IMG/VR virus record: IMGVR_UViG_3300014204_000153
Location: 1 to 64,000 of that record
Strand: one strand, 5' to 3'
DNA length: 64,000 nucleotides
Source of the DNA: a virus
Lineage: Duplodnaviria > Caudoviricetes
The notes under the pieces were generated by a model that was given only the letters and a program-made list of their open reading frames with translations, was not told the origin of the DNA and ran no database searches. The translations under genes were made by a program, and so were the position numbers. Shown here piece after piece: positions 1 to 64,000 of this stretch; position 1 is the first letter of the stretch; the number at the start of each line of letters is the position of its first letter.

Positions 1-279
1 GTGAGGCCAAGCGGGATATATCCATCCCGCTTTGTTCATCGTGCTTGGAAATGGGTATGGACGCGGGCCATGAGACGGGAAGGTAAACGTGGAATTGAGA
101 AGGAGTCTGCTGGAACCATTCATGCCACCAAAGAGCGGGACACCGGCACGGATATGACAGTGACGCTCACCGAGAAAGACATTTCAGAGTTTAACAAAAA
201 AGTAGCTGGATTCAACGCCATCTTTGAGATGGCCGAGAAAATAGACCAGTCAAAACTTGACAAACACGTTGACATATAA
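1..279 (+). CDS. hypothetical protein (probably 5'-truncated by window edge)
   Basis: Open frame from position 1, GC-richer codon usage like neighbours; no motif recognised. Confidence 0.5.
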   Translation: MRPSGIYPSRFVHRAWKWVWTRAMRREGKRGIEKESAGTIHATKERDTGTDMTVTLTEKDISEFNKKVAGFNAIFEMAEKIDQSKLDKHVDI

Positions 280-294
280 GAGCGAGGTGAAGTC

Positions 295-414
295 ATGAAT
301 CCATCCGGACATTGCCCGCACTGTGGCGCACCATACTACCTCCAACCCACCGACCCGCACGGTCAGGGACCGAGAGTCTATACCTGTGAGTGTGAGAGAG
401 GATGGGCTAAATGA
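295..414 (+). CDS. 39-aa putative zinc-ribbon peptide
   Basis: GAGGTG RBS, MNPSGHCPHCGAPYYL...YTCECERGWAK; stop overlaps next ATG (ATGA). Confidence 0.45.
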   Translation: MNPSGHCPHCGAPYYLQPTDPHGQGPRVYTCECERGWAK

Positions 415-551
415 GCAATTCGACCGAAACAGTTGTTGTCCAATACCGTGTTGTTCAGACAACTTTGAGACCATGTGATAAGCGTACTTTTGCCTCTCTT
501 CGATATGCTCCGAAGAAACCGATATATAAAAAGCAAGGAAGCGAATCATGA
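411..551 (+). CDS. 46-aa hypothetical peptide
   Basis: ATGA-coupled to both neighbours; MSNSTETVVVQYRVVQ... Confidence 0.4.
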   Translation: MSNSTETVVVQYRVVQTTLRPCDKRTFASLRYAPKKPIYKKQGSES

Positions 552-631
552 ATCTTATACCAAATTTTATCTATAAATGGTATAGCCAAGTGGAGCGAAT
601 ACTACCATCCATCAAAGCCGCGCTCACATAA
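548..631 (+). pseudogene. 27-aa truncated copy of the 5' end of the ORF at 1649
   Basis: MNLIPNFIYKWY vs MNLIPDFIYKWF; 30/34 nt identical, then diverges. Confidence 0.45.
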
Positions 632-637
632 AGGAGA

Positions 638-1354
638 ATGACGATGAACGAACATAATGACATAAAACTCTGTGCCACTATTCGATGTGGACATAACCGG
701 CCACCCGCACCATGCAAAATTGAAAGCGAACTCCGCGCCGCCCTCGATGAGAAGGACAAGAAGATTGAGGAGTGGAAGTCCGCCTATGCCAACCTATACG
801 ACGAGGCAAGCAGGGCAATGGCCAACGAGCGCAAGAAGCGTATGGAAGAGTATGACACATACAGCACCACGCTTGCGGCGCGGGACAAGGAGATTGCCCA
901 GCTTCGCGCCTTGCATGACCAGATGGTAACGCAAATGGTCGAGGCTGACATGCTCGGTATGCGGTACAAGGAAGAGGCGGAACGGCTCAAGGCCGAATTC
1001 ACCAGCTACTCCATCATGGGAGACGTGTCCGAGGCTATTGCCTTCCATATGATACATTCATGGATGAGGGCTATTCAGACGGCATGGCAGAAGCAGAATG
1101 AGGCCATCAAGGTGCGGGATACCATAATAAAAGAATTGGTTGAATCATCACGAGAAGTTCTTTCTTCTGCGGTAATATTGTCCAAAGAGTATTTGAGCGT
1201 ATTCGACACTTGGCCAGATACAGCAACAATACAGGGCTGGGATAAAAAACGATGGGTGTGTGCACTTAAGGCAAAAGATAGGATGAATAACGCTCTCGCC
1301 AAAGCCACCGAGCAATTCGGATGGAGAAGCCATGAACAACTGTTTCGACGATGA
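638..1354 (+). CDS. coiled-coil hypothetical protein
   Basis: AAGGAG RBS; heptad-rich E/K/A/R sequence; N-terminal CxxxxCxH. Confidence 0.7.
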   Translation: MTMNEHNDIKLCATIRCGHNRPPAPCKIESELRAALDEKDKKIEEWKSAYANLYDEASRAMANERKKRMEEYDTYSTTLAARDKEIAQLRALHDQMVTQMVEADMLGMRYKEEAERLKAEFTSYSIMGDVSEAIAFHMIHSWMRAIQTAWQKQNEAIKVRDTIIKELVESSREVLSSAVILSKEYLSVFDTWPDTATIQGWDKKRWVCALKAKDRMNNALAKATEQFGWRSHEQLFRR

Positions 1355-1652
1355 CCGCTCTCTTGGAAGCCTTGAGCCTGACAGGGAAAGCTATGAAGCC
1401 TATGAGAAGGAGCGTGACCCATCTTTGAAGATTGCGCACGAGCAATCATATGGGCCAGGAACGATAAATGAGAGCAGGACGGAACCTAAGTTTAAGCCCG
1501 GTGACGAAGTGACACATGTTGAACTAGGCGGTGCCTTCATTGTAACCAACTGGTATTGGTTCAACGATATGTGGTGGTATAACACGGGTAGGTCCACTGT
1601 TATAGCTGTAGGTGAGTCGAAGTTGAGGCTTGTCAAGAAGGAGAAACCATGA
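1332..1652 (+). CDS. hypothetical protein with C-terminal SH3/KOW-like motif
   Basis: GGAG RBS; KFKPGDEVTHVELGGAFIV pattern. Confidence 0.6.
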   Translation: MNNCFDDDRSLGSLEPDRESYEAYEKERDPSLKIAHEQSYGPGTINESRTEPKFKPGDEVTHVELGGAFIVTNWYWFNDMWWYNTGRSTVIAVGESKLRLVKKEKP

Positions 1653-1954
1653 ACCTCATACCAGATTTTATTTATAAATGGTTCAATCGTAACAAATCCT
1701 CAATCCCACAACGAGGGGTTATGGTTCACGATTATAGTAAGCCACACTGCTATTGGGGACATGACTATGAAATATCAACAATGTCAGAAGATGGACGGAA
1801 GTTACATATACTTGGCTTTGGAAGTGGATTACATGTCGGTGATTTGTTTATTATAAGCAGTGGTGCAGGTGGGCAGATACACTATGAGATAAAATCCATA
1901 GATTATTATAGTGACCCTTCTGATATGTGGAGTGCGAACATTGAATTTATCTAA
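1649..1954 (+). CDS. hypothetical protein
   Basis: AAGGAG RBS, ATGA coupling. Confidence 0.7.
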   Translation: MNLIPDFIYKWFNRNKSSIPQRGVMVHDYSKPHCYWGHDYEISTMSEDGRKLHILGFGSGLHVGDLFIISSGAGGQIHYEIKSIDYYSDPSDMWSANIEFI

Positions 1955-1966
1955 TGAGGTAAAATA

Positions 1967-2380
1967 ATGAACATCATACGTGACAGAATAGTGATGAAAG
2001 TTGTTGAAGATAAACTAACCTTGGAAGATGAGGTTAGTCCAAAAATAATAATGCCGGAAGAGATTAAACGAATAGATACTTTAGCCACCGGTGTTTATCA
2101 AGTGACATTGATAGATGGAAAATTCTGTATTCTTGAACCTGGTAATCATCGGCTCGATCGTCCTACTGGAGAGAAGGTAGAAGAGCAAGAAATCTTTGAA
2201 AATGATCGTGTTAAATACACACGTGAAGATGATACTGATTTCTATGAGCCAGAAGGAACAATAAAATTTTCTTCTGGAAAATTTATTGTAGAATGGGATG
2301 ATTATGATAAAGAAGACCTATGTTACTATGATAGTATTCTCACTATTATAGGTATGGAACCATTTGAAGATAAGTTATAA
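1967..2380 (+). CDS. YopX-like phage protein
   Basis: GAGG RBS; EIFENDRVKY...GTIKFSSGKFIVEWD resembles the YopX EIYEGDIV...F..G.F motif. Confidence 0.5.
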   Translation: MNIIRDRIVMKVVEDKLTLEDEVSPKIIMPEEIKRIDTLATGVYQVTLIDGKFCILEPGNHRLDRPTGEKVEEQEIFENDRVKYTREDDTDFYEPEGTIKFSSGKFIVEWDDYDKEDLCYYDSILTIIGMEPFEDKL

Positions 2381-2407
2381 TTATTTTAAATAACTTCATA
2401 AAAGTAG

Positions 2408-2436
2408 TTGACATTTAACTACCAATGATTTATATT
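2408..2436 (+). promoter_or_regulatory. early sigma70 promoter cassette copy 1
   Basis: TTGACA-17 nt-TATATT followed by TTACTATTGAAATTGAAACAGAGG leader and GGAGAATGCAATGG. Confidence 0.85.
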
Positions 2437-2486
2437 ATTACTATTGAAATTGAAACAGAGGTAAAAACTTAAACTAGGAGAATGCA

Positions 2487-2627
2487 ATGGAAGAAATTAT
2501 CATTGAACTTGCTGAAGCATTGAAGTGGTATATTGAAAATGATGATGCAAATGAAGAAGATACTTATTATATGGCTGGGCAGAATCGAGCACGAGAAGCT
2601 CTTAAACGTTTTAATGAAGCTCGCTAG
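2487..2627 (+). CDS. 46-aa acidic early peptide
   Basis: AGGAG RBS directly after promoter cassette; MEEIIIELAEALKWYIEN... Confidence 0.6.
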   Translation: MEEIIIELAEALKWYIENDDANEEDTYYMAGQNRAREALKRFNEAR

Positions 2628-2667
2628 GAAATGAATTTTCATAGAAATATAAACAGAGGAGAATGCA

Positions 2668-2895
2668 ATGGAAACCGCAAACAAACTTTCCCCCGAACAG
2701 ATTGAGAATTGGCGCAGAGTTCTTTTTGGAATGATTGGTCCGTACGCTATAATTATGCCTGATTATGAAATTCAGAGATACAAAGATAATCTTCAAGCCA
2801 AACTTAATAGTTTGGATGAAAATGAAATTGAACCCGATTTTAAACCGAAGCCTATGACAGCTATGGAACTTGCTTTCGCTAAAGTGAAAAAATAG
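2668..2895 (+). CDS. hypothetical early protein
   Basis: GAGGAGAATGCAATGG RBS/start identical to cassette leader. Confidence 0.7.
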   Translation: METANKLSPEQIENWRRVLFGMIGPYAIIMPDYEIQRYKDNLQAKLNSLDENEIEPDFKPKPMTAMELAFAKVKK

Positions 2896-2916
2896 TTTTA
2901 AACTTTGGAGGATATC

Positions 2917-4068
2917 ATGGAAAAGAATGAAATGAAATTTAAGATTCCTCTTCATTATCTCTCAGTTCTTGAGCGTGACATTGAAGATTTGAATAAAAAA
3001 GCTGAGAAGCTTGGTTGTGATAATGTCGAGCTTACAGTGATAAGGAAGTTTTACGAAAATTCCAATATCAATATGAATGAAATTCTCGCTTTTGCTGAAG
3101 TTAAAGTTTCTGGTTCTGCTCCGAAGTTCTCAGACTGGGAATGGGTTGGAGCTATCTTCACAGATCATCTTACTAAAGCTGTTACAGTAAGACGGCCTAA
3201 ACTCTGCAAATATGTAGATCTGACGAATTTTACTCTTACTCCAACACGATGTGATCATTGTGGTTTTAACAGAGACCGCAAATCGACTTATATCGTCATG
3301 AACGAGAAGACCGGCGAACTGAAACAGGTTGGTTCAACTTGTGTGAAGGATTTTACAGGTCATAAGTCGCCGGAAGCTGTTGCTGCTTACTACGAATCTC
3401 TAGCAGAAATATATGATACTTCCTTTGATGAACTTGAGAAGTACTTCACTTGTGGAAGTGGCCCAAGGTTTTATTCCAATGCTGAAAATTTTATAGCCGC
3501 AGCTGTACGTGACATTAGAACTCGTGGATATCATAAATCAGATGACAATGCTTCAACAAAATTAGTTGCTTTTAAGATGTCAAAAACTCTTTCTTTTACA
3601 GATAAAGAAAAAGCTTTTGCAAAGAAGGCTCTTGAATGGGCAGCTGATTCACATATAAAAGAGCCGAATGATTTTACATTCAATCTTTCATCTGTAGCAA
3701 AGGGTGCTCTTGAAAGTGGAGTTATTGAAATTAGGAATCTTGGTATTGCTGCATATATTCCTTGTTGTTATATAAGAAGCATAGAATCAGTTAAGAAAGA
3801 TTTTCAGGTTCCAGGACAGCCTGGAGAGAAAATTGAATTCTTGGCTCGCCTTCTTTATACAAAAAACAATGATTCATTCTACGGAATGAAAACTGAGCAT
3901 GTTATGGTTGGTGAAGATGGGAGAAGGTATATTTGGACAACATCTGATGAGAAAATGACAAATAATATTGATTATACTGTCGTTGCAACAATTAAGAATA
4001 ATTTTGAAACCAAAAACTATCATTTCACTGTTGTTAAAAGAGCTAAATTAAAGGAGAAAGTCAAATGA
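2917..4068 (+). CDS. conserved phage protein with CxxC...C zinc site and probable C-terminal OB fold
   Basis: GGAGG RBS before ATG 2917; CDHCGFNRDRKSTYIV...QVGSTCVKDFTG; beta-rich C-terminus. Confidence 0.7.
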   Translation: MEKNEMKFKIPLHYLSVLERDIEDLNKKAEKLGCDNVELTVIRKFYENSNINMNEILAFAEVKVSGSAPKFSDWEWVGAIFTDHLTKAVTVRRPKLCKYVDLTNFTLTPTRCDHCGFNRDRKSTYIVMNEKTGELKQVGSTCVKDFTGHKSPEAVAAYYESLAEIYDTSFDELEKYFTCGSGPRFYSNAENFIAAAVRDIRTRGYHKSDDNASTKLVAFKMSKTLSFTDKEKAFAKKALEWAADSHIKEPNDFTFNLSSVAKGALESGVIEIRNLGIAAYIPCCYIRSIESVKKDFQVPGQPGEKIEFLARLLYTKNNDSFYGMKTEHVMVGEDGRRYIWTTSDEKMTNNIDYTVVATIKNNFETKNYHFTVVKRAKLKEKVK

Positions 4069-4352
4069 TATACAAAACTATAAGAATAAAAAGAAAGTTC
4101 GATTTTAGTGAAAATATGAAAGGTAGAGATTATGATGAGTTTGAAGTAAATGAACTTCAGATGGATAGAGAAGATATTGGAAATTTTATAATGAGTGGAA
4201 GTCAAATGTTATTTTACACTAACACACCTGTCAGTATTGCTAAGATGGTTCTTATTACAAAGACTATTGAAGAAGCTAGGGATAAAATCGATAATCTTGT
4301 AAGAGATATCAAGTGGTTAAATGATGAAATGATTAAAACAATTGGGTTATAA
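4065..4352 (+). CDS. hypothetical protein
   Basis: AAGGAG RBS, ATGA coupling. Confidence 0.65.
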   Translation: MIYKTIRIKRKFDFSENMKGRDYDEFEVNELQMDREDIGNFIMSGSQMLFYTNTPVSIAKMVLITKTIEEARDKIDNLVRDIKWLNDEMIKTIGL

Positions 4353-4634
4353 ATGATAAGTATACAAGATACTATAAATGGATTATTCGAATTTATTTCT
4401 GGTATGTTTCTTTGGCATAGTGTGTATATTTTATTCAAAGATAAGACAGTAAAAGGAGTTAGTATAATTTCAACAGCTGTATTTTCTTCATGGGGAATAT
4501 GGAATCTTTATTATTATCCATTCCTTGGACAATGGATGAGTTTTCTCGGAGGTATTAATATTTTTACAGCTAATATTGTCTGGGTCTTTTTAGCAATTAA
4601 ATACACACAAAAAGTTAAGTTTTGGCACGGCTAG
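4353..4634 (+). CDS. three-helix membrane protein, SemiSWEET/PQ-loop-like
   Basis: 93 aa, three hydrophobic segments, KDKTVKGVS loop and WGIWNLYYY motif. Confidence 0.5.
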   Translation: MISIQDTINGLFEFISGMFLWHSVYILFKDKTVKGVSIISTAVFSSWGIWNLYYYPFLGQWMSFLGGINIFTANIVWVFLAIKYTQKVKFWHG

Positions 4635-4785
4635 AATATCATCTAGCGTTCATATCCAGCTTAAATGTTATATTCTAAAATATAAGTTATTTGATTAATC
4701 TACGTATCATCTAATGCAATCTAGACTACCTTTAAATATTCATTTTAAAGTTATATCCTCGCATTATTATTTTTCCTCATATTTC

Positions 4786-4856
4786 TAGTTTCTCTCCGTT
4801 TTTCTAACCTATAAATAACAAAATAAACAGTAGGTCAGAAAAACGGAGAGAAACTA
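4786..4856 (+). promoter_or_regulatory. T4-type late promoter TATAAATA (4810-4817) inside an RBS-sequestering inverted repeat
   Basis: TAGTTTCTCTCCGTTTTTCT (4786-4805) is the perfect reverse complement of 4837-4856, which contains the GGAGAG RBS of the next gene. Confidence 0.8.
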
Positions 4857-4858
4857 TT

Positions 4859-7800
4859 GTGAGTACTATCGATTATGGGTCTTATGAGTCTAATCAGTAT
4901 ACTGATGTGGACTATTCGACTTTATATGAAGCTCTTAAAGCTCATTTTCAGGATGATCCAGATTCTCCATTTAAAGATTATAATTTTGAAGCTTCGAATT
5001 TATCGCAGCTATTAAAGATACTTGCGTATGCTACTCATATAAATCTGTTTCATACTTCTTTAGCTTTAAATGAACAATTTCTTAGTACAGCTCGTCTTAG
5101 AAAGAATGTTGTGAAACAACTTCCAGCATATGGATATTCACAAAGAAGAAATACTGCTTCTCATAAATATCTAACTTTAAAGAATGATTCTACTTATGAT
5201 TATGTACTTCAAGATTTTACTGAGTTTGATGCTGTTGGTAATGAAGAAACTGATGATAAGAAGTTTTATAATATTGAATCTTACACTGTACCAGCTGGGG
5301 GTACAGAAGTAATAGCAGTGTATCAATCTTCAACAGATAATGGATATGTTGAAACAGATTTAGATATTTCTTCAGATGGTGATGTTCTTACAGAAGTCGC
5401 TATAGATGTTCCTGATTTAGCAGAACAATATCTTGTCGTCCAGACAGTGGAAGATGAAGATGTTGTATCCTGGATTCAATATGAAAGTCTAGATTCTTTA
5501 CAGAATCAATTAGATAATGCAGATCTTACTCTTCTTCCAAGTACTAATATTTACTTTTTAGATGAAACTGAAAATGGATATAAGATTAGATTTTCAACAA
5601 CTGGTATTGGAGCTAAACCAAATCCAGATGATGGAAAGACTTTAACTGTTAAATATATGGAATGTGACGGTTCAGCTTCTAATGGATTTTCAACTTCATC
5701 ATTCTCTTTTACTAATCCTCCAACTGGAATATCTATTCTCTCTGATACAGATATTCTTGCTTCAAGTTCTACCGGTGTAAGTTCAGGTGGTCAAGATAAA
5801 GAAACAGTTGAAGAACTTCGTGAAAATATGCTTTCAACATTCAGTACTCAAAATAGAGCTGTGACTGAATATGATTATACCAAACTTGGTAAAGCAAGTG
5901 AATTAATAGGTGAGACTGGAAACGTTCAAGTCTATGGAGGAGAAAAACATATATGCGGCAAAAGACTTGGAAAGGTGTTCATAGTCGCTTCCCCCGCTGG
6001 AGATACTCAGTTCTTCTTTTCAGACGCTGAAAAGACTGAGATAGAATCATATTTTAGAAAATATAATATTACTGGTATAACTCCATCGGTTCAGAATCCT
6101 CATTACATAAATGCTATAGCAGAGTATGACTTTGTATTCAAGTCACTTATATCAGACACAGCTGACATAGCTGCTCAACTTAAAGAAATTATTAGAGACT
6201 TCTTTAAATCTAACTTTGGTGAAACAATATATGTTCCTCAATTAGTAGAAGAAGTTAACCGAGTATTCGGTGTTGAATCTGCTTATGTTAAGACTAAATT
6301 TAGAATAATCTTCGACACTTTAAGCGATTTAACTGGAACATATAAATTAATTCCTCTTGTGTCTTCAGAAGCTAGTGATTTTATTGGAACATCTGGACAA
6401 ACATATTCTGGATATGTATTTGGATTCACAGATGATTCTGAATATTCTGGAGAAAATTATGGTGAAGTTGTTTCTGTAAATGTTGATGCTGGATATTTAG
6501 TAGTTAAGCAAGAATCTGGTGTTACTAATACTAATTTTGAGAAATTTGTAAAAGGAGCTACAGTTTCAGATTATCTATCTAGAAAAGATGCTTTAACAAT
6601 TCAATACTTACCGATAGATGGTTCGAATGATATTTACATATCAAACACGAATGGAATAATTGTTGATGGAGATGTAGTAGCATTATCTGGTGGAAGTGCT
6701 GTTACTACGGCTACTGTTACTGAAATAGAAAGAAGCTCATCTGGAAAAAGATATGCTTCTCTTCAACTTAATTCTTCTATATATGATGGAACAACTTACT
6801 TAAAAGTTGGTTCAGATGTAGTTAATGTTGGCTCAATAGTTGGAAGGGTTTTAGAATTAACTGGAACCACTCAGGTATTTTTATCTTATAATAGTGGTTC
6901 AGATTATTCTGAAGGACAGGATTTAGATTTTGGAACATCATATTCAGCTGGAAAGTTTAATATAGCCAAAAGACAGACTTTATATCTTTATTCAATAGTA
7001 AATGGTTCATCAGCTGGTGGAACTGGACTTATCTCTGTTGGAAATTCAATAGTAGATATGTATAGTGTTGTTGGAAATGTTGAAGCAGTTGGAACATGTG
7101 CTGGAGCTGGTTCTGGTTTTATAAATGTTTGGTGGACTGATTCAGATAATTATCAATCTGCTCCATTTTATGTTGAAATAGGAACTTCATGGTATGGCGG
7201 ATCTACAACTGGAAAGTTTGATGCTAAAGTTGTAGCAGTTGGAACAAGAACAGCTGGAGTTGGTCCAACTGGTTATAGAGTTAGAGTTTCAGAAGTTACT
7301 TCTGAAGGATTTCATATTGGTACTAGCAATATAGAACCCGGCGATTCTTGGGGATTTAATAGAATAGTTTCTATTGGTGCAAGTACTAATCTCATTACTG
7401 TTGAAGATCCTCTTAGAGGAATAGTAATAGGAGATTCAATTTGCAATTCTTCTACTGATCTTATTAGTACTGTGATTGGCGTTACTGGAAATACTATGAC
7501 TCTTGAAGATGGAACTGGATTTAATGTTGGAGCTCTTGTTCATCCAGGATATGATTGGTCTAGCGTTCAGTTCGCTAATATAGTTAGAGTCGATCCAGTT
7601 TATGATGAATCTGATGTAGTTATAGTAGTTTTAGATAATGCTGTTGGATTAGGATCTGCATCATTTTTGAAACAATCATCTGGTCTTGCTCAAATTACTG
7701 AGATTGGTACGAGTACAACTATTCTTGGATCTACTTCAAGCATAGCTGTATCAGTTAGTAATTCAACTGGTGTATTTTATGTTGGAGATAATAACACTCT

Positions 7801-8899
7801 CTGTGTACAAACTGCAGATATACCATTCGAGCCAATGTATACACTTAGCGGTAATATAGAAGACTTCACTACAGATTACATAATTCAATATGATGAAGAT
7901 GAAGAATTAAGATTCTTTATCAATAAATTAGATTATACTGAATCTGGGATGCTTGATTCTCATGCAATAGAAAAGAGCACTGTTGGTTATTCTCTTATGT
8001 TTAATACTACACAAAATCTTGATAGAACTGGAGTAAAAGTATGGGTTACGTATGGAACATCGTCTAAAACAGAATTAGAAACTGCAATGAATAAGAAATA
8101 CCAAGCAACTCTTAAAATTAATTCTGCTATAGGTGGAACATTTGGAGCAACAGTTAATGCTCTTGCTCAATCAGATAGAGTAACAATAAAAAATGGCACG
8201 AGTATTTTAGTAGCAGTTGTATCTGAAGTTTCTACTGTAAATTCAGTTTACACTCTTGATATTAGATATGATAGCGCAACATTTGTTTTTCCAGTTGGAA
8301 CTGCTAATAGTATTGTATATGGTGATGCTGGTCTAAGTTGGAATGGATCAAGTGCTAGAAATTATATTTTATCTATTGCTTCTGAGAAACAATCACCAGA
8401 CTCATTAATATTTTACTGCTCTGGAACTTCACTTGTATATTCAGGAACTGCTTTTTCATACGTTGAAGTTGATCTTCTTGAAGGAGATGTTGCAGTAAGA
8501 AGAGCAGAAACAGTAACTTCAATTCTTATAAACAGTGGTACAACTGGATTCCAATCTGTAGATACAACTAATAAGAGATTATATTTTACAGATACAAGTG
8601 GATTTCCGTTAACTGGTGGAACAGCTTCATATATTTTAAATATATGGAATTCAGCTCATTATGATTGGGATGAGTGGGAATATACAACTAATACTTCCAC
8701 TTCTAATCCGCCATATCTTGAGAGTATAAATGAACTCCCTGAAGATATAGCTGAAAACATGAGAGTTGTGTTTGATTTAGCAAGTCCTTTAAAAAGAGTA
8801 GAAGTAGCTTTTACTAATAAACTGGATAAATTGAAACTTGGAAATAGAGCTTTGTTCTACTCATCGGAAGATCTTGTTATACCGATAGAGAACAACTGA
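4859..8899 (+). CDS. gp6: baseplate wedge subunit, T4 gp6-like, greatly extended (1346 aa)
   Basis: LLKILAYATHINLFHTSLALNEQFLSTARLRKNVVK..AYGY; GGQDKETVEELRENM...TQNRAVTEYDY are gp6 hallmark motifs. Confidence 0.85.
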   Translation: MSTIDYGSYESNQYTDVDYSTLYEALKAHFQDDPDSPFKDYNFEASNLSQLLKILAYATHINLFHTSLALNEQFLSTARLRKNVVKQLPAYGYSQRRNTASHKYLTLKNDSTYDYVLQDFTEFDAVGNEETDDKKFYNIESYTVPAGGTEVIAVYQSSTDNGYVETDLDISSDGDVLTEVAIDVPDLAEQYLVVQTVEDEDVVSWIQYESLDSLQNQLDNADLTLLPSTNIYFLDETENGYKIRFSTTGIGAKPNPDDGKTLTVKYMECDGSASNGFSTSSFSFTNPPTGISILSDTDILASSSTGVSSGGQDKETVEELRENMLSTFSTQNRAVTEYDYTKLGKASELIGETGNVQVYGGEKHICGKRLGKVFIVASPAGDTQFFFSDAEKTEIESYFRKYNITGITPSVQNPHYINAIAEYDFVFKSLISDTADIAAQLKEIIRDFFKSNFGETIYVPQLVEEVNRVFGVESAYVKTKFRIIFDTLSDLTGTYKLIPLVSSEASDFIGTSGQTYSGYVFGFTDDSEYSGENYGEVVSVNVDAGYLVVKQESGVTNTNFEKFVKGATVSDYLSRKDALTIQYLPIDGSNDIYISNTNGIIVDGDVVALSGGSAVTTATVTEIERSSSGKRYASLQLNSSIYDGTTYLKVGSDVVNVGSIVGRVLELTGTTQVFLSYNSGSDYSEGQDLDFGTSYSAGKFNIAKRQTLYLYSIVNGSSAGGTGLISVGNSIVDMYSVVGNVEAVGTCAGAGSGFINVWWTDSDNYQSAPFYVEIGTSWYGGSTTGKFDAKVVAVGTRTAGVGPTGYRVRVSEVTSEGFHIGTSNIEPGDSWGFNRIVSIGASTNLITVEDPLRGIVIGDSICNSSTDLISTVIGVTGNTMTLEDGTGFNVGALVHPGYDWSSVQFANIVRVDPVYDESDVVIVVLDNAVGLGSASFLKQSSGLAQITEIGTSTTILGSTSSIAVSVSNSTGVFYVGDNNTLCVQTADIPFEPMYTLSGNIEDFTTDYIIQYDEDEELRFFINKLDYTESGMLDSHAIEKSTVGYSLMFNTTQNLDRTGVKVWVTYGTSSKTELETAMNKKYQATLKINSAIGGTFGATVNALAQSDRVTIKNGTSILVAVVSEVSTVNSVYTLDIRYDSATFVFPVGTANSIVYGDAGLSWNGSSARNYILSIASEKQSPDSLIFYCSGTSLVYSGTAFSYVEVDLLEGDVAVRRAETVTSILINSGTTGFQSVDTTNKRLYFTDTSGFPLTGGTASYILNIWNSAHYDWDEWEYTTNTSTSNPPYLESINELPEDIAENMRVVFDLASPLKRVEVAFTNKLDKLKLGNRALFYSSEDLVIPIENN

Positions 8900-8920
8900 T
8901 ATTAGATCTGGAGAAGATAA

Positions 8921-11900
8921 GTGGGAATAAAAATACCAGTTAATGGAAGCACTATATTCTACGATATCAATCAAGAATATAAATTTGAAGTTGATCCGTC
9001 GTGGGAAGTGTCTCAGGGTATACATACTTTAAGATGGACATTTACTCTTATAAATGGTAATGTTCTTCAGTATTCTACAACTGGAGTAAGTTACTTAAAT
9101 CTTAATAAAGATCTTTTTTCTGCACAACTTGCAGATCGAATTCCAATTCAGCTTGTAGTAGATGAAATGTTTTCTGGAGTTGAACAAGATACATGGACTG
9201 CATCTTTTTATCTTGCTAAGAATCAAAGTAACATGCAAATTGCTTCTATAACTTCTCCATCATCTAGTTCTATAATGCCAGATTCTAGTGGAAATTACGT
9301 ATTCTCTGTTCAAAGTTCTTCAGAAATAACATCTGGAAAAATTACTTTAACATGGAAAATAACAGACCAACCAAGTTTCTATTTTCCAGCAATATTTGAG
9401 AGAACTATATCTGGTACTAATCTGATGACTGTTCCTACATCATCAGTGCCTTCATTCACAACTGTTTATACTTTATATGTTAAGAGTGTAGATACTGCTT
9501 CTGGAAACGAAATTGGATATGATGAAGTTCAATTTTCTTTTGGTAAAAAAGCTCCAGATAAACCAATTGTAATTTCTCCTTCTACTAATGCTGAAGTTGG
9601 ACAAAGAGTTACAGTTGCTTCTGAACCATATTATGGTTGGAGTACTTCTCCAACTAGTATGCGGATAATTATAACTGGTCCATTTTGGACTGGATATGAT
9701 AGTGGAAACATACCTTATTCAACAGAACATGTTATTCCACAATTGCTTCCAACGAATAAACCTCTAAGTGTGGTTTTAACTCATACTTCTGATTTTGGTG
9801 AGACTGCGTCAAGTGATCCAGTTGTATTTTATACAATTAAATCTCAACCGTCTAAACCAAGATTAATTACTCCAATAAATCTAAGTAATCTTAATTCTGA
9901 AATTCCTTTATCATTTTCTTCTTCAGATTATGAAGGAATGTTAGATTCTTTATTATATATTTCTGAATGGAAATTTTCAAAGACTTCAGATCCAAAGACA
10001 GATCCAAATGCTTCATCATATATTTTTACTCATAATTATGCTGGTTCTCCTAGACCATCTGTAAGTATACCAATTTCTTTTTTTAATGGTGGTTTAAGAT
10101 ATACTTTTGTTTTTAGATACATTGATTATGCTGGAAGAAATTCAGAGTGGTCAGATGTATATTCTATGACCACTAGAAAGAATGTACCACCTGCTCCTAT
10201 TTTATTAAGAGTTGTTGACCAAAGATCAGATGGAGTAATAACAACATCTATAATGCCAGATTATGCATCATATTCTGGAAATATAGATTATTCAGCTGTG
10301 TTTGTTACTAATATTCAAAATGATCTTAATAGTGCATCTGAAACAGATTTCTTTGGAAGTCCTTATGATTTTGAATTCACAATAGAACCAGGGCATAATC
10401 CTTATGTCTATGTAGCGTTTTTCAATGAACATGGTAGAGGTGATATTCTTGATATAACAAGTAATATTATCTGGTATGTTCCAATACAAAAACCAACATT
10501 AATGTATCCAGTTACATATATTCCAGCAGAGTACTTGAATCTTCAGCTCCAGGGAAATATATTTTCTGGTCCTGGAGTTATGAATAGTGCTGTATGGCAG
10601 ATATCAAGAGATCCTAATTTTTCAACTCTTGATTGGGGTGGTACTGGATATACTTTAATTGGCGATATTTCTTTAGGCAGAAACCAATCAGGTTCTGCTT
10701 CACAATTACTTATTTTAACAGATTATTATGCTAGGACAAAATACTGTACTAATTACGGTGGTGGTAGATGGTCTGATTGGTCAGATGCTGTAAAATTTAC
10801 TACAAGGGATATTCTTGAGCCTCTTGCTCCGACTATTCTTACTGCTGATGGAACTTCTTTTCCAACCTCAAACGTTTCTCTCCAACCTCTATTTGTTTCA
10901 TCTACATATTCACCAAGAGGAACTGAAGCAGGAGAACATAAATTTACTGATTGGGAAGTTACATTTGGAACTACTTCCACAGTAGATGAATATTCATATA
11001 AAGATGCTACTAATCTTGAATCTTGGACTCCATCTGAATATTTAAAATCTGCTTCGAATCTTAGAATAAGATCAAGATATTGGAATAAATCTGGTGCTGG
11101 AGCTTGGTCAAATTGGGCTGAGTTTATAACTTTATATGCTGCACCAAGTAAGCCTGGAATATTAAGTCCTCCTCAAAGTGGAACTGGAGTAAATGTTCTT
11201 GTCTCTCTTATAGGTTCTCAATATGTTGGAGACTATCCACATGAGGAATCTATTTGGCAAATATCAGCATCTGCAAATTTTACTAGTCCAGTTTTTGTTA
11301 GTACTACGACTGTTAATTTAGAATCTATTACAGTTGGTTCTGGTGTATTATCATATTTTACTAAGTATTATGCTAGAGTAAAATATAAAAATGATGCACA
11401 AGACTGGTCTGATTGGTCAGATGAAGCTGGAAGTTATAGCAGAGAATTTCTTACTCAGGTCAATATTCCAACTAAACCAACATGTACTTCACCATCTAAT
11501 AATGGAACATCTATATCTCAGAATCTAACACTTATCTCTTCTTCATATTCTGGAGATTCGATAAGTACTCATTCTCAGTCTAGATTCCAAGTATCTTTTG
11601 GATCATCATTTGATTCTATGGTTTATGATCAAATTACTGGACCATCGATAACTACAGTTGTTTCAAGCGGTTCATGTTTTGCTGCTGATTCTTTAGAAGA
11701 TTCAGATAAACTTGATGCTTGGACAGATCATTATTGGAGAGTAGCATATAAGAATGAAACTGGATGGTCTTCGTGGTCTAATCCATTTACATTCAAGACT
11801 TTACCGACTGTGCCTAAAGCTCCAATTAATACATACCCTTCAGATGGTACCAGACAAATATCGCTTCTTCCAACTTTTATTACAAGTAAATTTATTGGAA

Positions 11901-14900
11901 GAACTACTCATCTTTCAACATCTTGGGAACTACGGTCTTATGGTACATCTTCTTATGGTACATCTTCACAATTAGTATGGTTTAGCCCTTCGAATGGAAG
12001 TTGCCTTACTTCTATATCAGTTTCAAGTGGAACATTCCTTACATCTGGAACATCACTTGATAATGGCGTTTGGTATGAGTGGAGATCACAGTTCAATAAT
12101 TTCGTTGGAAGTTCATCTTGGTCAGATGAGACTAAGTTTCTTTCGGTAGTTTTATCTCCTCCAAATACCACTATAATTTTAACAAGTGGCTTATCTGAAG
12201 ATGTTCCAGTATCTGGAAACCAGTTTATATCTGGTACCTGGCAGGGTGGTGGATACGGAGAACATTTTGCTTCCAATTGGCAAATAGGAACAAATGCTTC
12301 ATTCGGTACTTCTCAGATTACAGAAGAATATATTTCTTATTCTAGAGAAAACCTAGAATCATGGACTCATTCACTTGATCTCCAAAGATTCTCGACTTAT
12401 TATACTAGAGTTAGACATGGTAATGAAACTGGTTGGTCATCATGGTCTTCTCCAGTAACTTTCAGAACAGTTGTTAGTCCACCTGAAAAACCAGTAAATA
12501 TATTTCCAATATCTGGAGCTACTGGTATTAATTGGATGGGTGAAAGTTCTTTTCAAAGTAGTAATTTTAATCCAGTAGAAACTCCACAATTCAGATCACA
12601 TCTTTATTCATATTGGCAATTTTCATCTGATCCTAATTTTACTGATGTGTATTATGTTGGAACCACAACTGGAACTGGAATAGCTTTAGCTAGTTTCCTT
12701 CTTGGTTCATGTGTTCTTAGCGGATTATCTAGTAAGTGGGTATATTGGAGAGAAGCTCATAGCAACATTGGTGGAATATCTGAATGGTCTGATGCATGGA
12801 TAATGAAGTTGCTTCCGAAAAGACCAGAAAAACCATCGATGATAAATCCAATAAATGGTAGTGAAACATTCCAAAGAAGCAATGATGCAGTAAAATCATC
12901 ACCATATATTGGAGAAGGAACTCATCTTAAAACTCAGTTCCAAATATTAGACGGAACTACAGAAACTATAATATGGCAAACTAAAACATTATATGAACCG
13001 TTATTCTTAGTATCTAATATAGTTAATTCTTCAATTGGTAATTTTCTTAATACTCATGCTGGTAGATCTACTTTAAGATTTAATGCTCAATATGGATTTA
13101 AAGTAAAGTATCAAAATGAAAATGAGCATGAATGGTCTGAATGGTCAGATTCAATTCTGGCTAAGACCGCTCTTGATGTTCCAAATAGACCTATACTAAT
13201 TTCTCCAACAGATGGTTCAGAAACTCAGTCTATTCACCCTGAACTTGTTACTGAAGAATATGTTGGTATGGGTAGTCATATTGCTACTAATTGGCAAATA
13301 TCATCGACTTCAACTTTTAGTTCTACTGATATAGTCTGGGAAGCTGTAGAAATTAATACGACTAATACCAGTGAAATGGAATATACAGTCGTAAATAATG
13401 TAAATGGTGCATTTAAGAATATATTAGTTGGAGAAGATTCTCTTGAATATAATTTAACTTATTATTGGAGAGCTAGATTTAAGAATGATACGGGTTGGTC
13501 TAATTGGTCTGAAACATCTTATTTTATTACTAAAGCTTCTGCTGATTCTATAACTAAAGTTCCAGAAATATATAAGAAACTTGATTATTTAGTAGATAGA
13601 ATGGTAAAACCACATGTTGGAAATAGATATCCAAAGTTTAAAGAATTCATTAGATGGTGGTTAAAATTTGTTAGTGAACAATCATCTCAGTTTATATTTT
13701 ACTTATCTGATTTTAAAACCATCAGTGATTTTTACAGTAGAGTAGAAACATTCGACTGGGCTCAAGAAATAAAAGATGCTCACTTCAGAGATTATATTTC
13801 TGATACATCATTAGATGTATTAGCTAATGTGGTATATGAAGGTAGAGAGGTAGACCCAGAAATACTTAGATTTATACGTTCTCTTAATGTTAGAAAAGGT
13901 TCACCAATTTCTTTTCAAGTTGCTTTAAAAGCTCTTGGATATGAAGTTACAGTTAACACAACTGGCCCATTTGAATATAATGTAGTAAATACAGATGGTA
14001 AGATAAGAACTGCTGATGACTTTAAAAAGTTAAATAAAGTTATAGAGTTGTTCCATCCTGCTGGTATGGATTATACAACTTCAGCAGAATTAATGTCTCC
14101 AATTTCAACTATGTCTCATAAAACTCTTAAAGACATAATCAGTGCACTTAACGTAACTGCTATACCAGCTTTCTTATCTACTGTTTATAATTCAAGTACT
14201 TTATCTGGATATCTTGCTGCTCTTAAGATAATGTTTTCATGGAGATATGAAGACGAAGATGATTATAAAGTAGAAACAAAAGTCGATTTTGGTTCAAGTA
14301 GTTTACTTCTTAATTCAGCTTTTGGAACCGGTCTTTCATTCTGGACTGTAATAGCTAAAAATGCTACTGTTACATTTGCATCCGGAACATCTGGTACAGT
14401 TAGGATAACCCAGGGTTCAAGTGCTGAATATGTTTCTCTTTGTACTCAGTTCCCAATTAAATGGGGTAGACTTTATGAATATGCAGTAATAGCTGGTACC
14501 GGAAATACTTATTCTGACTTCTTTACAGAAGGAACTACTTCTGCTATATTTGGAGTTTCTACTACTTTACCTTCTAGTACATCTGCTGTTGCTGTACTAG
14601 ATATTGCTCAGACGACATATGATAGTTTGGGTGATTTTACAGGTGATATGACTGGAAGTTTTAATACGTGTGGGACGGCTTGGTTATTTGAATTTAATCC
14701 GTATTTTATATTCCAAGTTTATACTAAGCCTTTTAAATATATCGAATTAACTTCAGCTCATATAGTTGAAGTAGAACCATCTGAAGCTGTTACCGGGTAT
14801 GGTCCATTTGATATACAAACTACTCCAATAATTAATTTCTCATTCGGAATGGGTTCAGCTTCTTTATATCATGAGAAATTTTCAAGATCTGTACAGAGAC

Positions 14901-14923
14901 CTGCTTGTTTGTTTAACGAGTAA
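8921..14923 (+). CDS. gp7: baseplate wedge protein, gp7-like, with about 10 FN3/Ig-like repeats (2000 aa)
   Basis: Follows gp6; repeated P.KP....P ... Y.R.RY....WS.WS..F.T units; C-terminal RKGSPISFQVALKALGY and FHPAG motifs. Confidence 0.65.
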   Translation: MGIKIPVNGSTIFYDINQEYKFEVDPSWEVSQGIHTLRWTFTLINGNVLQYSTTGVSYLNLNKDLFSAQLADRIPIQLVVDEMFSGVEQDTWTASFYLAKNQSNMQIASITSPSSSSIMPDSSGNYVFSVQSSSEITSGKITLTWKITDQPSFYFPAIFERTISGTNLMTVPTSSVPSFTTVYTLYVKSVDTASGNEIGYDEVQFSFGKKAPDKPIVISPSTNAEVGQRVTVASEPYYGWSTSPTSMRIIITGPFWTGYDSGNIPYSTEHVIPQLLPTNKPLSVVLTHTSDFGETASSDPVVFYTIKSQPSKPRLITPINLSNLNSEIPLSFSSSDYEGMLDSLLYISEWKFSKTSDPKTDPNASSYIFTHNYAGSPRPSVSIPISFFNGGLRYTFVFRYIDYAGRNSEWSDVYSMTTRKNVPPAPILLRVVDQRSDGVITTSIMPDYASYSGNIDYSAVFVTNIQNDLNSASETDFFGSPYDFEFTIEPGHNPYVYVAFFNEHGRGDILDITSNIIWYVPIQKPTLMYPVTYIPAEYLNLQLQGNIFSGPGVMNSAVWQISRDPNFSTLDWGGTGYTLIGDISLGRNQSGSASQLLILTDYYARTKYCTNYGGGRWSDWSDAVKFTTRDILEPLAPTILTADGTSFPTSNVSLQPLFVSSTYSPRGTEAGEHKFTDWEVTFGTTSTVDEYSYKDATNLESWTPSEYLKSASNLRIRSRYWNKSGAGAWSNWAEFITLYAAPSKPGILSPPQSGTGVNVLVSLIGSQYVGDYPHEESIWQISASANFTSPVFVSTTTVNLESITVGSGVLSYFTKYYARVKYKNDAQDWSDWSDEAGSYSREFLTQVNIPTKPTCTSPSNNGTSISQNLTLISSSYSGDSISTHSQSRFQVSFGSSFDSMVYDQITGPSITTVVSSGSCFAADSLEDSDKLDAWTDHYWRVAYKNETGWSSWSNPFTFKTLPTVPKAPINTYPSDGTRQISLLPTFITSKFIGRTTHLSTSWELRSYGTSSYGTSSQLVWFSPSNGSCLTSISVSSGTFLTSGTSLDNGVWYEWRSQFNNFVGSSSWSDETKFLSVVLSPPNTTIILTSGLSEDVPVSGNQFISGTWQGGGYGEHFASNWQIGTNASFGTSQITEEYISYSRENLESWTHSLDLQRFSTYYTRVRHGNETGWSSWSSPVTFRTVVSPPEKPVNIFPISGATGINWMGESSFQSSNFNPVETPQFRSHLYSYWQFSSDPNFTDVYYVGTTTGTGIALASFLLGSCVLSGLSSKWVYWREAHSNIGGISEWSDAWIMKLLPKRPEKPSMINPINGSETFQRSNDAVKSSPYIGEGTHLKTQFQILDGTTETIIWQTKTLYEPLFLVSNIVNSSIGNFLNTHAGRSTLRFNAQYGFKVKYQNENEHEWSEWSDSILAKTALDVPNRPILISPTDGSETQSIHPELVTEEYVGMGSHIATNWQISSTSTFSSTDIVWEAVEINTTNTSEMEYTVVNNVNGAFKNILVGEDSLEYNLTYYWRARFKNDTGWSNWSETSYFITKASADSITKVPEIYKKLDYLVDRMVKPHVGNRYPKFKEFIRWWLKFVSEQSSQFIFYLSDFKTISDFYSRVETFDWAQEIKDAHFRDYISDTSLDVLANVVYEGREVDPEILRFIRSLNVRKGSPISFQVALKALGYEVTVNTTGPFEYNVVNTDGKIRTADDFKKLNKVIELFHPAGMDYTTSAELMSPISTMSHKTLKDIISALNVTAIPAFLSTVYNSSTLSGYLAALKIMFSWRYEDEDDYKVETKVDFGSSSLLLNSAFGTGLSFWTVIAKNATVTFASGTSGTVRITQGSSAEYVSLCTQFPIKWGRLYEYAVIAGTGNTYSDFFTEGTTSAIFGVSTTLPSSTSAVAVLDIAQTTYDSLGDFTGDMTGSFNTCGTAWLFEFNPYFIFQVYTKPFKYIELTSAHIVEVEPSEAVTGYGPFDIQTTPIINFSFGMGSASLYHEKFSRSVQRPACLFNE

Positions 14924-14927
14924 TTGT

Positions 14928-14939
14928 CTAATAAATAGT
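14928..14939 (+). promoter_or_regulatory. late promoter variant CTAATAAATAGT
   Basis: Same 12-mer precedes the portal gene (46908-46919); intergenic. Confidence 0.55.
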
Positions 14940-14987
14940 TGAAACGAGAAAATATTGAATCTACACTTTTAATATAAGGATTTATAC

Positions 14988-15758
14988 ATGGGAAGCACTT
15001 CTTTTAATAGCCGCCAATTCAATAATGTTTTAGCTAGAGAACATTTTTTACTTTATGATGATACTGTAGCTAGAACTGGTGGATACTACCAAAGTAATAA
15101 TGAAATATTCTTTGCATTCTTTCAAAATAAACAAGCAGTCGTAGATGCTAATACTTGGAATGCATGGATTCTTAATGATGCTAGATCTGGTACTGCACCA
15201 GCTGCTAGTGATTCAAAGTATCCTGAATATTTCAATATAGATACTACAAATTGGAGAAATAAACTTCTTTATCTAGTTCCAGCTACTAGATTAATCATGG
15301 TTAAGAAAGATGCATCTGGAACTATTGCATATAATGGTCAGAATTGGTCAGCTATAACATCATGGGACGAAGAAGCTGTAACGACCGGTGCTGAGAACAG
15401 ATACATCTATTATGAATGTGATCTAATGTATTATGATTCTGCTTTAGCAGTATCAACAGGTATAACTTCTAAAAATATAATAACCGGTCTTGGAATTTAT
15501 CAGACTAAACTTAACGGAGCAACTGGTACTATATACTCATATGAAGGAACTGGTTGGACTTCTGTTAATTATGATAGTGGTGTAACAGATTATGTCTACT
15601 ATACACATGGAGCAATTAATTCTAAATCTGCTAGCACTGTATATGATAGTGGATTTTTTGGTACAGCTAATCTAGCTTTTAGATATCACGATACGTTCCA
15701 GAGTATAATACGTTCAGATACTCTACATACTGTGTTTTCTGTTATTATCGAAATGTAA
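14988..15758 (+). CDS. baseplate wedge protein, gp8-like (positional)
   Basis: AAGGA RBS; position after gp6/gp7; N-terminal R..N...F.....IFFAF pattern. Confidence 0.45.
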   Translation: MGSTSFNSRQFNNVLAREHFLLYDDTVARTGGYYQSNNEIFFAFFQNKQAVVDANTWNAWILNDARSGTAPAASDSKYPEYFNIDTTNWRNKLLYLVPATRLIMVKKDASGTIAYNGQNWSAITSWDEEAVTTGAENRYIYYECDLMYYDSALAVSTGITSKNIITGLGIYQTKLNGATGTIYSYEGTGWTSVNYDSGVTDYVYYTHGAINSKSASTVYDSGFFGTANLAFRYHDTFQSIIRSDTLHTVFSVIIEM

Positions 15759-15775
15759 GGCCAGAGGGAGATGAA

Positions 15776-16393
15776 ATGGCAGTAATCCAAAGAGTTTTAC
15801 CGACCGAAACATTTCTGTCATGGCTAGATAAATATAATGAACTAGCAGATGCAGCTAATCCTATAGGATCTGGTACATTAGAAATTAATAATCTTACTAT
15901 TAATGGAGTTGTTAGTTTCGGTTCTTCATCAGTTCCAAATGTAAAATCAGTACAGAGTTATGATTTCGATCCATACTATTCGCCAAAGATGGTAATGGTA
16001 AATGGAAAGATGACAACTGAATTCGCTGATAATAGAAATTGCGGAATATATTTCGCTTTTGATATGTCAGAATTCAGAGTTCTTTCATCAAATAGAAATG
16101 TTAAGTTTGGATATTCTACCAATTCTGCTGGTACTGGTAATACATATTGGAAATATTCATATTGGGTTAATCAATTAGGCCATGATATGAATATAGCAGA
16201 TGGAACCGGGTTTACAGTTGTAGATTCAACTGGAACTGCCGGAACATATAAAACATCAACAGTAGCAGTTCTTCCTATATCTGGGTTAAGCGATTCTTCA
16301 CTTAGTTTATTAGTAAAAATTGAAAGAATTGGAGCAAATGTATTGGATAGTTGTTCTAGTGCTATATACCTCCACGATATAAGAGTAGAGTAA
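15776..16393 (+). CDS. virion baseplate/fibre-associated protein, paralog 1
   Basis: GAGGGAG RBS; TETFLSWLDKYN N-terminal motif typical of T4-like fibre attachment proteins. Confidence 0.6.
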   Translation: MAVIQRVLPTETFLSWLDKYNELADAANPIGSGTLEINNLTINGVVSFGSSSVPNVKSVQSYDFDPYYSPKMVMVNGKMTTEFADNRNCGIYFAFDMSEFRVLSSNRNVKFGYSTNSAGTGNTYWKYSYWVNQLGHDMNIADGTGFTVVDSTGTAGTYKTSTVAVLPISGLSDSSLSLLVKIERIGANVLDSCSSAIYLHDIRVE

Positions 16394-16412
16394 TTACTAA
16401 ACTGGAGCATTC

Positions 16413-17021
16413 ATGTTTTCTAGAATAAATGAATCTGATTCTTTTTATATATGGGAAAGAGAATGGAATTCTCTAGCTGATGATATGAATCCAGCTGGAT
16501 CCGGATCTTTATCTTTATATAATGTATATGTAGATGGGTCTATTACTTTCGGATCTGCATATTTAACTGGACCATTTACTATTCAAAAATATGATTTAGA
16601 TTTATATTCTCCACCAGAGATAAAATCAAAATATGATAGAATATGTTCAGATATGCGAGATAATAAAAGAAGTGCTATTTCATTTATTCTTTTTCCAGAT
16701 AATTTTAGTTTAGCTGGTGGTACTTCTGTACCAGTTTACTTTGGATGTTCTTCAAATTGGTCTGGAACTTCAAACATTGTTATTGCTTATTCTTATTGGA
16801 TAAATAGAAATAATATAGCATTAAGTACAACTCCCGATGGAACTGGTGTTAAAATTATTGATTTTACTGGAACATCAGGAGAATATAGAAAAATAGAAGT
16901 AGCAGATGTTTTGATGAATGAAAATTATTCATCAGTAATTATAAGAATAGAAAGAATCGGAACATCAATTTTAGATAGTTGTTCTGGATCTGTGTATTTG
17001 TTCGATGTGAAAGCGGGGTAA
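16413..17021 (+). CDS. virion baseplate/fibre-associated protein, paralog 2
   Basis: Colinear with 15776 ORF (N.LAD..NP.GSG.L ... IERIG...LDSCS...YL.D). Confidence 0.6.
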   Translation: MFSRINESDSFYIWEREWNSLADDMNPAGSGSLSLYNVYVDGSITFGSAYLTGPFTIQKYDLDLYSPPEIKSKYDRICSDMRDNKRSAISFILFPDNFSLAGGTSVPVYFGCSSNWSGTSNIVIAYSYWINRNNIALSTTPDGTGVKIIDFTGTSGEYRKIEVADVLMNENYSSVIIRIERIGTSILDSCSGSVYLFDVKAG

Positions 17022-17026
17022 ATAAT

Positions 17027-17287
17027 TTGAGTCTTCCAAATGCGAATATTTTAACAGATGAAAACATTAGAGGTAATTCTGTCAAAGTTACTTATAATGA
17101 TATAGGTTTACCAACCATAGTAGATGCATTTGCTCCTGGTGGAACGACTACTATATTGGTTACTTATTCTGGTGGAACTGGTAATGTTACAGATATGAAT
17201 AGATATCTAAATGGTCAACAGGTGGAGTCTTCTTCTGTTACCTACGGCACATCGGGAATTACTCTATTAGACAACACCTGGATTTGA
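17027..17287 (+). CDS. small structural protein
   Basis: TTG start after GGGG; G/T/S-rich beta-type sequence in late operon. Confidence 0.5.
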   Translation: MSLPNANILTDENIRGNSVKVTYNDIGLPTIVDAFAPGGTTTILVTYSGGTGNVTDMNRYLNGQQVESSSVTYGTSGITLLDNTWI

Positions 17288-17302
17288 GGGAGAAAAATTA
17301 GT

Positions 17303-19945
17303 ATGATACAGATAGCGTGGTTGGCACAGATACTTAACTTTGTTAAGTCTGGAACAACTGATTCATCTTTAACTAATTCTGTTGGAGATTCAGTTGGTAA
17401 CAAAGCAGATACTGCGGTTTATTCTACGAGCACTACAAGTAGTTTAATGAGATATATAAAAGGAATACTTACAATATGCGGTATTGCAACCGTAGACACA
17501 ACTGATAATAATTACCAAAACCAGGCTGTTGGTAATAAAACTGATGCTGCTCAGACTACAGTTGGAACCACTCGTTCTATAATGGGATATGTAAAAGGAC
17601 TTCTAAATGAATTAGCGAAAGTTCCAAAGTCTGATGGTACGGTAACATGGAACCCTTATGCTGTAACCCAACTTAGAGATCAAATGGATGCTTCTGTAAT
17701 AGCTAATGTCGGTGCAGCTGCTATAGAAGTAAGAAATGTTGGTTCATCTATTATATATGCTGGAGAACTTTGCTTTTATAAATCTGATACATATGAAGAT
17801 GGAGATCTTACCCCAGTTGTTGGAATGAGTTCAGATCTTACTCAGTTTATATCTGGTTCAGGAGCTGGATATATAAACACAGATATGACAAGACAGTGGA
17901 ATCTTGAATTGTTTCCAATAAAAGATATGAAAAAATATATAATGCCAATATATGGTGATAAAAATAATATATGTGTATTTGGATTTGGTACATCTACTAC
18001 AAATTCATCATTAAAATTATTTACTGGACAGATAGTTTCTGTTTCAGATCTTAAACGTGGTATTTTATCTGGCACTAAGATGTTTACGCATAGATTAGAT
18101 CCAGGAGAATGTAATGTTCCTAGTGCTAGTAATCTTTATATTCATACATTAAGAAAATGTGAATTTGGTACTGAAAATAAAGTACTTTTAATGACAGTAT
18201 TTGATTCTGGAAGCAGATCATCTTTTTATGCAAGAGTTGGATCTTATGATTCTAATGGTGGTTCTTGGGGACCAACTGTAGAAGTTGGCACTAGTTCACC
18301 ACTTAGCGTTGGTGGTGCTTGGGGACTTAGTTTCGATTGTACATTTATAGGTACATCTAAAGCTATATTTGGATTTCCAAGCAACGGAACTAATTGGTCA
18401 CCAGGTGGACTTTATTCATATGGTCCCAATGATGGAAAGTTTTGTTTAAAAGTTGCTAATATACTTGGTGGTACTACTATATCTTCTGCTAATATTGTAT
18501 CTGGAACTCAGTCTTATATTACTTATGCTCTTGGTACAAATAATTTAGGTTATGTTTTTATATCTGGTTGTAATAAGATAGAACTTGCTGCATTAAATAA
18601 TGATAAATTTGCAGTTAAGTATTTAACTTGTACTGGTACTGGTGTATATTCCACTGCATCTGGAATGACTCAAGTATTTTCTAGAGTCTCTGTTGGAACT
18701 GTAGCTACTGGTGCAGGTATAACATTTACTTTCCCAGCTGCACAACTTCCAAGTTCAAATTCTGGATATGTACTAGAATTTGATTATGGATATTATGCTG
18801 CTACAGAAACTCCAGGAAAAACTCTTTGGAGAATGCAGGATAATGTGTTCTGTAGTTTTACTGGGGTTAATTTTAATGGAACTGGTGCATATGATCCTTC
18901 GCGAAGATATGATAGTAATTTTGATAATGGTTTTAGAGTATATTCAGTTTCTGGCCAAACTATAGAATTTGCTGGAACTGGTATGATTAATGGTAATAAT
19001 GGTATAAATCGGTCTTATGCACAAAATGTTATATCAGTTGTTCCTGAAAGTTTATTTTTAACTGGTCAAACACAACAGGGAACATCTATTTTTATACTTG
19101 CAACTCATAATGGTTCAAGTCAATATTGCAATTCAATTTATGGATATAAAGTAGCTAGAAGTGCTATTGGTGGTGGAACTACTTTATCATATACCACTTT
19201 ATTTAATCCTTCTGAACCAATTAATGAGGGTGCTGGTGTGTCTCAAGGTTTGGGTGGTATTTCTTTATGGACTTATCCATTATTAGCATCTACTTATTAT
19301 AGATATATTGGTAATGTTATAGCATTATATTCTGATGCTTTTGATTGGAACAAATATACTGCTATAAATTATTCACCAAAAATGTTTTTAACTGGAATAG
19401 GAAATACTCATCCAAAGTTTGTAACATGGGGAATGCAGTCAGCAGTAACAGTAGAACAAACAAATAGAAGTACATTTGGATTTGCTGGTATAGCAAGGAA
19501 TCAAATTTCAGTACTAGGTACTGGTTCTGTTGGAATAGCCGGAGTACTATTTGGTACTGCAGTTAATTGGGATATTTATCCAGGCGCTAGTTTTTATATT
19601 TTTGATAATGATGCATGGAATATGAATTCAACTAGATATTCTTCTAAGTACGTGTTTACTGAAAAATCAGATAAACTTAGAGTGAATAAAAAGTTTGCAC
19701 CAGTAGATGGAGCATTTTTAACACCAACTGGAACTGGAGCTTGGGTACCAGCTCCATGGACTACTAACTTATCTCCTGCTTATGGAATAGACTTCAGAGC
19801 AGAAGGAACGTCTATGCTTTCATTAGGGTTAAGAGCTAATATCTTTACCTCTGGAACTACACCAGCTGTCTTTCTGTATTCTACTGAATCTATAAAATGT
19901 GTAGGAAAAAATAGGTATATGATTCTAGATACAAGTAAAGAATAA
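17303..19945 (+). CDS. tail fibre / receptor-binding-like structural protein
   Basis: GAGGGAG RBS; repeated VGNK.D.A N-terminal units; G/S/T-rich beta-propeller-like body. Confidence 0.55.
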   Translation: MIQIAWLAQILNFVKSGTTDSSLTNSVGDSVGNKADTAVYSTSTTSSLMRYIKGILTICGIATVDTTDNNYQNQAVGNKTDAAQTTVGTTRSIMGYVKGLLNELAKVPKSDGTVTWNPYAVTQLRDQMDASVIANVGAAAIEVRNVGSSIIYAGELCFYKSDTYEDGDLTPVVGMSSDLTQFISGSGAGYINTDMTRQWNLELFPIKDMKKYIMPIYGDKNNICVFGFGTSTTNSSLKLFTGQIVSVSDLKRGILSGTKMFTHRLDPGECNVPSASNLYIHTLRKCEFGTENKVLLMTVFDSGSRSSFYARVGSYDSNGGSWGPTVEVGTSSPLSVGGAWGLSFDCTFIGTSKAIFGFPSNGTNWSPGGLYSYGPNDGKFCLKVANILGGTTISSANIVSGTQSYITYALGTNNLGYVFISGCNKIELAALNNDKFAVKYLTCTGTGVYSTASGMTQVFSRVSVGTVATGAGITFTFPAAQLPSSNSGYVLEFDYGYYAATETPGKTLWRMQDNVFCSFTGVNFNGTGAYDPSRRYDSNFDNGFRVYSVSGQTIEFAGTGMINGNNGINRSYAQNVISVVPESLFLTGQTQQGTSIFILATHNGSSQYCNSIYGYKVARSAIGGGTTLSYTTLFNPSEPINEGAGVSQGLGGISLWTYPLLASTYYRYIGNVIALYSDAFDWNKYTAINYSPKMFLTGIGNTHPKFVTWGMQSAVTVEQTNRSTFGFAGIARNQISVLGTGSVGIAGVLFGTAVNWDIYPGASFYIFDNDAWNMNSTRYSSKYVFTEKSDKLRVNKKFAPVDGAFLTPTGTGAWVPAPWTTNLSPAYGIDFRAEGTSMLSLGLRANIFTSGTTPAVFLYSTESIKCVGKNRYMILDTSKE

Positions 19946-19948
19946 TTT

Positions 19949-19956
19949 TATAAATA
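19949..19956 (+). promoter_or_regulatory. late promoter TATAAATA
   Basis: Exact T4 late consensus in intergenic gap, followed by two-hairpin leader. Confidence 0.7.
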
Positions 19957-20032
19957 GATTTAACTAATATCCGCTTCTCCCAATGAAAGCGGCTAACACT
20001 GCTCACATATGTGGAGCAGAGAAGGAGTAAAG

Positions 20033-20926
20033 ATGGGTTCCTATAGGTATGAAGTAAAGCGTGGTCTGAACCTAGTTGCTATCGATGAAGAAGCAGTAGA
20101 GGGTTCAATCGGCTCAGTTGTAAAGGCAATGGATTTTCAGAAGTTCGGTGGCGGCGCATTATTTGAGAATTGGTCTGGTTTACCTACTGCGACCAATCTT
20201 AATACTGGTACTACTGGCACTCAACCATGGAATGGTCAGAATACAAATTTATATCATCCGTTCGGTGCTTTCTGGCGTGGTGGAGTTCAGGGTGCTTCCG
20301 GTTCTGCTATGATTATCGGTGACATTGCTGTATTAACTGCTGGTACTGCTACTACCAATACAGTTTCTCTTGGAGCTTATAAACCATTTTATCTTAATCG
20401 GCATACTACGTGGAATGGTGCTCCGTCTGGTATCGTGTTTGAAGCTCTTGTTAACTTTACTGACACTAATGCTAGCGTCTTCAATGCATTCGTCGGTATG
20501 GCTAATATCGCTAATCCAGGTGTTCTAGCTGCGGCTTCACCGGCTTATACTGCTAAGACTACCAACATTAAGCGGTGGGGCTTCATGCATTATGGTACCA
20601 CTGCCGCGATCTTTACAAACTCAGCTCTCGGTTCAGGTTCCTATACGTACTTCGGTACCAGCACTGTCACTGACACGTCTGCTACTAAACACGTTAAAGC
20701 TGTTCTTACCATGAATCCGTGGGTTCAGAATGGTACCACTTTTAATAATAGTATTCTTTATTACATCAATGATACTCTTGTTGATGTAGTCGATGGTTCA
20801 GCTGCTTCGTTCCCAGCTAGTGGTGAAGTTCCTTACTACCCATACATTTATGTCGAAGCTCTCGGCGCTGTGGGTGTCGATGGTAGAGCACTTTCAGTTA
20901 AGGGTGCTAAAGTATATTACTTCTAA
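20033..20926 (+). CDS. abundant virion protein candidate (decoration/lectin-like beta-sandwich)
   Basis: AAGGAG RBS before ATG 20033; codon usage like the major capsid gene; own late promoter and terminator. Confidence 0.55.
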   Translation: MGSYRYEVKRGLNLVAIDEEAVEGSIGSVVKAMDFQKFGGGALFENWSGLPTATNLNTGTTGTQPWNGQNTNLYHPFGAFWRGGVQGASGSAMIIGDIAVLTAGTATTNTVSLGAYKPFYLNRHTTWNGAPSGIVFEALVNFTDTNASVFNAFVGMANIANPGVLAAASPAYTAKTTNIKRWGFMHYGTTAAIFTNSALGSGSYTYFGTSTVTDTSATKHVKAVLTMNPWVQNGTTFNNSILYYINDTLVDVVDGSAASFPASGEVPYYPYIYVEALGAVGVDGRALSVKGAKVYYF

Positions 20927-20954
20927 TCTGAAGCAGTATATTGAAAGTTTACCA

Positions 20955-20988
20955 AAGAGCAGAGATTTTTCTCTGCTCTTTTTATTTT
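20955..20988 (+). terminator. intrinsic terminator
   Basis: AAGAGCAGAGA-TTTT-TCTCTGCTCTT stem followed by T-tract. Confidence 0.85.
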
Positions 20989-20998
20989 TAAAAAGTAG

Positions 20999-21027
20999 TT
21001 GACATTTAACTGCTAATGATTTATATT
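20999..21027 (+). promoter_or_regulatory. early promoter cassette copy 2
   Basis: TTGACA-17-TATATT plus TTGAAATTCAAACAG leader. Confidence 0.85.
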
Positions 21028-21070
21028 ATACTTAATTGAAATTCAAACAGATAAACAGAGGAGATTGAGA

Positions 21071-21346
21071 ATGGAAATCAGAACTGAAATCATCGACGTT
21101 ACCCCCGGCATCGGTGACATCATCAAGGTTGATTGCAGAAAAACATCTGAAACTCTTGTCAACTCTGACTGGGATAAAGCTCAGTTCCGCCTTACTGGAC
21201 AAATTGCAGATGTTGCTGTAAATGTTGTTGTTACTGGAAGAACCATGAGGAGAGGTGCTGGTGGTATTGACTGGGTGAGAGTAAGGGTAGAATTTGTTGG
21301 TGATGGTGAACCTTCTGATTTCTCTGGTGGATGGATGAAAATTTGA
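21071..21346 (+). CDS. hypothetical early protein
   Basis: GAGGAG RBS after cassette. Confidence 0.7.
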   Translation: MEIRTEIIDVTPGIGDIIKVDCRKTSETLVNSDWDKAQFRLTGQIADVAVNVVVTGRTMRRGAGGIDWVRVRVEFVGDGEPSDFSGGWMKI

Positions 21347-21353
21347 AAAGTAG

Positions 21354-21382
21354 TTGACATTGGGAATTCCATTGTTTATATT
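21354..21382 (+). promoter_or_regulatory. early promoter cassette copy 3
   Basis: TTGACA-17-TATATT plus TTACTATTGAAATTGAAAC. Confidence 0.85.
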
Positions 21383-21458
21383 ATTACTATTGAAATTGAA
21401 ACAAAATGACTTGCATATTATAAAAAATAAACTGAGTAAATTCACCGAAAGGAACTAA

Positions 21459-21671
21459 ATGAAACAGATTCCTGCCGTAGATGTACAGGAAGGTGATGCA
21501 CTTGAATTTACTCATCCTTTATTTGGAGAAATGACAACTGGAGTTGTCATTGAAATTGAAAAGATAACAAATGGTTCTTCGATAATATCCAAGTTTGCAG
21601 TAAAACTTTCGAACAATACCATTCAACATATACAATACCGTGCAAATGGAACCGTTTGGAAAGTTGAATAA
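21459..21671 (+). CDS. small SH3-like hypothetical protein
   Basis: AAGGA RBS; V..GD.L.F......GVVIEIEK pattern. Confidence 0.6.
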   Translation: MKQIPAVDVQEGDALEFTHPLFGEMTTGVVIEIEKITNGSSIISKFAVKLSNNTIQHIQYRANGTVWKVE

Positions 21672-21688
21672 AAACAAAGGAGATAATA

Positions 21689-22081
21689 ATGAAAAAGAAT
21701 GAAGCTAAAGAAATTCGCACTCTCTTGTATCTTGATGATATCAGAGAACCTGGAATGATGACTTCTCCTGTTTTTATGGGCCAAAAGGAGATGTATGAAG
21801 ATCTTGGTTTTGAAGTTAAAGTTGTAGTATGTAAAAATGTTACTGATGCTGCTACTGCTGTAATGAATGCATCTGGAACTTTGGCTTTAGCAAGTTTGGA
21901 CCACGATCTCGGTACAAAAGCAGATGGAATGGACTTTCTTAAATGGCTGCTTCAGGCCATCGATGATAAGAAAGTTAAAGTTACTTCAGCTTTCTGGATT
22001 TACTTTCATACTGGTAATGCTCCAGCAAAAATGCAAATGGATTCATATTATAAATCCTGGATGAAAGCAAAAGAACTATGA
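21689..22081 (+). CDS. cyclic-phosphate-processing receiver domain protein
   Basis: LYLDDIR..P, SLDHDLG...GMDFLKWL, FHTGN motifs; lies two genes upstream of RtcB. Confidence 0.7.
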   Translation: MKKNEAKEIRTLLYLDDIREPGMMTSPVFMGQKEMYEDLGFEVKVVVCKNVTDAATAVMNASGTLALASLDHDLGTKADGMDFLKWLLQAIDDKKVKVTSAFWIYFHTGNAPAKMQMDSYYKSWMKAKEL

Positions 22082-22281
22082 AAATTGATATGAAGTTTTT
22101 ATGTGGAGCTATTATAGCATCTATGTCTATTACATTTTTAATTGTGATGTCTCTTTTAATCATGGCTCCGGATAATATCAATAACTATTCTTTTCTTTGT
22201 TCATTGAAATATGGACTTCCTATTTCTACAGCTGGACTTTTAGCTGGACTTTTAATGATGACAAATAAAACAGGAGAATGA
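22078..22281 (+). CDS. small two-helix membrane protein
   Basis: Two hydrophobic segments; ATGA coupling both sides. Confidence 0.6.
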   Translation: MKIDMKFLCGAIIASMSITFLIVMSLLIMAPDNINNYSFLCSLKYGLPISTAGLLAGLLMMTNKTGE

Positions 22282-23411
22282 AAATGATAGAGATAAAGGG
22301 CAGTCAATGTAATCCAGTAATTTATGCAGATGGTATGGACTCTGAATCATGGAAACAAGTTATAAACATTTCTAACACTTCAAAATTCTCTCGTGAAAGA
22401 GTCAGAATTATGCCAGATGTTCATGCTGGCAAGGGATGTGTAATAGGTTTTACATCTACAATAAATGACATCACAAGTGTATCTCCAGATCTTGTTGGAG
22501 TTGACATTGGTTGTGGAGTGTATGGAATTAATTTCAGATGCTCAGATTTAAAGAGCAGATTTCCTGAATTTGATGCAAGAGTTCGAAATGAAATAAAGCA
22601 TGGAAACTCAGTAAATGATTCTATTGATAGTATTTTTGCTCAGTCTAAATTGGCTAAAAGAATGAAAGAAGCATGTGAATGGAGCGGAAGTTTGGATAAG
22701 TATGAAAGGGACCTTGCTAGTTTTGGAACTCTTGGTGGCGGTAATCATTTTATTGAAATAGATGAATGTAAAGATGGAAGTTATGTTCTTCTTGTTCATA
22801 GTGGAAGTAGAAATTTTGGTCACAGAGTTGCTACATTCTGGAGTAAAATATGTTCTTATCAAGAAAATGGAATAAAATTTCTTAGTACATGGGAGGCTAT
22901 GAGTTACATTAATCATCAGAAAATCGCAGTTGAGTTTGCTGCTGTAAACAGAATAAACATAACCATGAGACTTCTTAGTATGCTTAAAATTAATTCAAAT
23001 GAACGAATGTGGAGAGTAGATTCTGTTCATAATTTTTTCGATGATTATTATCGTATTGTAAGAAAAGGAGCCACTTCAGCTAACAAAGATGAAGAATTGT
23101 TCATTCCTCTTAACATGGGCAGAGGTACTATTTTAGCTGTTGGAAAAGGAAATATTGAATGGAATAGATCTGCACCTCATGGAGCTGGAAGAACAATGAG
23201 CAGAAGTCAAGCTAAAGTTTCTATTTCTATTGATAAATTCTCAGAATCGATGAAAAATGTATATACATCATGTATAAGTGATAAAACTTTGGATGAAAGT
23301 CCTCAAGCATATAAAGATTTTGGTACAGATAAAGAGATAACCGAGATGTTAGAACCTACAGCTGAAGTTGTAGAGATCATGAAACCAGTCTACAATTTTA
23401 AATCTTTTTAA
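22278..23411 (+). CDS. rtcB: RNA ligase RtcB
   Basis: MPDVHAGKGCVIG, VGVDIGCG, GTLGGGNHFIE, VHSGSRNFG, HN, RKGAT, SAPHGAGR, DESP.AYK. Confidence 0.95.
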   Translation: MKMIEIKGSQCNPVIYADGMDSESWKQVINISNTSKFSRERVRIMPDVHAGKGCVIGFTSTINDITSVSPDLVGVDIGCGVYGINFRCSDLKSRFPEFDARVRNEIKHGNSVNDSIDSIFAQSKLAKRMKEACEWSGSLDKYERDLASFGTLGGGNHFIEIDECKDGSYVLLVHSGSRNFGHRVATFWSKICSYQENGIKFLSTWEAMSYINHQKIAVEFAAVNRINITMRLLSMLKINSNERMWRVDSVHNFFDDYYRIVRKGATSANKDEELFIPLNMGRGTILAVGKGNIEWNRSAPHGAGRTMSRSQAKVSISIDKFSESMKNVYTSCISDKTLDESPQAYKDFGTDKEITEMLEPTAEVVEIMKPVYNFKSF

Positions 23412-23418
23412 AAAGTAG

Positions 23419-23447
23419 TTGACATTTAACTACAAATGATTTATATT
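23419..23447 (+). promoter_or_regulatory. early promoter cassette copy 4
   Basis: TTGACA-17-TATATT plus conserved leader. Confidence 0.85.
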
Positions 23448-23487
23448 ATTACTATTGAAATTGAAACAACAAACAAAGGAGAAGGAA

Positions 23488-23658
23488 ATGAAACTTATAA
23501 TTAATGGATATGGTAAAAAATGGAGTATTATTGATATTGAATCTGGTATGAGATATGATGGAAAAGAATGGACAGGTGATAAACATAAAGCAAAAATTTA
23601 TACAAAAGCAAGTGAAGCGGCAGCAGTTGCTGATAATCTTGATTCTTTAAAAAAGTAG
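23488..23658 (+). CDS. 56-aa hypothetical early protein
   Basis: AAGGAG RBS; stop codon TAG supplied by the next promoter cassette. Confidence 0.6.
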   Translation: MKLIINGYGKKWSIIDIESGMRYDGKEWTGDKHKAKIYTKASEAAAVADNLDSLKK

Positions 23659-23687
23659 TTGACATTTAACAACCAATGATTTATATT
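23659..23687 (+). promoter_or_regulatory. early promoter cassette copy 5
   Basis: Near-identical over about 90 bp to copy 1, including RBS and ATGGAA start. Confidence 0.9.
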
Positions 23688-23736
23688 ATTACTATTGAAA
23701 TTGAAACAGAGGTAAAACTTAAACGAGGAGAATGCA

Positions 23737-24045
23737 ATGGAAAAGAACTTTGATTTCTACGTGCTAGTCGGAACAGACAAAGAAGGTGTGAAGCATCTTA
23801 TGAAAGTGGCAAAAGTTGCTGTTTATCACAAGAATACTGGCAAGAACATATATGTTTATTCTATCATTGATTGGAACAATGCAGAAGTTTACACAGCGAA
23901 AAGTTTTCAGGATGTTAAAGATACTCTCGATCGTAACATATCTTTCGCTCAGGAAGTTACAGAGAACACTGCTGCTACTCCGTTTATGCCGAATAATTTT
24001 CTTACATGGATGTTCGAAATTGTTGGAATCAACGTACCTATGTAA
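23737..24045 (+). CDS. hypothetical early protein
   Basis: GAGGAG RBS. Confidence 0.7.
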   Translation: MEKNFDFYVLVGTDKEGVKHLMKVAKVAVYHKNTGKNIYVYSIIDWNNAEVYTAKSFQDVKDTLDRNISFAQEVTENTAATPFMPNNFLTWMFEIVGINVPM

Positions 24046-24053
24046 AATCAGTC

Positions 24054-24141
24054 GGAGAGTTGGCCGAGTTGGTCTATGGCGGCGGTCTTGAAAACCGCTG
24101 AAGCAAGTCTTCCGTAGGTTCGAATCCTACACTCTCCGCCA
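24054..24141 (+). tRNA. tRNA-Ser(UGA)
   Basis: GGAGAGT/ACTCTCC acceptor stem, GCGGT-CT-TGA-AA-ACCGC anticodon arm, long variable arm, GGTTCGAATCC T-loop, encoded CCA. Confidence 0.95.
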
Positions 24142-24154
24142 AAAAGGAATTAAC

Positions 24155-24322
24155 ATGAAAGATCAAATAAGCAGAAATAAAGTTTTACTTAAACTTACTA
24201 CAATGATTGAAACTGAAAGAAATATGGCTTATGCATTTTCAAACCATTCTAATGATATGCATAAATTTAGAATGGAAACTATTGAAGATATCAAAAATAT
24301 GATAAAATATGAAGAATTTTAA
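24155..24322 (+). CDS. 55-aa hypothetical, tandem paralog 1
   Basis: AAGGA RBS; ISRNKVLLKLTTMIETE resembles the next ORF. Confidence 0.55.
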   Translation: MKDQISRNKVLLKLTTMIETERNMAYAFSNHSNDMHKFRMETIEDIKNMIKYEEF

Positions 24323-24334
24323 AAGGAGAATGAA

Positions 24335-24511
24335 TTGAAAACTAAAAAGACAGTTGACAGAGAGAAGTTGATTATGAAGCTTAATGAATTTATTTCAATT
24401 GAACAAGATCGCATTAATGCTGCTTTTTCTGATTTGTTCAAGACTATGTACATGGGTAGAAAAGATGCTTTCGAGGAAATTTGTGATATACTTCAGTCTG
24501 GAGAAATATAA
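24335..24511 (+). CDS. 58-aa hypothetical, tandem paralog 2
   Basis: AGGAG RBS, TTG start; VDREKLIMKLNEFISIE. Confidence 0.5.
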   Translation: MKTKKTVDREKLIMKLNEFISIEQDRINAAFSDLFKTMYMGRKDAFEEICDILQSGEI

Positions 24512-24512
24512 A

Positions 24513-24740
24513 ATGATTAAAAAGACATCAGATTTAATGTTAAGGATGAGTGAGATACAAATTGGGTTTGCATTTGTCATATTACAGTTTATTTCTGTTG
24601 GACTGTTAGTACAGCTGTGGTTTTTCGTAACAATGTATTTTTCTGTTTCAATGCTTTTATGCGCAGTCATATTTGGAATTATTGAATATTTTGAGAAAGA
24701 ATCAGAGGAAGATAAAAATAAACGAGTTCCCGGTGATTAA
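24513..24740 (+). CDS. small membrane protein
   Basis: GGAG RBS; two hydrophobic helices and charged tail. Confidence 0.55.
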   Translation: MIKKTSDLMLRMSEIQIGFAFVILQFISVGLLVQLWFFVTMYFSVSMLLCAVIFGIIEYFEKESEEDKNKRVPGD

Positions 24741-24830
24741 AAATTTTGGAGGATTTGTCTATGAAGTGAATGTTTTAAAAATTGAAGTCTCATAATTATA
24801 ATGTTTTAAAACCTAAAATGGAGGAAACAA

Positions 24831-25649
24831 ATGAAGAATGTTCATCTTCTTGTAATCGACCCACAGCTTGACTTTTGTGACCCTGCTGGAAATCTGTTCG
24901 TTCAGGGAGCTGTTGAAGATATGCAGCGTCTTTCGAAATTTGTCAGGGACAATGGAAGTAAGATCGGTCAAATTCACTGTACACTCGACAGTCATCATCT
25001 TATTCATATCGCTCATCCGGTTTTCTGGCTGGATAGTAATAGTAATAATCCTGGTCCGTTTACTATTATCACAGCCGAAGATGTTCGACAGGGTAAGTGG
25101 ATTCCTGCGAAGTTCTATCTTCGAAATGAAGCTACAAAATATGTTGAAACTCTTGAACGTGGCGGACGATATCCACTGTGTATTTGGCCGCCTCATTGCC
25201 TCATTGGAACACCCGGTGCTGCTATCGTTAAAGAAGTAATGGAATCCTTTAATGATTGGAGCAAGCGTTCGTTCTCTGTCATCGACTTTGTTGCCAAAGG
25301 TTCGAATCCTCTTCGTGAACATTATTCCGCTGTTAAAGCCGAAGTGTTCGATACATCAGATCCCAGCACCGGTCTTAACACTGACCTGGTGAGCACTCTC
25401 GAGAACGCTGACGAGATTCTTATCGCAGGTGAAGCTCTTTCTCACTGTGTGGCGAATACTCTTCGAGATATTGCTGATGCATTCAGTGATAATAATTATG
25501 TTTCCAAGATGACTCTTCTTCGTGACTGCACATCGCCCGTTGGAGATCCTCCTGGAGCCACACTGTTCACAGACATGGCTGAACAGTTCATTACTGAGAT
25601 GACAAAGAGGGGAATGAAGGTTACAACCTCTGATGCATGGGGAATCTAA
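24831..25649 (+). CDS. pncA: nicotinamidase / isochorismatase-family cysteine hydrolase
   Basis: LLVIDPQLDFC (catalytic D), LDSH and WPPHC metal ligands, AKG lysine, AGEALSHCV nucleophile. Confidence 0.85.
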   Translation: MKNVHLLVIDPQLDFCDPAGNLFVQGAVEDMQRLSKFVRDNGSKIGQIHCTLDSHHLIHIAHPVFWLDSNSNNPGPFTIITAEDVRQGKWIPAKFYLRNEATKYVETLERGGRYPLCIWPPHCLIGTPGAAIVKEVMESFNDWSKRSFSVIDFVAKGSNPLREHYSAVKAEVFDTSDPSTGLNTDLVSTLENADEILIAGEALSHCVANTLRDIADAFSDNNYVSKMTLLRDCTSPVGDPPGATLFTDMAEQFITEMTKRGMKVTTSDAWGI

Positions 25650-25657
25650 ATAATCCG

Positions 25658-25695
25658 GAATGGAGAGAAATCTTTTAATTAGATTCTCTCCATTC
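25658..25695 (+). other. intergenic hairpin without U-tract (processing/stabiliser site?)
   Basis: GAATGGAGAGAAATCT / AGATTCTCTCCATTC stem. Confidence 0.5.
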
Positions 25696-25721
25696 AAAAA
25701 TGAAAATAATAGGAGAAGAAA

Positions 25722-26456
25722 ATGAAAGATGATATGGAAACAATGAACATCGGAAAGTCTCATTATGGCTTTTCTGCTACAAAGCTTTCCAATCTCGGAG
25801 CTTCTGAGTATACACTTGCTGTGATTGCTGTAGATGTTTCCGGTTCTGTTTCGTATTTTAAAGACGAAATTGAGAAATGTCTAAGGGAGATTATCATTGC
25901 ATGCCAGAAATCTCCGCGAGCAGACAATCTTCTCGTTCGAATCATCAAGTTCGGTGGTTATGGAGTAGATGAGATTCATGGGTTCAAGCTTCTTTCGGAG
26001 TGCGGTCCTGATTCTTACATTGGTACTCTCAATTGTAATGGTTCTACTCCACTGTTCGATGCATGTATCTCCGGTCTCGGTTCTATCGAAACATACGGAA
26101 ATACTCTGTTCTCCAATGATTTTGATGTGAACGCGATCTTTATTGCTATCACTGATGGAGAGGACAATAATAGTACAAGCGGAATGTCCGCTGTTCGTAA
26201 TGCTATCGATGGAATGGCAAAACGAGAGGATATTGAATCTCTTGTGAGTATTCTCGTCGGAGTTAACATCACAGACACCACTGCAGCAAAAGCTCTGAAG
26301 GATTTTTCTACAACATCGAATTTTACTCAGTATGTTGAGATCGACAATGCGAAGTCCAGTACAATCGCGAAGTTGGCTCAGTTTGTTTCGAAGAGTATCT
26401 CGAGTCAGAGTCAGTCACTCGGAAAGGGAGCTGCAAGCCAACCTCTTAGTTTCTAA
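25722..26456 (+). CDS. von Willebrand factor A domain protein, TerY-like
   Basis: MIDAS motif DVSGSV, GSTPLFDA, IAITDGEDN. Confidence 0.85.
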   Translation: MKDDMETMNIGKSHYGFSATKLSNLGASEYTLAVIAVDVSGSVSYFKDEIEKCLREIIIACQKSPRADNLLVRIIKFGGYGVDEIHGFKLLSECGPDSYIGTLNCNGSTPLFDACISGLGSIETYGNTLFSNDFDVNAIFIAITDGEDNNSTSGMSAVRNAIDGMAKREDIESLVSILVGVNITDTTAAKALKDFSTTSNFTQYVEIDNAKSSTIAKLAQFVSKSISSQSQSLGKGAASQPLSF

Positions 26457-26465
26457 AATAATTTT

Positions 26466-26495
26466 GAAAGGGAGGGGTTTTAAACCCCTCTTTTT
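26466..26495 (+). terminator. intrinsic terminator
   Basis: GAGGGGTTT-T-AAACCCCTC followed by TTTTT. Confidence 0.8.
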
Positions 26496-26519
26496 CATTA
26501 TTTTTATTATTAGTTTTAA

Positions 26520-26656
26520 ACACTTTCAATATTCAACCAAAACTGCCTCTAGGGTTCATAGAATGATCTTAGATACACTTTATTTTTTTAAATATAGGAT
26601 TTTGTATTAAAGCCAGATAAGTTGACTAGATGGTATCTAAACTGAATCGTAGATTA
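26520..26656 (+). repeat. 137-bp non-coding element, copy A
   Basis: 117/137 ungapped identity by hand alignment to the reverse complement of 60776-60912. Confidence 0.9.
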
Positions 26657-26669
26657 CATAAAATAACCA

Positions 26670-26698
26670 TTGACATTTTGCTTTCTAGATGTTATATT
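26670..26698 (+). promoter_or_regulatory. early promoter cassette copy 6
   Basis: TTGACA-17-TATATT. Confidence 0.8.
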
Positions 26699-26730
26699 AA
26701 TTATTGAAAAATTTTAAAATGGAAAAAACA

Positions 26731-27531
26731 ATGGCTAATGCAGATTCTTTTTATACAATTGGACATGGACATAAAGTATGTCAGGATTATGCTTTATCAT
26801 TTAATACATATGAAAATAATCCAGCTATAGTTGTATGTGATGGCTGTTCTTCTGCCAAGAACTCTGAAGTAGGAGCAGCTATTTTAGCTCATACTATGAA
26901 AAAGTGGTCAAGAACTACATCTGCTGATAATAGAAGTAGTGCAATGATGTATTGTAGAGATGTAGTAAAAAATATCTCAGCTGAATTAGAACTTCCATCT
27001 GAATCCTTCTTTTCAACTGTAATGTATGCTGAATATGAAAAGGGAGATGGATTTTATGTTGATTCTTTCGGTGATGGAGTAATTATTGGAATTAGAAAAG
27101 ATGGAGGAATAACATATACGACAAGAGAATTTAAAAGTGGTGCTCCATTTTATATGGCTTATTTGTTCGATAAAGAAACAGAAAAATCATATTCTCAAAC
27201 ATTTGGAACTGAATCAATTATAACTACTCATACCATTACAGAAAAAGGTGAAGATTTTAACCCGTTTATTTCAAATCAGTTTAGTATATTTAGATCTTGG
27301 TTTTCAACTTTGTTTAGCGAATCTGATTATGATGCAGTAATACTTTGTACCGATGGAATTTTATCATTTCAACCTGAATTATCAACTGCATCTATAGCGA
27401 GGAATCTTACTGAATTTAAGAATAAAAATGGTCAGTTCATTGAAAGAAGACTTAAAAGATTTTTATCTACTATGAATGAAACTGGTTTCAAACATTTTGA
27501 TGATATTGGAGTTGGAGGGATAACGTTGTGA
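26731..27531 (+). CDS. PP2C-like protein phosphatase (TerY-P type)
   Basis: HKVCQDYA, IVVCDGCSSA..SEVGA, FGDG, LCTDGI, FDDIG motifs. Confidence 0.85.
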   Translation: MANADSFYTIGHGHKVCQDYALSFNTYENNPAIVVCDGCSSAKNSEVGAAILAHTMKKWSRTTSADNRSSAMMYCRDVVKNISAELELPSESFFSTVMYAEYEKGDGFYVDSFGDGVIIGIRKDGGITYTTREFKSGAPFYMAYLFDKETEKSYSQTFGTESIITTHTITEKGEDFNPFISNQFSIFRSWFSTLFSESDYDAVILCTDGILSFQPELSTASIARNLTEFKNKNGQFIERRLKRFLSTMNETGFKHFDDIGVGGITL

Positions 27532-29198
27532 AAGTTATAATGAATGGTAGAGAATATAATCTTTCTAAATCTGACTTTTTAGCTTCTGGTGGAGAAGGCG
27601 ATGTTTATGCTAAACCAGAAGGTGTATTCAAAATATACCATGATAAAACACGAGTTCTTCATCCTGGTAAATTCGCCGAACTTTCTAAGATATCTAGCAA
27701 TTTGGTAATTAAGCCAACAGATCTTTTATATTCTGGCTCAGATGTAATTGGCTATAGGATGGATTATGTAAAGAATACATATTCGCTCTGTCAACTTTTC
27801 ACAAAAAGTTTTAAAGATAGAATGGGAGTATCTTCTGATAGAATTCTTTACTTAGTAAGGAATATGTCTGATACTTTGAAGAATAGTATTCATTCAACTG
27901 GTGTTTTAGTAGTCGATCTTAATGAACTAAATTGTTTAGCTGATAAAGATTTTAATAAAGTGTTTTACATAGATGTAGATTCATGGCAGACAAAGAATTA
28001 CAGAGCTACTGCTATAATGGATAGTGTTAGAGATTGGAATTCTAATGATTTTGATGAAGGCACAGATTGGTTTAGCTTTGCGGTTGTAACATTTCAAATG
28101 CTCGTAGGAATACATCCTTATCGTGGAAGATATCCTCAGAAGTTAACTCTTATAGATAGAATGAAACAAAAAATATCAGTCTTTAATAAAGATGTATCAG
28201 TTCCAACTTCATGTGAACCTTTAGATTCTCTTCCGCCAAGATATAAGTCATGGTATGAATCTGTGTTTGAAGATGGAATGAGAGATGAGTTTCCTGAAGA
28301 TAGAAGCACTATGCTTACTGTAGTTAAGAAAGTAAAACTGGCTGGAACTGCTTTAAGGATTGAAGAATTATTCTCAGTACCTCCTTCTAATGGGAATATA
28401 ACAGGTTACTATTATTCTGTTAATTGTGAACTAATTAAGACTTCAAATTCTATTCATAAAAATAGAAAATCTTCAGTAAATCAATCTGTTAAAGAAATAA
28501 TATTTTGGCAAGGTAATTCTTTTGGAGTTAATATAGATCCTGTATCTGATGATGTAGTAGTATTTGATCTTAATACAGGAAAAGCCGTAACTAATTCAAG
28601 AAGATGCACAGATGGTATATTTTTATCTTGTGGAAGATTATATTCTAAATATGATGATTCTATATTCGAATTCCAATTTGCTGGTTCAGTGTTCAATCCA
28701 CTTGGGATGTGGAAACTTGTTGCTAAAACAATGCCAATGTCCACAAAAATTCTAGATGGATTCACAGTTCAAAATATGCTTGGAAGATGGGTAGCTGATA
28801 TATACCCATCTTCTGGAAAACATATCCAAATTTCTCTACCAAAACTTGATGGGAAAAAAATTATATCGGGTTCAGCTAGAGGAAATGTTATTGTATTACT
28901 AGTTTCTGGGTCTGGAAAATATGATAGGTATATGTTCAAAGTAACAGATTTTAATGGTATAGTAGAAGAATGTATTATTAAAGATGTACCATTTTCAGAA
29001 GTAAATATGATTTTGCTTGATAGCGGAGTTTATGTATTAATAAGTGAAGATAGTTCTATTGAATTCTTTAGAAATTCTATATCATCACGAACTGAAGTTA
29101 CAGATCAAGCTATAAATAATTCTATGAGGCTTTACACTGATGGGGCATCTGTAATAGCAGCAGATGGAAATAGACTTCTTAAGATAAGCACTAAATGA
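27528..29198 (+). CDS. Ser/Thr protein kinase-like with C-terminal beta-rich domain (TerY-P type)
   Basis: ASGGEGDVY glycine loop, FKIYH, VVDLNELN catalytic loop, IDVDSW, D.FSFAV..FQML.GIHPY. Confidence 0.85.
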   Translation: MKVIMNGREYNLSKSDFLASGGEGDVYAKPEGVFKIYHDKTRVLHPGKFAELSKISSNLVIKPTDLLYSGSDVIGYRMDYVKNTYSLCQLFTKSFKDRMGVSSDRILYLVRNMSDTLKNSIHSTGVLVVDLNELNCLADKDFNKVFYIDVDSWQTKNYRATAIMDSVRDWNSNDFDEGTDWFSFAVVTFQMLVGIHPYRGRYPQKLTLIDRMKQKISVFNKDVSVPTSCEPLDSLPPRYKSWYESVFEDGMRDEFPEDRSTMLTVVKKVKLAGTALRIEELFSVPPSNGNITGYYYSVNCELIKTSNSIHKNRKSSVNQSVKEIIFWQGNSFGVNIDPVSDDVVVFDLNTGKAVTNSRRCTDGIFLSCGRLYSKYDDSIFEFQFAGSVFNPLGMWKLVAKTMPMSTKILDGFTVQNMLGRWVADIYPSSGKHIQISLPKLDGKKIISGSARGNVIVLLVSGSGKYDRYMFKVTDFNGIVEECIIKDVPFSEVNMILLDSGVYVLISEDSSIEFFRNSISSRTEVTDQAINNSMRLYTDGASVIAADGNRLLKISTK

Positions 29199-29211
29199 AA
29201 TTGGAGGAATT

Positions 29212-29967
29212 GTGAACATAGCAGCATGTACAGTTTGGTATAATGAAGAAGATTTTGCTCCATTCTTTCTTAGGCATTATCTTTACGTCGATAAGATTTT
29301 TGTTTTGGTTGATTCTGCTACAGATGATTTTACAAGGGAAATTCTTGGACAATATCATAATGTTGAACAAAGAGAAATAGTATTTCCAGAAGAAGGAGTA
29401 GATGAAGATCAGAAAATTTCAGAAATAATGAATGTTTATGAAGAATGTTATGATTATGATTGGTTTTATAATGTTGATGCTGATGAACTTATATTTCCAC
29501 CAGATGGACTTCATCCATATAGTTTTTTAAGATCTTGTAATGAATCTGTTATACGAGCAGATTTAATTCAAGTTTATAGACATGAATCTGAAAAAGATCT
29601 TGATTATAGTTTAGATAGAGCATTTGAACAAAGAAGGCATGGTACAAGAACTCTTATGATAAATGGAGCAGACCAAGGACATTTATATCATAAACCAATA
29701 ATCGTTAGAACTTATGGTGTTAACCCTGTTTGGTGCCCAGGTAATCATACTCTTCAACATGTCGGAAAGGTTTGTGAGAAGTCTTTTCTTGGAGCACACT
29801 GGGCTATGGCAGATGAAGACATAGCAATTAAGAGAAGGTTATCTAGAAAAGCTAGACAGTCAAAGAATAATCTCGCTAAAGGGTATAATATTCATCAGAA
29901 AGATATCACAGAAGAATCAATTAGAGAAGAGTGCAGAAAAAACTCAAACTTACCGAGGGTATTCTAA
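29212..29967 (+). CDS. glycosyltransferase, GT-A fold (family 2-like)
   Basis: TVWYNEEDFAPFFLRHY, VDSATDD, VDADE DxD motif. Confidence 0.8.
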   Translation: MNIAACTVWYNEEDFAPFFLRHYLYVDKIFVLVDSATDDFTREILGQYHNVEQREIVFPEEGVDEDQKISEIMNVYEECYDYDWFYNVDADELIFPPDGLHPYSFLRSCNESVIRADLIQVYRHESEKDLDYSLDRAFEQRRHGTRTLMINGADQGHLYHKPIIVRTYGVNPVWCPGNHTLQHVGKVCEKSFLGAHWAMADEDIAIKRRLSRKARQSKNNLAKGYNIHQKDITEESIREECRKNSNLPRVF

Positions 29968-30323
29968 TGGAAATAGTAATGAAAATATTGTCCAACAAAG
30001 AGTATAAAAAAGCAGTTACTCTTCTTCATGGCCATCGTGAAGGTACTGTTCCAGAAGTCTTCAACACTATAGTTCTGATGTTGTATAATGATAAGAAGAA
30101 GATGTTCTCTGCTGGCGGATCTTCGTACAATAGATGGTCCAAGAGCAGTGGTAAAGTGTGGCGGGGGTTTAACAGGCTGAAAAGTCATCTTACTATGTTG
30201 AGAGAAGGATATTATTTTGGAAAAGATAGACTAGACTTATCTGACCAATATGTAGTAGACGCTAGGACTGGATACGTTATGTGTTCGGCTCAGGAACTTC
30301 TTGAACGTCCATTGGAGAAATAA
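29967..30323 (+). CDS. hypothetical protein
   Basis: TAATG-coupled; basic; W.KSSGKVW...LKSHL. Confidence 0.6.
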   Translation: MEIVMKILSNKEYKKAVTLLHGHREGTVPEVFNTIVLMLYNDKKKMFSAGGSSYNRWSKSSGKVWRGFNRLKSHLTMLREGYYFGKDRLDLSDQYVVDARTGYVMCSAQELLERPLEK

Positions 30324-30325
30324 TT

Positions 30326-30652
30326 ATGTCTGTTGATAATTTTACTATCTGTCCAAAATGTCATGGTATAAAAATTGATGAAATTACAAAAATTGAACAA
30401 GAAACAAAAAGAGTAAAAGAAATGTATGGTAAAGTTCCACCTGAAGAATATTTAGAAGCTGCTAATGCATTAGGTGAATTGGCATCTAAAGAATTCATTA
30501 CAAAGACAGAAACTCTTGCAGAATATTATGAATTCTATATGACAGAAGATGGTGATTTTAATGCTAAGTATAAATGTATATGTACATCATGTGGTTTTAA
30601 ATTCGAATTTAATCATAAAGAAAATGCTATAAATTCAAAAAAAACTAGTTGA
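30326..30652 (+). CDS. split zinc-ribbon protein
   Basis: CPKC near N-terminus and CTSC near C-terminus; stop lies inside the next TTGACA. Confidence 0.65.
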   Translation: MSVDNFTICPKCHGIKIDEITKIEQETKRVKEMYGKVPPEEYLEAANALGELASKEFITKTETLAEYYEFYMTEDGDFNAKYKCICTSCGFKFEFNHKENAINSKKTS

Positions 30653-30677
30653 CATTCTGAATTTCATTGTTTATATT
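30649..30677 (+). promoter_or_regulatory. early promoter cassette copy 7
   Basis: TTGACA-17-TATATT. Confidence 0.85.
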
Positions 30678-30732
30678 ATTAATATTGAAACAGAGAGATA
30701 AACAATGTCAATGAAGAAAACAAGGAGTAAGT

Positions 30733-30948
30733 ATGAGTAACGATGTTTTTGAAAAAGCATTTAATTCTATGCCGAAGTGTTTGGTAGCAGGGTATGATTC
30801 ATTCCATCATAAAAGTGTAAAAGATTTATGGTGGATGGCCAGGATACAGCTTGATTTGTATGAGGAAGATGAAGACTCAGACATTGTTACTGATAAAGAT
30901 CTTAGGCATGTTAAGAATTGGATGTCTTCAATAAAAAAAGATATTTAA
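30733..30948 (+). CDS. hypothetical early protein
   Basis: AAGGAG RBS. Confidence 0.65.
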   Translation: MSNDVFEKAFNSMPKCLVAGYDSFHHKSVKDLWWMARIQLDLYEEDEDSDIVTDKDLRHVKNWMSSIKKDI

Positions 30949-30964
30949 TAAAAGGAAATAGATA

Positions 30965-31054
30965 ATGGATTTTAGTTCTAGTGGATTCTGGGGTGGAGTA
31001 TTAACAGGATTTTTATTGGGATGTGTAATTTACTTTATTTGTTGTTTTCTTTAA
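30965..31054 (+). CDS. 29-aa single-pass membrane peptide
   Basis: AAGGA RBS; MDFSSSGFWGGVLTGFLLGCVIYFICCFL. Confidence 0.45.
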   Translation: MDFSSSGFWGGVLTGFLLGCVIYFICCFL

Positions 31055-31083
31055 AACTAATAACATAAACAGAGAAATGTAGA

Positions 31084-31509
31084 ATGTTTGAGATTTTTGT
31101 GGTGTTTTCCGGGTATGTACTTGCTGTTGTTGGTATTGTTCTCGCTATATATATTAATCAGGACTGGTTTAAGGAGTGTGGCAGAATTATTAAAGAAACA
31201 TATGACAGGAATATTGAACTGGCAGGTAAATACGATGATTTAGCAGATAAATATAATGATTTAATTGATGGGTATAATGAGTTGGTAGCTAAGCATAATA
31301 CTATTGCTGATAGGTGGGCTGAACATTACATTAAATATAATAATAGTTGGTATAATACATTGGTGCGTACTATTGAAATTGGGCATTTATTGGAAGAAGA
31401 TTTTATTAAACTGAAATCCCTTCTTGAAAATAAACCTGAACGTAACCCAAGTGTGAAGACTCTTGATGAGGAAGCTGCTGAAAATGAAAGAATGTTAAAA
31501 AGTAGTTGA
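31084..31509 (+). CDS. membrane-anchored coiled-coil protein
   Basis: N-terminal TM; Y..L..KYN.L heptad repeats; stop inside the next TTGACA. Confidence 0.7.
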   Translation: MFEIFVVFSGYVLAVVGIVLAIYINQDWFKECGRIIKETYDRNIELAGKYDDLADKYNDLIDGYNELVAKHNTIADRWAEHYIKYNNSWYNTLVRTIEIGHLLEEDFIKLKSLLENKPERNPSVKTLDEEAAENERMLKSS

Positions 31510-31534
31510 CATTCAGACTTTCATTGTTTATATT
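31506..31534 (+). promoter_or_regulatory. early promoter cassette copy 8
   Basis: TTGACA-17-TATATT. Confidence 0.85.
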
Positions 31535-31568
31535 ATTTACTATTGAATTCAAACAGAGGAAAATGAGA

Positions 31569-31793
31569 ATGGCAATTAAGAAAGTAGAATTCAAAAAAGT
31601 ATCTCATACATTTTTTACAGGTGATACAACCTGTGCTTATGGAAAGGGAAAGTTTTGTCCATTTGTAGTAACAAAAAAATTTGGAACACATTATGTTTGT
31701 ATATTGTTTAACACCGATCTTAATGATGACGAAAACATGTGTCTCAAGAGGTCATCAGAATGTATAGCTAAACTTGATAAAATGTTTAGCTAA
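31569..31793 (+). CDS. Cys-rich hypothetical protein
   Basis: GAGGA RBS; C..G...C.F......G..Y.C.LF......C.....C. Confidence 0.6.
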   Translation: MAIKKVEFKKVSHTFFTGDTTCAYGKGKFCPFVVTKKFGTHYVCILFNTDLNDDENMCLKRSSECIAKLDKMFS

Positions 31794-31815
31794 ATCTCAA
31801 ATAGAGGAAAATAAA

Positions 31816-32064
31816 ATGATACACGAGAAACCAGTAATAACAAGAGTAATGAAACTTACAATAGTAGAAAATGCTCAAAAAGCTTCTGAATTGTTCAATA
31901 CTTTTATTTTTGTCCCTACTTCTGTAAAAGCTTCAGTTATAGTTGAAAAAGATGAAGCTGTCGTATCGATGGATTTCTTTGATGATACATATGGTGATAC
32001 AAGTATTACATATACGGTTGGTATATTCATGGGAATATATTTAATTGCAGGAAAAGTAAAATAA
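31816..32064 (+). CDS. hypothetical protein
   Basis: GAGGA RBS. Confidence 0.6.
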   Translation: MIHEKPVITRVMKLTIVENAQKASELFNTFIFVPTSVKASVIVEKDEAVVSMDFFDDTYGDTSITYTVGIFMGIYLIAGKVK

Positions 32065-32067
32065 TAG

Positions 32068-32096
32068 TTGACATTTCACTATCAATGATTTATATT
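32068..32096 (+). promoter_or_regulatory. early promoter cassette copy 9
   Basis: TTGACA-17-TATATT plus TTACTATTGAAATTGAAACAGAGG. Confidence 0.85.
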
Positions 32097-32162
32097 ATTA
32101 CTATTGAAATTGAAACAGAGGATTGCTTCACAAAAACCAAACACAAACAGAGGAGAATGAAA

Positions 32163-32546
32163 ATGGAAGCCAAGCGCGAAGCAAAGTACGTCACAGTCAA
32201 GAAGACCCGCGGTATCTACAAGGAAATCAGCCGGATTAACGGAAAAGTTCAGCTCGTTGAAGTTTTCCACAAGTTCGACGCTGAGGTCGATCCTTCTCAG
32301 ATTCGTAAGTTCAAAGCCGGCAAAAGCTTCATCGAAGTAAATGGCAAACTTTCATGGACAAAGAAAGCAGCTCAGCCGAAGTTCAGCGAAAAGGGTCGGA
32401 CATGGAACAAGATCGAAGCTGATATCGACGGAATCGAAACAATCATTCATCTCGACACGACACTCGGACACTGGGCATATTACACCACAACCACTGGCGA
32501 GTGGAGGAAGTTCGAGCATATGTACATTGAAGATCTCGTAAAGTAA
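32163..32546 (+). CDS. basic early protein with high-expression codon usage
   Basis: GAGGAG RBS; C/G-ending codons. Confidence 0.7.
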   Translation: MEAKREAKYVTVKKTRGIYKEISRINGKVQLVEVFHKFDAEVDPSQIRKFKAGKSFIEVNGKLSWTKKAAQPKFSEKGRTWNKIEADIDGIETIIHLDTTLGHWAYYTTTTGEWRKFEHMYIEDLVK

Positions 32547-32592
32547 ACCAAGAAAGATAAAACATATGATAGACTTTCTTTATTCACTCATC

Positions 32593-32626
32593 GAGAACAT
32601 CCGTAGAATATTCTACGGATGTTCTC
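32593..32626. repeat. perfect 34-bp palindrome
   Basis: GAGAACATCCGTAGAAT|ATTCTACGGATGTTCTC. Confidence 0.95.
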
Positions 32627-32980
32627 TTGATACTTGCTTCTGCAATTAACGGTAAAGTTGATAAAAATTTATTTGTACTAAGAGCTCTTGAACTTTCAGT
32701 TGATAAAGAATTAAACAATTATTTAAAATATACATTTTATCCATATCCAATTGAATTTAAATACCATGAATGGATTGATTATCTTAATGAAATTAAAAAA
32801 GATCTTAAGTTCATTAGAGAAACTGATAAAAAAATACAAAAAGTAAAAGACCCAGTTGATGATTCTGCTGCTGAATTAAAAAGATACAGAAATGAACTAG
32901 CTGAATTAAGTTTATTGGAAATAGATATATGGAAAAGATTAAAAGATAATATGTCTAAAGTAGCAATTAACCTTTATTGA
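32627..32980 (+). CDS. hypothetical helical protein (start uncertain)
   Basis: TTG start without clear RBS; may be frameshifted from ATG 32566. Confidence 0.5.
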   Translation: MILASAINGKVDKNLFVLRALELSVDKELNNYLKYTFYPYPIEFKYHEWIDYLNEIKKDLKFIRETDKKIQKVKDPVDDSAAELKRYRNELAELSLLEIDIWKRLKDNMSKVAINLY

Positions 32981-33522
32981 AAGATTATAAACAAATGGAT
33001 ATAAATGAAGAATTTATCAAAGGTTTTAATTCTCTTGATCTTTATTTATGGTTCAAAGATTATGGAGAAACAGACCTAGAAAAGATAGTTAGAAAGTTGA
33101 TAGATGAGAAAAAAGTATGGATAGCTAATTCACTTCTTACATCAAGTATGAACAAAAAACAATGCGTAAAGTATACAATTTATATAGCCAAGTCTATAAT
33201 AGTACACTTTGATTTACTTAAATGTAGATTTGGAAATCCAGTTTTTATTGTTAATTCTGCAGAAAAATGGTTAGAAAATAATTCTGAAAAGAATAGAATT
33301 TTAGCTATGAATGAATTTAATAATGCAATTTATTATGATAGAGATTCTATTTCTGAATCTATAATTTATATTGCTGCATTATCTGCATGGTGTGCTGGAC
33401 AAAAAGAAGAAAAATCATCAAGTATAAATTATAATGCTAATAAATGTGCAGAAGAAGCAGAATCAATTGGTGGAAATATGATTGAGTATATAGAATATGG
33501 TTTATCTTTGTTTAAAGATTAA
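32977..33522 (+). CDS. helical-repeat phage protein (Imm5-like pattern)
   Basis: WIA..L...MNKKQCVKY.I..A..I..F...P......A.KWL. Confidence 0.45.
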   Translation: MKDYKQMDINEEFIKGFNSLDLYLWFKDYGETDLEKIVRKLIDEKKVWIANSLLTSSMNKKQCVKYTIYIAKSIIVHFDLLKCRFGNPVFIVNSAEKWLENNSEKNRILAMNEFNNAIYYDRDSISESIIYIAALSAWCAGQKEEKSSSINYNANKCAEEAESIGGNMIEYIEYGLSLFKD

Positions 33523-33526
33523 ACCC

Positions 33527-33611
33527 GGTCCAGTTCCCTAGTGGCAAAGGGGTCGGCCTGTAAAGCCGCTGACTAATGTCTTCGGAGGTTCGAATCCTCC
33601 CTGGACCACCA
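33527..33611 (+). tRNA. tRNA-Tyr(GUA)
   Basis: GGTCCAG/CTGGACC acceptor stem, CGGC-CT-GTA-AA-GCCG anticodon arm, GGTTCGAATCC, encoded CCA. Confidence 0.95.
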
Positions 33612-33615
33612 TAAA

Positions 33616-33734
33616 AATATAAGTGCAATGGCTGTGCGGCAATAATTAAATCCCGCGAAGGCATGAGTATAACCGTCACGCATTGCATACTCATTAGGAT
33701 GCCCTGCAATGCTGTCCTACATTGCACTTATATT
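33616..33734 (+). ncRNA. candidate structured RNA of unknown family
   Basis: 15-bp terminal helix, internal 8-bp stem, 8-bp loop-to-downstream pairing; no RBS-led ORF. Confidence 0.6.
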
Positions 33735-33743
33735 AAAAAGTAG

Positions 33744-33772
33744 TTGACATTGGGTTATCCATTGTTTATATT
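33744..33772 (+). promoter_or_regulatory. early promoter cassette copy 10
   Basis: TTGACA-17-TATATT. Confidence 0.85.
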
Positions 33773-33814
33773 ATAATTAATTAAAAATTGAAACAACAAA
33801 CAGAGGAGAATGAA

Positions 33815-33967
33815 ATGCTTTTTTATTATCAATTTAACATAGCTAATCATATTAAAGTAGATACTTCAATGTTACTTATTTTATTAGATATAGTACTTTT
33901 TATATTATTATTCTCTTATATGTTAGCTGATGATGACGATGAATCAAACAATGATTATGGAGAATGA
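33815..33967 (+). CDS. 50-aa single-pass membrane peptide with acidic tail
   Basis: GAGGAG RBS; LLILLDIVLFILLFSYML then DDDDES. Confidence 0.55.
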   Translation: MLFYYQFNIANHIKVDTSMLLILLDIVLFILLFSYMLADDDDESNNDYGE

Positions 33968-33968
33968 A

Positions 33969-34178
33969 ATGAATCCAAAAGATGAAATATTCAAACTGAA
34001 ACATGGTGAAAAATGGACATGGCCTGAAAGTGATTATGGTCATGCTGAAATATGGCGAATTCATGATGTTTATATAGTATTTTCTATTCCAATGTTTGGA
34101 GGAGATTCAACATATTTTGATGCATTCTCAATATCAAATGTGGATGAACTTATTTATACAGTTTCCTCTTGGACGTAA
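33969..34178 (+). CDS. hypothetical protein
   Basis: GGAG RBS; MNPKDEIFKLKHGEKWTW. Confidence 0.6.
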   Translation: MNPKDEIFKLKHGEKWTWPESDYGHAEIWRIHDVYIVFSIPMFGGDSTYFDAFSISNVDELIYTVSSWT

Positions 34179-34200
34179 AAATTGAATCAAGGAGATTTAT

Positions 34201-34569
34201 ATGTTAGTTGCCATAGATTTATTACCTTGTCCATATTGTGGTGGCGAAGCAAGATATGTATATCTTCATAAAAGTGAAGATGGTTCAACTGAAAATTGGG
34301 TATTGAGAAGATTTAATAAAGGTGAAGTTATAAGCAATAATTATGAAATATGTGATCATATAATTCGTTGTAAAACATGTGGGGCAACCGCACAAATTCC
34401 ATTTTGGAATAAAAGAGAATTTAATGATGTACTTATGTTAAGCCCAAAGTCGATTATATTTTGTCACAAAAACCAAAAAGAACAAGATATGAATTTATGT
34501 TGTAACTGTGAGAACTTTAAAGGAATTGATATAGAAAATGATTTATTTTATATTAAGTGTGTCAAATAA
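34201..34569 (+). CDS. Lar-like zinc-ribbon protein
   Basis: LLPCPYCGGEA ... IRCKTCGA pattern. Confidence 0.5.
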   Translation: MLVAIDLLPCPYCGGEARYVYLHKSEDGSTENWVLRRFNKGEVISNNYEICDHIIRCKTCGATAQIPFWNKREFNDVLMLSPKSIIFCHKNQKEQDMNLCCNCENFKGIDIENDLFYIKCVK

Positions 34570-34584
34570 AAGGAGAAAAATTAG

Positions 34585-36318
34585 TTGGCTAAAGTAGACT
34601 TCAAGAAAGTGCGTTTCAAGAATTTTATGTCATATGGAAATTCATGGACAGAAATACCACTTGAATTTGTCGGTCTTACTATCGTCAGTGGAAAAAATGG
34701 CGATGGAAAGTCTACTATATCTGTAGCCATATTCTTTGCTTTAACGGGTCTTGCTTTAATAGAAGTTTCTAAAGGTGGATTAGTTAATATCTTTAACGAC
34801 AGAGATTGCTTAGTAGAACTTGAATTTGAAAGCGGCGGCCATTCATATATGGTTCGTCGTGGAGTTAGACCAAATGTTTTCGGAATATACAAAGATGGAG
34901 AATTGGTTCCTGAGGATGGAAAGAGAGTTAACTTCTATCAGGATAAACTTGATGAAATAGTTGGTATTCCTCCAGCTTTGTTAAGGTCTGTACTTCTCAT
35001 AAATTATTCCAGCAGACCATTCTTTAAAATGTCAAAGGGAGAGAGAAGAGAATTCTTAGACAAAATATTTGGACTTGAAAAATTTAATATTATGGCTGAA
35101 ATGGTTAAAAGAAAGTTATCTGAAATATCTGCTTCTATGTCATTATCTTCAAGAGATTTAGTTATACTTAAATCTAAACTTGAACATCAAAAAGAAACTC
35201 TTAATAATTACGATAAGATGGTAGCAACCGCAGCTGCTAAAAGTAATACAGATAAATCTAAAATTGAAGCTGATGTATTAAGTAAAATTTCAGATTCTAT
35301 GAAAGCTAAATCTAAATTAGAATTAGCCAAAGAAGTAGTAGATATTACAAATAAGAAAGTAAAAGAAACATCTTTAAATAAAGAAAATCTTAAAAATTCT
35401 AAAAAAGAACTTATCTCTATTAAAGAAAAATTAAAAGAAGCTGAAGAAGCTGAAGGTAAATGTAGACTATGTGGTCAAGTTTTACCAAAAGAAGTAACAG
35501 AACTTGAGAAGATTAGAGTTGAAAAATTAAAGCAAACTATATTAAATTTAGAAGTATCTATTAAAGAAATAGAAAAATTAGATTGTGATACTGAATCAGC
35601 AAATAAAACTTCATTAACTGCTACTAATGAATTAAGAAAAACTGAATCAGATGTAGCAGCTGCTGAAGCTTTAGTGTCAGCTGCTAAAGATAGATTAGAA
35701 GAATATTCATTTGAACTTCCAGAACCACCAAAAATTGATATAACTGAAACAGAAACTAAAATAAAAGAAAATGAATTATCATCTAAAAAGATGAGTAATA
35801 TAGAATCTCATTTAAAGTCTGCATATAAGATTTTAATGGATGAAGAAATTAAGTCATTCATAGTTGGTAAGTATGTTCCATTCTTAAATTCTCAAGTTGC
35901 TTTCTTTCTTGAAATGTTTGGATTTGATTTCGATGTAATGTTTACTCCAGAAATGGATTATAGATTTATTAGTAAAACACGAGGTAAAAAAGAACTGGAG
36001 TACGGCAACTTCTCCAGGGGTCAAAGAACTCGACTTGATATAGCTATGATATTTGCTTTTATAAATGTATATAAGATGGTAAGTTTTAAGTCTATGCGAC
36101 AAGTTACTAATTTAATCATCTTTGACGAGTTCATAGACATGGGTACAGATGCAGATGGAGTTGAAGATTGTTTAAAGATGATGACTGAAGTTAGTAGGAA
36201 GTGGGATACTGGATTTATGGTAATTTCTCATAAGGTAGATGCAGAATCTACAGATTTTCCAGTTTATATGGCTAAGATGCAGTCTAATGGATTTTCTAAA
36301 ATTGAAAAGGTACAATGA
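34585..36318 (+). CDS. gp46: recombination endonuclease ATPase subunit (gp46/SbcC-like)
   Basis: FKNFMSYGN, Walker A GKNGDGKST, CRLC zinc hook, FSRGQ signature, LIIFDE Walker B, VISH. Confidence 0.9.
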   Translation: MAKVDFKKVRFKNFMSYGNSWTEIPLEFVGLTIVSGKNGDGKSTISVAIFFALTGLALIEVSKGGLVNIFNDRDCLVELEFESGGHSYMVRRGVRPNVFGIYKDGELVPEDGKRVNFYQDKLDEIVGIPPALLRSVLLINYSSRPFFKMSKGERREFLDKIFGLEKFNIMAEMVKRKLSEISASMSLSSRDLVILKSKLEHQKETLNNYDKMVATAAAKSNTDKSKIEADVLSKISDSMKAKSKLELAKEVVDITNKKVKETSLNKENLKNSKKELISIKEKLKEAEEAEGKCRLCGQVLPKEVTELEKIRVEKLKQTILNLEVSIKEIEKLDCDTESANKTSLTATNELRKTESDVAAAEALVSAAKDRLEEYSFELPEPPKIDITETETKIKENELSSKKMSNIESHLKSAYKILMDEEIKSFIVGKYVPFLNSQVAFFLEMFGFDFDVMFTPEMDYRFISKTRGKKELEYGNFSRGQRTRLDIAMIFAFINVYKMVSFKSMRQVTNLIIFDEFIDMGTDADGVEDCLKMMTEVSRKWDTGFMVISHKVDAESTDFPVYMAKMQSNGFSKIEKVQ

Positions 36319-36416
36319 TGAGCAGATATGATAAAAGATGTTTAGCATATACATCAATTGGCTTAATAATTATTATAGTTATGTTAATCTTAGATACAGC
36401 TGTATCATGGAGATAA
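36315..36416 (+). CDS. 33-aa membrane peptide
   Basis: ATGA-coupled to gp46; IGLIIIIVMLIL. Confidence 0.4.
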   Translation: MMSRYDKRCLAYTSIGLIIIIVMLILDTAVSWR

Positions 36417-36418
36417 AA

Positions 36419-36598
36419 ATGACAAACAGACAAGTAGCAGTATTATGTTTTTGCGCATTATATATTGCGTTTGAAGTTCATTCAGATTTTTCATCACTTA
36501 AAAGTTTAAGTGATTGTATAATTGTAGAAATTCTTGGAATATTTTATTTTTCTATGATAACTCTTGGAATATTTAAATTCCTTGAAAGGGAAAAATGA
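36419..36598 (+). CDS. small two-helix membrane protein
   Basis: GGAG RBS; hydrophobic. Confidence 0.5.
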   Translation: MTNRQVAVLCFCALYIAFEVHSDFSSLKSLSDCIIVEILGIFYFSMITLGIFKFLEREK

Positions 36599-37098
36599 AA
36601 CTTACAACTAAGAATAAAGGAATTATTTCTCAAAGGCTAATTGAATCGCCTGAGGTTGCTGGTAGAAAATTAGTTATAGCTATAGACTTCGATGGTACAT
36701 TAGTAGAAAAGGATTGTTGGAAGAAATATTCATCAGTAGATGATTATACTCCCGTAACAATAAAAAGTGTACCGTCAATGTATACTTCTCCAAATATGTT
36801 TATTGGAATTAAAACTGTAGACATAGCTAAAATGTATTCAGAAGTTGGACATACTATTATAATGTGGACATGCAGAATTCCTGGTGGGAGGCCTGGACTT
36901 TCTCTTGAAGAAGCGGTTGAATGGTGTGGTAGAAATGGACTAAAGTTTGATGCAGTAAATGATGATGTTGATTGGTCACATGTAGTAGATCATGATGTAC
37001 CTAAGGGAAGAAAGATAATAGCAGATAGGTATATAGATGATAAATCATGTGACGTTGAAAGTATTTCAGCTTGGAATATTAGATCATGGAGGATATGA
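36595..37098 (+). CDS. HAD-superfamily hydrolase
   Basis: IAIDFDGTLV, MWTCR, KIIADRYIDDK. Confidence 0.85.
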   Translation: MKLTTKNKGIISQRLIESPEVAGRKLVIAIDFDGTLVEKDCWKKYSSVDDYTPVTIKSVPSMYTSPNMFIGIKTVDIAKMYSEVGHTIIMWTCRIPGGRPGLSLEEAVEWCGRNGLKFDAVNDDVDWSHVVDHDVPKGRKIIADRYIDDKSCDVESISAWNIRSWRI

Positions 37099-37472
37099 TG
37101 AAAATTAGAACGGTTAAATCATACAATAGATCTCAGTTAGCAATAATGTTTCTATTATTTTGTGTTGCTATTTTTTTTGCAGGAATAAGTGGTTTATTTT
37201 CTGGAATAACAGAAGATTTATTGTTAGTTATTTCTGGAATACTAATTTTTCAAGGTTTTATTCAATTATTTTGTATTAAAAAAGTAATACATTTAAAAAC
37301 TGTAGATCATTATACTTCTACTTTATCTAATCTAGATTGCCAAGAATCATTATGTGAATATTGCTTTAATTGTTTTAATTGTAATATTAGAAATAAAACT
37401 GAAAATATGGCAATTGGATGTAAGATAAATTTTAGTGAATGTTCATCTTTTGAATTAAGAAAAAGAACTTAA
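37086..37472 (+). CDS. membrane protein with Cys-rich C-terminus
   Basis: Two TM helices; LCEYC.NC...C......C. Confidence 0.6.
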   Translation: MEDMMKIRTVKSYNRSQLAIMFLLFCVAIFFAGISGLFSGITEDLLLVISGILIFQGFIQLFCIKKVIHLKTVDHYTSTLSNLDCQESLCEYCFNCFNCNIRNKTENMAIGCKINFSECSSFELRKRT

Positions 37473-37475
37473 TCC

Positions 37476-38051
37476 TTATCCAGATCCAGAAGAATGAAGT
37501 TGAAGCAACCACCAAGCATCAACTAAATCTGCAATCGGAGATTTATATCTTTTATCCCATCCAAGGGATTGTGTAAAATCATACACAATCCCTTTTCCAT
37601 TTCTTTCAAAGAATGCATCTACCATTAGAACCTTCGAAGCATCTCCTCGTCCAGTGGCAAATTTCTTTATTTCAGTTGGAGCATATGTCTTTATCTTAGC
37701 TCCCATAGAAGCTGCTATAAATTTAACCATTCCAGAGAACTCACCTATATCAAATACTCTACCGCTTGAAGAACTTGATGATGCATAACTATAAGCATAT
37801 CCTTCAACTGCGAAATCTGAAATATTTCCATTTGATATTCTAGTTATAGCGGATCCAAGAGCTATTGCATTTGTATAATATCTTTCTGCATCAGCTCCAT
37901 TCGCTATATGCCCTACTACTAAATCTGCGGATATTCCTACTATTCCATTAGTTGTTTTTACAGCTTTCTTTAATCCAGTCTGGAAATAAAATTCACCGTT
38001 CTCTGCTGCAATTCCAGTTCCATTTATAGACAGATCACCTGCTATTATCAT
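37476..38051 (-). CDS. RuvC-like Holliday junction resolvase
   Basis: GAGGA RBS; GDLSINGTG, AVEGYAY, DIGEFSG, PTEIKKFATGRGDASK, DLVDA. Confidence 0.85.
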   Translation of the reverse strand: MIIAGDLSINGTGIAAENGEFYFQTGLKKAVKTTNGIVGISADLVVGHIANGADAERYYTNAIALGSAITRISNGNISDFAVEGYAYSYASSSSSSGRVFDIGEFSGMVKFIAASMGAKIKTYAPTEIKKFATGRGDASKVLMVDAFFERNGKGIVYDFTQSLGWDKRYKSPIADLVDAWWLLQLHSSGSG

Positions 38052-38084
38052 CTCGTTCCTCCATTCTTGATTGTATTTAATACC

Positions 38085-38092
38085 TATAAATA
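38085..38092 (+). promoter_or_regulatory. late promoter TATAAATA
   Basis: Followed by GAATTGAA as at 57043. Confidence 0.75.
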
Positions 38093-38136
38093 GAATTGAA
38101 ATAGTCAAACCAATGTCATTATAGACATCCTGGATA

Positions 38137-39558
38137 TTGATAGGGAGCCAATCTTTGCCTATAGAAGAAAATTACAAGAACGTCGAACTGGACTTTGAAC
38201 TAGCTAAAAAGACTGCTTCGAAAGAAAGAGTAAAGGGTTTTGATCCTTTCGGTACAGACTTTCTTAAAGGTGTGGTAAAAAAGTCTCCAATAGAATTTGG
38301 AGCTATTTTAGACACATCTTTTAATAGTTTCCTTGTGTCTATAATACCATACACAAATAATATAGTTAGTAATTTTAATGCTAATGCTGAATATGCTTCT
38401 ACTTTTGTTAAGAGTGTAACTTTTCCATCTATATCATTTGAAGATGAACCTTATCGCAGAGGTGGAAGAACTTATCATGCTGCCACAGATTTTAATGTAG
38501 ATAAAATTACTTTAACTTGCTATAATGACAGAGGTTATAATTCTCATTCATTTTGGCAGTCATGGTTATTCGCTATAATGGGCGGACAATCTGGTAATCA
38601 ACTTCTTGCTCAAAGGAAATTTCCGTTTGAGTATAAATCATACATAGATATATACAAAATAGATAGGTTCACAGATGGTTCAAATAATACCGGTCCAAAT
38701 AAAGGTATTTTTACTGTAAGAACTGTTGGTGCTTTTCCAACATCTGTATCTGCTTTTTCTATGGATTGGGATTCGAAGAATGCTGAAACATTTGAAGTAG
38801 TATTATCTGTAGATGAAGTTGAGTTTTATCCTGGAAAGATTGTTCCAAAAATTTCAAAGTCAAAGGTTTCTTCAAGTATTGCAAGTTACAATTCTTCATC
38901 TTCAAAACAACAGTCAGCTATGTCTTTTGTAAAGAAAGCTGATACTGGAAAAGTAACTCAATCTGAATCAGCTGCACTTAGATTTGCTAAGACACTTGGA
39001 AAAGCTACATCAGAAAAACTTATAAGAGCTGGTAAAAACTTACTTATAGAAACAGAATATAGAATAAAAGATAAAATAGATAATGAACTTCCACAATGGG
39101 CTAGAATTGGTGATATAATTAGATTTGATTCTAATGGAAAAATAATATTTAATGATGATGTTCTTATAAGCAGAATAGCTACTTCTATAGCCGGAAGATT
39201 AAGTGAATATGGTAATTCTGCAGCAGATGCAATATTTGGTGGAAATGATCCAAATTCATATGAAGCTGAAATAGATCCAACTGATATACCGAGTAATTAT
39301 ACATCAAATGATAGAGCTGTATCTTTAATAGCAGCTGCTCTTGCATCTTCACTTTATCCAGAAACATCCATTGGAGCAGAAAATGTAATAAAATCTGGTA
39401 TATCTAATCTTCAACAAAGATCTGACTCAGCACAAAGCATAATATCAATGTCTGTAATTTCTAATAATAATTCTAATGCTGCTGCTTTAGAATCTTTGGC
39501 TGAAGACATCATAGAAAGAGAAATATCTTCTATGGTGTATGGGAGGGCTTCATTTTGA
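38137..39558 (+). CDS. tail-tube-fold protein (gp19/gp54-like) with long C-terminal extension
   Basis: FVKSVTFPS...R.GGR...A......ITLT.YND......FWQSW...GAFPTSVS...DWD.....TFEV. Confidence 0.7.
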   Translation: MIGSQSLPIEENYKNVELDFELAKKTASKERVKGFDPFGTDFLKGVVKKSPIEFGAILDTSFNSFLVSIIPYTNNIVSNFNANAEYASTFVKSVTFPSISFEDEPYRRGGRTYHAATDFNVDKITLTCYNDRGYNSHSFWQSWLFAIMGGQSGNQLLAQRKFPFEYKSYIDIYKIDRFTDGSNNTGPNKGIFTVRTVGAFPTSVSAFSMDWDSKNAETFEVVLSVDEVEFYPGKIVPKISKSKVSSSIASYNSSSSKQQSAMSFVKKADTGKVTQSESAALRFAKTLGKATSEKLIRAGKNLLIETEYRIKDKIDNELPQWARIGDIIRFDSNGKIIFNDDVLISRIATSIAGRLSEYGNSAADAIFGGNDPNSYEAEIDPTDIPSNYTSNDRAVSLIAAALASSLYPETSIGAENVIKSGISNLQQRSDSAQSIISMSVISNNNSNAAALESLAEDIIEREISSMVYGRASF

Positions 39559-39989
39559 GAAAGTTTTTTGAATCTTTGGAAGAAATAAATTATATTGTAT
39601 CTGGAAAGACTAAATTAATAAAAGATATGTTTTCTATCAATGAATCTTTTGATAAAACTCAGAAATACAGAGATAGTGAAGATTACTATATTTCATATGA
39701 AGTAACAGATGGTGAATGTATAGAAGATGTAGCTGCTAGTGAATATGGAGATAAAGCTCTTGAATCTGTTTGGATAATAGCAGTAATGAATGAAATGATG
39801 GATTTTCTTTTCGATTTTCCAATGAGTGGTACAGAATTAGAAAAATCAACAGGCTATACAGAAAAATCTGGAAATATAACATCTACAATGTTTGATACGG
39901 TTGTAGAATTAAACGATAAAAAGAGGATAATAAAAGTTTTAAAGAAAGAATATCTCGTTCAATTTGAACGTGATTTCTTCGGAGACTGA
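39555..39989 (+). CDS. gp53: baseplate wedge protein gp53-like
   Basis: YEVTDGECIEDVA..EYGD....WIIAVMN, RIIKVLK.EY. Confidence 0.75.
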   Translation: MRKFFESLEEINYIVSGKTKLIKDMFSINESFDKTQKYRDSEDYYISYEVTDGECIEDVAASEYGDKALESVWIIAVMNEMMDFLFDFPMSGTELEKSTGYTEKSGNITSTMFDTVVELNDKKRIIKVLKKEYLVQFERDFFGD

Positions 39990-39999
39990 GGAGGATAAG

Positions 40000-40701
40000 A
40001 TGGGTGAATTTCTACAGTACAGACACACCAGCATTATCGATGGAAGTACTATTTCATTTGGACCTATGCGTGTAAAACATCAAATGGCTTTAGTAGAAAT
40101 GGAAGATACAATTACATCTGGAGATGTTTCCGGTGAAAGTTTTACAGAATTATTAAAAAGTATAATCTTTGGACTTATTGATAGAACTGGGTCTAACTTG
40201 TACATGATTGATTATGAAATGCTTTTGTTTAAGATAAGATCAAAAAGTTATGGAAATGAAATAAAGTTTAGAAAAATATATGGAACTGAAGAATATAATT
40301 TAATATTTGATACAGATAAAGATGTTAATATAATTGGTGAAGAAAATAAATCTTCTATAACAGTTCCTTTATGTGATGGTAGAAGTGTTGTTATAACTCC
40401 ACCAACTGTTGCTGAAGCTGATGCTGCTGAAAAAGAAGCTAATGGCAAATTTAGATTGAAAGATCTTATAACTTTAAGACTATCTGTAAAGAAAATAATT
40501 GATGATGAATCTAATGTTACAGATCTTAATAAAGAAGCTGCTAAGTCTTTATTTGAAACAATAGAAATAAAAGATTTAGAATTAATAAAAAAAGAATTTT
40601 CAAAATTTCCTATTCTTTCAGCTATGAAAGAATATTCATTCGGAGAAAATAAATTTACAGTAAATGCTGGAGATTTCTCGTCAAATTTTTTCGTTCTATA
40701 A
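40000..40701 (+). CDS. gp26: baseplate hub assembly chaperone gp26-like
   Basis: GAGGAGG RBS; I.F.PM.VK...AL, IDYEMLLFKIRSKSYG. Confidence 0.7.
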   Translation: MGEFLQYRHTSIIDGSTISFGPMRVKHQMALVEMEDTITSGDVSGESFTELLKSIIFGLIDRTGSNLYMIDYEMLLFKIRSKSYGNEIKFRKIYGTEEYNLIFDTDKDVNIIGEENKSSITVPLCDGRSVVITPPTVAEADAAEKEANGKFRLKDLITLRLSVKKIIDDESNVTDLNKEAAKSLFETIEIKDLELIKKEFSKFPILSAMKEYSFGENKFTVNAGDFSSNFFVL

Positions 40702-40880
40702 TGACGCGTGGTGTAGACCCGATCTCCATGTTCAGGTCTATCTTCTTTAATATAGATGCTATGAAGATGCCGCCGTCAGAGGTTTATAATTTAAATGTAA
40801 GAGATTGTGAGATATTACAAAATATGTGGATAGTTGAAAGAAAAAGAGAAATTGAAATTAGAAGAAAGGGAAGAAAGTGA
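40701..40880 (+). CDS. gp51-like small assembly factor (59 aa; possibly reached by -1 frameshift)
   Basis: TAATG overlap with gp26-like gene; F..I..MK....EVYNL...DCEIL pattern and position. Confidence 0.55.
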   Translation: MTRGVDPISMFRSIFFNIDAMKMPPSEVYNLNVRDCEILQNMWIVERKREIEIRRKGRK

Positions 40881-41083
40881 AGAATGATAATAAATTTACT
40901 ATATTTCTCTGTATGGCTAGAGAAAGATGGTCTGGCTGTAGAATGAAAAAGAATTTATGCTGTGCTAAATGTGAATCAAGAGAAGACTGTATGATAGATT
41001 ATTCAATTAATTTTGGTAATAAAAAACGACCATGTGATCCAGATGATATTGAAGATTGTGATTTTCTGGAGACTATAACTTGA
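40877..41083 (+). CDS. Cys-rich small protein
   Basis: AAGGGA RBS; C..R....C......CC..C.....C...........C......C. Confidence 0.55.
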   Translation: MKNDNKFTIFLCMARERWSGCRMKKNLCCAKCESREDCMIDYSINFGNKKRPCDPDDIEDCDFLETIT

Positions 41084-41418
41084 ACATTCAAAGACCATTC
41101 GGTACAGACTGGCCAAAACAGCCTACGTTAAACGAGGCTACAAGAGCAGCTAGAAAGCATAGGACAGACGCTCATCCTTCAAGAGAACCTAGAGAATGGG
41201 GAAAAGATGTCAGCAGACGATCTATTACAATTAGATCAGATCTGTCTTTTGCTACATGGTACAGAATGGTTACTTCTTCAGGTGAAAGAACTTTTACTGG
41301 GTTTGCTCCTGGTAAACTTTATCACTATGGTTATAGACCAAAATATGCTGAGTCACTTCCTTTCTTTGATGTAAAACCACTGCAATATAATGTTAGTTTA
41401 ACCTCCTTTTATAAATAA
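41080..41418 (+). pseudogene. N-terminal half of split DNA end-protector (gp2-like) gene
   Basis: PGKLYHYGYRPKYAESLPFFDVKPL matches T4 gp2 [25 protein letters not shown], then breaks off. Confidence 0.75.
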
Positions 41419-41430
41419 AAATAAAAGGAG
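41403..41430 (+). promoter_or_regulatory. late promoter TATAAATA (41410-41417) within RBS-sequestering hairpin
   Basis: CTCCTTTTAT / ATAAAAGGAG 10-bp perfect stem. Confidence 0.8.
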
Positions 41431-41437
41431 AAATAAA

Positions 41438-42028
41438 ATGGTTGTCTACAAAAGTATCAATCTAATGAATGGAAAAATTTATATTGGTCAAGATATTCAT
41501 AATAACCCAAACTATCTTGGTTCTGGTAGATATTTTAAAAGAGCATTAGAGAAATATGGAAAAGAAAATTTTAAAAAAGAAATATTATGCGAATGTTCTT
41601 CTTTAAAAGAACTTAATGAAGCTGAGATATTCTGGATAAAAGAATTAGATGCACAAAACCCAGAAATAGGATATAATATTGCTAATGGTGGACGTAGTGG
41701 ATTTACCGGATATCATTCTGAAGAAACAAAGAAAAAAATGAGTATACTAGCAAAAAATAGAATTAGAAAACCACATTCTGAAGAAACAAAGAAAAAAATT
41801 GCAAAAGGTAATACTGGTAAAATTGTTTCTGAAGAAACTAGAAAAAGAATAAGTGAAAAAAGTAAAGGTAGAAAAGGAATGTGGACAATTTCTGAAGAAC
41901 ATAAAAGAAGAATAAGTGAAGTACATACAGGAAAAAAATTATCTGATGAAACAAAAGAAAAAATAAGAATTAGTTTATTTAATTATAGAAATAAAAAACT
42001 TAATACCAACGGTAAAATAAATGAATAA
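41438..42028 (+). mobile_element. GIY-YIG homing endonuclease (Seg-like) with NUMOD3 repeats
   Basis: VVY...N..NGKIYIGQ...YLGSG..F..AL.KYG.ENF, E..WI, GYN; repeated HSEETKKK. Confidence 0.92.
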
Positions 42029-42614
42029 AAAAATAGATAGTAAATATTTTAAAGGATCTGTTAACTATGTTCAAAATGATCCATTTGGAAAAATAAAAGA
42101 AATTAAGGATAAACATAATTTTCGTCATGATCCAATACAATGGCTTAGAGATATTCAAACTAGAGATGAATATAGATTTTCTGGATTTAAACCTGGAAAA
42201 ATTTATCATTTTCAATATCAACCAAAATATAAAGATATTTTAAGTTTTTATGATAGAAAACCATTAATAATTTTTTTAAAATTTAAAGATCCAGAACATT
42301 TTTATGGATACAATTTGCATTTTTGTTCGATGAAACTTAGAGAAAAAATATTTTCTGAGTTTGAACAACATAATAAAAATAGAAATATAACTTCAGAAAC
42401 AGCATGGACATCATTACCAACTATTCAAAAATTTTATCCATTTATTTTAAGAATGTATATTATTAATAGAATTCAAGAAAAAATTTATAATATTCCACAA
42501 ACAGTATATGATATGGAAAATGTAAAACTTTTTCCAAGTGAATATTTCTTTAAAAAATCATCTAATGAAATATTTAAATTATCAATGCAACATTATCTTA
42601 ATAGTAGATTATAA
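42021..42614 (+). CDS. gp2: complete AT-rich DNA end-protector (gp2-like) carried on the insertion
   Basis: PGKIYHFQY.PKYK..LSFYDRKPLII.......FYGYNLHF...LR..I. Confidence 0.8.
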   Translation: MNKKIDSKYFKGSVNYVQNDPFGKIKEIKDKHNFRHDPIQWLRDIQTRDEYRFSGFKPGKIYHFQYQPKYKDILSFYDRKPLIIFLKFKDPEHFYGYNLHFCSMKLREKIFSEFEQHNKNRNITSETAWTSLPTIQKFYPFILRMYIINRIQEKIYNIPQTVYDMENVKLFPSEYFFKKSSNEIFKLSMQHYLNSRL

Positions 42615-42618
42615 TGTC

Positions 42619-42894
42619 ATGAGAGAAGAATTATTCGCTGAATTTGATGATAGACAAGGCGATGCAGCTACAGTAAAATTACAAACTTGGGAAAAGCTTG
42701 GAGTATTATCTAGATACTATCCATTTATGGTACGAAAATATCTGTTCAAAAATATACTTGGAAAAGTTTACGTTATACCACCTGGAATTATAAGTGCTGA
42801 AAATGTTAGAAGATTTGAAACAGAAAAGTTTTATAAATTAACTTCAGATCAAATATTCGCCCTAGCTGAGGCGCATGCAAGGAGAAAGAGTTGA
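42619..42894 (+). pseudogene. C-terminal half of split gp2-like gene
   Basis: MREELFAEF...W..L....YYPFMVRKYL...I...VYVIP aligns to the second half of the 42021 protein. Confidence 0.75.
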
Positions 42895-45800
42895 GAAAGT
42901 CTAGCAGAAAGCCTGGCGGTCCTTACAGGACGAGAAAACCAACAAGAGCAGAAAAAACTATGTCTGCCGCTTCTGGTGCTTCCGCTAGAGAATTCTCCGA
43001 AATGGACTTTGCTACACCAAATGTGAAGAAACATTCTTTAAGAGATCCTTTCAGTGGAAGATATACAACTGCTGCTACTCTATCAGAAACTATGAGAGAT
43101 GCAAGATCTTATGCTGCAGCTTCTATGGTAAAGATTAGAGAAACGATGAGCAAGCTTCAACTTTCTATATTAAAAGCAACATCTGAGACTAATCGTGCAG
43201 CTAAAGATGCTGCTGAAAAAGCTTTAAAGAAGTTTGAAAAAGCAGATGAAAATTTTACAGAAGTATCTAAAGCACTTTATTCTGGAGCAGAAAAAGCTGG
43301 ATCAAATGTAATAAAGAGTGTTCAACTTCTTAGATCTGAAATAGAATCTCTTTCAAATAATGTAGCAGAATTATCAAAAAATGGAATATCTTTAGACGAA
43401 TCAGATGTAAGTAATATGATATTAGCTGTAAAAGAAAAAACCCCTGGTTCTAAAGTTGATGTAGCAGATATATTAGTTCCAGTACAAGATAGACAAGAAT
43501 CAAACAGAGATAAATTAACTGACGTAATGGATTATGTTACTACTGTTCTTGAAAATGATATAGCTAATCATTTAAAGAAAAGAATAGAATCTGGATTTAT
43601 TAAAGATGTAGCTTTAAGAAAGACTTTAAGAGAACAAGTTCTCGGTGAAACTGAAAAACAAGATCGCCGGGGAAGAATGCATATATCGAAATTTGTTGAA
43701 GCTGGAGAAGATGCTTATCTTCCATCTGTATCACAAGCTGTATCTGAAATGAAGAAAGAAATAGCTAATGTTTTAAGTGGTGGAGATACGGCTAAAGCTG
43801 CTGAAAGGTTTACAGATTTAACTGAAGATGCTTTTAAAAGATTAGATAAGATCTTTTCAGAAGAATCAGGATATCTTGCTAAAAATCCTGGTGTAGAAAA
43901 AAGAGATATTGGTATAGCATCAATAGCATCAAGTGTAAGAGATTTAAAAGAGCAGTTTTATGTAAATCAAGATGAATCAACAACCGGAACATCTTCAAGT
44001 ATATCTGAAGAAATAGCAGAAGCAGTTCTTGGAAAAAATAGAAAACTTAGAATAACTCCAGAAGCTGAAGAAGCTTTAGCAAATGCATACAGTGGTAGAA
44101 TGAGTAAAGTTTCAGATTATATAATGTCTGCTGCTAATCTAAGTAAGAAAGAATTTGAAGCAGTTGATAATGCTAAGAAATTAACATCAGAAGCTCCAAG
44201 TGGAGATTATGCTCAAGTTTTGTCCGAAATATTCTCAGAGATGGTTCAAGCAAGAGTAGATAATCCAGATGCAGCTTCAGCTTATGAAGAAGTACATAAA
44301 TTATCTGAAAGTTTATATGCTGTTTATGATTTAATGAAAGATTCAAATGATGCTACAGATGAAGAACTTGAATTTTTTAAAGATAAACTTGGACCTTCTA
44401 TAGATAATTTACTTGATGAAACAGAAAAAGCTAAGAAATCAGAAGATAGTTCAAGAAGAAGATCAAAAGTTATTGAAACTATAGCTTCAGCTAGTGGAAT
44501 TCCTATACTTGAGGATATAGTTGAGTTCTTCTCATCTAGAAAAGATAAACAAAGTAAAGAAAGAGCTGAACAATTAGAACAAAAGAAATCTGCTGCTGAA
44601 AAGATAATGGAAGCATACCAGACTAAAGTTATTTCTAAAAAAGATAAAAATAAGTCAGATTATTTTTCTAAGTATGAAGAATCTATGCCAGAAAAAGCTG
44701 ATGCTGGTGAAATTCTTCAATCAGATGAAGAGTCTAAAAAAGAACAAAAAAGAACTAATTCAATTTTAGAAGATATACGTGAAATCTTTAAGAGAAATGA
44801 ATCTGCTCCTGATAATGAAGAAAATAAAAAGAGCGGAATAATTGATTCAACTCTTGGATATATGGCTGGAGCTAAAGGTCTTAGTATGGTTAGTAAAGTT
44901 GGAGCTGTTATTGCTATGTCTTTAATTCCAATCATTGCTGGTGCATTAGCATATTCTATTACAAAAAAGGTAATTGGAAATAAAGAAGAAAATGAAAGAG
45001 AAAAGAAAGAAAAGTTCTTAGCTTTGAAAGAACAATCTCCTGAGTTATTTGCTGAAGCTGAGAAAAGATATCAATCTGATTTAGCAACTGCTGAAGCTGA
45101 TGCAAAGAAATTCTCACCAGTCTCAAGAGAAGCAGGAGAAGCAAATAAGAAAGTAGCTGCTCTTAGAAGAGATAGAGAATCACAAATAGTTTCAAGAGCT
45201 GAGAAAATAGCTGGAGAAATGGGAATTGAAGCTCCAACTGCTTCAGATGTAATAATCAGAAGAGATTCAGATACTAGTCCAAATATGGGTCTTAAGATAG
45301 GTGATCCTAAAAGAAAGCCTGAGATAATAGTTAAAGATGGTGTAAACTTTGAAGGTCTTCATCCAAATATAAAGCAAGGATTATTTGAAGCTGCTAAAGA
45401 GATGGCTCAAAATGGTAAAGTTTTAAGAATTACATCAGGACTAAGATCTCGTGCTGAGCAAACTGAATTATTTGAAGCTTATAAAAGTGGAAAAAGTAAA
45501 TATCCAGCTGCATCTCCTGGGAGTTCTCCTCATGAGTCAGGACTTGCTTTTGATATAGATAAAGGAAATATACCAGCTTTTACTCAGACCGCTGCTTTTA
45601 AAAATTACTTCGATCAGCCTTTACCAGGTAATGATCCAATTCATTTTGTTTTTAAGGGAGCTAAATTAAATACTGAAACTGAAGCAGTTGCTCAGACTCC
45701 AGAGAAACCAGAAGTTCCTATTTCTTCAGTATATAATAAGACTGAAGTTGCTGCTCAGACTCCAGAGAACCAAAATACTTCAATTCCACCAGTATATAAA

Positions 45801-46103
45801 CCAGAAACAAGTGAAGCAAAAATAGACACCCCACCAGTTGTAACAGATGGAATATCTTTTGAAGATAGAATGAGTCAGATAGAATCTGAGAATGTAAGTT
45901 TATCAGCAATAAAAGAAAGCGAATCTGCTAAAGAAGCAGCTTCAGCTGCGGCAACAATAATTCCAGTACCAGTTCCATCAGGTCAATCTCAGTCTTCTCA
46001 TAGCAGACAATCTGGACAATCCAGCCAACAAGTATCATCTGGACTTGAGAATGATTTGACAGTTCAACATATAGTGTTGTTCACTCTAGATAGGGTAATA
46101 TAA
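42891..46103 (+). CDS. tape-measure/baseplate-hub (gp29-like) protein with M15 peptidoglycan peptidase domain
   Basis: Long helical charged region, hydrophobic GxxxG stretch, LRITSGLRS..EQ..L...ASPGSSPHESGLAFDI (VanY/M15 SxH...D). Confidence 0.75.
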   Translation: MRKSSRKPGGPYRTRKPTRAEKTMSAASGASAREFSEMDFATPNVKKHSLRDPFSGRYTTAATLSETMRDARSYAAASMVKIRETMSKLQLSILKATSETNRAAKDAAEKALKKFEKADENFTEVSKALYSGAEKAGSNVIKSVQLLRSEIESLSNNVAELSKNGISLDESDVSNMILAVKEKTPGSKVDVADILVPVQDRQESNRDKLTDVMDYVTTVLENDIANHLKKRIESGFIKDVALRKTLREQVLGETEKQDRRGRMHISKFVEAGEDAYLPSVSQAVSEMKKEIANVLSGGDTAKAAERFTDLTEDAFKRLDKIFSEESGYLAKNPGVEKRDIGIASIASSVRDLKEQFYVNQDESTTGTSSSISEEIAEAVLGKNRKLRITPEAEEALANAYSGRMSKVSDYIMSAANLSKKEFEAVDNAKKLTSEAPSGDYAQVLSEIFSEMVQARVDNPDAASAYEEVHKLSESLYAVYDLMKDSNDATDEELEFFKDKLGPSIDNLLDETEKAKKSEDSSRRRSKVIETIASASGIPILEDIVEFFSSRKDKQSKERAEQLEQKKSAAEKIMEAYQTKVISKKDKNKSDYFSKYEESMPEKADAGEILQSDEESKKEQKRTNSILEDIREIFKRNESAPDNEENKKSGIIDSTLGYMAGAKGLSMVSKVGAVIAMSLIPIIAGALAYSITKKVIGNKEENEREKKEKFLALKEQSPELFAEAEKRYQSDLATAEADAKKFSPVSREAGEANKKVAALRRDRESQIVSRAEKIAGEMGIEAPTASDVIIRRDSDTSPNMGLKIGDPKRKPEIIVKDGVNFEGLHPNIKQGLFEAAKEMAQNGKVLRITSGLRSRAEQTELFEAYKSGKSKYPAASPGSSPHESGLAFDIDKGNIPAFTQTAAFKNYFDQPLPGNDPIHFVFKGAKLNTETEAVAQTPEKPEVPISSVYNKTEVAAQTPENQNTSIPPVYKPETSEAKIDTPPVVTDGISFEDRMSQIESENVSLSAIKESESAKEAASAAATIIPVPVPSGQSQSSHSRQSGQSSQQVSSGLENDLTVQHIVLFTLDRVI

Positions 46104-46107
46104 ACAA

Positions 46108-46905
46108 ATGAAGAAACCTGGAGATAAAATATTAAAATACCCTTCTGATCTGACTAAATTTTATGGTGGAGAAAAGAATATAGTCAGTTTTACAACATGT
46201 GACTACAGTCAAGCTAGAATGGGCAATAAAGATGGACAAGAATTCGTTGTAGTTAAACCTGATATGAAATCAGCAGTGTATGTAGAATTATCAGAATCTT
46301 TCTCAATCGGAGATACTCATGGTTGGGATGCTGGTACTGTATTAGATGCTAATATTATTGATTCTTTAAAAGGTGCTGGTGGTGGATTAGGACAAGCTGG
46401 ATCAAGAATGGGATGGGGAGCTACGATGGGTATCGCTAATTTTGGTTTAAATAAAATTGGCGGACAATATCTCGGTAATGATGCTTTACAGAATCAGGTT
46501 AGAGTATCACGAGGAAGTACTGAAATAAACCCCAACACTACTATGATCTATTCTAGCAGTGGAATACGAACTTTAGATTTTATGTTTGTGATGAGACCTG
46601 AGAATGAACCAGAAGCAATAGAAATAAGCAGTATTGTTGATTACTTCAAATATTATTCTAGAGGAAGTGTTCCTAAGGGAGTTGGCGGTATAAGGTTCCC
46701 GTATCTTTGGTATATACGCACTTCATCTAAAGCTATAAATTCAATCTTAGAATCTGGTGATGGAGAAGAATCTGTATTCTTCGCATGTACCAGTATTGTA
46801 CCAACTCTACACACTGATGTACTTTATCATAATGAATATCCACATAGAACTGACCTGTCTCTGTCATTCTCCGAAATGAGAGTTCGTTATAGAACAGATG
46901 AATAG
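46108..46905 (+). CDS. gp48: baseplate tail-tube cap gp48-like
   Basis: LKYP.D, NPNTTMIY.....RTLDFMFVMRPEN..EA..I..IV.YFK, FP..W. Confidence 0.75.
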   Translation: MKKPGDKILKYPSDLTKFYGGEKNIVSFTTCDYSQARMGNKDGQEFVVVKPDMKSAVYVELSESFSIGDTHGWDAGTVLDANIIDSLKGAGGGLGQAGSRMGWGATMGIANFGLNKIGGQYLGNDALQNQVRVSRGSTEINPNTTMIYSSSGIRTLDFMFVMRPENEPEAIEISSIVDYFKYYSRGSVPKGVGGIRFPYLWYIRTSSKAINSILESGDGEESVFFACTSIVPTLHTDVLYHNEYPHRTDLSLSFSEMRVRYRTDE

Positions 46906-46907
46906 AC

Positions 46908-46919
46908 CTAATAAATAGT
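46908..46919 (+). promoter_or_regulatory. late promoter variant CTAATAAATAGT
   Basis: Intergenic before portal; identical to 14928-14939. Confidence 0.55.
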
Positions 46920-46944
46920 AAAAACAAACTCGGAGAAATTAGAC

Positions 46945-48849
46945 ATGGCTATAAATTTTCCTAATTGGTTTAATACATTTAAAAGAAAAAGTCCAGCTAT
47001 AGGACCTGAGAACGTTTACAATCCAGTTGTGACTACAAGAGATTATTCTGATGTAGGTGTTGATAGTTCATTCCAAAAAGGTGATATGCTAGCCGCTACT
47101 GGACTATCATATCCCACCGTAGTTGGTTCGAATTCTGTTACAAGCATGGGTGGATTTTTTGGAGGTTACTTCTCCTTTAGTGGATGGCAAGGTTCATTTC
47201 CACTTCATGTTATGCACAGCTTGGTAAGACTTTATTTATGGATGGGTCAAGATCCAGATATAAGATATGCTATAGATGAAATAGTTAATGAAGCAGTTTC
47301 GACAGCATATAATAATGATATAGTTAAGATAGATTTAGATAGTGTAGAAATGCCAAAGTCAATTAAAGAAAGAATATCAGACGAATTTGGTGGTATTCTT
47401 GATATGATGGAATTCAAGAGGAAATCCTACTATCACTTCAGTGATTTCTATACAAACGGCAGAATATTTTATAAATTAGATGTTAGTAAGAAAAATGCTA
47501 AAGCTGGAATTAAAGGGATAAAAAACTTATCACCATTTGATGTTATAGCATATTTCGATGGTCAGAATAATGTATTCAGAGATCCAGAATCTGTAAAGAT
47601 AGATTTTAAAAGAGGATATGTTCTTACAGAAAATGCCTTTAGAAATGCTTATTATCTTGGTATGACTAATCCAGCTGTAGCAGCTGGTACTCCAAGGATG
47701 AGTAATTATTATGTTGCCGTTCCTGAAGAATTGGTAGTTTATCAGCACACTGGATTATCTGACTGGCGTTCAAATGTTCCAATATCATATCTTCATCTTG
47801 TACTAAGGACTCTTAATCAACTTAGAAACCTTAGAGATGCTATGATAATTTATAGAATGACTAGAGCTCCTGAAAGATTTGTGTTTAATGTTGAAGTTGG
47901 AAAAATGCAAGCGGCTAGAGCTCAGCAATATGTAGCAGAAGTAGCATCGAAACTTAAGCAGACTATAAGTTATGTTCCAGAAACCGGTCAGTTTAAAGAC
48001 ATGGAAGAAAAGCTTCAGATATACAAAGATTGGTATTTCCCTAAGGTAGACGGCAAAGGTACAGATGTAGACGTTCTTCAGAGCGGTAACATGCAGGGTC
48101 AGTTAGAGGAAGTCCAAGCTATTCGGAAGGACCTGTTCATGCAACTGTTCATCCCTCCGAACAGATATATTGATGATCATTCAATGATGAACTTCGGTTC
48201 CATGGGAGACATGGAGAAGTCAGAAGTAAAATTCTTCAAGTTCATATCTAGACTTCAACTACAGTATAGTTCGGTATTTTATGATATGTTAAGAATGCAA
48301 CTTAGTATGAAAAATATTATGACTGCTAAAGAATTTGATAAGATAAAAGGTTCTATAAAGTTCTCTTGGGGTTCAGAGAACGTATACAGCGAGGCTAGAA
48401 ACTTTGCTGTTATGCAAAGGAAAGCAAGTGTTCTTGGTCAGTTTGAAAATTACATTGGATCATATGGCATATCTGAAGATTGGATTACGAAGAATGTTAT
48501 GGGATTCACTGATGAGGAAATAAAAGATAATGAAAGTACAGTTTTAGATTCAATGAAGAAAAAGAACTACCGCGACAGAATTAAGAATGGCCAGATATTG
48601 TTCGATGAGAATGGTAAAGAAATAAAAGATCCGTATGGAACAGGTGGTGGTGGAATGGATGCTAGTGGTGGTGGAGAAGCGCCCGCAGATGGTGAAGAAG
48701 TTCCACCTGAAGAAGGTGGTGGAGAACAACCAGAAGGTGAAGCTGGAAATGCAGAAACGTCTGGAGAAGATAAAGAGAAGACTGAAAGCGTATTAATAGT
48801 TAAATCTAGATTTAAGGATCTTCTGTTAGAGAGGTTAAAAGATAAATGA
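46945..48849 (+). CDS. gp20: portal vertex protein
   Basis: AIDEIVNEA, FY.NGR.FY, SYLH...R.LNQLR.L.DA..IYR.TRAPER..FNVEVG.M...RA.QY, GT.V..L.G, SEVKFFKFI.RL. Confidence 0.95.
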   Translation: MAINFPNWFNTFKRKSPAIGPENVYNPVVTTRDYSDVGVDSSFQKGDMLAATGLSYPTVVGSNSVTSMGGFFGGYFSFSGWQGSFPLHVMHSLVRLYLWMGQDPDIRYAIDEIVNEAVSTAYNNDIVKIDLDSVEMPKSIKERISDEFGGILDMMEFKRKSYYHFSDFYTNGRIFYKLDVSKKNAKAGIKGIKNLSPFDVIAYFDGQNNVFRDPESVKIDFKRGYVLTENAFRNAYYLGMTNPAVAAGTPRMSNYYVAVPEELVVYQHTGLSDWRSNVPISYLHLVLRTLNQLRNLRDAMIIYRMTRAPERFVFNVEVGKMQAARAQQYVAEVASKLKQTISYVPETGQFKDMEEKLQIYKDWYFPKVDGKGTDVDVLQSGNMQGQLEEVQAIRKDLFMQLFIPPNRYIDDHSMMNFGSMGDMEKSEVKFFKFISRLQLQYSSVFYDMLRMQLSMKNIMTAKEFDKIKGSIKFSWGSENVYSEARNFAVMQRKASVLGQFENYIGSYGISEDWITKNVMGFTDEEIKDNESTVLDSMKKKNYRDRIKNGQILFDENGKEIKDPYGTGGGGMDASGGGEAPADGEEVPPEEGGGEQPEGEAGNAETSGEDKEKTESVLIVKSRFKDLLLERLKDK

Positions 48850-49742
48850 AATTTTATCAAATAACAGAATCTATTATATCAGATAAGAAAAATCTTTATG
48901 ATAAATCTCCATCTGATATAGCTAAATTCTTTGTAGAATCTAGTGGAAGAAAGTTAGATGTAGCTAAGTCTAGATTAACTTTCTGGAGAAATAGACTTAG
49001 AACAAGAGATAAAAATCCAGAAATAGAAAAGAAGTACAGAGATGCTTTAAATATTATAAATCGAATGGCTGGAAGAAGTTTAAGAAGTAAAGGACATACT
49101 GATAATGATTTAATAAGAAAAACAACAGATGATAGAAAATATCTTATGGCTATTTCAGAGCTTAAAAAAGAAGCAAAGAGATCTGGAAAATATGTATCAG
49201 ATAAAGAAGCAGGAAATATAATATCAGCAGTGTGTGAATTTACAAGAACTGACTATGCTGATATAAGAAAATATCAAATAGCTGATAATCCAGAAAATTA
49301 TAACGATACTTTTAAAAAATACTCAGAACAAATTGAAAAATATATTTCTTTAATGCCAAAGTATAAAGATGGAACTGTTTATAGAGGTATACAAGTAGGA
49401 AGTTTTGGTGAACCAAAAGATATAAAAAAATTTGCATTTTTGAAACCAGGTGATGAAATAGATATGCGTGGAACATCATCTTGGAGTAGTAAAGAAGATG
49501 AATCACATGTTAAGAGAAGAAATATTAAGTTTGTTTTAGAAAAGCCTTTAACTGGAGTATCTGTTAATTTAGTTTCTGAGTTTCCAGCTGAAGATGAAGT
49601 TACTTTTTCTAAAGATTCTAGATTTTATGTAAAAAAAGTTAAGCTCAAAAAAGATCCGGAGCTGTCTGGAGATTATGATGAAAATTCAGATAATTATTAT
49701 TCTTTTATGCATGTTTACATATATGTAGAGGAAAAGGAATAA
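48846..49742 (+). CDS. ADP-ribosyltransferase (R-S-E clade) with putative capsid-targeting N-terminus
   Basis: VYRG, TSSWSS, EDEV; N-terminal MKFYQITE and shared helical module. Confidence 0.8.
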   Translation: MKFYQITESIISDKKNLYDKSPSDIAKFFVESSGRKLDVAKSRLTFWRNRLRTRDKNPEIEKKYRDALNIINRMAGRSLRSKGHTDNDLIRKTTDDRKYLMAISELKKEAKRSGKYVSDKEAGNIISAVCEFTRTDYADIRKYQIADNPENYNDTFKKYSEQIEKYISLMPKYKDGTVYRGIQVGSFGEPKDIKKFAFLKPGDEIDMRGTSSWSSKEDESHVKRRNIKFVLEKPLTGVSVNLVSEFPAEDEVTFSKDSRFYVKKVKLKKDPELSGDYDENSDNYYSFMHVYIYVEEKE

Positions 49743-49748
49743 TTTAAT

Positions 49749-50678
49749 ATGAAATTTTATTTTATATCTGAATCTATAATATCAGACAAGAAAAAGCTAT
49801 TAGATAAAAATCCAATAGAAATAGCTAATTATTTCATATCTTCAAGTAATAATAATATCCAAGCTGCTTTAAATAGAGCAGTCTTTTGGAGTAATAGAAT
49901 AACTTCAGATAGAAAGAATAGTTTTCAAGATAAAGAAAAAGTAAGAAAAGTAGTAGATATAATAAAATCTATGATAGGAAAAGTAAGTATTACTGGTCAT
50001 CATAAAGATGTTTTTGATCAAAATAAAGAAATTCATTTTTTTAAAAATAATGATCAACATGATGAAAAAGATAGATTAAAACATGCAAGAAAATTAATCA
50101 TTTCTGATGCAAAGAAAAATGGTTATAAAATAAATGAAGATCATGCATATGATATGATAAAGTCTGTGTATGATTTTACTGATTCAGATTATGAAGTTAT
50201 GAGAAAAATTCAAAGTGATCCAAATTTTAAATATAATGAAGATGAAAAAGATAAATTAAAATTAAAAAGTAAATATATAGAACAATTTATAAAAATGTCT
50301 CAAAAATTTTCTGGAAATACAATATATAGAGGTTTAGAATTTGAATTATATAAAAGTTTAAAAGAAACATATGAAAAAAATATGAAAATAGTTAAAGGTT
50401 TTTCTGAATTAAAAGAAGGTGAAGAAGTAAATATGTTAGGTACTTCTTCTTGGACTAGTAATAAAAATGAACGTCATGTAAAAGAAAGTAATATTATTTT
50501 TATATGTAATAAACCAAAAAACGGAGTACCAGTTAATCATGTTTCTAGATATCCAAAAGAAGATGAAGTTATGTATTCAAAAGATGCAAGATTTATAGTT
50601 AAAAAAGTTGAAGTTAAAAAGAATAAAGAAGGTGATATAACAAAGATAAAAATCGAAGTTGAAGAAAATAACATTTAA
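49749..50678 (+). CDS. ADP-ribosyltransferase, tandem paralog
   Basis: IYRG, TSSWTS, EDEV; MKFYFISE N-terminus; very AT-rich. Confidence 0.8.
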   Translation: MKFYFISESIISDKKKLLDKNPIEIANYFISSSNNNIQAALNRAVFWSNRITSDRKNSFQDKEKVRKVVDIIKSMIGKVSITGHHKDVFDQNKEIHFFKNNDQHDEKDRLKHARKLIISDAKKNGYKINEDHAYDMIKSVYDFTDSDYEVMRKIQSDPNFKYNEDEKDKLKLKSKYIEQFIKMSQKFSGNTIYRGLEFELYKSLKETYEKNMKIVKGFSELKEGEEVNMLGTSSWTSNKNERHVKESNIIFICNKPKNGVPVNHVSRYPKEDEVMYSKDARFIVKKVEVKKNKEGDITKIKIEVEENNI

Positions 50679-50692
50679 TATATGAGGGTATT

Positions 50693-50974
50693 ATGAATTA
50701 CTCTGAAAGAGAAAAGTCAAGAGCTAAATCTGATAGAAATATAAAAGTTACTTCTCCAGACGGTAAAGTTATCATAGATACTTCATCATTATCGAATAAA
50801 AAGACTAAGTTTAGCGATATACTAAATTTAAAATTGAAAATAGAACGCAATCCTAGTGATGGATCAAAAAAGTATTGGATAACTGGACCAAAAATATTTT
50901 TTGAATTTCCAGATGGTACTACTGAAGATGAAGCAAGAGAAAAGTTGAAAGAAATGAAGAAAGGGAAGAAATGA
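50693..50974 (+). CDS. hypothetical basic protein
   Basis: GAGG RBS; ATGA coupling to next gene. Confidence 0.6.
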   Translation: MNYSEREKSRAKSDRNIKVTSPDGKVIIDTSSLSNKKTKFSDILNLKLKIERNPSDGSKKYWITGPKIFFEFPDGTTEDEAREKLKEMKKGKK

Positions 50975-51357
50975 AATTTAGAGATATCATAGAAGATGAA
51001 GGTGGAGAAGCTTCTCCAGCTGTTAGTACTATTACTACTGATGATATAGCTCAGTTTGGAGATAGAATTGGAGCAAAGAAGAAAAAGAAGCCTCCCATCG
51101 CTAAGAAACCTCTTGTCAACTGGAGAAAGAACCATGTAGAAGTAGAATCGCTAGTCGCGGAAAGAGATTACAGCGAATTCGACGATCTAAAGTCTGCTTA
51201 TCCAGCTAAAGATTCTTACTCTATTTTTACTGAAACAGATCCAGCGACGAAAGTAAAAAGATACATCATAGAGAAAAACAACAAAATAGTCTTTGGTCCG
51301 ACCACTGACGAGAAAGCTGCTAGGTCTAAGCTAAACGATCTTAGAACAAAAAAATAG
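50971..51357 (+). CDS. putative internal head protein
   Basis: MKFRDIIEDEGGEA start; K-rich patch. Confidence 0.6.
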   Translation: MKFRDIIEDEGGEASPAVSTITTDDIAQFGDRIGAKKKKKPPIAKKPLVNWRKNHVEVESLVAERDYSEFDDLKSAYPAKDSYSIFTETDPATKVKRYIIEKNNKIVFGPTTDEKAARSKLNDLRTKK

Positions 51358-51403
51358 GATATAATGGAGTAACTAAACATTATTACTTAAAGGAATTATT
51401 AAA

Positions 51404-51676
51404 ATGAAATTTAAAAATATTCTTTTAGAAACATCTAAAATTAATGATTCAGAGAAGATTATAACTAAAGAAAGACTTAATAGTGGAAATTCTAATGGAT
51501 TAGTTAGAGAACTGATAAATAAGGCTGAGAACGACGGCTCAAAAAATCCATATGCTTCTGCTCTTAGAGCTATTAATGATTATGTCTTGAGAAATAAAGA
51601 AAAACTTTCTCCAGAAGAAATGAATGTTCTAATTAGAGCTAGAAGATCATTGAGAGCAACAATAGGAAATTATTGA
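51404..51676 (+). CDS. putative internal head protein, DUF3175-like helical domain
   Basis: MKFKNILLE start; PYASALRAINDYVLR...L.RAR..LR resembles the DUF3175 consensus as recalled. Confidence 0.5.
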   Translation: MKFKNILLETSKINDSEKIITKERLNSGNSNGLVRELINKAENDGSKNPYASALRAINDYVLRNKEKLSPEEMNVLIRARRSLRATIGNY

Positions 51677-51713
51677 TTCTAAGGATAAGTATAAAGAAAA
51701 GAAAAGAGAAGCA

Positions 51714-51738
51714 ATGAGAAAACCTCCACTGAACCAAA
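51714..51738 (+). repeat. 25-bp duplicate of the gp4 gene start (second copy 51981-52005)
   Basis: ATGAGAAAACCTCCACTGAACCAAA exact at both sites. Confidence 0.9.
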
Positions 51739-51768
51739 ATTATAAAAATATAAAATAGGAGATCTAAT

Positions 51769-51984
51769 ATGAAGTTCGTACAGATGATGGAAGATGATAA
51801 TAGCAGATTCAAAGAACTTACTGACAAAATAGCAGAGCTTAAAGGAGAAATGAATAGTAATCGTGGATCTGGGGCTGGGGCTGGAGAGCAACATAACCTA
51901 ATTAAAAGTGATTACATCTATTATAAGAATGAATTAAAAAACCTTAAAGAAAAAATGAAATTGAAAGCAAAGACTACTAAATGA
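51769..51984 (+). CDS. putative internal head protein (coiled coil)
   Basis: AGGAG RBS; MKFVQMMED start; sits between the 25-bp duplicates. Confidence 0.6.
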   Translation: MKFVQMMEDDNSRFKELTDKIAELKGEMNSNRGSGAGAGEQHNLIKSDYIYYKNELKNLKEKMKLKAKTTK

Positions 51985-52439
51985 GAAAACCTCCACTGAA
52001 CCAAAGAGGTAGAAGAAATGTAAAAAGAGGTGTATATATACTCATACACCCAGAGAAATACATTGGAGATTGTAACAATGTAATTTATCGTTCAGGATTA
52101 GAACTTGCATGTTTTAAATTTCTTGATGCTAATTCAAATGTTAAAAGATGGGGAAGCGAAATTGTTCAGATTCCATATTTAGATGCAAGTACTGGAAAGA
52201 AAAGAACTTACTTTGTCGATTTATATTTTGAATCAATAACTTTAAATGGTTCAACAGATAAAGTCTTGGTAGAAGTAAAACCGTCTAATCAGACAATTCC
52301 ACCAAGATCAGATATGAAGAATTACAGAGCAGCTGCAGCTGAGTATGCTAAGAACATCAGCAAGTGGACAAGAGCTAGAGAATGGGCTTCTCAGAACGGT
52401 GCAAGATTTGAGATTATAACCGAGAAGGAAATACATTAA
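51981..52439 (+). CDS. gp4: head completion nuclease gp4-like
   Basis: P.KY.GD...VIYRSGLE..CF.FLD.N..V..WGSE...IPY......R.YFVD......LVEVKP..Q. Confidence 0.9.
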   Translation: MRKPPLNQRGRRNVKRGVYILIHPEKYIGDCNNVIYRSGLELACFKFLDANSNVKRWGSEIVQIPYLDASTGKKRTYFVDLYFESITLNGSTDKVLVEVKPSNQTIPPRSDMKNYRAAAAEYAKNISKWTRAREWASQNGARFEIITEKEIH

Positions 52440-52948
52440 TGAAATTCTCAGCAATCCTTGAAGAATCTATGTCTTTAGAATCTTATAGAAAATTCTCTAA
52501 AAAATTCTTTGATAAACTTCCAGAAGATATTAGAATATCTATAAGTCATTATTCTGGAATGGGTTCTAGAGCTGTTAATATGTTTCTTACTTCTGGAAAT
52601 GCTGGTAGTGGATGGCCAAAAGATTTATTAAAAAAGATAATAAAAGACATAGAATCAATTTCTCAAAATAATGCACTTAAGAATAGTATAGTTGTTTTTA
52701 AAGGAGTAAAATACAAACCGAAGGTTGGAGAAAGTTTAAAGACTCCTGGTTTTATCAGTACATCTGTAAGTAAAGAGATAGCTGAATCTTTTGCTGGATC
52801 AGATGGAACAGTTATAATGATAAATCTTCCAATTGGTACAAAAGCATTCCCAATTCCAAATTCAGAATTCGAAATGCTTCTATCAAAGCAATATCAAATA
52901 AAAATAATTAAATATGATAAAAATATAGCAATTGGAGAATTAAAGTGA
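52439..52948 (+). CDS. VIP2-like ADP-ribosyltransferase
   Basis: Y.G.....VN..L, VFKG (R replaced by K), GFISTS, EFE; MKFSAILEE start. Confidence 0.75.
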   Translation: MKFSAILEESMSLESYRKFSKKFFDKLPEDIRISISHYSGMGSRAVNMFLTSGNAGSGWPKDLLKKIIKDIESISQNNALKNSIVVFKGVKYKPKVGESLKTPGFISTSVSKEIAESFAGSDGTVIMINLPIGTKAFPIPNSEFEMLLSKQYQIKIIKYDKNIAIGELK

Positions 52949-53619
52949 AATTCTCAACAGTACTTAAATCTAATGAAAAGCCTCTTTATTCTGAGACACC
53001 AGATAAAATAGTTAATCATTTTTTAAAATCTTCTAAAAATGATAAAGATATTGCTTTAAAAAAATTCATATTTTGGTCTAATGGTCTTAAAAAGAAACTT
53101 AACTATCAAAATAATAAAATATATGTATATAATGTAGAGACTGCTAAAAAGATATTATCTAAAAAAGATGAAGAGCATGAAAATTCTAAAATAGATTCTA
53201 TGATAAATAATTTTAATTTTTCTGAACGAACTAAAAATAGTGTAAAATTAGCATTGGAAACTGGATTTAATTCTTTCTCAAAAACAAAGCTTAGTGATGA
53301 AGAACAGTCATTTATAGATTCGCATGTTTCTGGAGATCCTAAAACAGAAAAAATAAAACCAAAATTACTTAATAATGTTAAACATCCAGTTTCTGTATAT
53401 AGAGCATATAATGATTCTGATATAAAAAAAGATACATTCATTTCTTTTACTTTAAGAAAAGACTGGGCAGAAAATACAGCAAATGATAATGATCTTAAAG
53501 TAATGAAGTTAAATCTTATAGTCGGAGATAAAGTTTTATTTGTTCCATTCTATAATAACAAACATATAGTAGAAGTAGAAGTACTTATTCCAAGTAACTT
53601 AGTTAAAGAAAGAAATTAA
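52945..53619 (+). CDS. ADP-ribosyltransferase-like domain on shared helical N-module
   Basis: VYRA, FISFT...WA, EVEVLI. Confidence 0.65.
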   Translation: MKFSTVLKSNEKPLYSETPDKIVNHFLKSSKNDKDIALKKFIFWSNGLKKKLNYQNNKIYVYNVETAKKILSKKDEEHENSKIDSMINNFNFSERTKNSVKLALETGFNSFSKTKLSDEEQSFIDSHVSGDPKTEKIKPKLLNNVKHPVSVYRAYNDSDIKKDTFISFTLRKDWAENTANDNDLKVMKLNLIVGDKVLFVPFYNNKHIVEVEVLIPSNLVKERN

Positions 53620-53645
53620 TAAAATATAGCAATTGGGGAATTAAA

Positions 53646-54344
53646 ATGAATAAATTCTCAGCAGTACTTAAATCTAATGAAAAGCTCCTTTATTCTGAGA
53701 CACCGGATAAAATAGCTAATCATTTTCTAAAATCTTCCGAAAATGATAAAACTGCTGCTTTAAAGAAATTTATATTTTGGTCTAATGGTCTTAAAAAATT
53801 AAACATTACAAAATATGATTTTAATATAGAAACAGCAAAAAAAATATTATCATCTAATAATAATGATAAACCGTGGAATGAAATACAAAAATATAATGGG
53901 ATGGATGTAGATAAAGAAATGAATCAAAATATAATGGATAGACTTAATTCTAAAACTCATATAATTAGTGTTTGTAGTGGACATCCTAAAGATTCTAAAT
54001 TAGCAATTGATGCAGGTGCATCAGAATATCCTCATTTTATATTTAGTGTTTATAATCCAAGGGATTTTGAAAAAACAGTAGAATATATTAAATCTAAATT
54101 AAAATCAAAAGATACAAAAATTAATGCTCATGCATGGGGAGGACCATATGGAAATTGGGTTGTTTGGAATGATAAAGAAGGTTGGAGAAATCATAAATTT
54201 CCAGAAGATCCTCAAAAATATAAAATAGACCATATTTCAATTACTGTTGAATCAACTATAGCACATAATGGAAAAAATCAAAAAATGTTAAATAATTGGT
54301 GGGAATTAATTACAAATAAACTAGAAGAATTGGATAACATATGA
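53646..54344 (+). CDS. shared helical N-module fused to unrelated C-domain (SxCSGH motif)
   Basis: First about 170 nt near-identical to 52945 gene; C-terminal D.E....I...LN.....ISVCSGHP. Confidence 0.65.
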   Translation: MNKFSAVLKSNEKLLYSETPDKIANHFLKSSENDKTAALKKFIFWSNGLKKLNITKYDFNIETAKKILSSNNNDKPWNEIQKYNGMDVDKEMNQNIMDRLNSKTHIISVCSGHPKDSKLAIDAGASEYPHFIFSVYNPRDFEKTVEYIKSKLKSKDTKINAHAWGGPYGNWVVWNDKEGWRNHKFPEDPQKYKIDHISITVESTIAHNGKNQKMLNNWWELITNKLEELDNI

Positions 54345-54766
54345 CATCAAAATTTTCAGCAATATTAGAAGATTTCGAAGCCAATGAAGATGGAGCTAAA
54401 AAGAAACTTGAGGCTCTTGAAAGATTATTGGTAAGAGTTGGAGCTAAACCAGGTGCTCAAAGAGTTCAGGCTCTAAATAATGAAAAGACAGAATTTAAGA
54501 CTCTGCTTTTCTTTAGAATGAATAATTCTAAAGGTGAACCTGTTGAACTAATGGCTGGTCATATAGATGGACAAAATAGAGCAAATAATTATTCTGTTCA
54601 TAGAAAAGATGGAACAACAAGAGCAGACAAGAACACATATATCGATGTCGTAAGAGATTCTCCAAAAGATGTTAAAGAAAAACTTCAAGAATTAGTTAAT
54701 AAGATGGCAAATATAAATGCTGGATTCAGAGAGAAACTTAATTCTCGTGGATGGAATAAAGAGTGA
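54341..54766 (+). CDS. putative internal head protein
   Basis: MTSKFSAILED start. Confidence 0.6.
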   Translation: MTSKFSAILEDFEANEDGAKKKLEALERLLVRVGAKPGAQRVQALNNEKTEFKTLLFFRMNNSKGEPVELMAGHIDGQNRANNYSVHRKDGTTRADKNTYIDVVRDSPKDVKEKLQELVNKMANINAGFREKLNSRGWNKE

Positions 54767-55002
54767 AATTTAAAGATACGATAAAAGGAATTAGAGATAT
54801 ACCACTTAAAAATGGTGGTTCTAGACTTGTACCAAGAAAAAATGGTAAATTTTCTGTAGCTAATGCTGGATGTAAAATATGCAATAGTTGCGGACAAATA
54901 ATATGCAAAGATACAAAGAATGTTGGTTCAGAACAATTTCCTTTCTTAAAAGAAACTTGGCCAGATAAATGTCCGTCTTGTGGAAATAAGGAATTTAAAT
55001 GA
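54763..55002 (+). CDS. zinc-ribbon protein
   Basis: CNSC ... CPSC; MKF start. Confidence 0.6.
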   Translation: MKFKDTIKGIRDIPLKNGGSRLVPRKNGKFSVANAGCKICNSCGQIICKDTKNVGSEQFPFLKETWPDKCPSCGNKEFK

Positions 55003-56195
55003 TATTATCACAAAAACCAGAGAATCCATTTCAGATATCTAAAATTGAAGTAGATGGTTTAGATTTATCTAAACATTTCGCTTCTTTAGTTATAGAAGAG
55101 TCTATTTTAAGATCTTTTCCTTATGGAACTCTTACTTTATCTAGAGAATTCTTAGATTATATGTCAGACTGGGATGAAGTAGAAATTGGATTCGTTGGTA
55201 AAATTGTAAGTATTTCTTGGACTACAGATCTTGATAATGGTAAAAATAAAAGGAATGCTGACTTTTTAGTTTATGGATGTAATAAAGATACTAAAGATAC
55301 CATATCTCTTCTTTTATGTTCTAAAGAAGCTCCAGAATTTTATACCAAACAGTTTTGTGATTACTGGGAAGATACAGAAACCAGCAACATTATTTCAGAT
55401 ATTCTTAAGAAACATTCAGGAATAAAGAAATCAAATGTAACTCCAGCTACATCAAAGGTTACATATTCAAATCCACTCCAGTGGACTCCAGCAGCTGCAT
55501 GTAAATATATCGTTCCAATGATGGATGGAAGTGATGGTTGTGCATATTTCTTATTTTCTTCTATTGGTGAATCTGGAATAGAAACAAAATGTATGCCATT
55601 CAATAAAATGACTAAGGATGATTCTGATGAAAAAATAACTTTACTTTCTAAAATACCAGATGATAAAAGAGAAGTTAAAACTAATCTAAGTACTGCATTA
55701 TATTTTGACTTTAATCCAGCATCTAATAATATACTTCAGCAACTATCTGATAATGAATTTGGATTATCTGTAATAGAATATGATGTAAAGACAGCTACAC
55801 AAAAGAATTCTAATATAAATATGTTAGAGAAGAATGTATCAAAGATTGGTTCTAAAAGTGGATTAACTGAATTATATGATTCCTCTTTTAGAAGTTCTTT
55901 TAGGTTTTCTGGATTAAATGCTCAAACTTCAGAGAAGAGTAAATCAGTTCATTATTTTGTTTCAAATAGTAATATTAGACTTACTCTTCCTGGTGTTAGT
56001 TCTAGAAAAATTGGAGTTACTATAGATGTAGATCTTTACTCTGAAAAGAATCTTATAACGGATCCAAGAAGTGAGAGATCTGGAAAGTCGGTTGTAACTA
56101 TTATTAAACATCATTTTACACCATTATCATATTTTCAAATTGTATCTTGCGTGAAAACTGGATTAAACAAATGGAGAAAGAGAGAATCAATATGA
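54999..56195 (+). CDS. baseplate hub protein, gp27-like
   Basis: I.ESI...PYG.L.L, ISDIL, Y.....YFLF, LPG......G..I......SG...V..IKH.F. Confidence 0.6.
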   Translation: MILSQKPENPFQISKIEVDGLDLSKHFASLVIEESILRSFPYGTLTLSREFLDYMSDWDEVEIGFVGKIVSISWTTDLDNGKNKRNADFLVYGCNKDTKDTISLLLCSKEAPEFYTKQFCDYWEDTETSNIISDILKKHSGIKKSNVTPATSKVTYSNPLQWTPAAACKYIVPMMDGSDGCAYFLFSSIGESGIETKCMPFNKMTKDDSDEKITLLSKIPDDKREVKTNLSTALYFDFNPASNNILQQLSDNEFGLSVIEYDVKTATQKNSNINMLEKNVSKIGSKSGLTELYDSSFRSSFRFSGLNAQTSEKSKSVHYFVSNSNIRLTLPGVSSRKIGVTIDVDLYSEKNLITDPRSERSGKSVVTIIKHHFTPLSYFQIVSCVKTGLNKWRKRESI

Positions 56196-56359
56196 GCAAT
56201 AAAGAAGACGGAAAAGAACTTCACAGAGCGGCTCTTAATTGCGCAGCTAAAAGAGATTATGCTGGTTTCAAGAAGAATATCAATGACATAATGGAGAATA
56301 AGTTTGACGCTAAAACTACATCAATTGCGCCGACTTTTTTCACTAAAATCGAGGAATAA
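56192..56359 (+). CDS. small prohead core protein (gp67/68-like, positional)
   Basis: Immediately before protease; DY..FK..I..IM..K. Confidence 0.5.
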   Translation: MSNKEDGKELHRAALNCAAKRDYAGFKKNINDIMENKFDAKTTSIAPTFFTKIEE

Positions 56360-57027
56360 TGACTGAAAGAGACACTGCTCTATTCGAGTCATTCGGTGAA
56401 ACGGTTGTAGAAGAAGTATGTAATGAAGGTGAAGAAAAGAATTATTATCTTTCTGGATTGTACACCGAATGCGACGTAAAAAATGGTAACGGAAGAACTT
56501 ATCCTACCTCTATTGTTGAGAGGGAAATAAATGGAAAGATACTTCCAAAGGTTAAAGCTGGTACAGCTTTTGGTGAATTCGGCCATCCTAAGACTTTAGC
56601 TGAAATGCCAAGCATAGATCCATCAAGAATTGCTCACCGTATAGTAGAAATACAGAAAGAAGGGAATAATATTTTCAGAGGTAAATCTGTACTTGTTCCT
56701 GAAGGTCTTGGTAAAGTAGCTATTGCAATGGTTAAAACTGGCGGTGTTTTATCTGTTTCATCTAGAGGTGTTGGTAGAGTTAATAAGCAGACTGGAGTTG
56801 TAGAGAGCAGCTACAATATGTTTACGTATGATGTAGTGCTAAATCCAGGAATGAAGAAAGCAAACCAAACAGCTGTCATGGAGAATCAAGAATTCTTCGT
56901 AAATCAGATTGGAGTGTTTACTGAGGAGGAGTGGTACAAAATTGAAAAAGATAGATCAAAAATGTTAGATGCTACATTCTTTAGAGCTGACCTTCTTAGT
57001 GGGTTAGCTGAAATAGCAAGGAGTTAG
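56359..57027 (+). CDS. gp21: prohead core protease
   Basis: KNGNGRTYP, AFGEFGHP, IAHRI, G.LSVSSRGVG, YDVVLNP. Confidence 0.92.
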   Translation: MTERDTALFESFGETVVEEVCNEGEEKNYYLSGLYTECDVKNGNGRTYPTSIVEREINGKILPKVKAGTAFGEFGHPKTLAEMPSIDPSRIAHRIVEIQKEGNNIFRGKSVLVPEGLGKVAIAMVKTGGVLSVSSRGVGRVNKQTGVVESSYNMFTYDVVLNPGMKKANQTAVMENQEFFVNQIGVFTEEEWYKIEKDRSKMLDATFFRADLLSGLAEIARS

Positions 57028-57042
57028 AGAAAAAAATTAAAT

Positions 57043-57050
57043 TATAAATA
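57043..57050 (+). promoter_or_regulatory. late promoter TATAAATA
   Basis: Exact consensus upstream of scaffold/capsid genes. Confidence 0.8.
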
Positions 57051-57105
57051 GAATTGAATAATAGAAGTAAGATAACAAAAAGAACCAGAAAGGAAGGTTT
57101 AACAG

Positions 57106-57915
57106 ATGTCTAATAAAATAAAGACACTGTTCGATGAACTCAGAAGTAAGTACCCTGAAGTTATCTCAGAAGAGTTCGCATCGAAAGTTGTCGCAGTTGT
57201 AGAAGAAATCGTAGAATCAGAGAAGCAGAAAGCTATTGATGAGATTAGAGAAACTGAATCTGAAAAGATTCGTGAAGAAATCTCAGAGGAAGTAAAGGAT
57301 CAGTCTGAAAGTGAGATCGAGAAATTAGTTAATACTCTTGATGTATTCTGTGAAAATGCTGTCAATGAATTTTGTGATAGCAAAGCAGAACTTCTAGAGG
57401 AAGCTACTAAATCTACGATTAGCTCAGTTCTTGCTGAGAAGATGAAAGAAGTCTTTGAGACTTATGGTATTGTTACCGAGGAATCAGCTGAAGTTAAAGC
57501 TGATCTTGAAAAGCAAGTTGAAGAACTCAACGAAACTATCGGTAACATGGCTGATACTATTTCTGAACTCAGCGAAGAAAAGAAAAAGTCAGATGCTATC
57601 TCAGTCGTCGATGAATTCTGCAGTGAAATGAATATGACTGACACTGTCAAGTTCTATAAGCTGATTGAAGATTATGATATCGATGATGTTGATAGTTTCA
57701 GGGAAAAAGTTGAGTCTCTCGCTTCTGTCTTTGAACAAGGTAAAGAATCTGATGAAGACGAAGACGAGGATGAGGACGAAGATCCTGAAGATGGTGGTGG
57801 TAGGAAAGTTGAAAAGAAAAATATTAAAGATTCAGATGAAAAAGAAGATAAGTGCGAGTCTGATGACGAAGACGCTTCCTTCATCTCGAGAGTTAGAAAG
57901 AATCTTAAAAAATAA
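57106..57915 (+). CDS. gp22: prohead core scaffold protein
   Basis: Acidic helical; between protease and capsid; L..YL/FC.....EF...E..I. Confidence 0.8.
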   Translation: MSNKIKTLFDELRSKYPEVISEEFASKVVAVVEEIVESEKQKAIDEIRETESEKIREEISEEVKDQSESEIEKLVNTLDVFCENAVNEFCDSKAELLEEATKSTISSVLAEKMKEVFETYGIVTEESAEVKADLEKQVEELNETIGNMADTISELSEEKKKSDAISVVDEFCSEMNMTDTVKFYKLIEDYDIDDVDSFREKVESLASVFEQGKESDEDEDEDEDEDPEDGGGRKVEKKNIKDSDEKEDKCESDDEDASFISRVRKNLKK

Positions 57916-57976
57916 AATAATGTAAGTTGAAGTTAAAATAGTTATTAACACATAAACAAAGAGGGAAGCCAGAGAA

Positions 57977-59494
57977 ATGGCAGATAAAAGGAAAGACATC
58001 GTTAAGGCTTATATCAAAGCGGTAGAAGCCGAAGACAACACCGCTTTTGCTAATTCAAGAGTTAAGCATATAACTGAAGTTGTTCTTGAAAACCAGATAG
58101 ATCATTACATCGAGACTTCTGGTAAGACTTTTGATTATATCGCTAATCAGATCCTTGGTGAAGACGGCACCCTGAATGAGACCGCGGCTGGTTCCTCATT
58201 CGCGGATGCTGACGTTGCTAAGTTCGCCGAGATCTATCTTCCGATCGCAGCTAAGGTTATTCCTTCACTAGTTATTAACAACATGGTTGGTGTTCAGCCT
58301 ATGACGCAGCCCAACGGGTTCGTGTATGCTATGCGCGCGTTCCATGCTAAATCTCCGTATGCTGAATCAACTGATATGCGTGGCATGCGGTACACCAATA
58401 CACAGATTCTAAACTTTGCGACGGCAACCTCCCTCGCGGTTGGATCTGGTAATTGTTGGTTCATCGCTTCAAGCGGTGCTAAAGGTTACTGCGTTCACAA
58501 AGAAGGTACCCTCGCTCTAGTTAAGATCTCAGATGAAGATACTCCGTTCGCTGCTGGTGACACTGCTACTATTGGCAGTTCATCTTCGGTTACTTATTCT
58601 ACTGCTGATCTTACTGTGCTTTCAATCTATAATAACGAAATTGCTCAGGCTGCCGGTCTGTTCAAGTACTTCTCAGGTTATACCAACAGTGGTTCAGCTG
58701 AAGGTTCCGCCGCGTTTAGTACTGATCAGGGTCAGTATCCTCAGAATGTTAGTGAAGTGCAGATCAGAGTTGAGAGAGAAGCTGTTGAAGCTAAGACCCG
58801 CCAGCTGTATGCTGAGTATCCGATCGAAGCCGAACAGGATCTTCGCGCGATTCACAAACGTGACCTAAGAGCTGAACTCTCTGAGATCACTGCTGGCGAA
58901 ATCGTTAATGAAATCAACTCCGAGTTCATCGCCAATATCAAGACTGCTGCTCAGATCGGTGGGTCAACGACCTTCGATATGGAATCAGCTGACGGACGTT
59001 GGGAAATTGAAAAATTCCGTTCACTGTGGGTCAGAGTTACACGTGGAGCTAATCAAATCGCTCAGGCAACTCGCTTAGGACCTGGTAACTTCATCGTTGC
59101 TAGCCCTGATGTTTGCACTGCTCTTAGTCAGCTCGACGGCTTTGCTGCTGCTCCTCCTAAGGGTGCTTTCGGTGGCATGAGTCCTATCGGTGGTGACTGG
59201 TATGTTGGTAAGATCGGTGGAACGATGGATGTTTACCGTGATATGTTCGCTACTACGGATTATATCTCTGTCGGTCGTAAGGGTTCCAATGAGTGGGATG
59301 CGGGCTTATTCTTCCTTCCGTACATTCCGCTACAGTTCATCGCAGGACAAACACCAGATAATTTACAGCCAAAACTCAAGTTCCTAACCAGGTATGGCAA
59401 GGTTGCTAACGTCTTGCGCGCCTCTTCCAGCCAGGTTGCGGATAGCCGCTATTACCGGTATATTGCAGTTCAGAATCTGTTCGCGAGTTACTGA
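57977..59494 (+). CDS. gp23: major capsid protein
   Basis: VGVQPMTQP.G.VYAMR, VEAKTRQL.AEY.IE.EQDLRAIH, EI..EIN.E, GLFF.PYIPL, TRYG. Confidence 0.95.
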   Translation: MADKRKDIVKAYIKAVEAEDNTAFANSRVKHITEVVLENQIDHYIETSGKTFDYIANQILGEDGTLNETAAGSSFADADVAKFAEIYLPIAAKVIPSLVINNMVGVQPMTQPNGFVYAMRAFHAKSPYAESTDMRGMRYTNTQILNFATATSLAVGSGNCWFIASSGAKGYCVHKEGTLALVKISDEDTPFAAGDTATIGSSSSVTYSTADLTVLSIYNNEIAQAAGLFKYFSGYTNSGSAEGSAAFSTDQGQYPQNVSEVQIRVEREAVEAKTRQLYAEYPIEAEQDLRAIHKRDLRAELSEITAGEIVNEINSEFIANIKTAAQIGGSTTFDMESADGRWEIEKFRSLWVRVTRGANQIAQATRLGPGNFIVASPDVCTALSQLDGFAAAPPKGAFGGMSPIGGDWYVGKIGGTMDVYRDMFATTDYISVGRKGSNEWDAGLFFLPYIPLQFIAGQTPDNLQPKLKFLTRYGKVANVLRASSSQVADSRYYRYIAVQNLFASY

Positions 59495-59522
59495 GCGTAG
59501 TAATTCATCTCAGATATCAACA

Positions 59523-59554
59523 AGAAATGGAACCTTTTAAAAGGTTCCATTTCT
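59523..59554. terminator. bidirectional terminator; perfect 32-bp palindrome
   Basis: AGAAATGGAACCTTTT|AAAAGGTTCCATTTCT between convergent genes. Confidence 0.75.
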
Positions 59555-60089
59555 AGTTTAGCAGATATCTTATACTGGGAGGAATAACAAGATCAATATC
59601 TTTAAGTTCTAGAACCTTGTTCTTCAAAGAATTTATAATCAATTCTTTACAATATTGGAATGTAGAAAGATCTTCTAAAAACCTTTCTACGCCAAGTTCA
59701 CAGAAGTCAGCTGGAAGCATAGCTTTTTTATCTATAAATCCATCATCATAAACTCTTTCTACATGTATTTTCTTTCTTCCTACTCTATTGTCGAACACAT
59801 AATTCCATAGATTGTCTGATGATTGAACAAAGTAAGGAATATGAACTGTTCTGTATCCAAGATCTTCAAGTATCTTATCTTTCTTTTTGTCTCTTTTTAT
59901 CTGAGATGATACAGAATAGTGCCTAAATCCGTCGAACTCTATAGCTAATCCAAGATATTCGGATAAAAGATCTGGTTTAAACAAACAATTCGATACTCCA
60001 GGAATTCTTCTGTTAACTGAAAATTGATTAGGAAACCATTCAGTAACAAGTTCAATTACTCTTTTTTCTGTAAGATACATACATAACAT
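59553..60089 (-). CDS. free-standing endonuclease, DUF559/Vsr-like PD-(D/E)xK type
   Basis: KPDL....GLAIEFDGFRHY.....RDKKKD..L..LGY..VHIPY. Confidence 0.75.
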   Translation of the reverse strand: MLCMYLTEKRVIELVTEWFPNQFSVNRRIPGVSNCLFKPDLLSEYLGLAIEFDGFRHYSVSSQIKRDKKKDKILEDLGYRTVHIPYFVQSSDNLWNYVFDNRVGRKKIHVERVYDDGFIDKKAMLPADFCELGVERFLEDLSTFQYCKELIINSLKNKVLELKDIDLVIPPSIRYLLN

Positions 60090-60100
60090 CCTTTCATTGT

Positions 60101-60700
60101 TTACCTCTTTGCTCTAGCTATTATCCATTTCTCAGCAGCTGCGATGATTTTAGGATGTGCGTAAGTCAATACATCTTTCCATGTTTGAGTTATAATCGGA
60201 GTAAGTCCAATATCTTCTGTCAAAAACTTATATCTGCATGGTCTTCCCGTTTTTAATAGATCTGGATTTGTAATGAATAATTTAACTGCTTCAGCAAGCA
60301 TCTCAGATGCAGTAGGTTCATATGAAGATAAACATGATTCAAATTGAGTAGAATATACTAAAGATCTCATATCAGGTCTGAAACAATGTTGCACATGGTG
60401 ACCACATTCATGAGCTGCAACACCAACTGGAGTCATATCAGCTTTATAACCAGGAAATGACCAACTAAAACCAGGATTCTTCACTGCTGGTACGCAGCTT
60501 TTAGAGATAACGATAGTCGCTGGCTTTTCTTTCTTTGGAGGAAAGTATTCTCCTTTATATCCTCCACAGTTTACTCCAGTTTTGATAATTGGAATAGAAA
60601 GTTTTGGATTATCCTCAATGAACTCCATCACAAGATCGACCCCGATTGTAACTAAGTCGCTTTTCTTGTGGACTTCTGGGTTTACTCTCAATATTGTCAT
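60101..60700 (-). CDS. zincin-like metallopeptidase
   Basis: AAHECGHHVQ (HExxH) plus EMLAEA third-ligand helix; GAGGAG RBS. Confidence 0.65.
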   Translation of the reverse strand: MTILRVNPEVHKKSDLVTIGVDLVMEFIEDNPKLSIPIIKTGVNCGGYKGEYFPPKKEKPATIVISKSCVPAVKNPGFSWSFPGYKADMTPVGVAAHECGHHVQHCFRPDMRSLVYSTQFESCLSSYEPTASEMLAEAVKLFITNPDLLKTGRPCRYKFLTEDIGLTPIITQTWKDVLTYAHPKIIAAAEKWIIARAKR

Positions 60701-60734
60701 TCATTCTCCTCTGTTTGAATTTTTAATATTTAAA

Positions 60735-60763
60735 AATATAACAACTGGAGAGCAAAATGTCAA
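60735..60763 (-). promoter_or_regulatory. early promoter cassette copy 11
   Basis: Reverse strand AAAAGTAG-TTGACA-17-TATATT ... AAATTCAAACAGAGGAG. Confidence 0.85.
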
Positions 60764-60775
60764 CTACTTTTTTCA

Positions 60776-60912
60776 TAATCTACAATTCAGTCTAGATACC
60801 ATCCAGTCAACTTATCTGACTTTAATATAGGATATTGTATTTTAAACAATAAAGTGCCTCTAAAGTCATTCTATGAACCCTAGAGGCAATTCTGGTTGAA
60901 TGTTGAAAGTAT
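60776..60912 (-). repeat. 137-bp non-coding element, copy B
   Basis: See copy A at 26520-26656. Confidence 0.9.
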
Positions 60913-61314
60913 TTAGTTTTTTCTAAAATGTTCGATAGCAGAAAGAGATTTCTTCATCTGATTTTCATGGCCTTCAACTGGTTTTCTTCCAGCCGTTGTT
61001 CTAAAACCCCAACTATCTTTCTTTGATATAGTTGGATTTAACTGATATCTTGCGGTGCCTCCTGGTCTGTTTTTTGAAGGCTGATGCGAATTAAAACCGC
61101 CAGGTCGTTCTTTTTTATACCTAATTTCTCTACGATATGTTCCATCTGAATGATACAAATAAACTACATCACGATCATCATTGCTAGCTTTTGTATCAAG
61201 ATATGCTTTAATACCTTTGCTCTTTTGTTTATCTGTAGTAATTTCTTTCAGACCAATAGTCGAAAAATGGCCGTGTATATCTTTAGCCTCTTCTAATACA
61301 GTTTTAAATTTCAA
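60913..61314 (-). CDS. putative internal head protein (basic)
   Basis: AAGGAG RBS; MKFKTVLEEA start. Confidence 0.65.
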   Translation of the reverse strand: MKFKTVLEEAKDIHGHFSTIGLKEITTDKQKSKGIKAYLDTKASNDDRDVVYLYHSDGTYRREIRYKKERPGGFNSHQPSKNRPGGTARYQLNPTISKKDSWGFRTTAGRKPVEGHENQMKKSLSAIEHFRKN

Positions 61315-61621
61315 AACTCTTTCTCCTTAGAATTGAAGGATCTTTTTCTGGGTTTCTTATTTCTTCTTCTAATGATTTAATTGCTGCTCCAATTGATGAT
61401 TTAAACCATCCAGAAATCTTTTCTTTTCCAGATTTATTTTCACTGTTTGGAACCATAACATATGCTCTTATATCTCCATATCTTCTTTCATCAAATTTTA
61501 CTTTGTAATCTATTCCTTTATAATTTACTTTATGATTTGGAAGAACATCTCTAAGGCCACCCGGTCTCATTGTTTCATATTGAGAAAAATCACGTTCTTC
61601 TAACATATCTCCAAATTTCAT
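61304..61621 (-). CDS. putative internal head protein
   Basis: AGGGG RBS; MKFGDMLEE start; AATAAATA upstream on minus strand at about 61662-61673. Confidence 0.65.
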   Translation of the reverse strand: MKFGDMLEERDFSQYETMRPGGLRDVLPNHKVNYKGIDYKVKFDERRYGDIRAYVMVPNSENKSGKEKISGWFKSSIGAAIKSLEEEIRNPEKDPSILRRKSFEI

Positions 61622-61668
61622 TTAAATATCCCCTTTTGTTTAAGATGTAAATTATTTTTATTATTTAT

Positions 61669-62229
61669 TTATTCTTCTTTGACTCTGTTTTTGCAGAGCA
61701 CTGCCATCTTTTTATGATATAGTATTTTGTCTCTAAGTTTTTTAGCTTCACGAAGATGATAACCTGCATTCCATGAAAATGATTTTTTCTTGTCTTCCTT
61801 AATATAATCAGCTCTTGATTCTATTTCTTTCTGTCTCTGAATAGCCAACTCCTCACATCTTACAGCTGTTTCTTCACGAGTATCAAATAACATATTTTCA
61901 TTATGATTTACTGTATATCCACCAGCATAATGATATTCAATCTCAGAATCAGTTTCAGAGTTTGGTCCAGTTGTGGATATAGTTACACCAGTTATTATAA
62001 CTGATTTCGGTTTAGAAACAAACTTATAATCTTTTATATATCCAGTTGGTGGTTCATAACTATGTGCACAATAATTACATGGAACTATGACTATATCTCC
62101 ATTTCCAAGTTCAAGTTTTACTTCTTTATTTCTAAAACATATTGGACAAATTTCCTGTACTTCTTGCATACCTATTTCAGCATACCAAACAACATCACCA
62201 ACTTTGTAAATTTTCATTTTTATCTCCAA
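61669..62229 (-). CDS. hypothetical protein with CxxC...CxxC zinc finger
   Basis: CPICF ... CNYC; Y.VGD.VW start. Confidence 0.65.
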   Translation of the reverse strand: MEIKMKIYKVGDVVWYAEIGMQEVQEICPICFRNKEVKLELGNGDIVIVPCNYCAHSYEPPTGYIKDYKFVSKPKSVIITGVTISTTGPNSETDSEIEYHYAGGYTVNHNENMLFDTREETAVRCEELAIQRQKEIESRADYIKEDKKKSFSWNAGYHLREAKKLRDKILYHKKMAVLCKNRVKEE

Positions 62230-62316
62230 TTATTTTGTCATTCGATAAATCATAAATCCTAATAATAAAAACATACCTAATAATACAATAACATCAGGGT
62301 AAGATGTAGTTTCCAT
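62230..62316 (-). CDS. 28-aa membrane peptide
   Basis: METTSYPDVIVLLGMFLLLGFMIYRMTK; coupled to neighbours. Confidence 0.4.
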   Translation of the reverse strand: METTSYPDVIVLLGMFLLLGFMIYRMTK

Positions 62317-62478
62317 TTATTTTTCATCCTTGTGAAATTCTTTGATGTGTTGGTTTCTTACAATTAATACAATTTGAGTTACCAATAAAAATATTGCCCA
62401 TGAATTATTTGGATAATGAAATAATCCAAAAAGAACAAAGCCCAATAGAACAAAATCAAGCCATATTATTCCAAACAT
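62317..62478 (-). CDS. 53-aa two-helix membrane peptide
   Basis: AGGAG RBS; MFGIIWLDFVLLGFVLFGLF. Confidence 0.5.
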   Translation of the reverse strand: MFGIIWLDFVLLGFVLFGLFHYPNNSWAIFLLVTQIVLIVRNQHIKEFHKDEK

Positions 62479-62479
62479 T

Positions 62480-62644
62480 TCATTCTCCTTTATCTTTTAC
62501 AGGGAATACAATTGAAAAAGAACCAACATCGATAATTCTCGATCTTTCATTATTTCCATATTCTTGGATTGTTCTATAACGAACTAATCCATACCAATCT
62601 TTTCGAAATATCCACTTAAATCCGCGAAATACGAAATACATTTC
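62480..62644 (-). CDS. small early protein
   Basis: GAGGAG RBS after cassette; MYFVFRGFKWIFRKDW. Confidence 0.5.
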   Translation of the reverse strand, partial: EMYFVFRGFKWIFRKDWYGLVRYRTIQEYGNNERSRIIDVGSFSIVFPVKDKGE

Positions 62645-62674
62645 ATTCTCCTCTGTTTGAATTTCAATAGTAAT

Positions 62675-62703
62675 AATATAAATCATTGGTAGTTAAATGT
62701 CAA
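62675..62703 (-). promoter_or_regulatory. early promoter cassette copy 12
   Basis: Reverse strand TTGACATTTAACTACCAATGATTTATATTATTACTATTGAAATTCAAACAGAGGAG. Confidence 0.9.
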
Positions 62704-63011
62704 CTAGTTTTTTCAGCAACTTTTATTTTTCTATGAAAAACAGATCTGCATATCGCACATTCTTGAGTAATGACTATATAATTATCGACTCTATCTCTGC
62801 CTTCAATACTAAAAGTACCGCAACCACAATTTGGACAATCTTCAAATTCACTATACAAATCCATTGTTGAAATTTCATTTCTGAAAGCTTCAATTTTTCT
62901 TTTATAGTTCTTGTTTGATACATAATTACATAAAACTACAATCAAAAATAACATCATAAAGAAACCAATTATACATCCAAATGTTACCAATTGACTCTGT
63001 AGTACTGTCAT
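62700..63011 (-). CDS. membrane-anchored zinc-ribbon protein
   Basis: N-terminal TM; CPNC ... CAIC; stop inside TTGACA. Confidence 0.6.
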   Translation of the reverse strand: MTVLQSQLVTFGCIIGFFMMLFLIVVLCNYVSNKNYKRKIEAFRNEISTMDLYSEFEDCPNCGCGTFSIEGRDRVDNYIVITQECAICRSVFHRKIKVAEKTS

Positions 63012-63013
63012 TT

Positions 63014-63337
63014 TTATTTCTTCCTTCCTATATTTGCAATATTACTAAATTTTACTCTGAAATTCCAGAATGTATCTTCTGTGTTGGTGTCTTTATATTT
63101 CACTCTCCATTCTGTTTCAAATTCATTCCAAGTCAAAAGAGCAAACTTAATATTACCATTTTTATCAGTAAATACTAAAGTGTCTTTATCATAAAACATA
63201 TTGCCTTTGATATTCAGACCAATTTCTATTGTATCAAAATCTACACAATCATCATCTTCTAAATAATCCCAGAAGTTTTCAGCTTTGTTCACAAGTTTCT
63301 GAATAGCTATTTTATTTCCATAAACAGTACTCACCAA
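63014..63337 (-). CDS. hypothetical protein
   Basis: In-operon ORF, acidic/aromatic. Confidence 0.5.
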   Translation of the reverse strand: MVSTVYGNKIAIQKLVNKAENFWDYLEDDDCVDFDTIEIGLNIKGNMFYDKDTLVFTDKNGNIKFALLTWNEFETEWRVKYKDTNTEDTFWNFRVKFSNIANIGRKK

Positions 63338-63384
63338 ACTTACTAACCTTATTTCTCTGACAACTTCTTCATTTTTAACTAATC

Positions 63385-63651
63385 TTATAAAGTAAAATTA
63401 CTCATTTTATTCCTCTCTTTCCAATCACAGTACATTGCTTCAGTAAGAGTTACAGACAAACCAAGCAATCCACAGATCTTTTTCAAAGCAGATTTTTCTG
63501 GAAAAGTTTCTCCATTAAAGAACTTTTCCACCTCTGAATAATCTACTCCAGTTTTCTTTGATACATCATCAACTGACATTCCAATTTTTTCTGATGCTTC
63601 TTCAACAAGAACACCTGGATGAATTGAGTAATCCAAAATTTTCTTATTCAT
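63385..63651 (-). CDS. XRE-family helix-turn-helix regulator (HigA-like)
   Basis: IHPG.LV.E.....GMS..DV...TGV..SEV..F.NG.T......L.KI...LG; GAGGA RBS. Confidence 0.75.
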   Translation of the reverse strand: MNKKILDYSIHPGVLVEEASEKIGMSVDDVSKKTGVDYSEVEKFFNGETFPEKSALKKICGLLGLSVTLTEAMYCDWKERNKMSNFTL

Positions 63652-63683
63652 AGAACTTTCCTCATTTATAAATAATGTTTGAA

Positions 63684-63746
63684 CGAGTGGTCCTCCATCC
63701 TCCTCCCACTCGTACACAGACGGAGCCGCCCCAACTCGGCTCCGTC
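63684..63746. other. pair of GC-rich intergenic hairpins
   Basis: CGAGTGG/CCACTCG and GACGGAGCC/GGCTCCGTC stems. Confidence 0.7.
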
Positions 63747-63749
63747 GCT

Positions 63750-63971
63750 TTATGTTTTTTGTTCTTCAGCAGTTAATGTAATCGGTACACTGCACTGCTT
63801 CTGGAACTCAGAATATGGCAAAAAAGCATTAGCGTGTTTACATTTCTGGCCAAGTTTTTTTCTAAATCCGAAATCTGGACATTCGCAAAATAAATCTCCA
63901 GAAGACGTAATAGAAAGTGGATAAAATACTCCTGGTTTCGATGAAGACTCAACATAAGCTACTTTTCTCAT
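63750..63971 (-). CDS. SWIM-type zinc finger protein
   Basis: SSS.PG..Y......CECPDF......CKH. Confidence 0.75.
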   Translation of the reverse strand: MRKVAYVESSSKPGVFYPLSITSSGDLFCECPDFGFRKKLGQKCKHANAFLPYSEFQKQCSVPITLTAEEQKT

Positions 63972-64000
63972 CGGTTGAACCTATAAGAATTAGCAGCTTT

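Follow-up and report, generated by a model that had tools for sequence, protein, structure and literature searches.

How does a conserved phage gene come to lie in two pieces, on either side of a nuclease gene and a second, complete copy of itself? The question is raised by the gp2 locus of a distant T4-like phage from a landfill metagenome (IMG/VR record IMGVR_UViG_3300014204_000153), of which the first 64,000 nucleotides were analyzed and are referred to here as the window. Two gp2 fragments flank a 1.24-kb AT-rich block. It holds a leader resembling a late promoter, the intact gene of a Seg-like GIY-YIG/NUMOD3 endonuclease, and a gp2 that is complete; all four ORFs (N fragment, endonuclease, complete gp2, C fragment) are on the + strand, to which all coordinates below refer. 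The gp2 family corresponds to PHROG 429, "DNA end protector", and also to PF26869; the protection of genome ends from RecBCD-type nuclease is a function known for T4 gp2 only. An initial annotation of this locus had taken the block for an intron-less, two-gene selfish element that tolerates insertion into an important gene by bringing its own substitute. Most of what it described is present, and the origin of the arrangement is reconsidered here.

Anatomy of the split locus

The native left boundary of the gp2 locus is marked by a conserved cysteine-rich gene of 68 aa (40877..41083), whose homologues (39-49% identity) lie directly upstream of gp2, or of the nuclease gene, in the four relatives L001, L008, L009 and L010. 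The resident gp2 begins at a TTG that overlaps the stop of this gene, with GGAGA 8 nt before it, and its N-terminal fragment (41080..41381; PHROG 429 positions 27-94) ends in ...FFDVKPL. The ORF continues beyond this point (41080-41418, 112 aa; stop at 41416-41418), its last 10 aa being supplied by the insert. The C-terminal fragment (42619..42894; PHROG 429 positions 129-198) comprises 91 aa from an ATG at 42619, carries an AGGAGA ribosome-binding site in its 3' end, and has a stop overlapping the TTG start of the next gene. This gene (42891..46103) encodes a tape-measure-like protein of 1070 aa with a lysin-type domain (PHROG 2649 over residues 819-967) and forms the native right boundary, with homologues directly after gp2 in L001, L009 and L010. 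The carried copy matches both the N fragment (E 1e-11) and the C fragment (E 7e-17) in tblastn. The break after ...FFDVKPL and the resumption at about 42619, as proposed in the initial annotation, are thus borne out by the ORFs and the PHROG 429 matches. Neither fragment contains a stop or a frameshift, which would mean either that the event was recent or that the fragments are still under selection.

The insert opens with 12 nt, GCAATATAATGT (41382..41393), that include the left copy of TATAATGT (41386-41393) and read GCA ATA TAA. These nucleotides are similar to the end of the cysteine-rich gene in L009 (GTA GTA TAA), and are probably the final codons and stop of the corresponding gene of the donor. 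They are followed by the leader of the endonuclease cassette (41394..41437), in which a late-promoter-like motif, TATAAATA, lies at 41410-41417 and AGGAGA at 41426-41431. The leader before the nuclease gene of L008 is nearly the same, the likeness beginning at TAGTT (41394). The late promoter claimed earlier stands as a promoter-like leader with a close counterpart in a relative, while the motif itself shows no enrichment, with 10 occurrences in the window against an expected 11.5.

The endonuclease gene (41438..42028) encodes 196 aa in an intact frame and matches PHROG 314, "homing endonuclease", at E 5e-43. Five NUMOD3-type repeat units are visible in the DNA, where they also appear as the repeats D1 and D2, and the NUMOD3 model matches three stretches of the protein at 35.2 bits (Pfam cut-off 20.4). 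The Pfam GIY-YIG match falls below the cut-off in this protein (15.9 vs 22.6 bits) and passes it, at 28.0 bits, in the L008 homologue, which at 59% identity is the closest of more than 2000 homologues. The translation shows the motifs VYK...IYIGQ, GSGR, E and YNIANGG. The predicted enzyme thus has both a GIY-YIG catalytic domain and a NUMOD3 DNA-binding extension. A Seg-like gene also lies upstream of gp2 in Acinetobacter phage Octan; its identity of 40% is matched by hundreds of unrelated homologues, and common descent is not claimed.

The carried gp2 (42021..42614; 197 aa, GC 21%) starts within the endonuclease gene, overlapping its end by 8 nt, and its stop lies 4 nt ahead of the ATG of the C fragment. 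It is a full-length member of the family, matching PHROG 429 at E 2e-29 over positions 30-194, with a precomputed PF26869 assignment and with the PL...G-x-N-[LI]-H block present. A structure model built from five sequences was of low confidence (pLDDT 48.7), and no solved structure was found by sequence search. In the right junction zone (42610..42618), the second TATAATGT is formed by TTA TAA, with which the carried gp2 ends (last codon and stop), and the TGTC that follows; the right breakpoint falls between 42614 and about 42622. Each end of the block is thus within about 10 nt of a gene boundary. The two copies of TATAATGT (41386-41393 and 42610-42617) are in identical codon phase, as noted earlier. 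This repeat is suggestive only, as an 8-mer common to the two 36-nt junction neighborhoods arose by chance in 3-4% of trials in which phase was not counted.

When the fragments were added to a nine-sequence alignment of the family, they were found to be without the block PL-IIFLK...G-x-N-[LI]-H-[FY]-[IL]-P. In the carried copy this segment runs from I83 to L106, a length of 24 residues, and the fragments are short of about 24. The initial annotation had noticed this loss and put it at about 19 residues, which is the net figure when the junction codons QYNV(M) are counted. The segment is the most conserved part of the gp2 family, retained from T-even phages to these distant relatives, and since it is missing, neither splicing nor precise excision could restore the resident gene. 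Within the same segment, each of the two nuclease-linked gp2 genes differs from all others at residues that are elsewhere invariant: the carried copy has CS in place of [IL]P, and L008 has C in place of G. These changes are an indirect hint that the linked alleles may go uncut. A difference between NLH in nuclease-linked and NIH in other gp2 sequences had also been considered as a mark of immunity and was dropped, NLH being the consensus of the wider family.

Foreign sequence and the gp2 loci of relatives

The composition of the block sets it apart from its surroundings. GC is 23% in the insert as a whole and 21-26% within it, vs 33% in the genome and in the window, and the two resident fragments have 40% and 33%. 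The carried gp2 is 65, 57, 54 and 52% identical to the gp2 of L001, L008, L009 and L010, respectively, which falls close to the range seen among the members of this clade themselves (54-68%). The resident fragments are 34-52% identical to the same proteins (34-43% for the C fragment), in line with the neighboring genes (33-49%), so that the flanking pieces do appear to be the resident gene, as had been proposed. In a gp2 tree the resident sequence has a branch length of 2.17, vs 0.08-0.34 for the others; the tree is unresolved inside the clade, and the long resident branch alone is informative. The carried gp2 groups with the relatives and the resident fragments do not, and by identity, branch length and GC the block is judged to be foreign, in agreement with the earlier description of an AT-rich insert with a divergent gp2. 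The source sample also yields contigs with 82-84% identity to the carried gp2, which argues that donor-like phages live in that sample.

Four relatives were returned by a search of 5.8 billion proteins. In L008, a homologue of the nuclease gene stands free between the cysteine-rich gene and a single, native gp2, and the end of the nuclease gene overlaps the start of gp2 just as in the window. The low-GC stretch of L008 is confined to the nuclease cassette, and the gp2 there has native GC3; no low-GC tract that would indicate co-conversion of gp2 was found beyond the cassette. L001, L009 and L010 have no nuclease at this locus and one whole gp2 without fragments. At a single locus, the nuclease is therefore present in the window and in L008 and absent from the other three. 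The initial annotation had named a three-ORF layout in relatives without the nuclease as evidence against its reading, and this layout was not seen in them. A scan of IMG/VR with a gp2 alignment profile brought in two more loci, both distant, and in each of them gp2 is single and intact. When relatives were sought through neighboring genes, the hub protein gave none and the portal protein gave only the L001 contig. The three-piece layout, or any extra piece of gp2, was found in 0/8 other gp2 loci. Cassettes of nuclease and gp2 within gp2, which the earlier reading had led one to look for, were limited to the window, 1/9 gp2 loci examined in a very thinly sampled clade, with none among the other homologues found.

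An uninterrupted allele of the resident gene was sought in several ways. None was found by a tblastn search of 50,697 phage records with the N fragment, by a pattern scan of IMG/VR, by a word-based search with the C fragment for longer proteins, by scans of JGI metagenomes with the N and C fragments, or by a scan of GTDB genomes. An exhaustive phmmer search of 1.84 billion representatives gave no hits other than the query fragment and the carried copy, and a look-up of protein clusters returned only assemblies of the same genome. A sample from a second study holds a close relative, here called X2, whose identity to the window is 95-99% at 39.6-41.4 kb and 87-94% at 43.1-43.7 kb. An X2 contig matches 41258-41381 with one difference and then continues with another 27 nt, which match neither insert nor C fragment, so that the insert's first 12 nt are absent from it. 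The X2 contigs are of 150-300 nt at a depth of 2-4, with no cover over 42506-43006, a gap that carries no information at such depth. X2 and the window part precisely at the left junction, and therefore the block is younger than the split between the two phages.

Possible origins of the block

The anatomy, a block of foreign origin, a nuclease that stands free in a relative and the missing conserved segment are best brought together by the reading of a single homing event gone wrong, in which a free-standing nuclease cut the resident gene and the break was closed by illegitimate repair from a very divergent donor. We give this reading a probability of about 70%. In a clade of distant T4-like phages, the Seg-like nuclease gene would normally stand free, immediately ahead of gp2, and in a mixed infection an AT-rich donor of this clade would have expressed the enzyme. 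Free-standing endonucleases are known to cut at a distance of hundreds of bp or more from the gene that encodes them (PMC2988022). The putative cut in the resident gp2 would have fallen within the most conserved block, 250-320 bp downstream of the place that the nuclease gene occupies in the donor, and the cut ends may have been chewed back by about 70 bp. The similarity between donor and recipient DNA was almost nil, and therefore normal co-conversion would not have healed the break. Illegitimate break repair at microhomologies does occur in T4 (PMC2988022), and microhomology-type repair synthesis is the likely route by which the break was closed. The donor would have been copied from 9 nt before the end of its cysteine-rich gene, through the nuclease gene and the whole of gp2, and on for a few bases beyond the gp2 stop. 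That the captured piece is a whole gene could be explained because survivors would be limited to products with a complete working gp2. The resident gene would now be two dead fragments, with the donor gp2 presumably doing the job and probably uncuttable by the enzyme.

The alternative closest to the initial annotation is an evolved unit that destroys and replaces, in which the nuclease and a cut-resistant gp2 travel as a defined cassette, enter gp2 genes without flanking homology, destroy the target and supply the substitute. The boundaries of the block fall within about 10 nt of both of its genes, the block has its own promoter-like leader, the overlap between the end of the nuclease gene and the start of gp2 is alike in the window and L008, and TATAATGT, in phase at both ends, could mark a defined element end. 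The ends are indeed tidier than random illegitimate joints require, which counts against misrepaired homing. The repeat is, however, only marginally beyond chance, and the left 12 nt look less like the end of an element than like the tail of the gene upstream in the donor. In L008, moreover, the low-GC foreign stretch is the nuclease cassette alone, beside a gp2 with native GC3, and no second case was seen among the eight other gp2 loci or the four relatives. The nuclease homologue is an ordinary free-standing gene in L008, and therefore the supposed cargo is most simply the donor's neighboring gene, copied along. We regard such a unit as unlikely; the phrase "brings its own substitute" fits the outcome, and an evolved strategy is not supported as stated. 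Less probable again is an old, fixed arrangement that has no bearing on recent homing and in which the fragments have uses of their own, the N fragment as a separate small protein and the C fragment as the ribosome-binding site and coupled start for the downstream gene. The stop-free state of both fragments, the AGGAGA and the overlap with the TTG of the 1070-aa gene at the 3' end of the C fragment, and the 4-nt spacing between the carried gp2 and the ATG of that fragment would all suit such uses. An old block would sit poorly with an insert GC still at 23% in a 33% genome and with the departure of a 95-99% identical phage at the left junction.

Two further explanations would remove the event altogether, and both are very improbable. 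An assembler might wrongly have joined two co-occurring phages, and the source sample does contain the other gp2 sequences noted above. Against a chimera, the proteins from a JGI contig of 85 kb, an ENA/Logan contig of 76 kb and Logan contigs are identical, and both junctions are spanned by these assemblies with zero differences, although they probably derive from the same reads, so that it is the assembler rather than the sample that is checked. Depth in Logan contigs of the probable source run is even over the flanks and insert (6.8, 9.7, 6.2 and 7.1), and the 8 nt that the junctions have in common are too short for joining by a k-mer assembler. Hardly credible, finally, is restoration of the resident gene at the RNA or protein level, through a group I intron, an intein, split inteins or trans-assembly of the halves. 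There are precedents in working genes split beside homing endonucleases, nrdA/mobE in Aeh1 and gene 43 in phage 25 (PMC2988022), and in the "fractured genes" of split inteins (PMC2677866). The insert, however, has only 56 nt outside its two genes, no Rfam family matches 40500-43500 at E <= 1, which upholds the initial annotation in its dismissal of a group I intron, the 10-aa tail after KPL leaves no room for an intein half, and the halves jointly are without the 24-residue conserved block.

Comparison with known systems

Misrepaired homing can be set beside several systems in which an endonuclease gene has altered its target gene. The free-standing Seg and Mob endonucleases of T4 (SegE, SegF, SegG, MobE) likewise have GIY-YIG enzymes with their own late-type promoters, lie between genes and are patchy among relatives; the presumed cut site is in a conserved neighboring gene a few hundred bp off, and neighboring donor sequence is carried along (PMC2988022). 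The T4 systems work by homologous co-conversion and leave one hybrid or replaced gene, whereas here the block lies inside the target and both old ends remain. A nuclease break, long resection and joints outside homology are also features of illegitimate break repair during T4 intron homing with limited exon homology, which has been proposed as a route to new sites (PMC2988022). The passages of that paper on illegitimate repair concern engineered plasmid and phage substrates; the present case would be natural, between phages of ~35-50% protein identity, with a whole gene carried. Free-standing endonuclease genes inside conserved phage genes are known from nrdA/mobE of Aeh1 and gene 43 of phage 25 (PMC2988022). 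In those the halves cover the whole protein and reassemble, in contrast to this locus, where the 24 conserved residues are gone and a second full copy is present; the distinction from nrdA/mobE drawn in the initial annotation therefore holds.

Outside phages, the mORFs of fungal mitochondria (atp6 of Allomyces macrogynus; atp6, atp9, cox2 and nad3 of Glomus) similarly combine an endonuclease gene with a foreign part of the target gene, which groups with other species in trees, and retain the native remnant downstream (PMC3630166). They differ in that only a C-terminal part is carried, fused in frame to the native core, whereas here the foreign gene is complete and separate, both native ends are stranded and the nuclease lies upstream. 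The WHO elements at FBA1 of Torulaspora and Lachancea yeasts also lack an intron or intein, make an allele-specific cut in an essential gene and replace part of it with each integration (PMC7282813). These nuclear, eukaryotic elements belong to another enzyme family and replace only the 3' end, by homologous gene conversion. With a nuclease beside a foreign copy of its target, and native sequence displaced and retained, the window shows the same cut-and-replace pattern as the mORF and WHO class. Repeated integration of one unit at one target in several genomes, a further mark of that class, was not seen among the nine gp2 loci or the homologues found.

The locus has the appearance of a rare natural outcome of homing between phages that are too dissimilar for normal recombination. 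To our knowledge, the spread of homing endonucleases has been taken to require enough similarity between genomes for homologous repair, and this locus looks like a natural record of spread over a much wider gap, given neighboring proteins of 33-49% identity. The price of such spread would be the destruction of an essential-type gene, rescued by the donor's own copy. Such nucleases could then move whole neighboring genes among distant phages, with gene replacements and pseudogene scars as the result, which has a bearing on phage mosaicism and on the annotation of duplicated or "split" genes beside nuclease genes. Were the evolved two-gene unit to prove true instead, it would be an intron-free homing element with a whole immune copy of an essential target. 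The predicted target of the enzyme is the G-x-N-[LI]-H-[FY]-[IL]-P block of gp2, for which the carried and L008 sequences offer two natural candidate immunity variants.

Anatomy of the interrupted gp2 locus

The IMG/VR record containing the window (85 kb, estimated to be 48% complete) comes from a distant T4-like myovirus, and gene order in the window runs tail tube, gp53-like wedge, hub, gp2, a tape-measure-like gene with a lysin domain, gp48-like, portal, protease and major head protein. Between a conserved Cys-rich gene of 68 aa (40877-41083) and a 1070-aa gene (42891-46103) lie four plus-strand ORFs. The first (112 aa, 41080-41418) and the last (91 aa, 42619-42894, from the ATG at 42619) match positions 27-94 and 129-198, respectively, of the profile of PHROG 429, the DNA end protector (T4 gp2), and are referred to as the N and C fragments. 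Between them stand a 196-aa ORF (41438-42028), predicted to be a GIY-YIG/NUMOD3 homing endonuclease (PHROG 314, E 5e-43; NUMOD3 above the Pfam cut-off), and a 197-aa ORF (42021-42614) matching PHROG 429 over positions 30-194 (E 2e-29), the carried gp2. When the whole record was searched with a full gp2, matches were found in exactly three places, the two fragments and the carried copy; the nuclease gene is single-copy in the record.

The fragments were aligned with nine full gp2 proteins: the carried copy, those of four relatives' contigs (L001, L008, L009 and L010), two from more distant IMG/VR loci, and two from T-even-type phages (Octan and VR25). The N fragment ends in ...FFDVKPL and the C fragment begins (M)REELF; absent between them is PL-IIFLK...G-x-N-[LI]-H-[FY]-[IL]-P, 24 residues in the carried copy and the best-conserved stretch of the gp2 family from T-even phages to distant relatives of the window phage. 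Because this block is missing from both fragments, a normal gp2 could not be restored by excision, RNA splicing or joining of the halves. No Rfam family matched the gp2 region at E <= 1, and only 56 nt of the insert lie outside its two genes. The locus is neither an intron or intein arrangement nor a gene that is split yet functional, as in Aeh1 nrdA.

Both joints are bridged in Logan contigs of the probable source run (X1, a landfill metagenome), which cover 40289-41581 and 41554-43993 with zero differences at depths of 9.7 and 6.2 (flanks 6.8 and 7.1), and a 76-kb ENA/Logan contig encodes proteins identical to those of the window; as these contigs and the window probably derive from the same reads, this agreement tests the assembler only. 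A close relative is present in X2, a run from a different study: small contigs of this phage match the window at 95-99% identity over 39638-41381 and at 87-94% over 43092-43729. One X2 contig of 151 nt, its orientation verified against other minus-strand records in the same table, matches 41258-41381 with one difference, while its remaining 27 nt, to the right of 41381, match nothing in the compared stretch. An insert would have extended this match, so that phage appears to have none; nor does it appear to have a precise empty site bounded by the short repeat TATAATGT, which would match to 41393 and show a joint to 42618. The simplest reading is that the X2 allele continues with the block missing in the window. 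The contig places the left joint at 41381/41382 and dates the insertion to after the separation of these two phages, which differ by 1-5%. At window 41200, in the N-terminal part of gp2, the X2 relative also lacks 3 nt, in frame, compared with the window.

Origin of the fragments, the carried gp2 and the nuclease

Among 5.8 billion proteins, the only relatives of the full gp2 copy were four gp2 proteins of 52-65% identity, which are 54-68% identical to one another. Their contigs are syntenic with the window (hub, small gene, Cys-rich gene, gp2, tape-measure-like gene), and the window's neighbouring genes share 33-49% protein identity with them (portal 60%). The fragments, in their alignable parts only, are 34-52% identical to the four proteins. 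In a gp2 tree that was otherwise unresolved, the fragments' branch measured 2.17 versus 0.08-0.34 for the others, and GC content is 23% in the insert, 21% in the carried gp2, 40% in the N fragment and 33% in the genome. Together, the identities, branch length and GC argue that the fragments are the vertical gp2 of the window phage and that the insert comes from an AT-rich member of the relatives' clade, bearing out the initial annotation's labels of resident and cargo. In run X1, low-depth contigs matching window 42195-42305 and 42360-42460 are 82-84% identical to the carried gp2, far closer than any database relative. Donor-like phages are thus indicated in the source sample, and the donor lineage is probably a member of that landfill community.

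The closest nuclease homologue, the best of more than 2000 matches (59% identity), is in L008 (8.9 kb, 47% GC), where it is a free-standing gene with the Cys-rich gene on one side and a single gp2 on the other. As in the window, gp2 starts inside the last codons of the nuclease gene, and the leader is nearly the same as window 41394-41437 (TAGTT..., TATAAATA, an A-rich spacer, GGAGA), the similarity starting immediately after the left TATAATGT. Only the nuclease cassette of L008 is low in GC; its gp2 has native GC3. With the gene absent from L001, L009 and L010, this distribution has the pattern expected of a free-standing homing endonuclease gene. The initial annotation had proposed an intron-less selfish element that splits gp2 and brings a substitute; the anatomy of a nuclease and gp2 inside a split gp2 stands, and the interpretation holds in part only, the L008 nuclease being an ordinary free-standing gene. 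Octan has a Seg-like gene between genes 4 and 2 and VR25 a MobB-like gene after gene 2; at 40% identity, common descent with the window's nuclease is not claimed.

A three-ORF layout in relatives lacking the nuclease, which the initial annotation held would speak against it, was not seen: tblastn of each gp2 against its own locus found no extra gp2 pieces in eight other gp2 loci (best secondary matches E > 0.004), while the window fragments gave E 7e-17 and 1e-11. The fragment/nuclease/gp2/fragment layout thus appears unique so far. In L001 the small 59-aa-type gene is separated from the Cys-rich gene by an extra 179-aa ORF (L001:170-709) that the other relatives lack; it has no Pfam match, contains the stretch ...NGNEWHHINK..., and is possibly a further mobile gene of this locus. 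A short motif, K(P/T)G(N/E)(I/V)PWNK, recurs at the N-terminus of gp2 in both L001 and L010 and in the L001 tape-measure-like protein (tblastn E 0.004; sites L001:958-1040, L010:2768-2790 and L007:4168-4230). It is reminiscent of the DNA-binding tails of phage nucleases and could be left over from former nuclease genes.

A proposed route of insertion

In T4, free-standing endonucleases cleave at sites hundreds of bp or more away from their own genes, and their inheritance depends on resection reaching homology; illegitimate repair of breaks at microhomologies, accompanied by long degradation, has also been demonstrated in this phage (PMC2988022). In donor coordinates, the 3' end of the nuclease gene is followed 250-320 bp further downstream by the lost block, the most conserved DNA available as a nuclease target. 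Unique changes at otherwise invariant block residues occur in both alleles linked to this nuclease lineage ([IL]P to CS in the carried gp2; G to C and PLI to PLC in L008) and in 0/7 other alleles. Based on these observations, we propose that the enzyme would cut resident gp2 within the conserved block, that resection would remove ~70 bp, and that homology-free closure would copy the donor from just before the nuclease leader to just past the gp2 stop, with selection retaining only products with a whole gp2. Cleavage of the resident gp2, and immunity and function of the carried copy, are predictions of this model.

The ends of the insert can be read in donor terms. Its first 12 nt, GCAATATAATGT, read GCA ATA TAA, resembling the end of the L009 Cys-rich gene (GTA GTA TAA). 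At its right end, the carried gp2 finishes with TTA TAA, its last codon and stop; then come TGTC and an ATG, possibly the start codon of the next gene in the donor, and in relatives the gene after gp2 begins 0-3 nt past the gp2 stop. Both TATAATGT copies may therefore be stop-codon contexts of an AT-rich donor. Chance alone gives an 8-mer common to two junction neighbourhoods of 36 nt in 3-4% of trials, and exact 10-11-nt repeats are frequent in the gp2 region. The repeat is treated as unexplained, and a target-site duplication was not adopted. Across the whole window, TATAATGT occurs nine times on the plus strand and once on the minus strand.

The locus works like intronless homing in T4 (PMC2988022), like the cut-and-replace elements of fungal mitochondria, in which atp6, atp9, cox2 or nad3 receives a foreign C-terminal part along with an endonuclease ORF and the native part is left stranded (PMC3630166), and like the WHO elements of yeasts, each integration of which replaces the FBA1 3' end (PMC7282813). 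It differs in that the incoming gene is complete and separate, the native gene is left with both of its ends stranded, and the joints are non-homologous. The locus matters chiefly as an apparent natural record of homing between very divergent sequences, and it yields a target-site prediction that can be tested.

Other insertions and low-GC islands

Further low-GC islands (24-27%) lie in the head-gene region at window 49001-51000 and 53001-54000, and their ORFs have no PHROG matches. An exact 25-nt direct repeat, ATGAGAAAACCTCCACTGAACCAAA, occurs at 51714 and 51981 (window 51714-52005), where a 267-bp insert is flanked by a duplicated gene start. The genome here bears a second scar of an insertion that carries or regenerates the 5' end of its target.

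Follow-up and report, generated by a model that had tools for sequence, protein, structure and literature searches.

[quoted passage not shown] 1994). This capsid-targeting sequence (CTS) is the only part that the T4 internal proteins have in common, and in the Asp10 mutant cleavage is blocked while targeting stays intact (PMC9026906, PMC3012670, PMC12373910). The first 10 residues of IPIII are enough for packaging, including that of a foreign protein, residues 4 and 7 serving targeting and residues 8 and 10 processing (PMC9026906). In the T4 genome (NC_000866) ipII and ipIII start with MKTYQEFIAE, ipI with MKTFKEF...ITE and Alt, which is packaged and injected, with MELITE; the head genes and the ip genes of T4 are on opposite strands. 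Paraglaciecola Antarctic GD virus 1, whose T4-like head module is deep-branching, has two small genes, gp8 (MKSYQEFLVE) and gp10 (MKSFDEYFE), that flank its S77-type protease. Both are annotated as hypothetical and we found no published statement on them, but their CTS-like starts point to an old and widespread CTS. The DarB protein of phage P1 and the ejection proteins of phiKZ and SPN3US are also sent into the procapsid by an N-terminal signal. The P1 signal differs from the leader described below in having ~30 residues and no consensus among the Dar proteins, and the giant-phage propeptides, which a gp21-related protease cuts after Glu, differ in having more than 100 residues and an (S/A/G)-x-E site (PMC9024508, PMC5694885).

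The head module and its tagged genes

The window, which is the whole stretch of 64,000 nucleotides analyzed, belongs to the 85-kb genome (~31% GC, 123 called genes) of a small, very divergent T4-like phage whose major capsid protein shares only ~30% identity with its counterpart in any of the T4-like phages of our collection. In this genome the same N-terminal leader of 8-9 residues, MKF-x-x-hydrophobic-hydrophobic-(x)-Glu, is found on ~15 mostly unrelated small basic proteins of 59-309 aa. The first-pass annotation had listed 12 such N-termini and all 12 were found in place, but the set is larger: there are 15 clear members and a probable one, or ~12% of the genes. Three of the added members lie outside the window at 74.5-75.3 kb (74505, MKFKDINE; 74780, MKFRDMLLTE; 74978, MKFSKLNE), as does the probable one (66118, MKKFSEIE). 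The features of the window are listed below, a slash following the candidate cleavage Glu, and genes are named hereafter by their first coordinate.

46945..48849, + strand: gp20-type portal protein, left edge of the tagged-gene cluster (PF07230, 345 bits; phrog_213)
48846..49742, +: MKFYQITE/S, 298 aa, pI 9.2; tag, ~50-aa N-module and predicted ADP-ribosyltransferase (ART) domain (PF03496, 31 bits)
49749..50678, +: MKFYFISE/S, 309 aa, pI 9.2; tag, N-module and predicted ART domain (PF03496, 21.8 bits, just below the cut-off)
50693..50974, +: 93-aa ORF of uncertain status with no N-terminal tag and a tag-like internal KFSDIL
50971..51357, +: MKFRDIIE/D, 128 aa, pI 9.2; alone among the members in having an ortholog in L001, a close relative
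51404..51676, +: MKFKNILLE/T, 90 aa, pI 9.8; tagged protein
51769..51984, +: MKFVQMME/D, 71 aa, pI 9.4; tagged protein
51981..52439, +: gp4-type head-closure protein, untagged, inside the cluster (phrog_218, E=4e-41; PF08722)
52439..52948, +: MKFSAILE/E, 169 aa, pI 9.5; predicted short ART (PF03496, 46.4 bits)
52945..53619, +: MKFSTVLK (no Glu), 224 aa, pI 9.4; tag, N-module and C-terminal body, ART-like motifs
53646..54344, +: MNKFSAVLK (no Glu), 232 aa, pI 9.0; 52945-type front end and unrelated C-terminal body
54341..54766, +: MTSKFSAILE/D, 141 aa, pI 9.5; tagged protein
54763..55002, +: MKFKDTIK (no Glu), 79 aa, pI 9.5; two CxxC pairs, zinc-ribbon-like (weak zinc-ribbon matches)
54999..56195, +: conserved 398-aa protein, untagged, between cluster and protease; position-matched homologs in the relatives L001 and G001, no Pfam or PHROG match
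56359..57027, +: gp21-type prohead serine protease (PF03420, Peptidase_S77, 64 bits against a cut-off of 27)
57106..57915, +: gp22-type scaffold (PF25623, 68 bits)
57977..59494, +: gp23-type major capsid protein (PF07068, 288 bits, match from residue 80)
60913..61314, -: MKFKTVLE/E, 133 aa, pI 9.9; outlying tagged protein
61304..61621, -: MKFGDMLE/E, 105 aa, pI 9.1; outlying tagged protein

The head machinery is thus that of T4, with gp20, a gp21 of family S77, gp22 and gp23. The protease keeps the catalytic His and Ser, its GEFGHPK and VSSRGVG aligning with the His and Ser motifs of T4 gp21; it is presumed to be the enzyme that processes the tags, and it begins itself with MTERDTALFE/S. As the first-pass annotation had noted, the capsid protein contains an LNE (L65-N66-E67), a candidate maturation site that aligns with the LTE at residues 63-65 of T4 gp23; L001 has MNE. 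Most of the tagged genes sit within the head-gene cluster, unlike the separate ip loci of T4, and there are 15-16 of them in 85 kb instead of three in the 169 kb of T4.

The leader follows the T4 CTS residue by residue, with an aromatic, hydrophobics at +3/+4 and Glu at +5/+6, so that Y4, F7, I8 and E10 of T4 are matched by F3, hydrophobic residues 6 and 7, and E8 or E9. Phe3 is present in 15 of 15 members, and the position three residues beyond this Phe is I, L, M, V or T in most; 49749 has Phe there, and the hydrophobic residue is shifted by one position in 74505 and 74978. The leader ends in I/L/M/V-x-E at residues 6-10 in 12 of the 15 members, which would fit the T4 gp21 cleavage rule of hydrophobic-x-Glu. 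These 12 have a candidate cleavage Glu, whereas Lys replaces the expected Glu in 52945, 53646 and 54763. The consensus is one residue shorter than that of T4 (MKF... against MKTY...). The tag was also described as lineage-specific, and it is probably a variant of this lineage's own. It is not an independent invention but derives from the T4 CTS, which in nearly unchanged form is also found in GD virus 1; that phage keeps the T4-type consensus but shows only two such genes in its head module. Three of the tagged genes have GTG or TTG starts (52945, 54763 and 60913), each being the first start after a stop; the GTG of 52945 and 54763 overlaps the stop codon of the preceding gene, and the TTG of 60913, which is preceded by an AGGAG box, overlaps the end of the gene before it.

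Distribution of the leader, ADP-ribosyltransferase domains and relatives

A scan of the whole proteome found the pattern strongly enriched, almost confined to N-termini and not spread over the other genes. MK starts occur in 33 of the 123 genes and 13 of these 33 read MKF (binomial P=3e-9 at an F frequency of 0.051). In 26,767 residues the core pattern, [KR][FY]xx-hydrophobic(1-3)-E, turned up 12 times at residues 2-4, against 0.21 expected there (P~9e-18), and 15 times at other positions; with a stricter KF-type pattern, 12 of the 15 occurrences in the proteome are at residues 2-4. The isoelectric point lies between 9.0 and 9.9 in 16 of 17 candidates, among them all 15 members and the probable 66118, in a proteome of median pI 5.9 where 28 of the 106 other proteins exceed pI 8 (Fisher P=1e-7).

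Several tagged proteins resemble Alt in a predicted PF03496 ART domain and a putative head association, and 48846 also in a short leader ending in I-T-E (MKFYQITE against MELITE). The gathering threshold of PF03496 (23.4 bits) is passed by 52439 and 48846, and 49749 falls just short. On inspection of the translations, candidates for the catalytic Arg, Ser-x-Ser and Glu-x-Glu motifs of ARTs were picked out by eye in 48846 (YRG/TSSWS/EDE), 49749 (YRG/TSSWT/EDE), 52439 (FKG, with Lys for the usual Arg/STS/EFE) and 52945 (YRA/SFT/EVE). Three of these are thus predicted ARTs by Pfam, one of them just under the cut-off, and 52945 is a possible fourth: it has no Pfam match, and its structural neighbours in the atlas are PF03496 clusters (TM 0.59-0.65), which is a lead only. 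Orthology with T4 Alt is not supported. BLASTP of 48846, 49749, 52439, 52945 and 53646 against Alt gave E values of at least 0.38, with no detectable similarity, and only the Pfam family is held in common; there are three to four candidate ARTs here instead of one, they measure 169-309 aa instead of 682 aa, and they bear an IP-type tag. For 48846 no homolog was found elsewhere in a database of 5.8 billion proteins, and for 53646 no protein family was found.

The tag is kept in three relatives, G001, L001 and L009. G001 is a complete 160-kb genome with a capsid protein 54% identical to that of our phage; it has 12 N-terminal pattern matches against 0.38 expected (P~1e-14) and the consensus M[KR][YF]xEIL(N)E. 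The charge contrast of its tagged proteins is weak (P=0.007) because the G001 proteome is basic overall. MKF tags also occur in L001 and L009. BLAST of our tagged proteins against the G001 proteins and the L001 tagged genes returned no match except that of 50971 with L001:9076, which are 52% identical across the first ~60 aa. Compared with L001 and G001, then, the tag is conserved while the cargo is almost wholly replaced, and fast turnover of cargo between relatives is also a feature of the T4 internal proteins. The G001 positional counterpart of 50971 starts with MIRFKELFKKKMIEEGEE, and the L001 region homologous to 50693..50974 contains an internal LKFSDLLE.

The leader as a probable capsid-targeting sequence

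The enrichment of the motif, its setting in the head module, the basic charge and the T4-like spacing therefore point to a derived T4 CTS borne by an unusually large repertoire. Together with the gp21, gp22 and gp23 homologs, the ARTs and the tags of the relatives, they support the capsid-targeting reading advanced in the first-pass annotation. The MKF leader is probably the form that the T4 CTS takes in this lineage, and it would serve to bring proteins into the head from which they are injected. That the tagged proteins are packaged, cleaved and ejected is what we infer for a phage known from its contig alone. Fifteen different cargo species would be a lot of internal protein for the head of an 85-kb phage, which counts against this reading.

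The tagged proteins might instead be accessories of the prohead core or scaffold, analogs of gp67 and gp68 that would assist in head assembly and be degraded by the protease and expelled, so that nothing would be delivered to the host. Ten tagged genes occupy the interval between portal and protease, which in T4 holds the prohead-core genes 67 and 68, and T4 gp67, gp68, gp21 and gp22 also start with short leaders ending in hydrophobic-x-Glu. The scaffold of our phage itself has a tag-like N-terminus (MSNKIKTLFDE) and a tag-like internal KFYKLIE (residue 182). However, structural core proteins are normally conserved, whereas hardly any homology links the tagged sets of this phage, L001 and G001; three or four members are candidate ARTs with no plausible scaffolding role; and the proteins are small and basic like the T4 internal proteins and unlike T4 gp67 with its long acidic tail. 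As a general explanation we thus consider a core function unlikely, and it probably fits just one or two members. The conservation of 50971 in L001 speaks for it, and since this is the sole member with an ortholog in a close relative it may be a structural prohead-core protein (a gp67/68 analog) rather than cargo.

It is still less likely that the members form a single, diverged paralogous family of small basic, possibly DNA-binding proteins with a function outside the capsid, the N-terminus being the last conserved piece. All members are basic, and an N-terminal module of ~50 aa that follows the tag, for which the T4 internal proteins have no equivalent, is common to 48846, 49749, 52945 and 53646, the first two being full-length paralogs (38% identity). 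The statement that the bodies are unrelated does not extend to these four, but it stands for most pairs: with the tag removed, all pairs outside the N-module group are at shuffle background (z<4.1), or ~130 of 136. Lengths run from 59 to 309 aa, and among the bodies are predicted ART domains and a putative zinc ribbon; moreover, the proteins that bear the tag in G001 and L001 are unrelated. The recent duplication visible between 52945 and 53646 shows the reverse of decay from a common protein, a shared front end with unrelated bodies: their DNA is ~90% identical over a stretch that begins 25 nt before the start and ends ~230 nt inside the gene, after which it diverges abruptly, and the proteins are 71% identical over the first 76 residues.

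Least credible of all, and very improbable, is that the shared start serves expression and not protein sorting, A/U-rich codons 2-3 (AAA UUU) and weak downstream mRNA structure favouring late-gene initiation: AAA as second codon is familiar in well-expressed bacterial genes, the genome has ~31% GC and MK starts are common, but this leaves Phe3, the hydrophobic pair at 6-7 and the Glu at 8-9 unexplained, the pattern goes with a basic pI and matches an experimentally defined T4 CTS residue by residue, and the most highly expressed head genes lack it (capsid, MADKRK; portal, MAINFP). The codons for the tag Lys, Phe and Glu also differ between members and no common DNA motif was found upstream of the tagged genes, hence the tag is conserved as a peptide and not as DNA.

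A proposed scheme for packaging and its genetic setting

If the leader is a CTS, the tagged proteins would be made together with the head proteins and docked by their leader in the gp22/gp21 core that scaffolds assembly of the gp23 shell. The position-3 aromatic and hydrophobic residues 6 and 7 would lie on one face of a helix, matching Tyr4, Phe7 and Ile8 of T4. The S77 (gp21-type) protease would then cut after the Glu of the hydrophobic-x-Glu site and leave basic mature proteins, which would remain beside the DNA in the head and be injected into the next host. Three members without the Glu, unlike the T4 internal proteins, count against a CTS; they (52945, 53646 and 54763) may be packaged untrimmed, as is the T4 Asp10 mutant. 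The cargo would comprise the three to four candidate ADP-ribosyltransferases, with a role like that of Alt, and ~10 orphan small basic proteins as candidate host-takeover or anti-defence factors. New members would arise when a front end is duplicated and the body replaced.

Late-type promoters, TATAAATA, sit before structural genes and one is found upstream of the tagged trio at 74.5 kb; looking for near-consensus late promoters gave no useful signal in such AT-rich DNA. For the minus-strand block of 60913 and 61304 the nearest strong promoter-like site is of sigma-70 type (62703-62675), which also counts against the CTS reading. A terminator-like hairpin (60888-60855) lies immediately downstream of the 60913 gene.

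A tagged gene set in a T4-type head module

The virus record, of which the window is the first 64 kb, is a single contig of 85,247 bp with a T4-type head module spanning 46.9-59.5 kb:

46945-48849, gp20 portal (PF07230, 345 bits)
51981-52439, gp4-like head-closure gene (phrog_218)
56359-57027, Peptidase_S77 (gp21) protease (PF03420, 64 bits against a cut-off of 27)
57106-57915, gp22-type scaffold (PF25623)
57977-59494, gp23 capsid protein (PF07068, 288 bits)

No phage in the reference collection has a capsid protein more than about 32% identical to the one here, which places this virus on a deep, unstudied T4-like branch, and its genome is unusually small. Just before the protease lies a 398-aa protein (54999-56195) with no match in Pfam or PHROG, which is conserved in position in the related genomes L001 and G001 and is a head-module gene of the lineage with no assignment. 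Ahead of the module, 42891-46103 encodes a 1070-aa protein that adjoins a gp48-like baseplate tube cap and has, towards its C-terminal end, a VanY/M15 peptidase domain (PF02557); the protein probably combines a tape-measure-like part with a cell-wall hydrolase.

The interval from the portal to the protease is filled by 10 genes, named here by their start positions, whose proteins begin with a tag of the form MKF-x-x-hydrophobic-hydrophobic-Glu, and two more are found on the minus strand at 60.9-61.6 kb. The first-pass annotation had proposed 12 tagged, packaged and ejected proteins; all 12 of the N-termini it quoted are present in the sequence, and the total is enlarged to 15-16 genes by the following genes beyond the window:

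74505, tagged gene, starts MKFKDINE
74780, tagged gene, starts MKFRDMLLTE
74978, tagged gene, starts MKFSKLNE
66118, probable tagged gene, starts MKKFSEIE

The tagged repertoire thus enlarged makes up about 12% of the genes and about 8% of the genome. We excluded 39555 (MRKFFESLEE) on account of its acidic pI of 4.5 and of an ortholog in G001 that is conserved over the full length. Two other candidates did not match the motif, namely 2905-4068, where MKFKIPL is internal, and 22078, with the hydrophobic start MKIDMKFLC.

Constraint on the tag peptide

Out of 123 called genes, 33 start with MK and 13 with MKF (P = 3e-9 at the overall Phe frequency of 0.051). The whole-proteome scan for motif enrichment that the first-pass annotation had suggested was run with the core pattern [KR][FY], two residues, one to three hydrophobic or small residues and Glu. 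Over 26,767 residues the pattern occurs 12 times at residues 2-4, where 0.21 are expected (P ~ 9e-18), and 15 times elsewhere. A common promoter, ribosome-binding site or DNA cassette could be dismissed as the source of this likeness: apart from the duplication that links 52945 and 53646, the 45 nt upstream of the tagged genes have nothing in common, and the Lys, Phe and Glu codons of the tags differ between members. The constraint therefore acts on the peptide.

With Phe at position 3 and hydrophobic residues at positions 6 and 7, the tag presents a hydrophobic face spaced i, i+3, i+4, and the Glu after it, at position 8 or 9, is the predicted cleavage residue. I/L/M/V-x-E ends the tag in 12 of 15 members and Lys takes the place of Glu in the other three. 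The proteins also share their charge, 16 of the 17 candidates being basic (pI 9.0-9.9), while the remaining proteome has a median pI of 5.9 and only 28 of 106 proteins above 8 (Fisher P = 1e-7).

The main tagged cluster lies among late structural genes; its genes run in one direction and are so closely spaced that stop and start codons overlap. Several structural genes are preceded, at a distance of 20-55 nt, by the T4 late-promoter consensus TATAAATA, which also has one copy upstream of the tagged trio at 74.5 kb (74505, 74780 and 74978). A scan for near-consensus late promoters upstream of tagged genes was uninformative because of a background of 0.4 sites per 200 nt. The pair 60913 and 61304 lies in a minus-strand block; in T4, too, the internal protein (ip) genes are on the strand opposite to the head genes. 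It stands between a sigma-70-type promoter-like site and a terminator-like hairpin, and a second such site is present nearby:

62703-62675, minus strand, strong sigma-70-type promoter-like site (TTGACA-17-TATATT, 11/12 matches)
60763-60735, minus strand, strong site of the same type (likewise 11/12 matches)
60888-60855, terminator-like hairpin with a 13-bp stem, separating the tagged pair from the next genes

Likeness to the T4 capsid-targeting system

In T4, ipII and ipIII start with the capsid-targeting sequence (CTS) MKTYQEFIAE, ipI starts with MKTFKEF and is cut further on at ITE, and Alt starts with MELITE. The tag has the same residue pattern as the CTS, one residue earlier. The first ten residues of IPIII suffice for packaging; within the CTS, targeting involves residues 4 and 7 and processing residues 8 and 10, a protein with Asp at position 10 is still targeted yet no longer cleaved, and the leader is the sole common feature of T-even internal proteins (PMC9026906, PMC3012670, PMC12373910, PMC5694885). 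Because of the Asp10 precedent, the three members with Lys could, by analogy, be packaged without being cut. T4 internal proteins are small and basic, like the tagged proteins. The protease retains both the His motif (as GEFGHPK) and the Ser motif (as VSSRGVG) of T4 gp21. The matching LNE site that the first-pass annotation saw in gp23 is indeed present at residues 65-67, where T4 gp23 has LTE at 63-65, and the PF07068 model of mature gp23 begins at residue 80.

The capsid-targeting reading was favoured by all the indirect tests run (enrichment, head-module setting, protease, charge and relatives). Judged by sequence, the tagged set is probably a form of the capsid-targeting and internal-protein system of T4 with a shortened consensus, a large repertoire, five-fold that of T4 in half the genome, and multiple ADP-ribosyltransferase (ART) cargoes. 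A structural role in the core, instead of one as cargo, is possible for some members, and for 50971 in particular; the prohead-core genes 67 and 68 of T4 sit exactly between genes 20 and 21. The capsid-targeting reading reveals no new principle, and it offers a testable idea on how the tag works. In each lineage examined the N-terminus of the scaffold resembles the lineage's own tag.

Scaffold N-termini and tags
T4: gp22 MLKEQLIAE; tag MKTYQEFIAE
Present lineage: gp22 MSNKIKTLFDE, MKKIQILFEE, MDKIKILLEE; tag MKFxxILxE
L007, a distant relative: scaffold MAKSDLLKE; tag MKLKDLLNE (the scaffold, a 363-aa protein just upstream of the capsid gene, is assigned by position only and has no Pfam match)

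Moreover, the scaffold at 57106-57915 has an internal KFYKLIE at residue 182 (KFYALIE in L001); the strict, KF-type pattern has just three internal matches in the whole proteome, and this is one of them. This likeness suggests that cargo may enter the core by mimicking the docking-and-cleavage peptide of the scaffold. A bolder proposal, which we consider possible and rather doubtful, is that T4-type heads all use the CTS as a general and predictable code, which co-evolves with the gp22 N-terminus. The injected proteins of any uncultured T4-like phage could then be read off its sequence, and this dwarf T4-like phage, with about 12% of its genes (four ARTs among them) coding for injected effectors, would be unusually rich in new proteins for host takeover and anti-defence.

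Relatives of this virus in IMG/VR and metagenome scans were limited to one close contig and a 4-kb fragment. The contig, L001 (portal 60% and capsid protein 77% identical), carries the tags MKFNKILK, MKLKDIYNLIE, MKFKEISINE and MKFSEIINE on small genes between the portal and capsid genes, and L009 (capsid protein 77%) has MKFSEILNE. In the complete 160-kb genome G001 (capsid protein 54%, portal 47%) we found 12 N-terminal pattern matches against 0.38 expected (P ~ 1e-14), with the consensus M[KR][YF]xEIL(N)E. Its portal-adjoining gene starts with MTKYHQAINE. The tagged genes of G001 lie in separate clusters away from the head module (97134-98429 and 133622-139311), reminiscent of the T-even ip loci. 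When the tagged proteins were compared by BLAST with all called G001 proteins and the four tagged genes of L001, the sole match was between 50971 and the L001 gene at 9076. The cargo is thus replaced from relative to relative and the tag retained, as in T-even ip loci.

Further away, genes starting with MKLKDLLNE and MIKLKKLINE adjoin an S77 protease gene in L007 and L008, whose capsid proteins are 25-32% identical to the one here. Paraglaciecola GD virus 1 has two genes annotated as hypothetical that flank its protease:

6244-6828, gp8, starts MKSYQEFLVE
7661-8002, gp10, starts MKSFDEYFE

These starts are near-copies of the T4 CTS, so gp8 and gp10 are likely unrecognised internal proteins. 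Cyanophage S-P4 has a head module in which no CTS-like tags were found, so at least one T4-like lineage shows no visible tag. The tags of L007, L008 and the Paraglaciecola virus point to a CTS that is old and widespread. Of the lineage-specific address tag proposed in the first-pass annotation, the MKF form holds as specific to the lineage; the tag itself appears to be a derivative of the T4 CTS and no new invention. The same address system as in T4 would thus operate in a lineage as distant from T4 as the cyanophages, and a tight derived consensus at such a distance indicates an ancient CTS.

L001 (12699-14183 and 17162-18655) and G001 (3804-5294 of its locus L017) have large paralogous ORFs of about 495 aa with a zinc-finger-rich N-terminus, inserted in the gap from protease to scaffold gene and behind the capsid gene, sites that lack them in the window genome; they look like homing-endonuclease-type mobile genes.

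Putative cargo and the growth of the repertoire

The T4 internal proteins are classic injected anti-restriction factors, Ip1, Ip2 and Ip3 each blocking a different GmrSD enzyme, and the T4 CTS is well established as a means of getting foreign proteins into capsids. As a simple rule applied to sequence, the tag allows candidate injected proteins to be picked out in uncultured T4-like phages; in this virus it picks out 15-16 proteins, mostly orphans together with several ARTs. PF03496 (ADP-ribosyltransferase) matches 52439 with 46 bits, 48846 with 31 bits and 49749 with 21.8 bits, just below the cut-off. A BLAST comparison was negative for homology of these ARTs to T4 Alt, and the 48846 protein has no homolog in a set of 5.8 billion proteins. 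In 52945 we noted the motifs YRA, SFT and EVE, and its structural neighbours in a protein atlas are ART clusters (TM 0.59-0.65). As a Pfam search with 52945 found nothing, its possible identity as a further ART stays only a lead; in MAFFT the short ART did not align with the two longer ART domains, which left no profile against which 52945 could be compared. The tagged proteins outside the ART group are orphans, and a relaxed Pfam search on the bodies found nothing.

The bodies had been described as otherwise unrelated. This is correct for most pairs, which are at shuffle background (z below about 4; 136 pairs, first 12 residues removed), and incorrect for 48846, 49749, 52945 and 53646, which have in common an N-module of about 50 aa beyond the tag. 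Within this group, 48846 and 49749 are paralogs (38% identity), and 52945 and 53646 share their first 76 residues (71% identity). At the DNA level the latter two are about 90% identical from 25 nt upstream of the start to about 230 nt into the gene and then diverge abruptly, so that a duplicated front end stands on two different bodies:

52920-53180 and 53621-53880, recent duplication of about 260 nt, about 90% DNA identity, covering the tag and the N-module

Growth of the repertoire is thus visible as a duplicated front end joined to new bodies. A different arrangement is seen around 50971, where an adjoining untagged 93-aa ORF (50693-50974) contains a tag-like KFSDIL and the 212-aa L001 homolog of 50971 (9076-9714) has a second, internal tag-like LKFSDLLE near residue 88, which has the appearance of a fusion of two tagged genes or of the decay of one tag. 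Because the 52945/53646 duplication begins 25 nt upstream of the start codon, the last codons of the ART gene 52439 (…AIGELK) were copied with it and persist as a non-coding remnant before 53646.

Follow-up and report, generated by a model that had tools for sequence, protein, structure and literature searches.

A leader resembling the T4 capsid targeting sequence and a DUF3175-like module precede differing C-terminal domains in proteins encoded beside the portal gene of an uncultured phage

Effectors that are loaded into the capsid are the first phage proteins to face the defences of the host. Two described systems come closest to the locus that is presented here, the internal head proteins of T4 and the MuF polymorphic toxins. 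In T4, the first 10 residues are enough for the loading of a protein, and gp21 cleaves after the sequence L/I-x-E (PMC9026906); the internal proteins have only this tag in common (PMC3012670). The MuF polymorphic toxins belong to temperate phages (Jamet et al. 2017, PMC5576092).

The DNA that we have analysed, referred to as the window, is a stretch of 64,000 nucleotides from an uncultured IMG/VR metagenomic record, the contig of which is 85 kb long and about 48% complete; positions are those of the window, on the plus strand unless stated otherwise. To judge from its genes, the phage is a distant relative of T4, with which it shares T4-type portal, S77 protease, scaffold and capsid genes: a portal protein of the gp20 family (46945–48849; Portal_T4, 5e-103), a prohead protease of the gp21 family (56359–57027; Peptidase_S77, 64.2 bits, cut-off 27; phrog_207, 1.4e-38), a scaffolding core protein of the gp22 family (57106–57915; T4_CASP, 68.3 bits, 1e-18) and a gp23-type major capsid protein (57977–59494; Gp23 match), whose N-terminal propeptide region contains the site L-N-E. 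The genes that are located between the portal and the protease, among them a gp4-like head completion gene, form what appears to be a hyperplastic island; within it, four genes, P1 to P4 (ORFs 48846, 49749, 52945 and 53646), encode a leader, a DUF3175-like module and then a C-terminal domain that differs from one to the next, with P1 located directly downstream of the portal gene.

As in T4, a tag similar to MK(T/F)YQ..I.E, which ends in L/I-x-E on part of its carriers, P1 and P2 among them, is found on otherwise unrelated basic proteins, ARTs occur among the putative cargo (Alt in T4), and the gene set varies between relatives: in a related contig, L006, where the portal is 60% identical, P1–P4 and the ARTs are absent, while leader-bearing neighbours are kept. 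The locus differs from T4 in that the tag is 8–9 residues long and diverged (MKF..ILE), the set is far larger, including four predicted ARTs of three subtypes, the genes are located between the portal and protease genes, and the tag of four members is followed by an additional DUF3175-like domain that they share; such a second shared layer was not found in the relatives that we scanned (T4 IPII and IPIII, L006 and Paraglaciecola phage GD1). With the MuF polymorphic toxins, the locus has in common that it is phage-encoded, adjoins the portal gene and joins a constant N-terminal part to variable C-terminal domains of toxin type, ARTs included; here, however, a 65-aa DUF3175-like domain and a tag similar to a capsid targeting sequence make up the constant part, and the genome is T4-like, not temperate siphovirus-like. 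Since a T4-like tag and a DUF3175-like domain stand before the enzyme tips, the proteins probably travel inside the capsid and are injected together with the DNA; we give a probability of roughly 60% to the reading that P1–P4 are internal head proteins, which the leader brings into the head and the protease trims before their injection, in the way known for Alt of T4.

Four proteins with differing C-terminal domains

P1 (298 aa, 48846–49742) consists of the leader MKFYQITE (48846–48869), the module (48882–49085), a linker and a predicted ART of the R-S-E type (about 49203–49739), with the motifs YRG (49377–49391), TSS (49470–49484) and EDE (49590–49601); its C-terminal domain scores 31 bits against PF03496, above the Pfam cut-off of 23.4. 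P2 (309 aa, 49749–50678; leader MKFYFISE, module 49785–49991) is a full-length paralogue of P1, with 42–45% identity, and its ART has the same YRG, TSS and EDE motifs, at 21.8 bits slightly under the same cut-off. A further ART (169 aa, 52439–52948; PF03496, 46.4 bits, 3.8e-12) has a leader, MKFSAILEE, and the motifs STS and EFE, with a lysine (VFKG) at the site of the catalytic arginine in binary-toxin ARTs; this fourth ART, which is free of the module, had been missed by the original prediction.

P3 (224 aa, 52945–53619) starts with the leader-like MKFSTVLKSNE, followed by the module (52972–53172) and a C-terminal domain without a Pfam match that appears to be a divergent ART, with the motifs YRA (53395–53409), SFT (53440–53454) and EVE (53572–53583). 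Its C-terminal part aligns with ART 52439 (Smith-Waterman z 5.1, with 0 of 500 shuffles as good), pairing VYRAY with VVFKGV and FISFT with FISTS, and its structural neighbours in Atlas are ART families (TM 0.57–0.65). P1, P2, P3 and ORF 52439 would thus be four ARTs of three subtypes. P4 (232 aa, 53646–54344), which starts with the leader-like MNKFSAVLKSNE, has its module at 53676–53864 and an orphan alpha/beta C-terminal domain with the motif VCSGH (53970–53984), for which no relatives were found; the AlphaFold models of the C-terminal domains of P3 and P4 are unusable (pLDDT about 30). The exchangeable tips that had been proposed behind the module (ART, ART, ART-like and SxCSGH) are therefore present as three unrelated types: two paralogous ARTs, a divergent ART and the orphan domain of P4.

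The DNA around P3 and P4 contains a repeat of about 175–250 nt, with 90–93% identity, which begins 28 nt upstream of both starts: the first copy (52920–53093) takes in the final 28 nt of ART gene 52439 together with the start codon and the coding sequence of the module, and the second is located at 53621–53797; the identity fades by about 53170/53870, after which P3 and P4 diverge. This repeat is the scar of a domain exchange, in which tag and module were duplicated and the tip was then replaced. The 5' ends are duplicated in P1/P2 as well as in P3/P4, and ORF 51769 is flanked by two perfect direct copies, 26 nt each, of the beginning of the gp4-like gene (51713–51738 and 51980–52005).

The N-terminal leader and its carriers

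The first 8–9 residues, MKF..(I/L)xE, form an N-terminal element that is separate from the module and common to many proteins without it; this element is absent from the original prediction. Twelve leader-bearing ORFs are located in the window and 3–4 more on the remaining contig. The leader is found on ART 52439 and on at least 11 other module-less proteins near the portal, S77 protease, scaffold and capsid genes. These include a 128-aa basic protein (50971–51357, MKFRDIIE), which is conserved in L006 and is a candidate core or internal protein, a 71-aa ORF (51769–51984, MKFVQMME), two basic ORFs that span 54341–55002 (54341–54766, MTSKFSAILE, and 54763–55002, MKFKDTIK) and two basic ORFs behind the capsid gene on the minus strand (60913–61621; MKFKTVLEE and MKFGDMLEE).

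The start MKF occurs on 13 ORFs, with small offsets on 2–4 further ones, far above chance; phenylalanine stands at position 3 in 12 of the 33 genes that start with MK (p 5e-8; 124 ORFs), and [ILM]xE ends at residues 6–12 in 12/16 leader genes vs 12/108 others (p 2e-7). The leader codons differ among genes (AAA/AAG, TTT/TTC), so the conservation is at the protein level. All 15 of 15 leader proteins are basic, with a pI of 9.0–9.9 against a median of 5.9 in the other 109 ORFs (p 3e-7). The ending L/I-x-E is present in P1, P2, 52439 and 51404; no canonical L/I-x-E occurs within the first 12 residues of P3 and P4 (MKF..VLKSNE), nor in those of ORFs 54763 and 66118. T4 IPII and IPIII start with MKTYQEFIAE, next to the MKFYQITE of P1, and phage GD1 has a protein with MKSYQEFLVE between its portal and capsid genes; by this resemblance, the leader would be a local form of the T4 capsid targeting sequence.

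A different account of the same starts is that P1–P4 are cytoplasmic effectors that are not packaged, with MKF reflecting a preference in translation initiation or descent from a duplicated 5' end. MK starts are indeed common in this AT-rich genome, the duplication of the 5' ends is demonstrable, and P3, P4 and 54763 have no clean L/I-x-E; we nevertheless hold this account to be improbable, because the leader occurs with varying codons on otherwise dissimilar proteins that are uniformly basic, as the remaining proteome is not, because the genes that encode it are grouped near the head genes, on the strand of the late genes, and because the T4 and GD1 tags are similar and found at the same genomic position.

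The shared module and its relation to DUF3175

The module is located directly behind the first 10 or so residues of P1–P4, is 63–69 aa long and strongly basic, and has 11 invariant columns (K, L, P, I, F, S, S, A, F, W and N); its HMM matches exactly four places in the 85-kb contig (E 1e-30 to 1e-35), so that the four ORFs first proposed to have a common helical module are the four that have it. The original prediction had named the lack of a common fold as what would count against it; in the AlphaFold models of P3 and of P4 alike, the module folds into three helices, and only the module reaches a pLDDT of 70–87. A dN/dS of about 0.3 suggests that the module is under purifying selection.

Against 45 Pfam-verified DUF3175 proteins, the module profile reaches an hhalign probability of 91.2% (E 1e-6, 64 columns), with a score of 37.8 vs 11.0 +/- 2.7 in 150 column shuffles (about 10 SD), none of which (0/150) reaches 37.8. 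In pairwise comparison, the module matches the Pfam-verified DUF3175 domain of a protein of the Xanthomonas jumbo phage PhiXhv-15 (BLASTP E 3e-4, Smith-Waterman z 8.5), a 319-aa fusion in which the domain is internal. The four modules themselves have no match to PF11373 at E <= 10, which places them under the Pfam gathering threshold. The helix pattern and the motifs P..IA...S and A...L.F(Y/W).NR are in register with DUF3175; the modules of P1–P4 differ in having no RRK loop and in being fused to enzymes behind a tag, whereas typical members are stand-alone bacterial proteins of about 90–130 aa. The resemblance to DUF3175, proposed at the outset, has thus held in both the profile and the pairwise comparison, and we regard the module as a divergent member of the family on the strength of these alignments.

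ORF 51404 (90 aa, 51404–51676), which had been taken for a stand-alone version of the module, carries, behind its leader MKFKNILLE, a stand-alone domain that weakly resembles DUF3175: it scores 18–19 bits (18.9) against PF11373, under the cut-off of 27, and 82.5% (E 1e-5) in hhalign against the 45 verified proteins; it is therefore a weak relative of DUF3175, but has no direct similarity to the module of P1–P4. The proposed tabulation of module fusions across phage databases could be carried out to a small extent only, since these contain almost no copies of the module: a search of 1.84 billion representatives gave one relative outside the contig, P0010, where the module is at the C-terminal position.

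That the module itself is the carrier, docking on the portal or scaffold in the manner of MuF, with the MKF leader incidental, seems unlikely to us. The comparison with MuF, which had been drawn from a constant module with variable tips beside the portal, holds to this extent: the module is constant before three kinds of tip, the run of P1–P4 genes begins directly behind the portal gene, and a Porphyromonas phage has a MuF-type 'minor capsid protein' with an ART tip to which the ART of P1 bears a weak resemblance (E 4e-3; phrog_595). Three lineages of jumbo phages also have a DUF3175 gene close to a portal or structural gene: the gene adjoins the portal gene in BcepSauron and a virion structural protein gene in BCSR5, and is near the head-tail connector in PhiXhv-15; in phiM9 it is among early genes, not head genes. 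Against the module as carrier, MuF (Phage_Mu_F, PF04233) is absent among the Pfam matches of P1–P4 at E <= 1, and no immunity gene is recognisable near them, ORF 50693 and others having no family match. The leader is the better candidate for the address: it matches a tag that has been defined experimentally in T4 (PMC9026906) and occurs without the module on ART 52439 and the other basic head-region proteins, while the module changes position in P0010 and PhiXhv-15, and most DUF3175 proteins are stand-alone and come from cellular genomes, across many bacterial lineages.

Very unlikely, lastly, is that the module, instead of aiding delivery, is a regulatory or targeting domain that silences the ARTs in the producing cell or guides the four tips to one host partner after injection: among its conserved residues, the polar ones (SS, N, K) point to a binding surface, and it is kept, under purifying selection, on differing catalytic tips, but ART 52439, if active at all, does without it, no partner is known, and no conservation of the DUF3175 gene neighbourhood was found in bacteria.

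Packaging and biological meaning

The analysis shows how the proteins are built, to what they are homologous, where recombination has left scars and how their charge is biased; packaging, cleavage, injection, enzymatic activity and a function of the module we infer for internal head proteins as follows. Proteins with the leader, MKF..(I/L/M)xE, would be made late, alongside the head genes; the leader would dock them on the gp22-type scaffolding core, its presumed partner, and the gp21-type S77 protease, which presumably removes the leaders, would cleave behind the glutamate at position 8–9. The basic mature proteins would stay interspersed with the packaged DNA and be delivered alongside it into the host, where the ART domains of P1, P2, P3 and ORF 52439 may ADP-ribosylate host targets, as T4 Alt does. 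New tips would join the module by duplication and recombination inside the island between portal and protease.

The module is most likely an adaptor that binds nucleic acid or the capsid interior and aids retention or co-ejection, or that steers the tips to one host site; as DUF3175 has no conserved gene neighbourhood in bacteria, and our literature search for it found no function, structure or paper, this role is read from basic charge and position only. A broader proposal, which we offer as a rather doubtful one, is that DUF3175 in general is a small domain that binds nucleic acid or the capsid interior, which large phages would use as a second tier of adaptor on which injected proteins ride along, with tips that recombination can swap behind a cleavable head-loading tag.

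The general principle of combining a T4 capsid targeting tag with ARTs similar to Alt has been described before; what is new is the DUF3175 layer. With the leader as a guide, the proteins that an uncultured T4-like phage probably injects can be read from its sequence, and the scars show how new cargo arises, through duplication of tag and module followed by replacement of the tip. DUF3175 gains its first context, in phage head-region proteins and enzyme fusions, and its function therefore becomes testable; if the adaptor reading is true, the locus would represent a distinct modular architecture of effector delivery, and a DUF that is widespread in bacteria would have its first function.

Setting of the shared module among the head genes

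The source virus, a distant T4-like myovirus, is represented by an IMG/VR record of 85,247 bp with an estimated completeness of ~48%, the window being its first 64 kb. Its Gp23-family major capsid protein (57977-59494) is ~31% identical to the cyanophage and T-even counterparts, and carries an L-N-E site that is located ~10 residues away from the position aligned with the T4 maturation site, L-T-E/A. Genes are also present for the portal (Portal_T4, 46945-48849), a gp4-like head completion protein (51981-52439), the prohead protease (Peptidase_S77, 56359-57027) and the scaffold (T4_CASP, 57106-57915). A 1070-aa protein (42891-46103), encoded immediately upstream of the genes for the tail-tube-cap-like protein and the portal, contains a VanY/peptidase M15 cell-wall hydrolase domain at residues 823-899, and is a candidate virion-borne lysin. 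At the window's edge, positions 1-2000 have a GC content of 46.6% versus ~32% in the remainder, i.e. a composition foreign to it.

The four ORFs named in the original prediction are all present within the 7.5 kb that separate the portal and protease genes, referred to here as “the island”; their products are P1 (ORF 48846, 298 aa), P2 (ORF 49749, 309 aa), P3 (ORF 52945, 224 aa) and P4 (ORF 53646, 232 aa). The predicted common N-terminal module is readily seen, as residues ~10-80 of P1-P4 align with 11 invariant columns, and a module profile matches exactly four places on the whole contig (E 1e-30 to 1e-35) and no others. P1 and P2 are full-length paralogues (42-45% identity); P3 and P4 share ~90% nucleotide identity in the module, and are unrelated beyond it. 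P3 and P4 have each been modelled with AlphaFold from the alignment of the four sequences; in both models, the module consists of three helices (pLDDT 70-87), and the C-terminal part, with pLDDT of ~30, is unusable. The structural search of the PDB (VIA-align) has returned no match with Z of 7 or above; a helical likeness of the CopN/MxiC type, at Z 5-6, is within the noise of that search. Searches of PDB sequences with the module and DUF3175 profiles have given no matches.

Relationship of the module with DUF3175

The module is not recognised by Pfam, and ORF 51404 scores 18.9 bits against the Pfam family DUF3175 (PF11373), under the cut-off of 27. To test the likeness with DUF3175 given in the original prediction, a reference alignment has been made of 45 ORFs from bacterial loci fetched by the motif FYINRAGK, all 45 of them being PF11373 members (best E 1e-45). 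Against this alignment, hhalign gives 52.8% for the four-sequence module profile, 65.8% for P0010, the one protein from outside this contig returned by HMMER with the module, and 82.5% for ORF 51404; when the P0010 copy is added to the module profile, the value is 91.2% (E 1e-6, 64 columns), and the P..IA and F(Y/W).NR motifs line up with each other. This latter comparison scores 37.8, versus 11.0 ± 2.7 (maximum 19.5) in 150 column-shuffled controls and 8.7 for the reversed module profile. Independently, the module of P1 matches a 319-aa protein from the Xanthomonas jumbo phage PhiXhv-15 within its DUF3175 domain, which is verified by Pfam at 43.3 bits; the two are 31% identical across 71 residues, with a BLASTP E of 3e-4 and a Smith-Waterman z of 8.5. 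Because of the hhalign result with the 45 members and this pairwise match, the module is, judged by its sequence, a divergent DUF3175 domain that lacks the RRK loop, in agreement with the likeness given in the original prediction. The description of ORF 51404 as a stand-alone version of the module survives in part: it is a weak stand-alone relative of DUF3175, but direct comparisons between it and the module have found no similarity.

The module itself is rare. HMMER searches of 1.84 billion representative proteins have returned P1-P4, P0010 and low-complexity noise only; P0010 is a 200-aa protein of a 2-kb contig, and has the module at its C-terminal end (hhalign 95.9%). Scanning IMG/VR and GTDB genomes for module patterns has found zero relatives, P1 has no relative in IMG/VR, word-based homologue searches with the P0010 module and ORF 51404 have returned the queries only, tblastn of ORF 51404 and P0010 against plasmids has given no matches, and NCBIfam has no match for any island protein.

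Cellular DUF3175 proteins are nearly all stand-alone (75-150 aa), with no recurring partner gene in the neighbourhood of ~60 bacterial loci; no DUF3175 structure has been found by PDB sequence search, and no paper naming the family by literature search. In phages, stand-alone DUF3175 genes are located among the early genes of phiM9, two genes past the portal in BcepSauron, and next to a virion structural protein in BCSR5. In PhiXhv-15 and its relatives, a fusion gene is located near the head-tail connector gene and encodes 83 aa, DUF3175 and a 164-aa domain of no assigned family, which is unrelated to any C-domain of P1-P4. BcepSauron gp253 (L134, 2399-2668) and the BCSR5 protein (L133, 2399-2689) begin with a stretch of ~13 residues that ends in A-T-E or S-S-E, which fits the S/A-x-E prohead-protease motif described in phiKZ-like phages (PMC9026906); these two may be processed head proteins too.

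Variable tips and traces of their exchange

The C-domains that follow the module, referred to as “tips”, comprise two ADP-ribosyltransferases (ARTs), a divergent ART-like domain and an orphan domain, so that three kinds of tip are found behind the module. The tip of P1 matches ADPrib_exo_Tox in Pfam above threshold (31 bits), and that of P2 is just under it (21.8 bits, cut-off 23.4), with the same YRG, TSS and EDE motifs. The C-terminal part of P3 has no family match; the label of a different, ART-like domain holds, because this part aligns with the neighbouring 169-aa ART, ORF 52439 (PF03496, 3.8e-12), at 5.1 SD over shuffles by Smith-Waterman (0/500 shuffles reach the score), the alignment pairing the Arg, Ser and Glu-x-Glu motifs of the two, and because the structural neighbours of the ESM Atlas model of P3 are ART families (TM 0.57-0.65). 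BLASTP finds nothing between P3 and ORF 52439, their relation being seen only with the shuffle-calibrated method, and hhalign of the P1/P2 ART against either of them finds nothing. The P4 tip (VCSGH) is, as predicted, unrelated to the others, with no relative in Pfam, PHROGs, NCBIfam, the Atlas, a word search of 5.8 billion proteins (the query itself only) or the PDB-wide structural search.

Among the ARTs of the island, ORF 52439 scores best. It reads VFKG (52694-52708) in place of the catalytic Y-R-R/G of the binary-toxin ARTs, when aligned with 5gtt_A; having Lys at the position of the catalytic Arg, it may be inactive or Lys-using. Its residues 61-121 (ORF at 52439-52948) have weak phmmer matches to chains of the RNA polymerase alpha C-terminal domain (9zum_A, E 0.024; 7ye1_A, E 0.5), the known target of T4 Alt and ModA; this likeness is probably due to chance. 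Directly after the paralogous ARTs of P1 and P2, a 93-aa ORF without a leader (50693-50974) has no match in family searches, and may conceivably have a partner function in immunity or regulation.

Portal-based searches have identified one related contig only, L006 (portal 60% identical), which has just two leader-bearing ORFs between the portal and gp4-like genes and none between the gp4-like gene and a conserved 400-aa protein; because of these low numbers, P1, P2, 51404, 51769, 52439, P3, P4, 54341 and 54763 are gains here or losses in L006. Two scars reveal the mechanism of change. The repeat shared by P3 and P4 begins 28 nt ahead of both start codons and takes in the last codons of the ART gene 52439; the copy that precedes P4 is therefore derived from the P3 locus. 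The leader-bearing ORF 51769 (MKFVQMME) is flanked by a perfect 26-nt direct repeat (51713-51738 and 51980-52005) that corresponds to the 5' end of the gp4-like gene; this is a fresh insertion scar that has left the essential gp4-like gene intact. L006 also carries two paralogous, Cys-x-x-Cys-rich ORFs of ~495 aa that are absent from the window, one inserted between the genes for protease and scaffold, the second located past the capsid gene (12699-14183 and 17162-18655); they look like mobile endonuclease-type insertions.

The leader and a possible role inside the head

The first 8-9 residues of P1-P4 are not part of the module, and belong to a separate leader, MKF..(I/L)xE. On the contig, 13 ORFs begin with MKF and a few more with M-x-KF; twelve leader ORFs are located in the window (48846, 49749, 50971, 51404, 51769, 52439, 52945, 53646, 54341, 54763 and, on the minus strand, 60913 and 61304), and three or four past it. 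Phe occupies position 3 in 12/33 MK-starting genes (p 5e-8), and [ILM]xE ends at residues 6-12 in 12/16 leader genes versus 12/108 others (p 2e-7); P3 and P4 have no canonical L/I-x-E. Since the leader codons vary, the conservation is at the protein level. The leader resembles the N-terminus of T4 IPII and IPIII (MKTYQEFIAE, NC_000866; MKFYQITE in P1), and in the Paraglaciecola phage GD1, which is distantly T4-like, genes located between portal and capsid carry MKSYQEFLVE and MKSFDEYFELQE. For loading proteins into the T4 prohead, the first ten residues of IPIII are enough, gp21 cleaves after L/I-x-E (PMC9026906), and the internal proteins are a diverse set with nothing in common except the tag (PMC3012670). 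All 15 leader proteins tested are basic (pI 9.0-9.9), versus a median pI of 5.9 for the other 109 ORFs (p 3e-7), as expected of proteins lying among packaged DNA. This charge bias and the L-N-E site of the capsid protein both fit a T4-type tag.

On these sequence grounds, we consider it somewhat probable (about 0.6) that P1-P4 are internal head proteins of the T4 type: the leader would load them into the head, the S77 protease would trim them, they would be injected along with the DNA, and the ART tips would act as T4 Alt does. The module is a second shared domain, and the role that we favour for it is that of an adaptor binding nucleic acid or the capsid interior, because it is strongly basic (pI 9.5-10.6), would become the mature N-terminus once the leader is cleaved, and belongs to a family whose phage genes recur in structural gene blocks. 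The comparison with MuF polymorphic toxins is fair as a functional analogy, i.e. virion-borne proteins with variable tips, but does not extend to membership, as Pfam finds no MuF domain in P1-P4. The module is probably not the address itself, because most leader proteins, including ART 52439, lack it, and because it is not N-terminal in P0010 or PhiXhv-15.

For T4, the use of capsid-targeting tags on ART cargo is already established. The new elements in this phage are a DUF3175-like middle layer fused to enzymes, the exchange of tips on the module caught in the DNA, and a first contextual lead for DUF3175.
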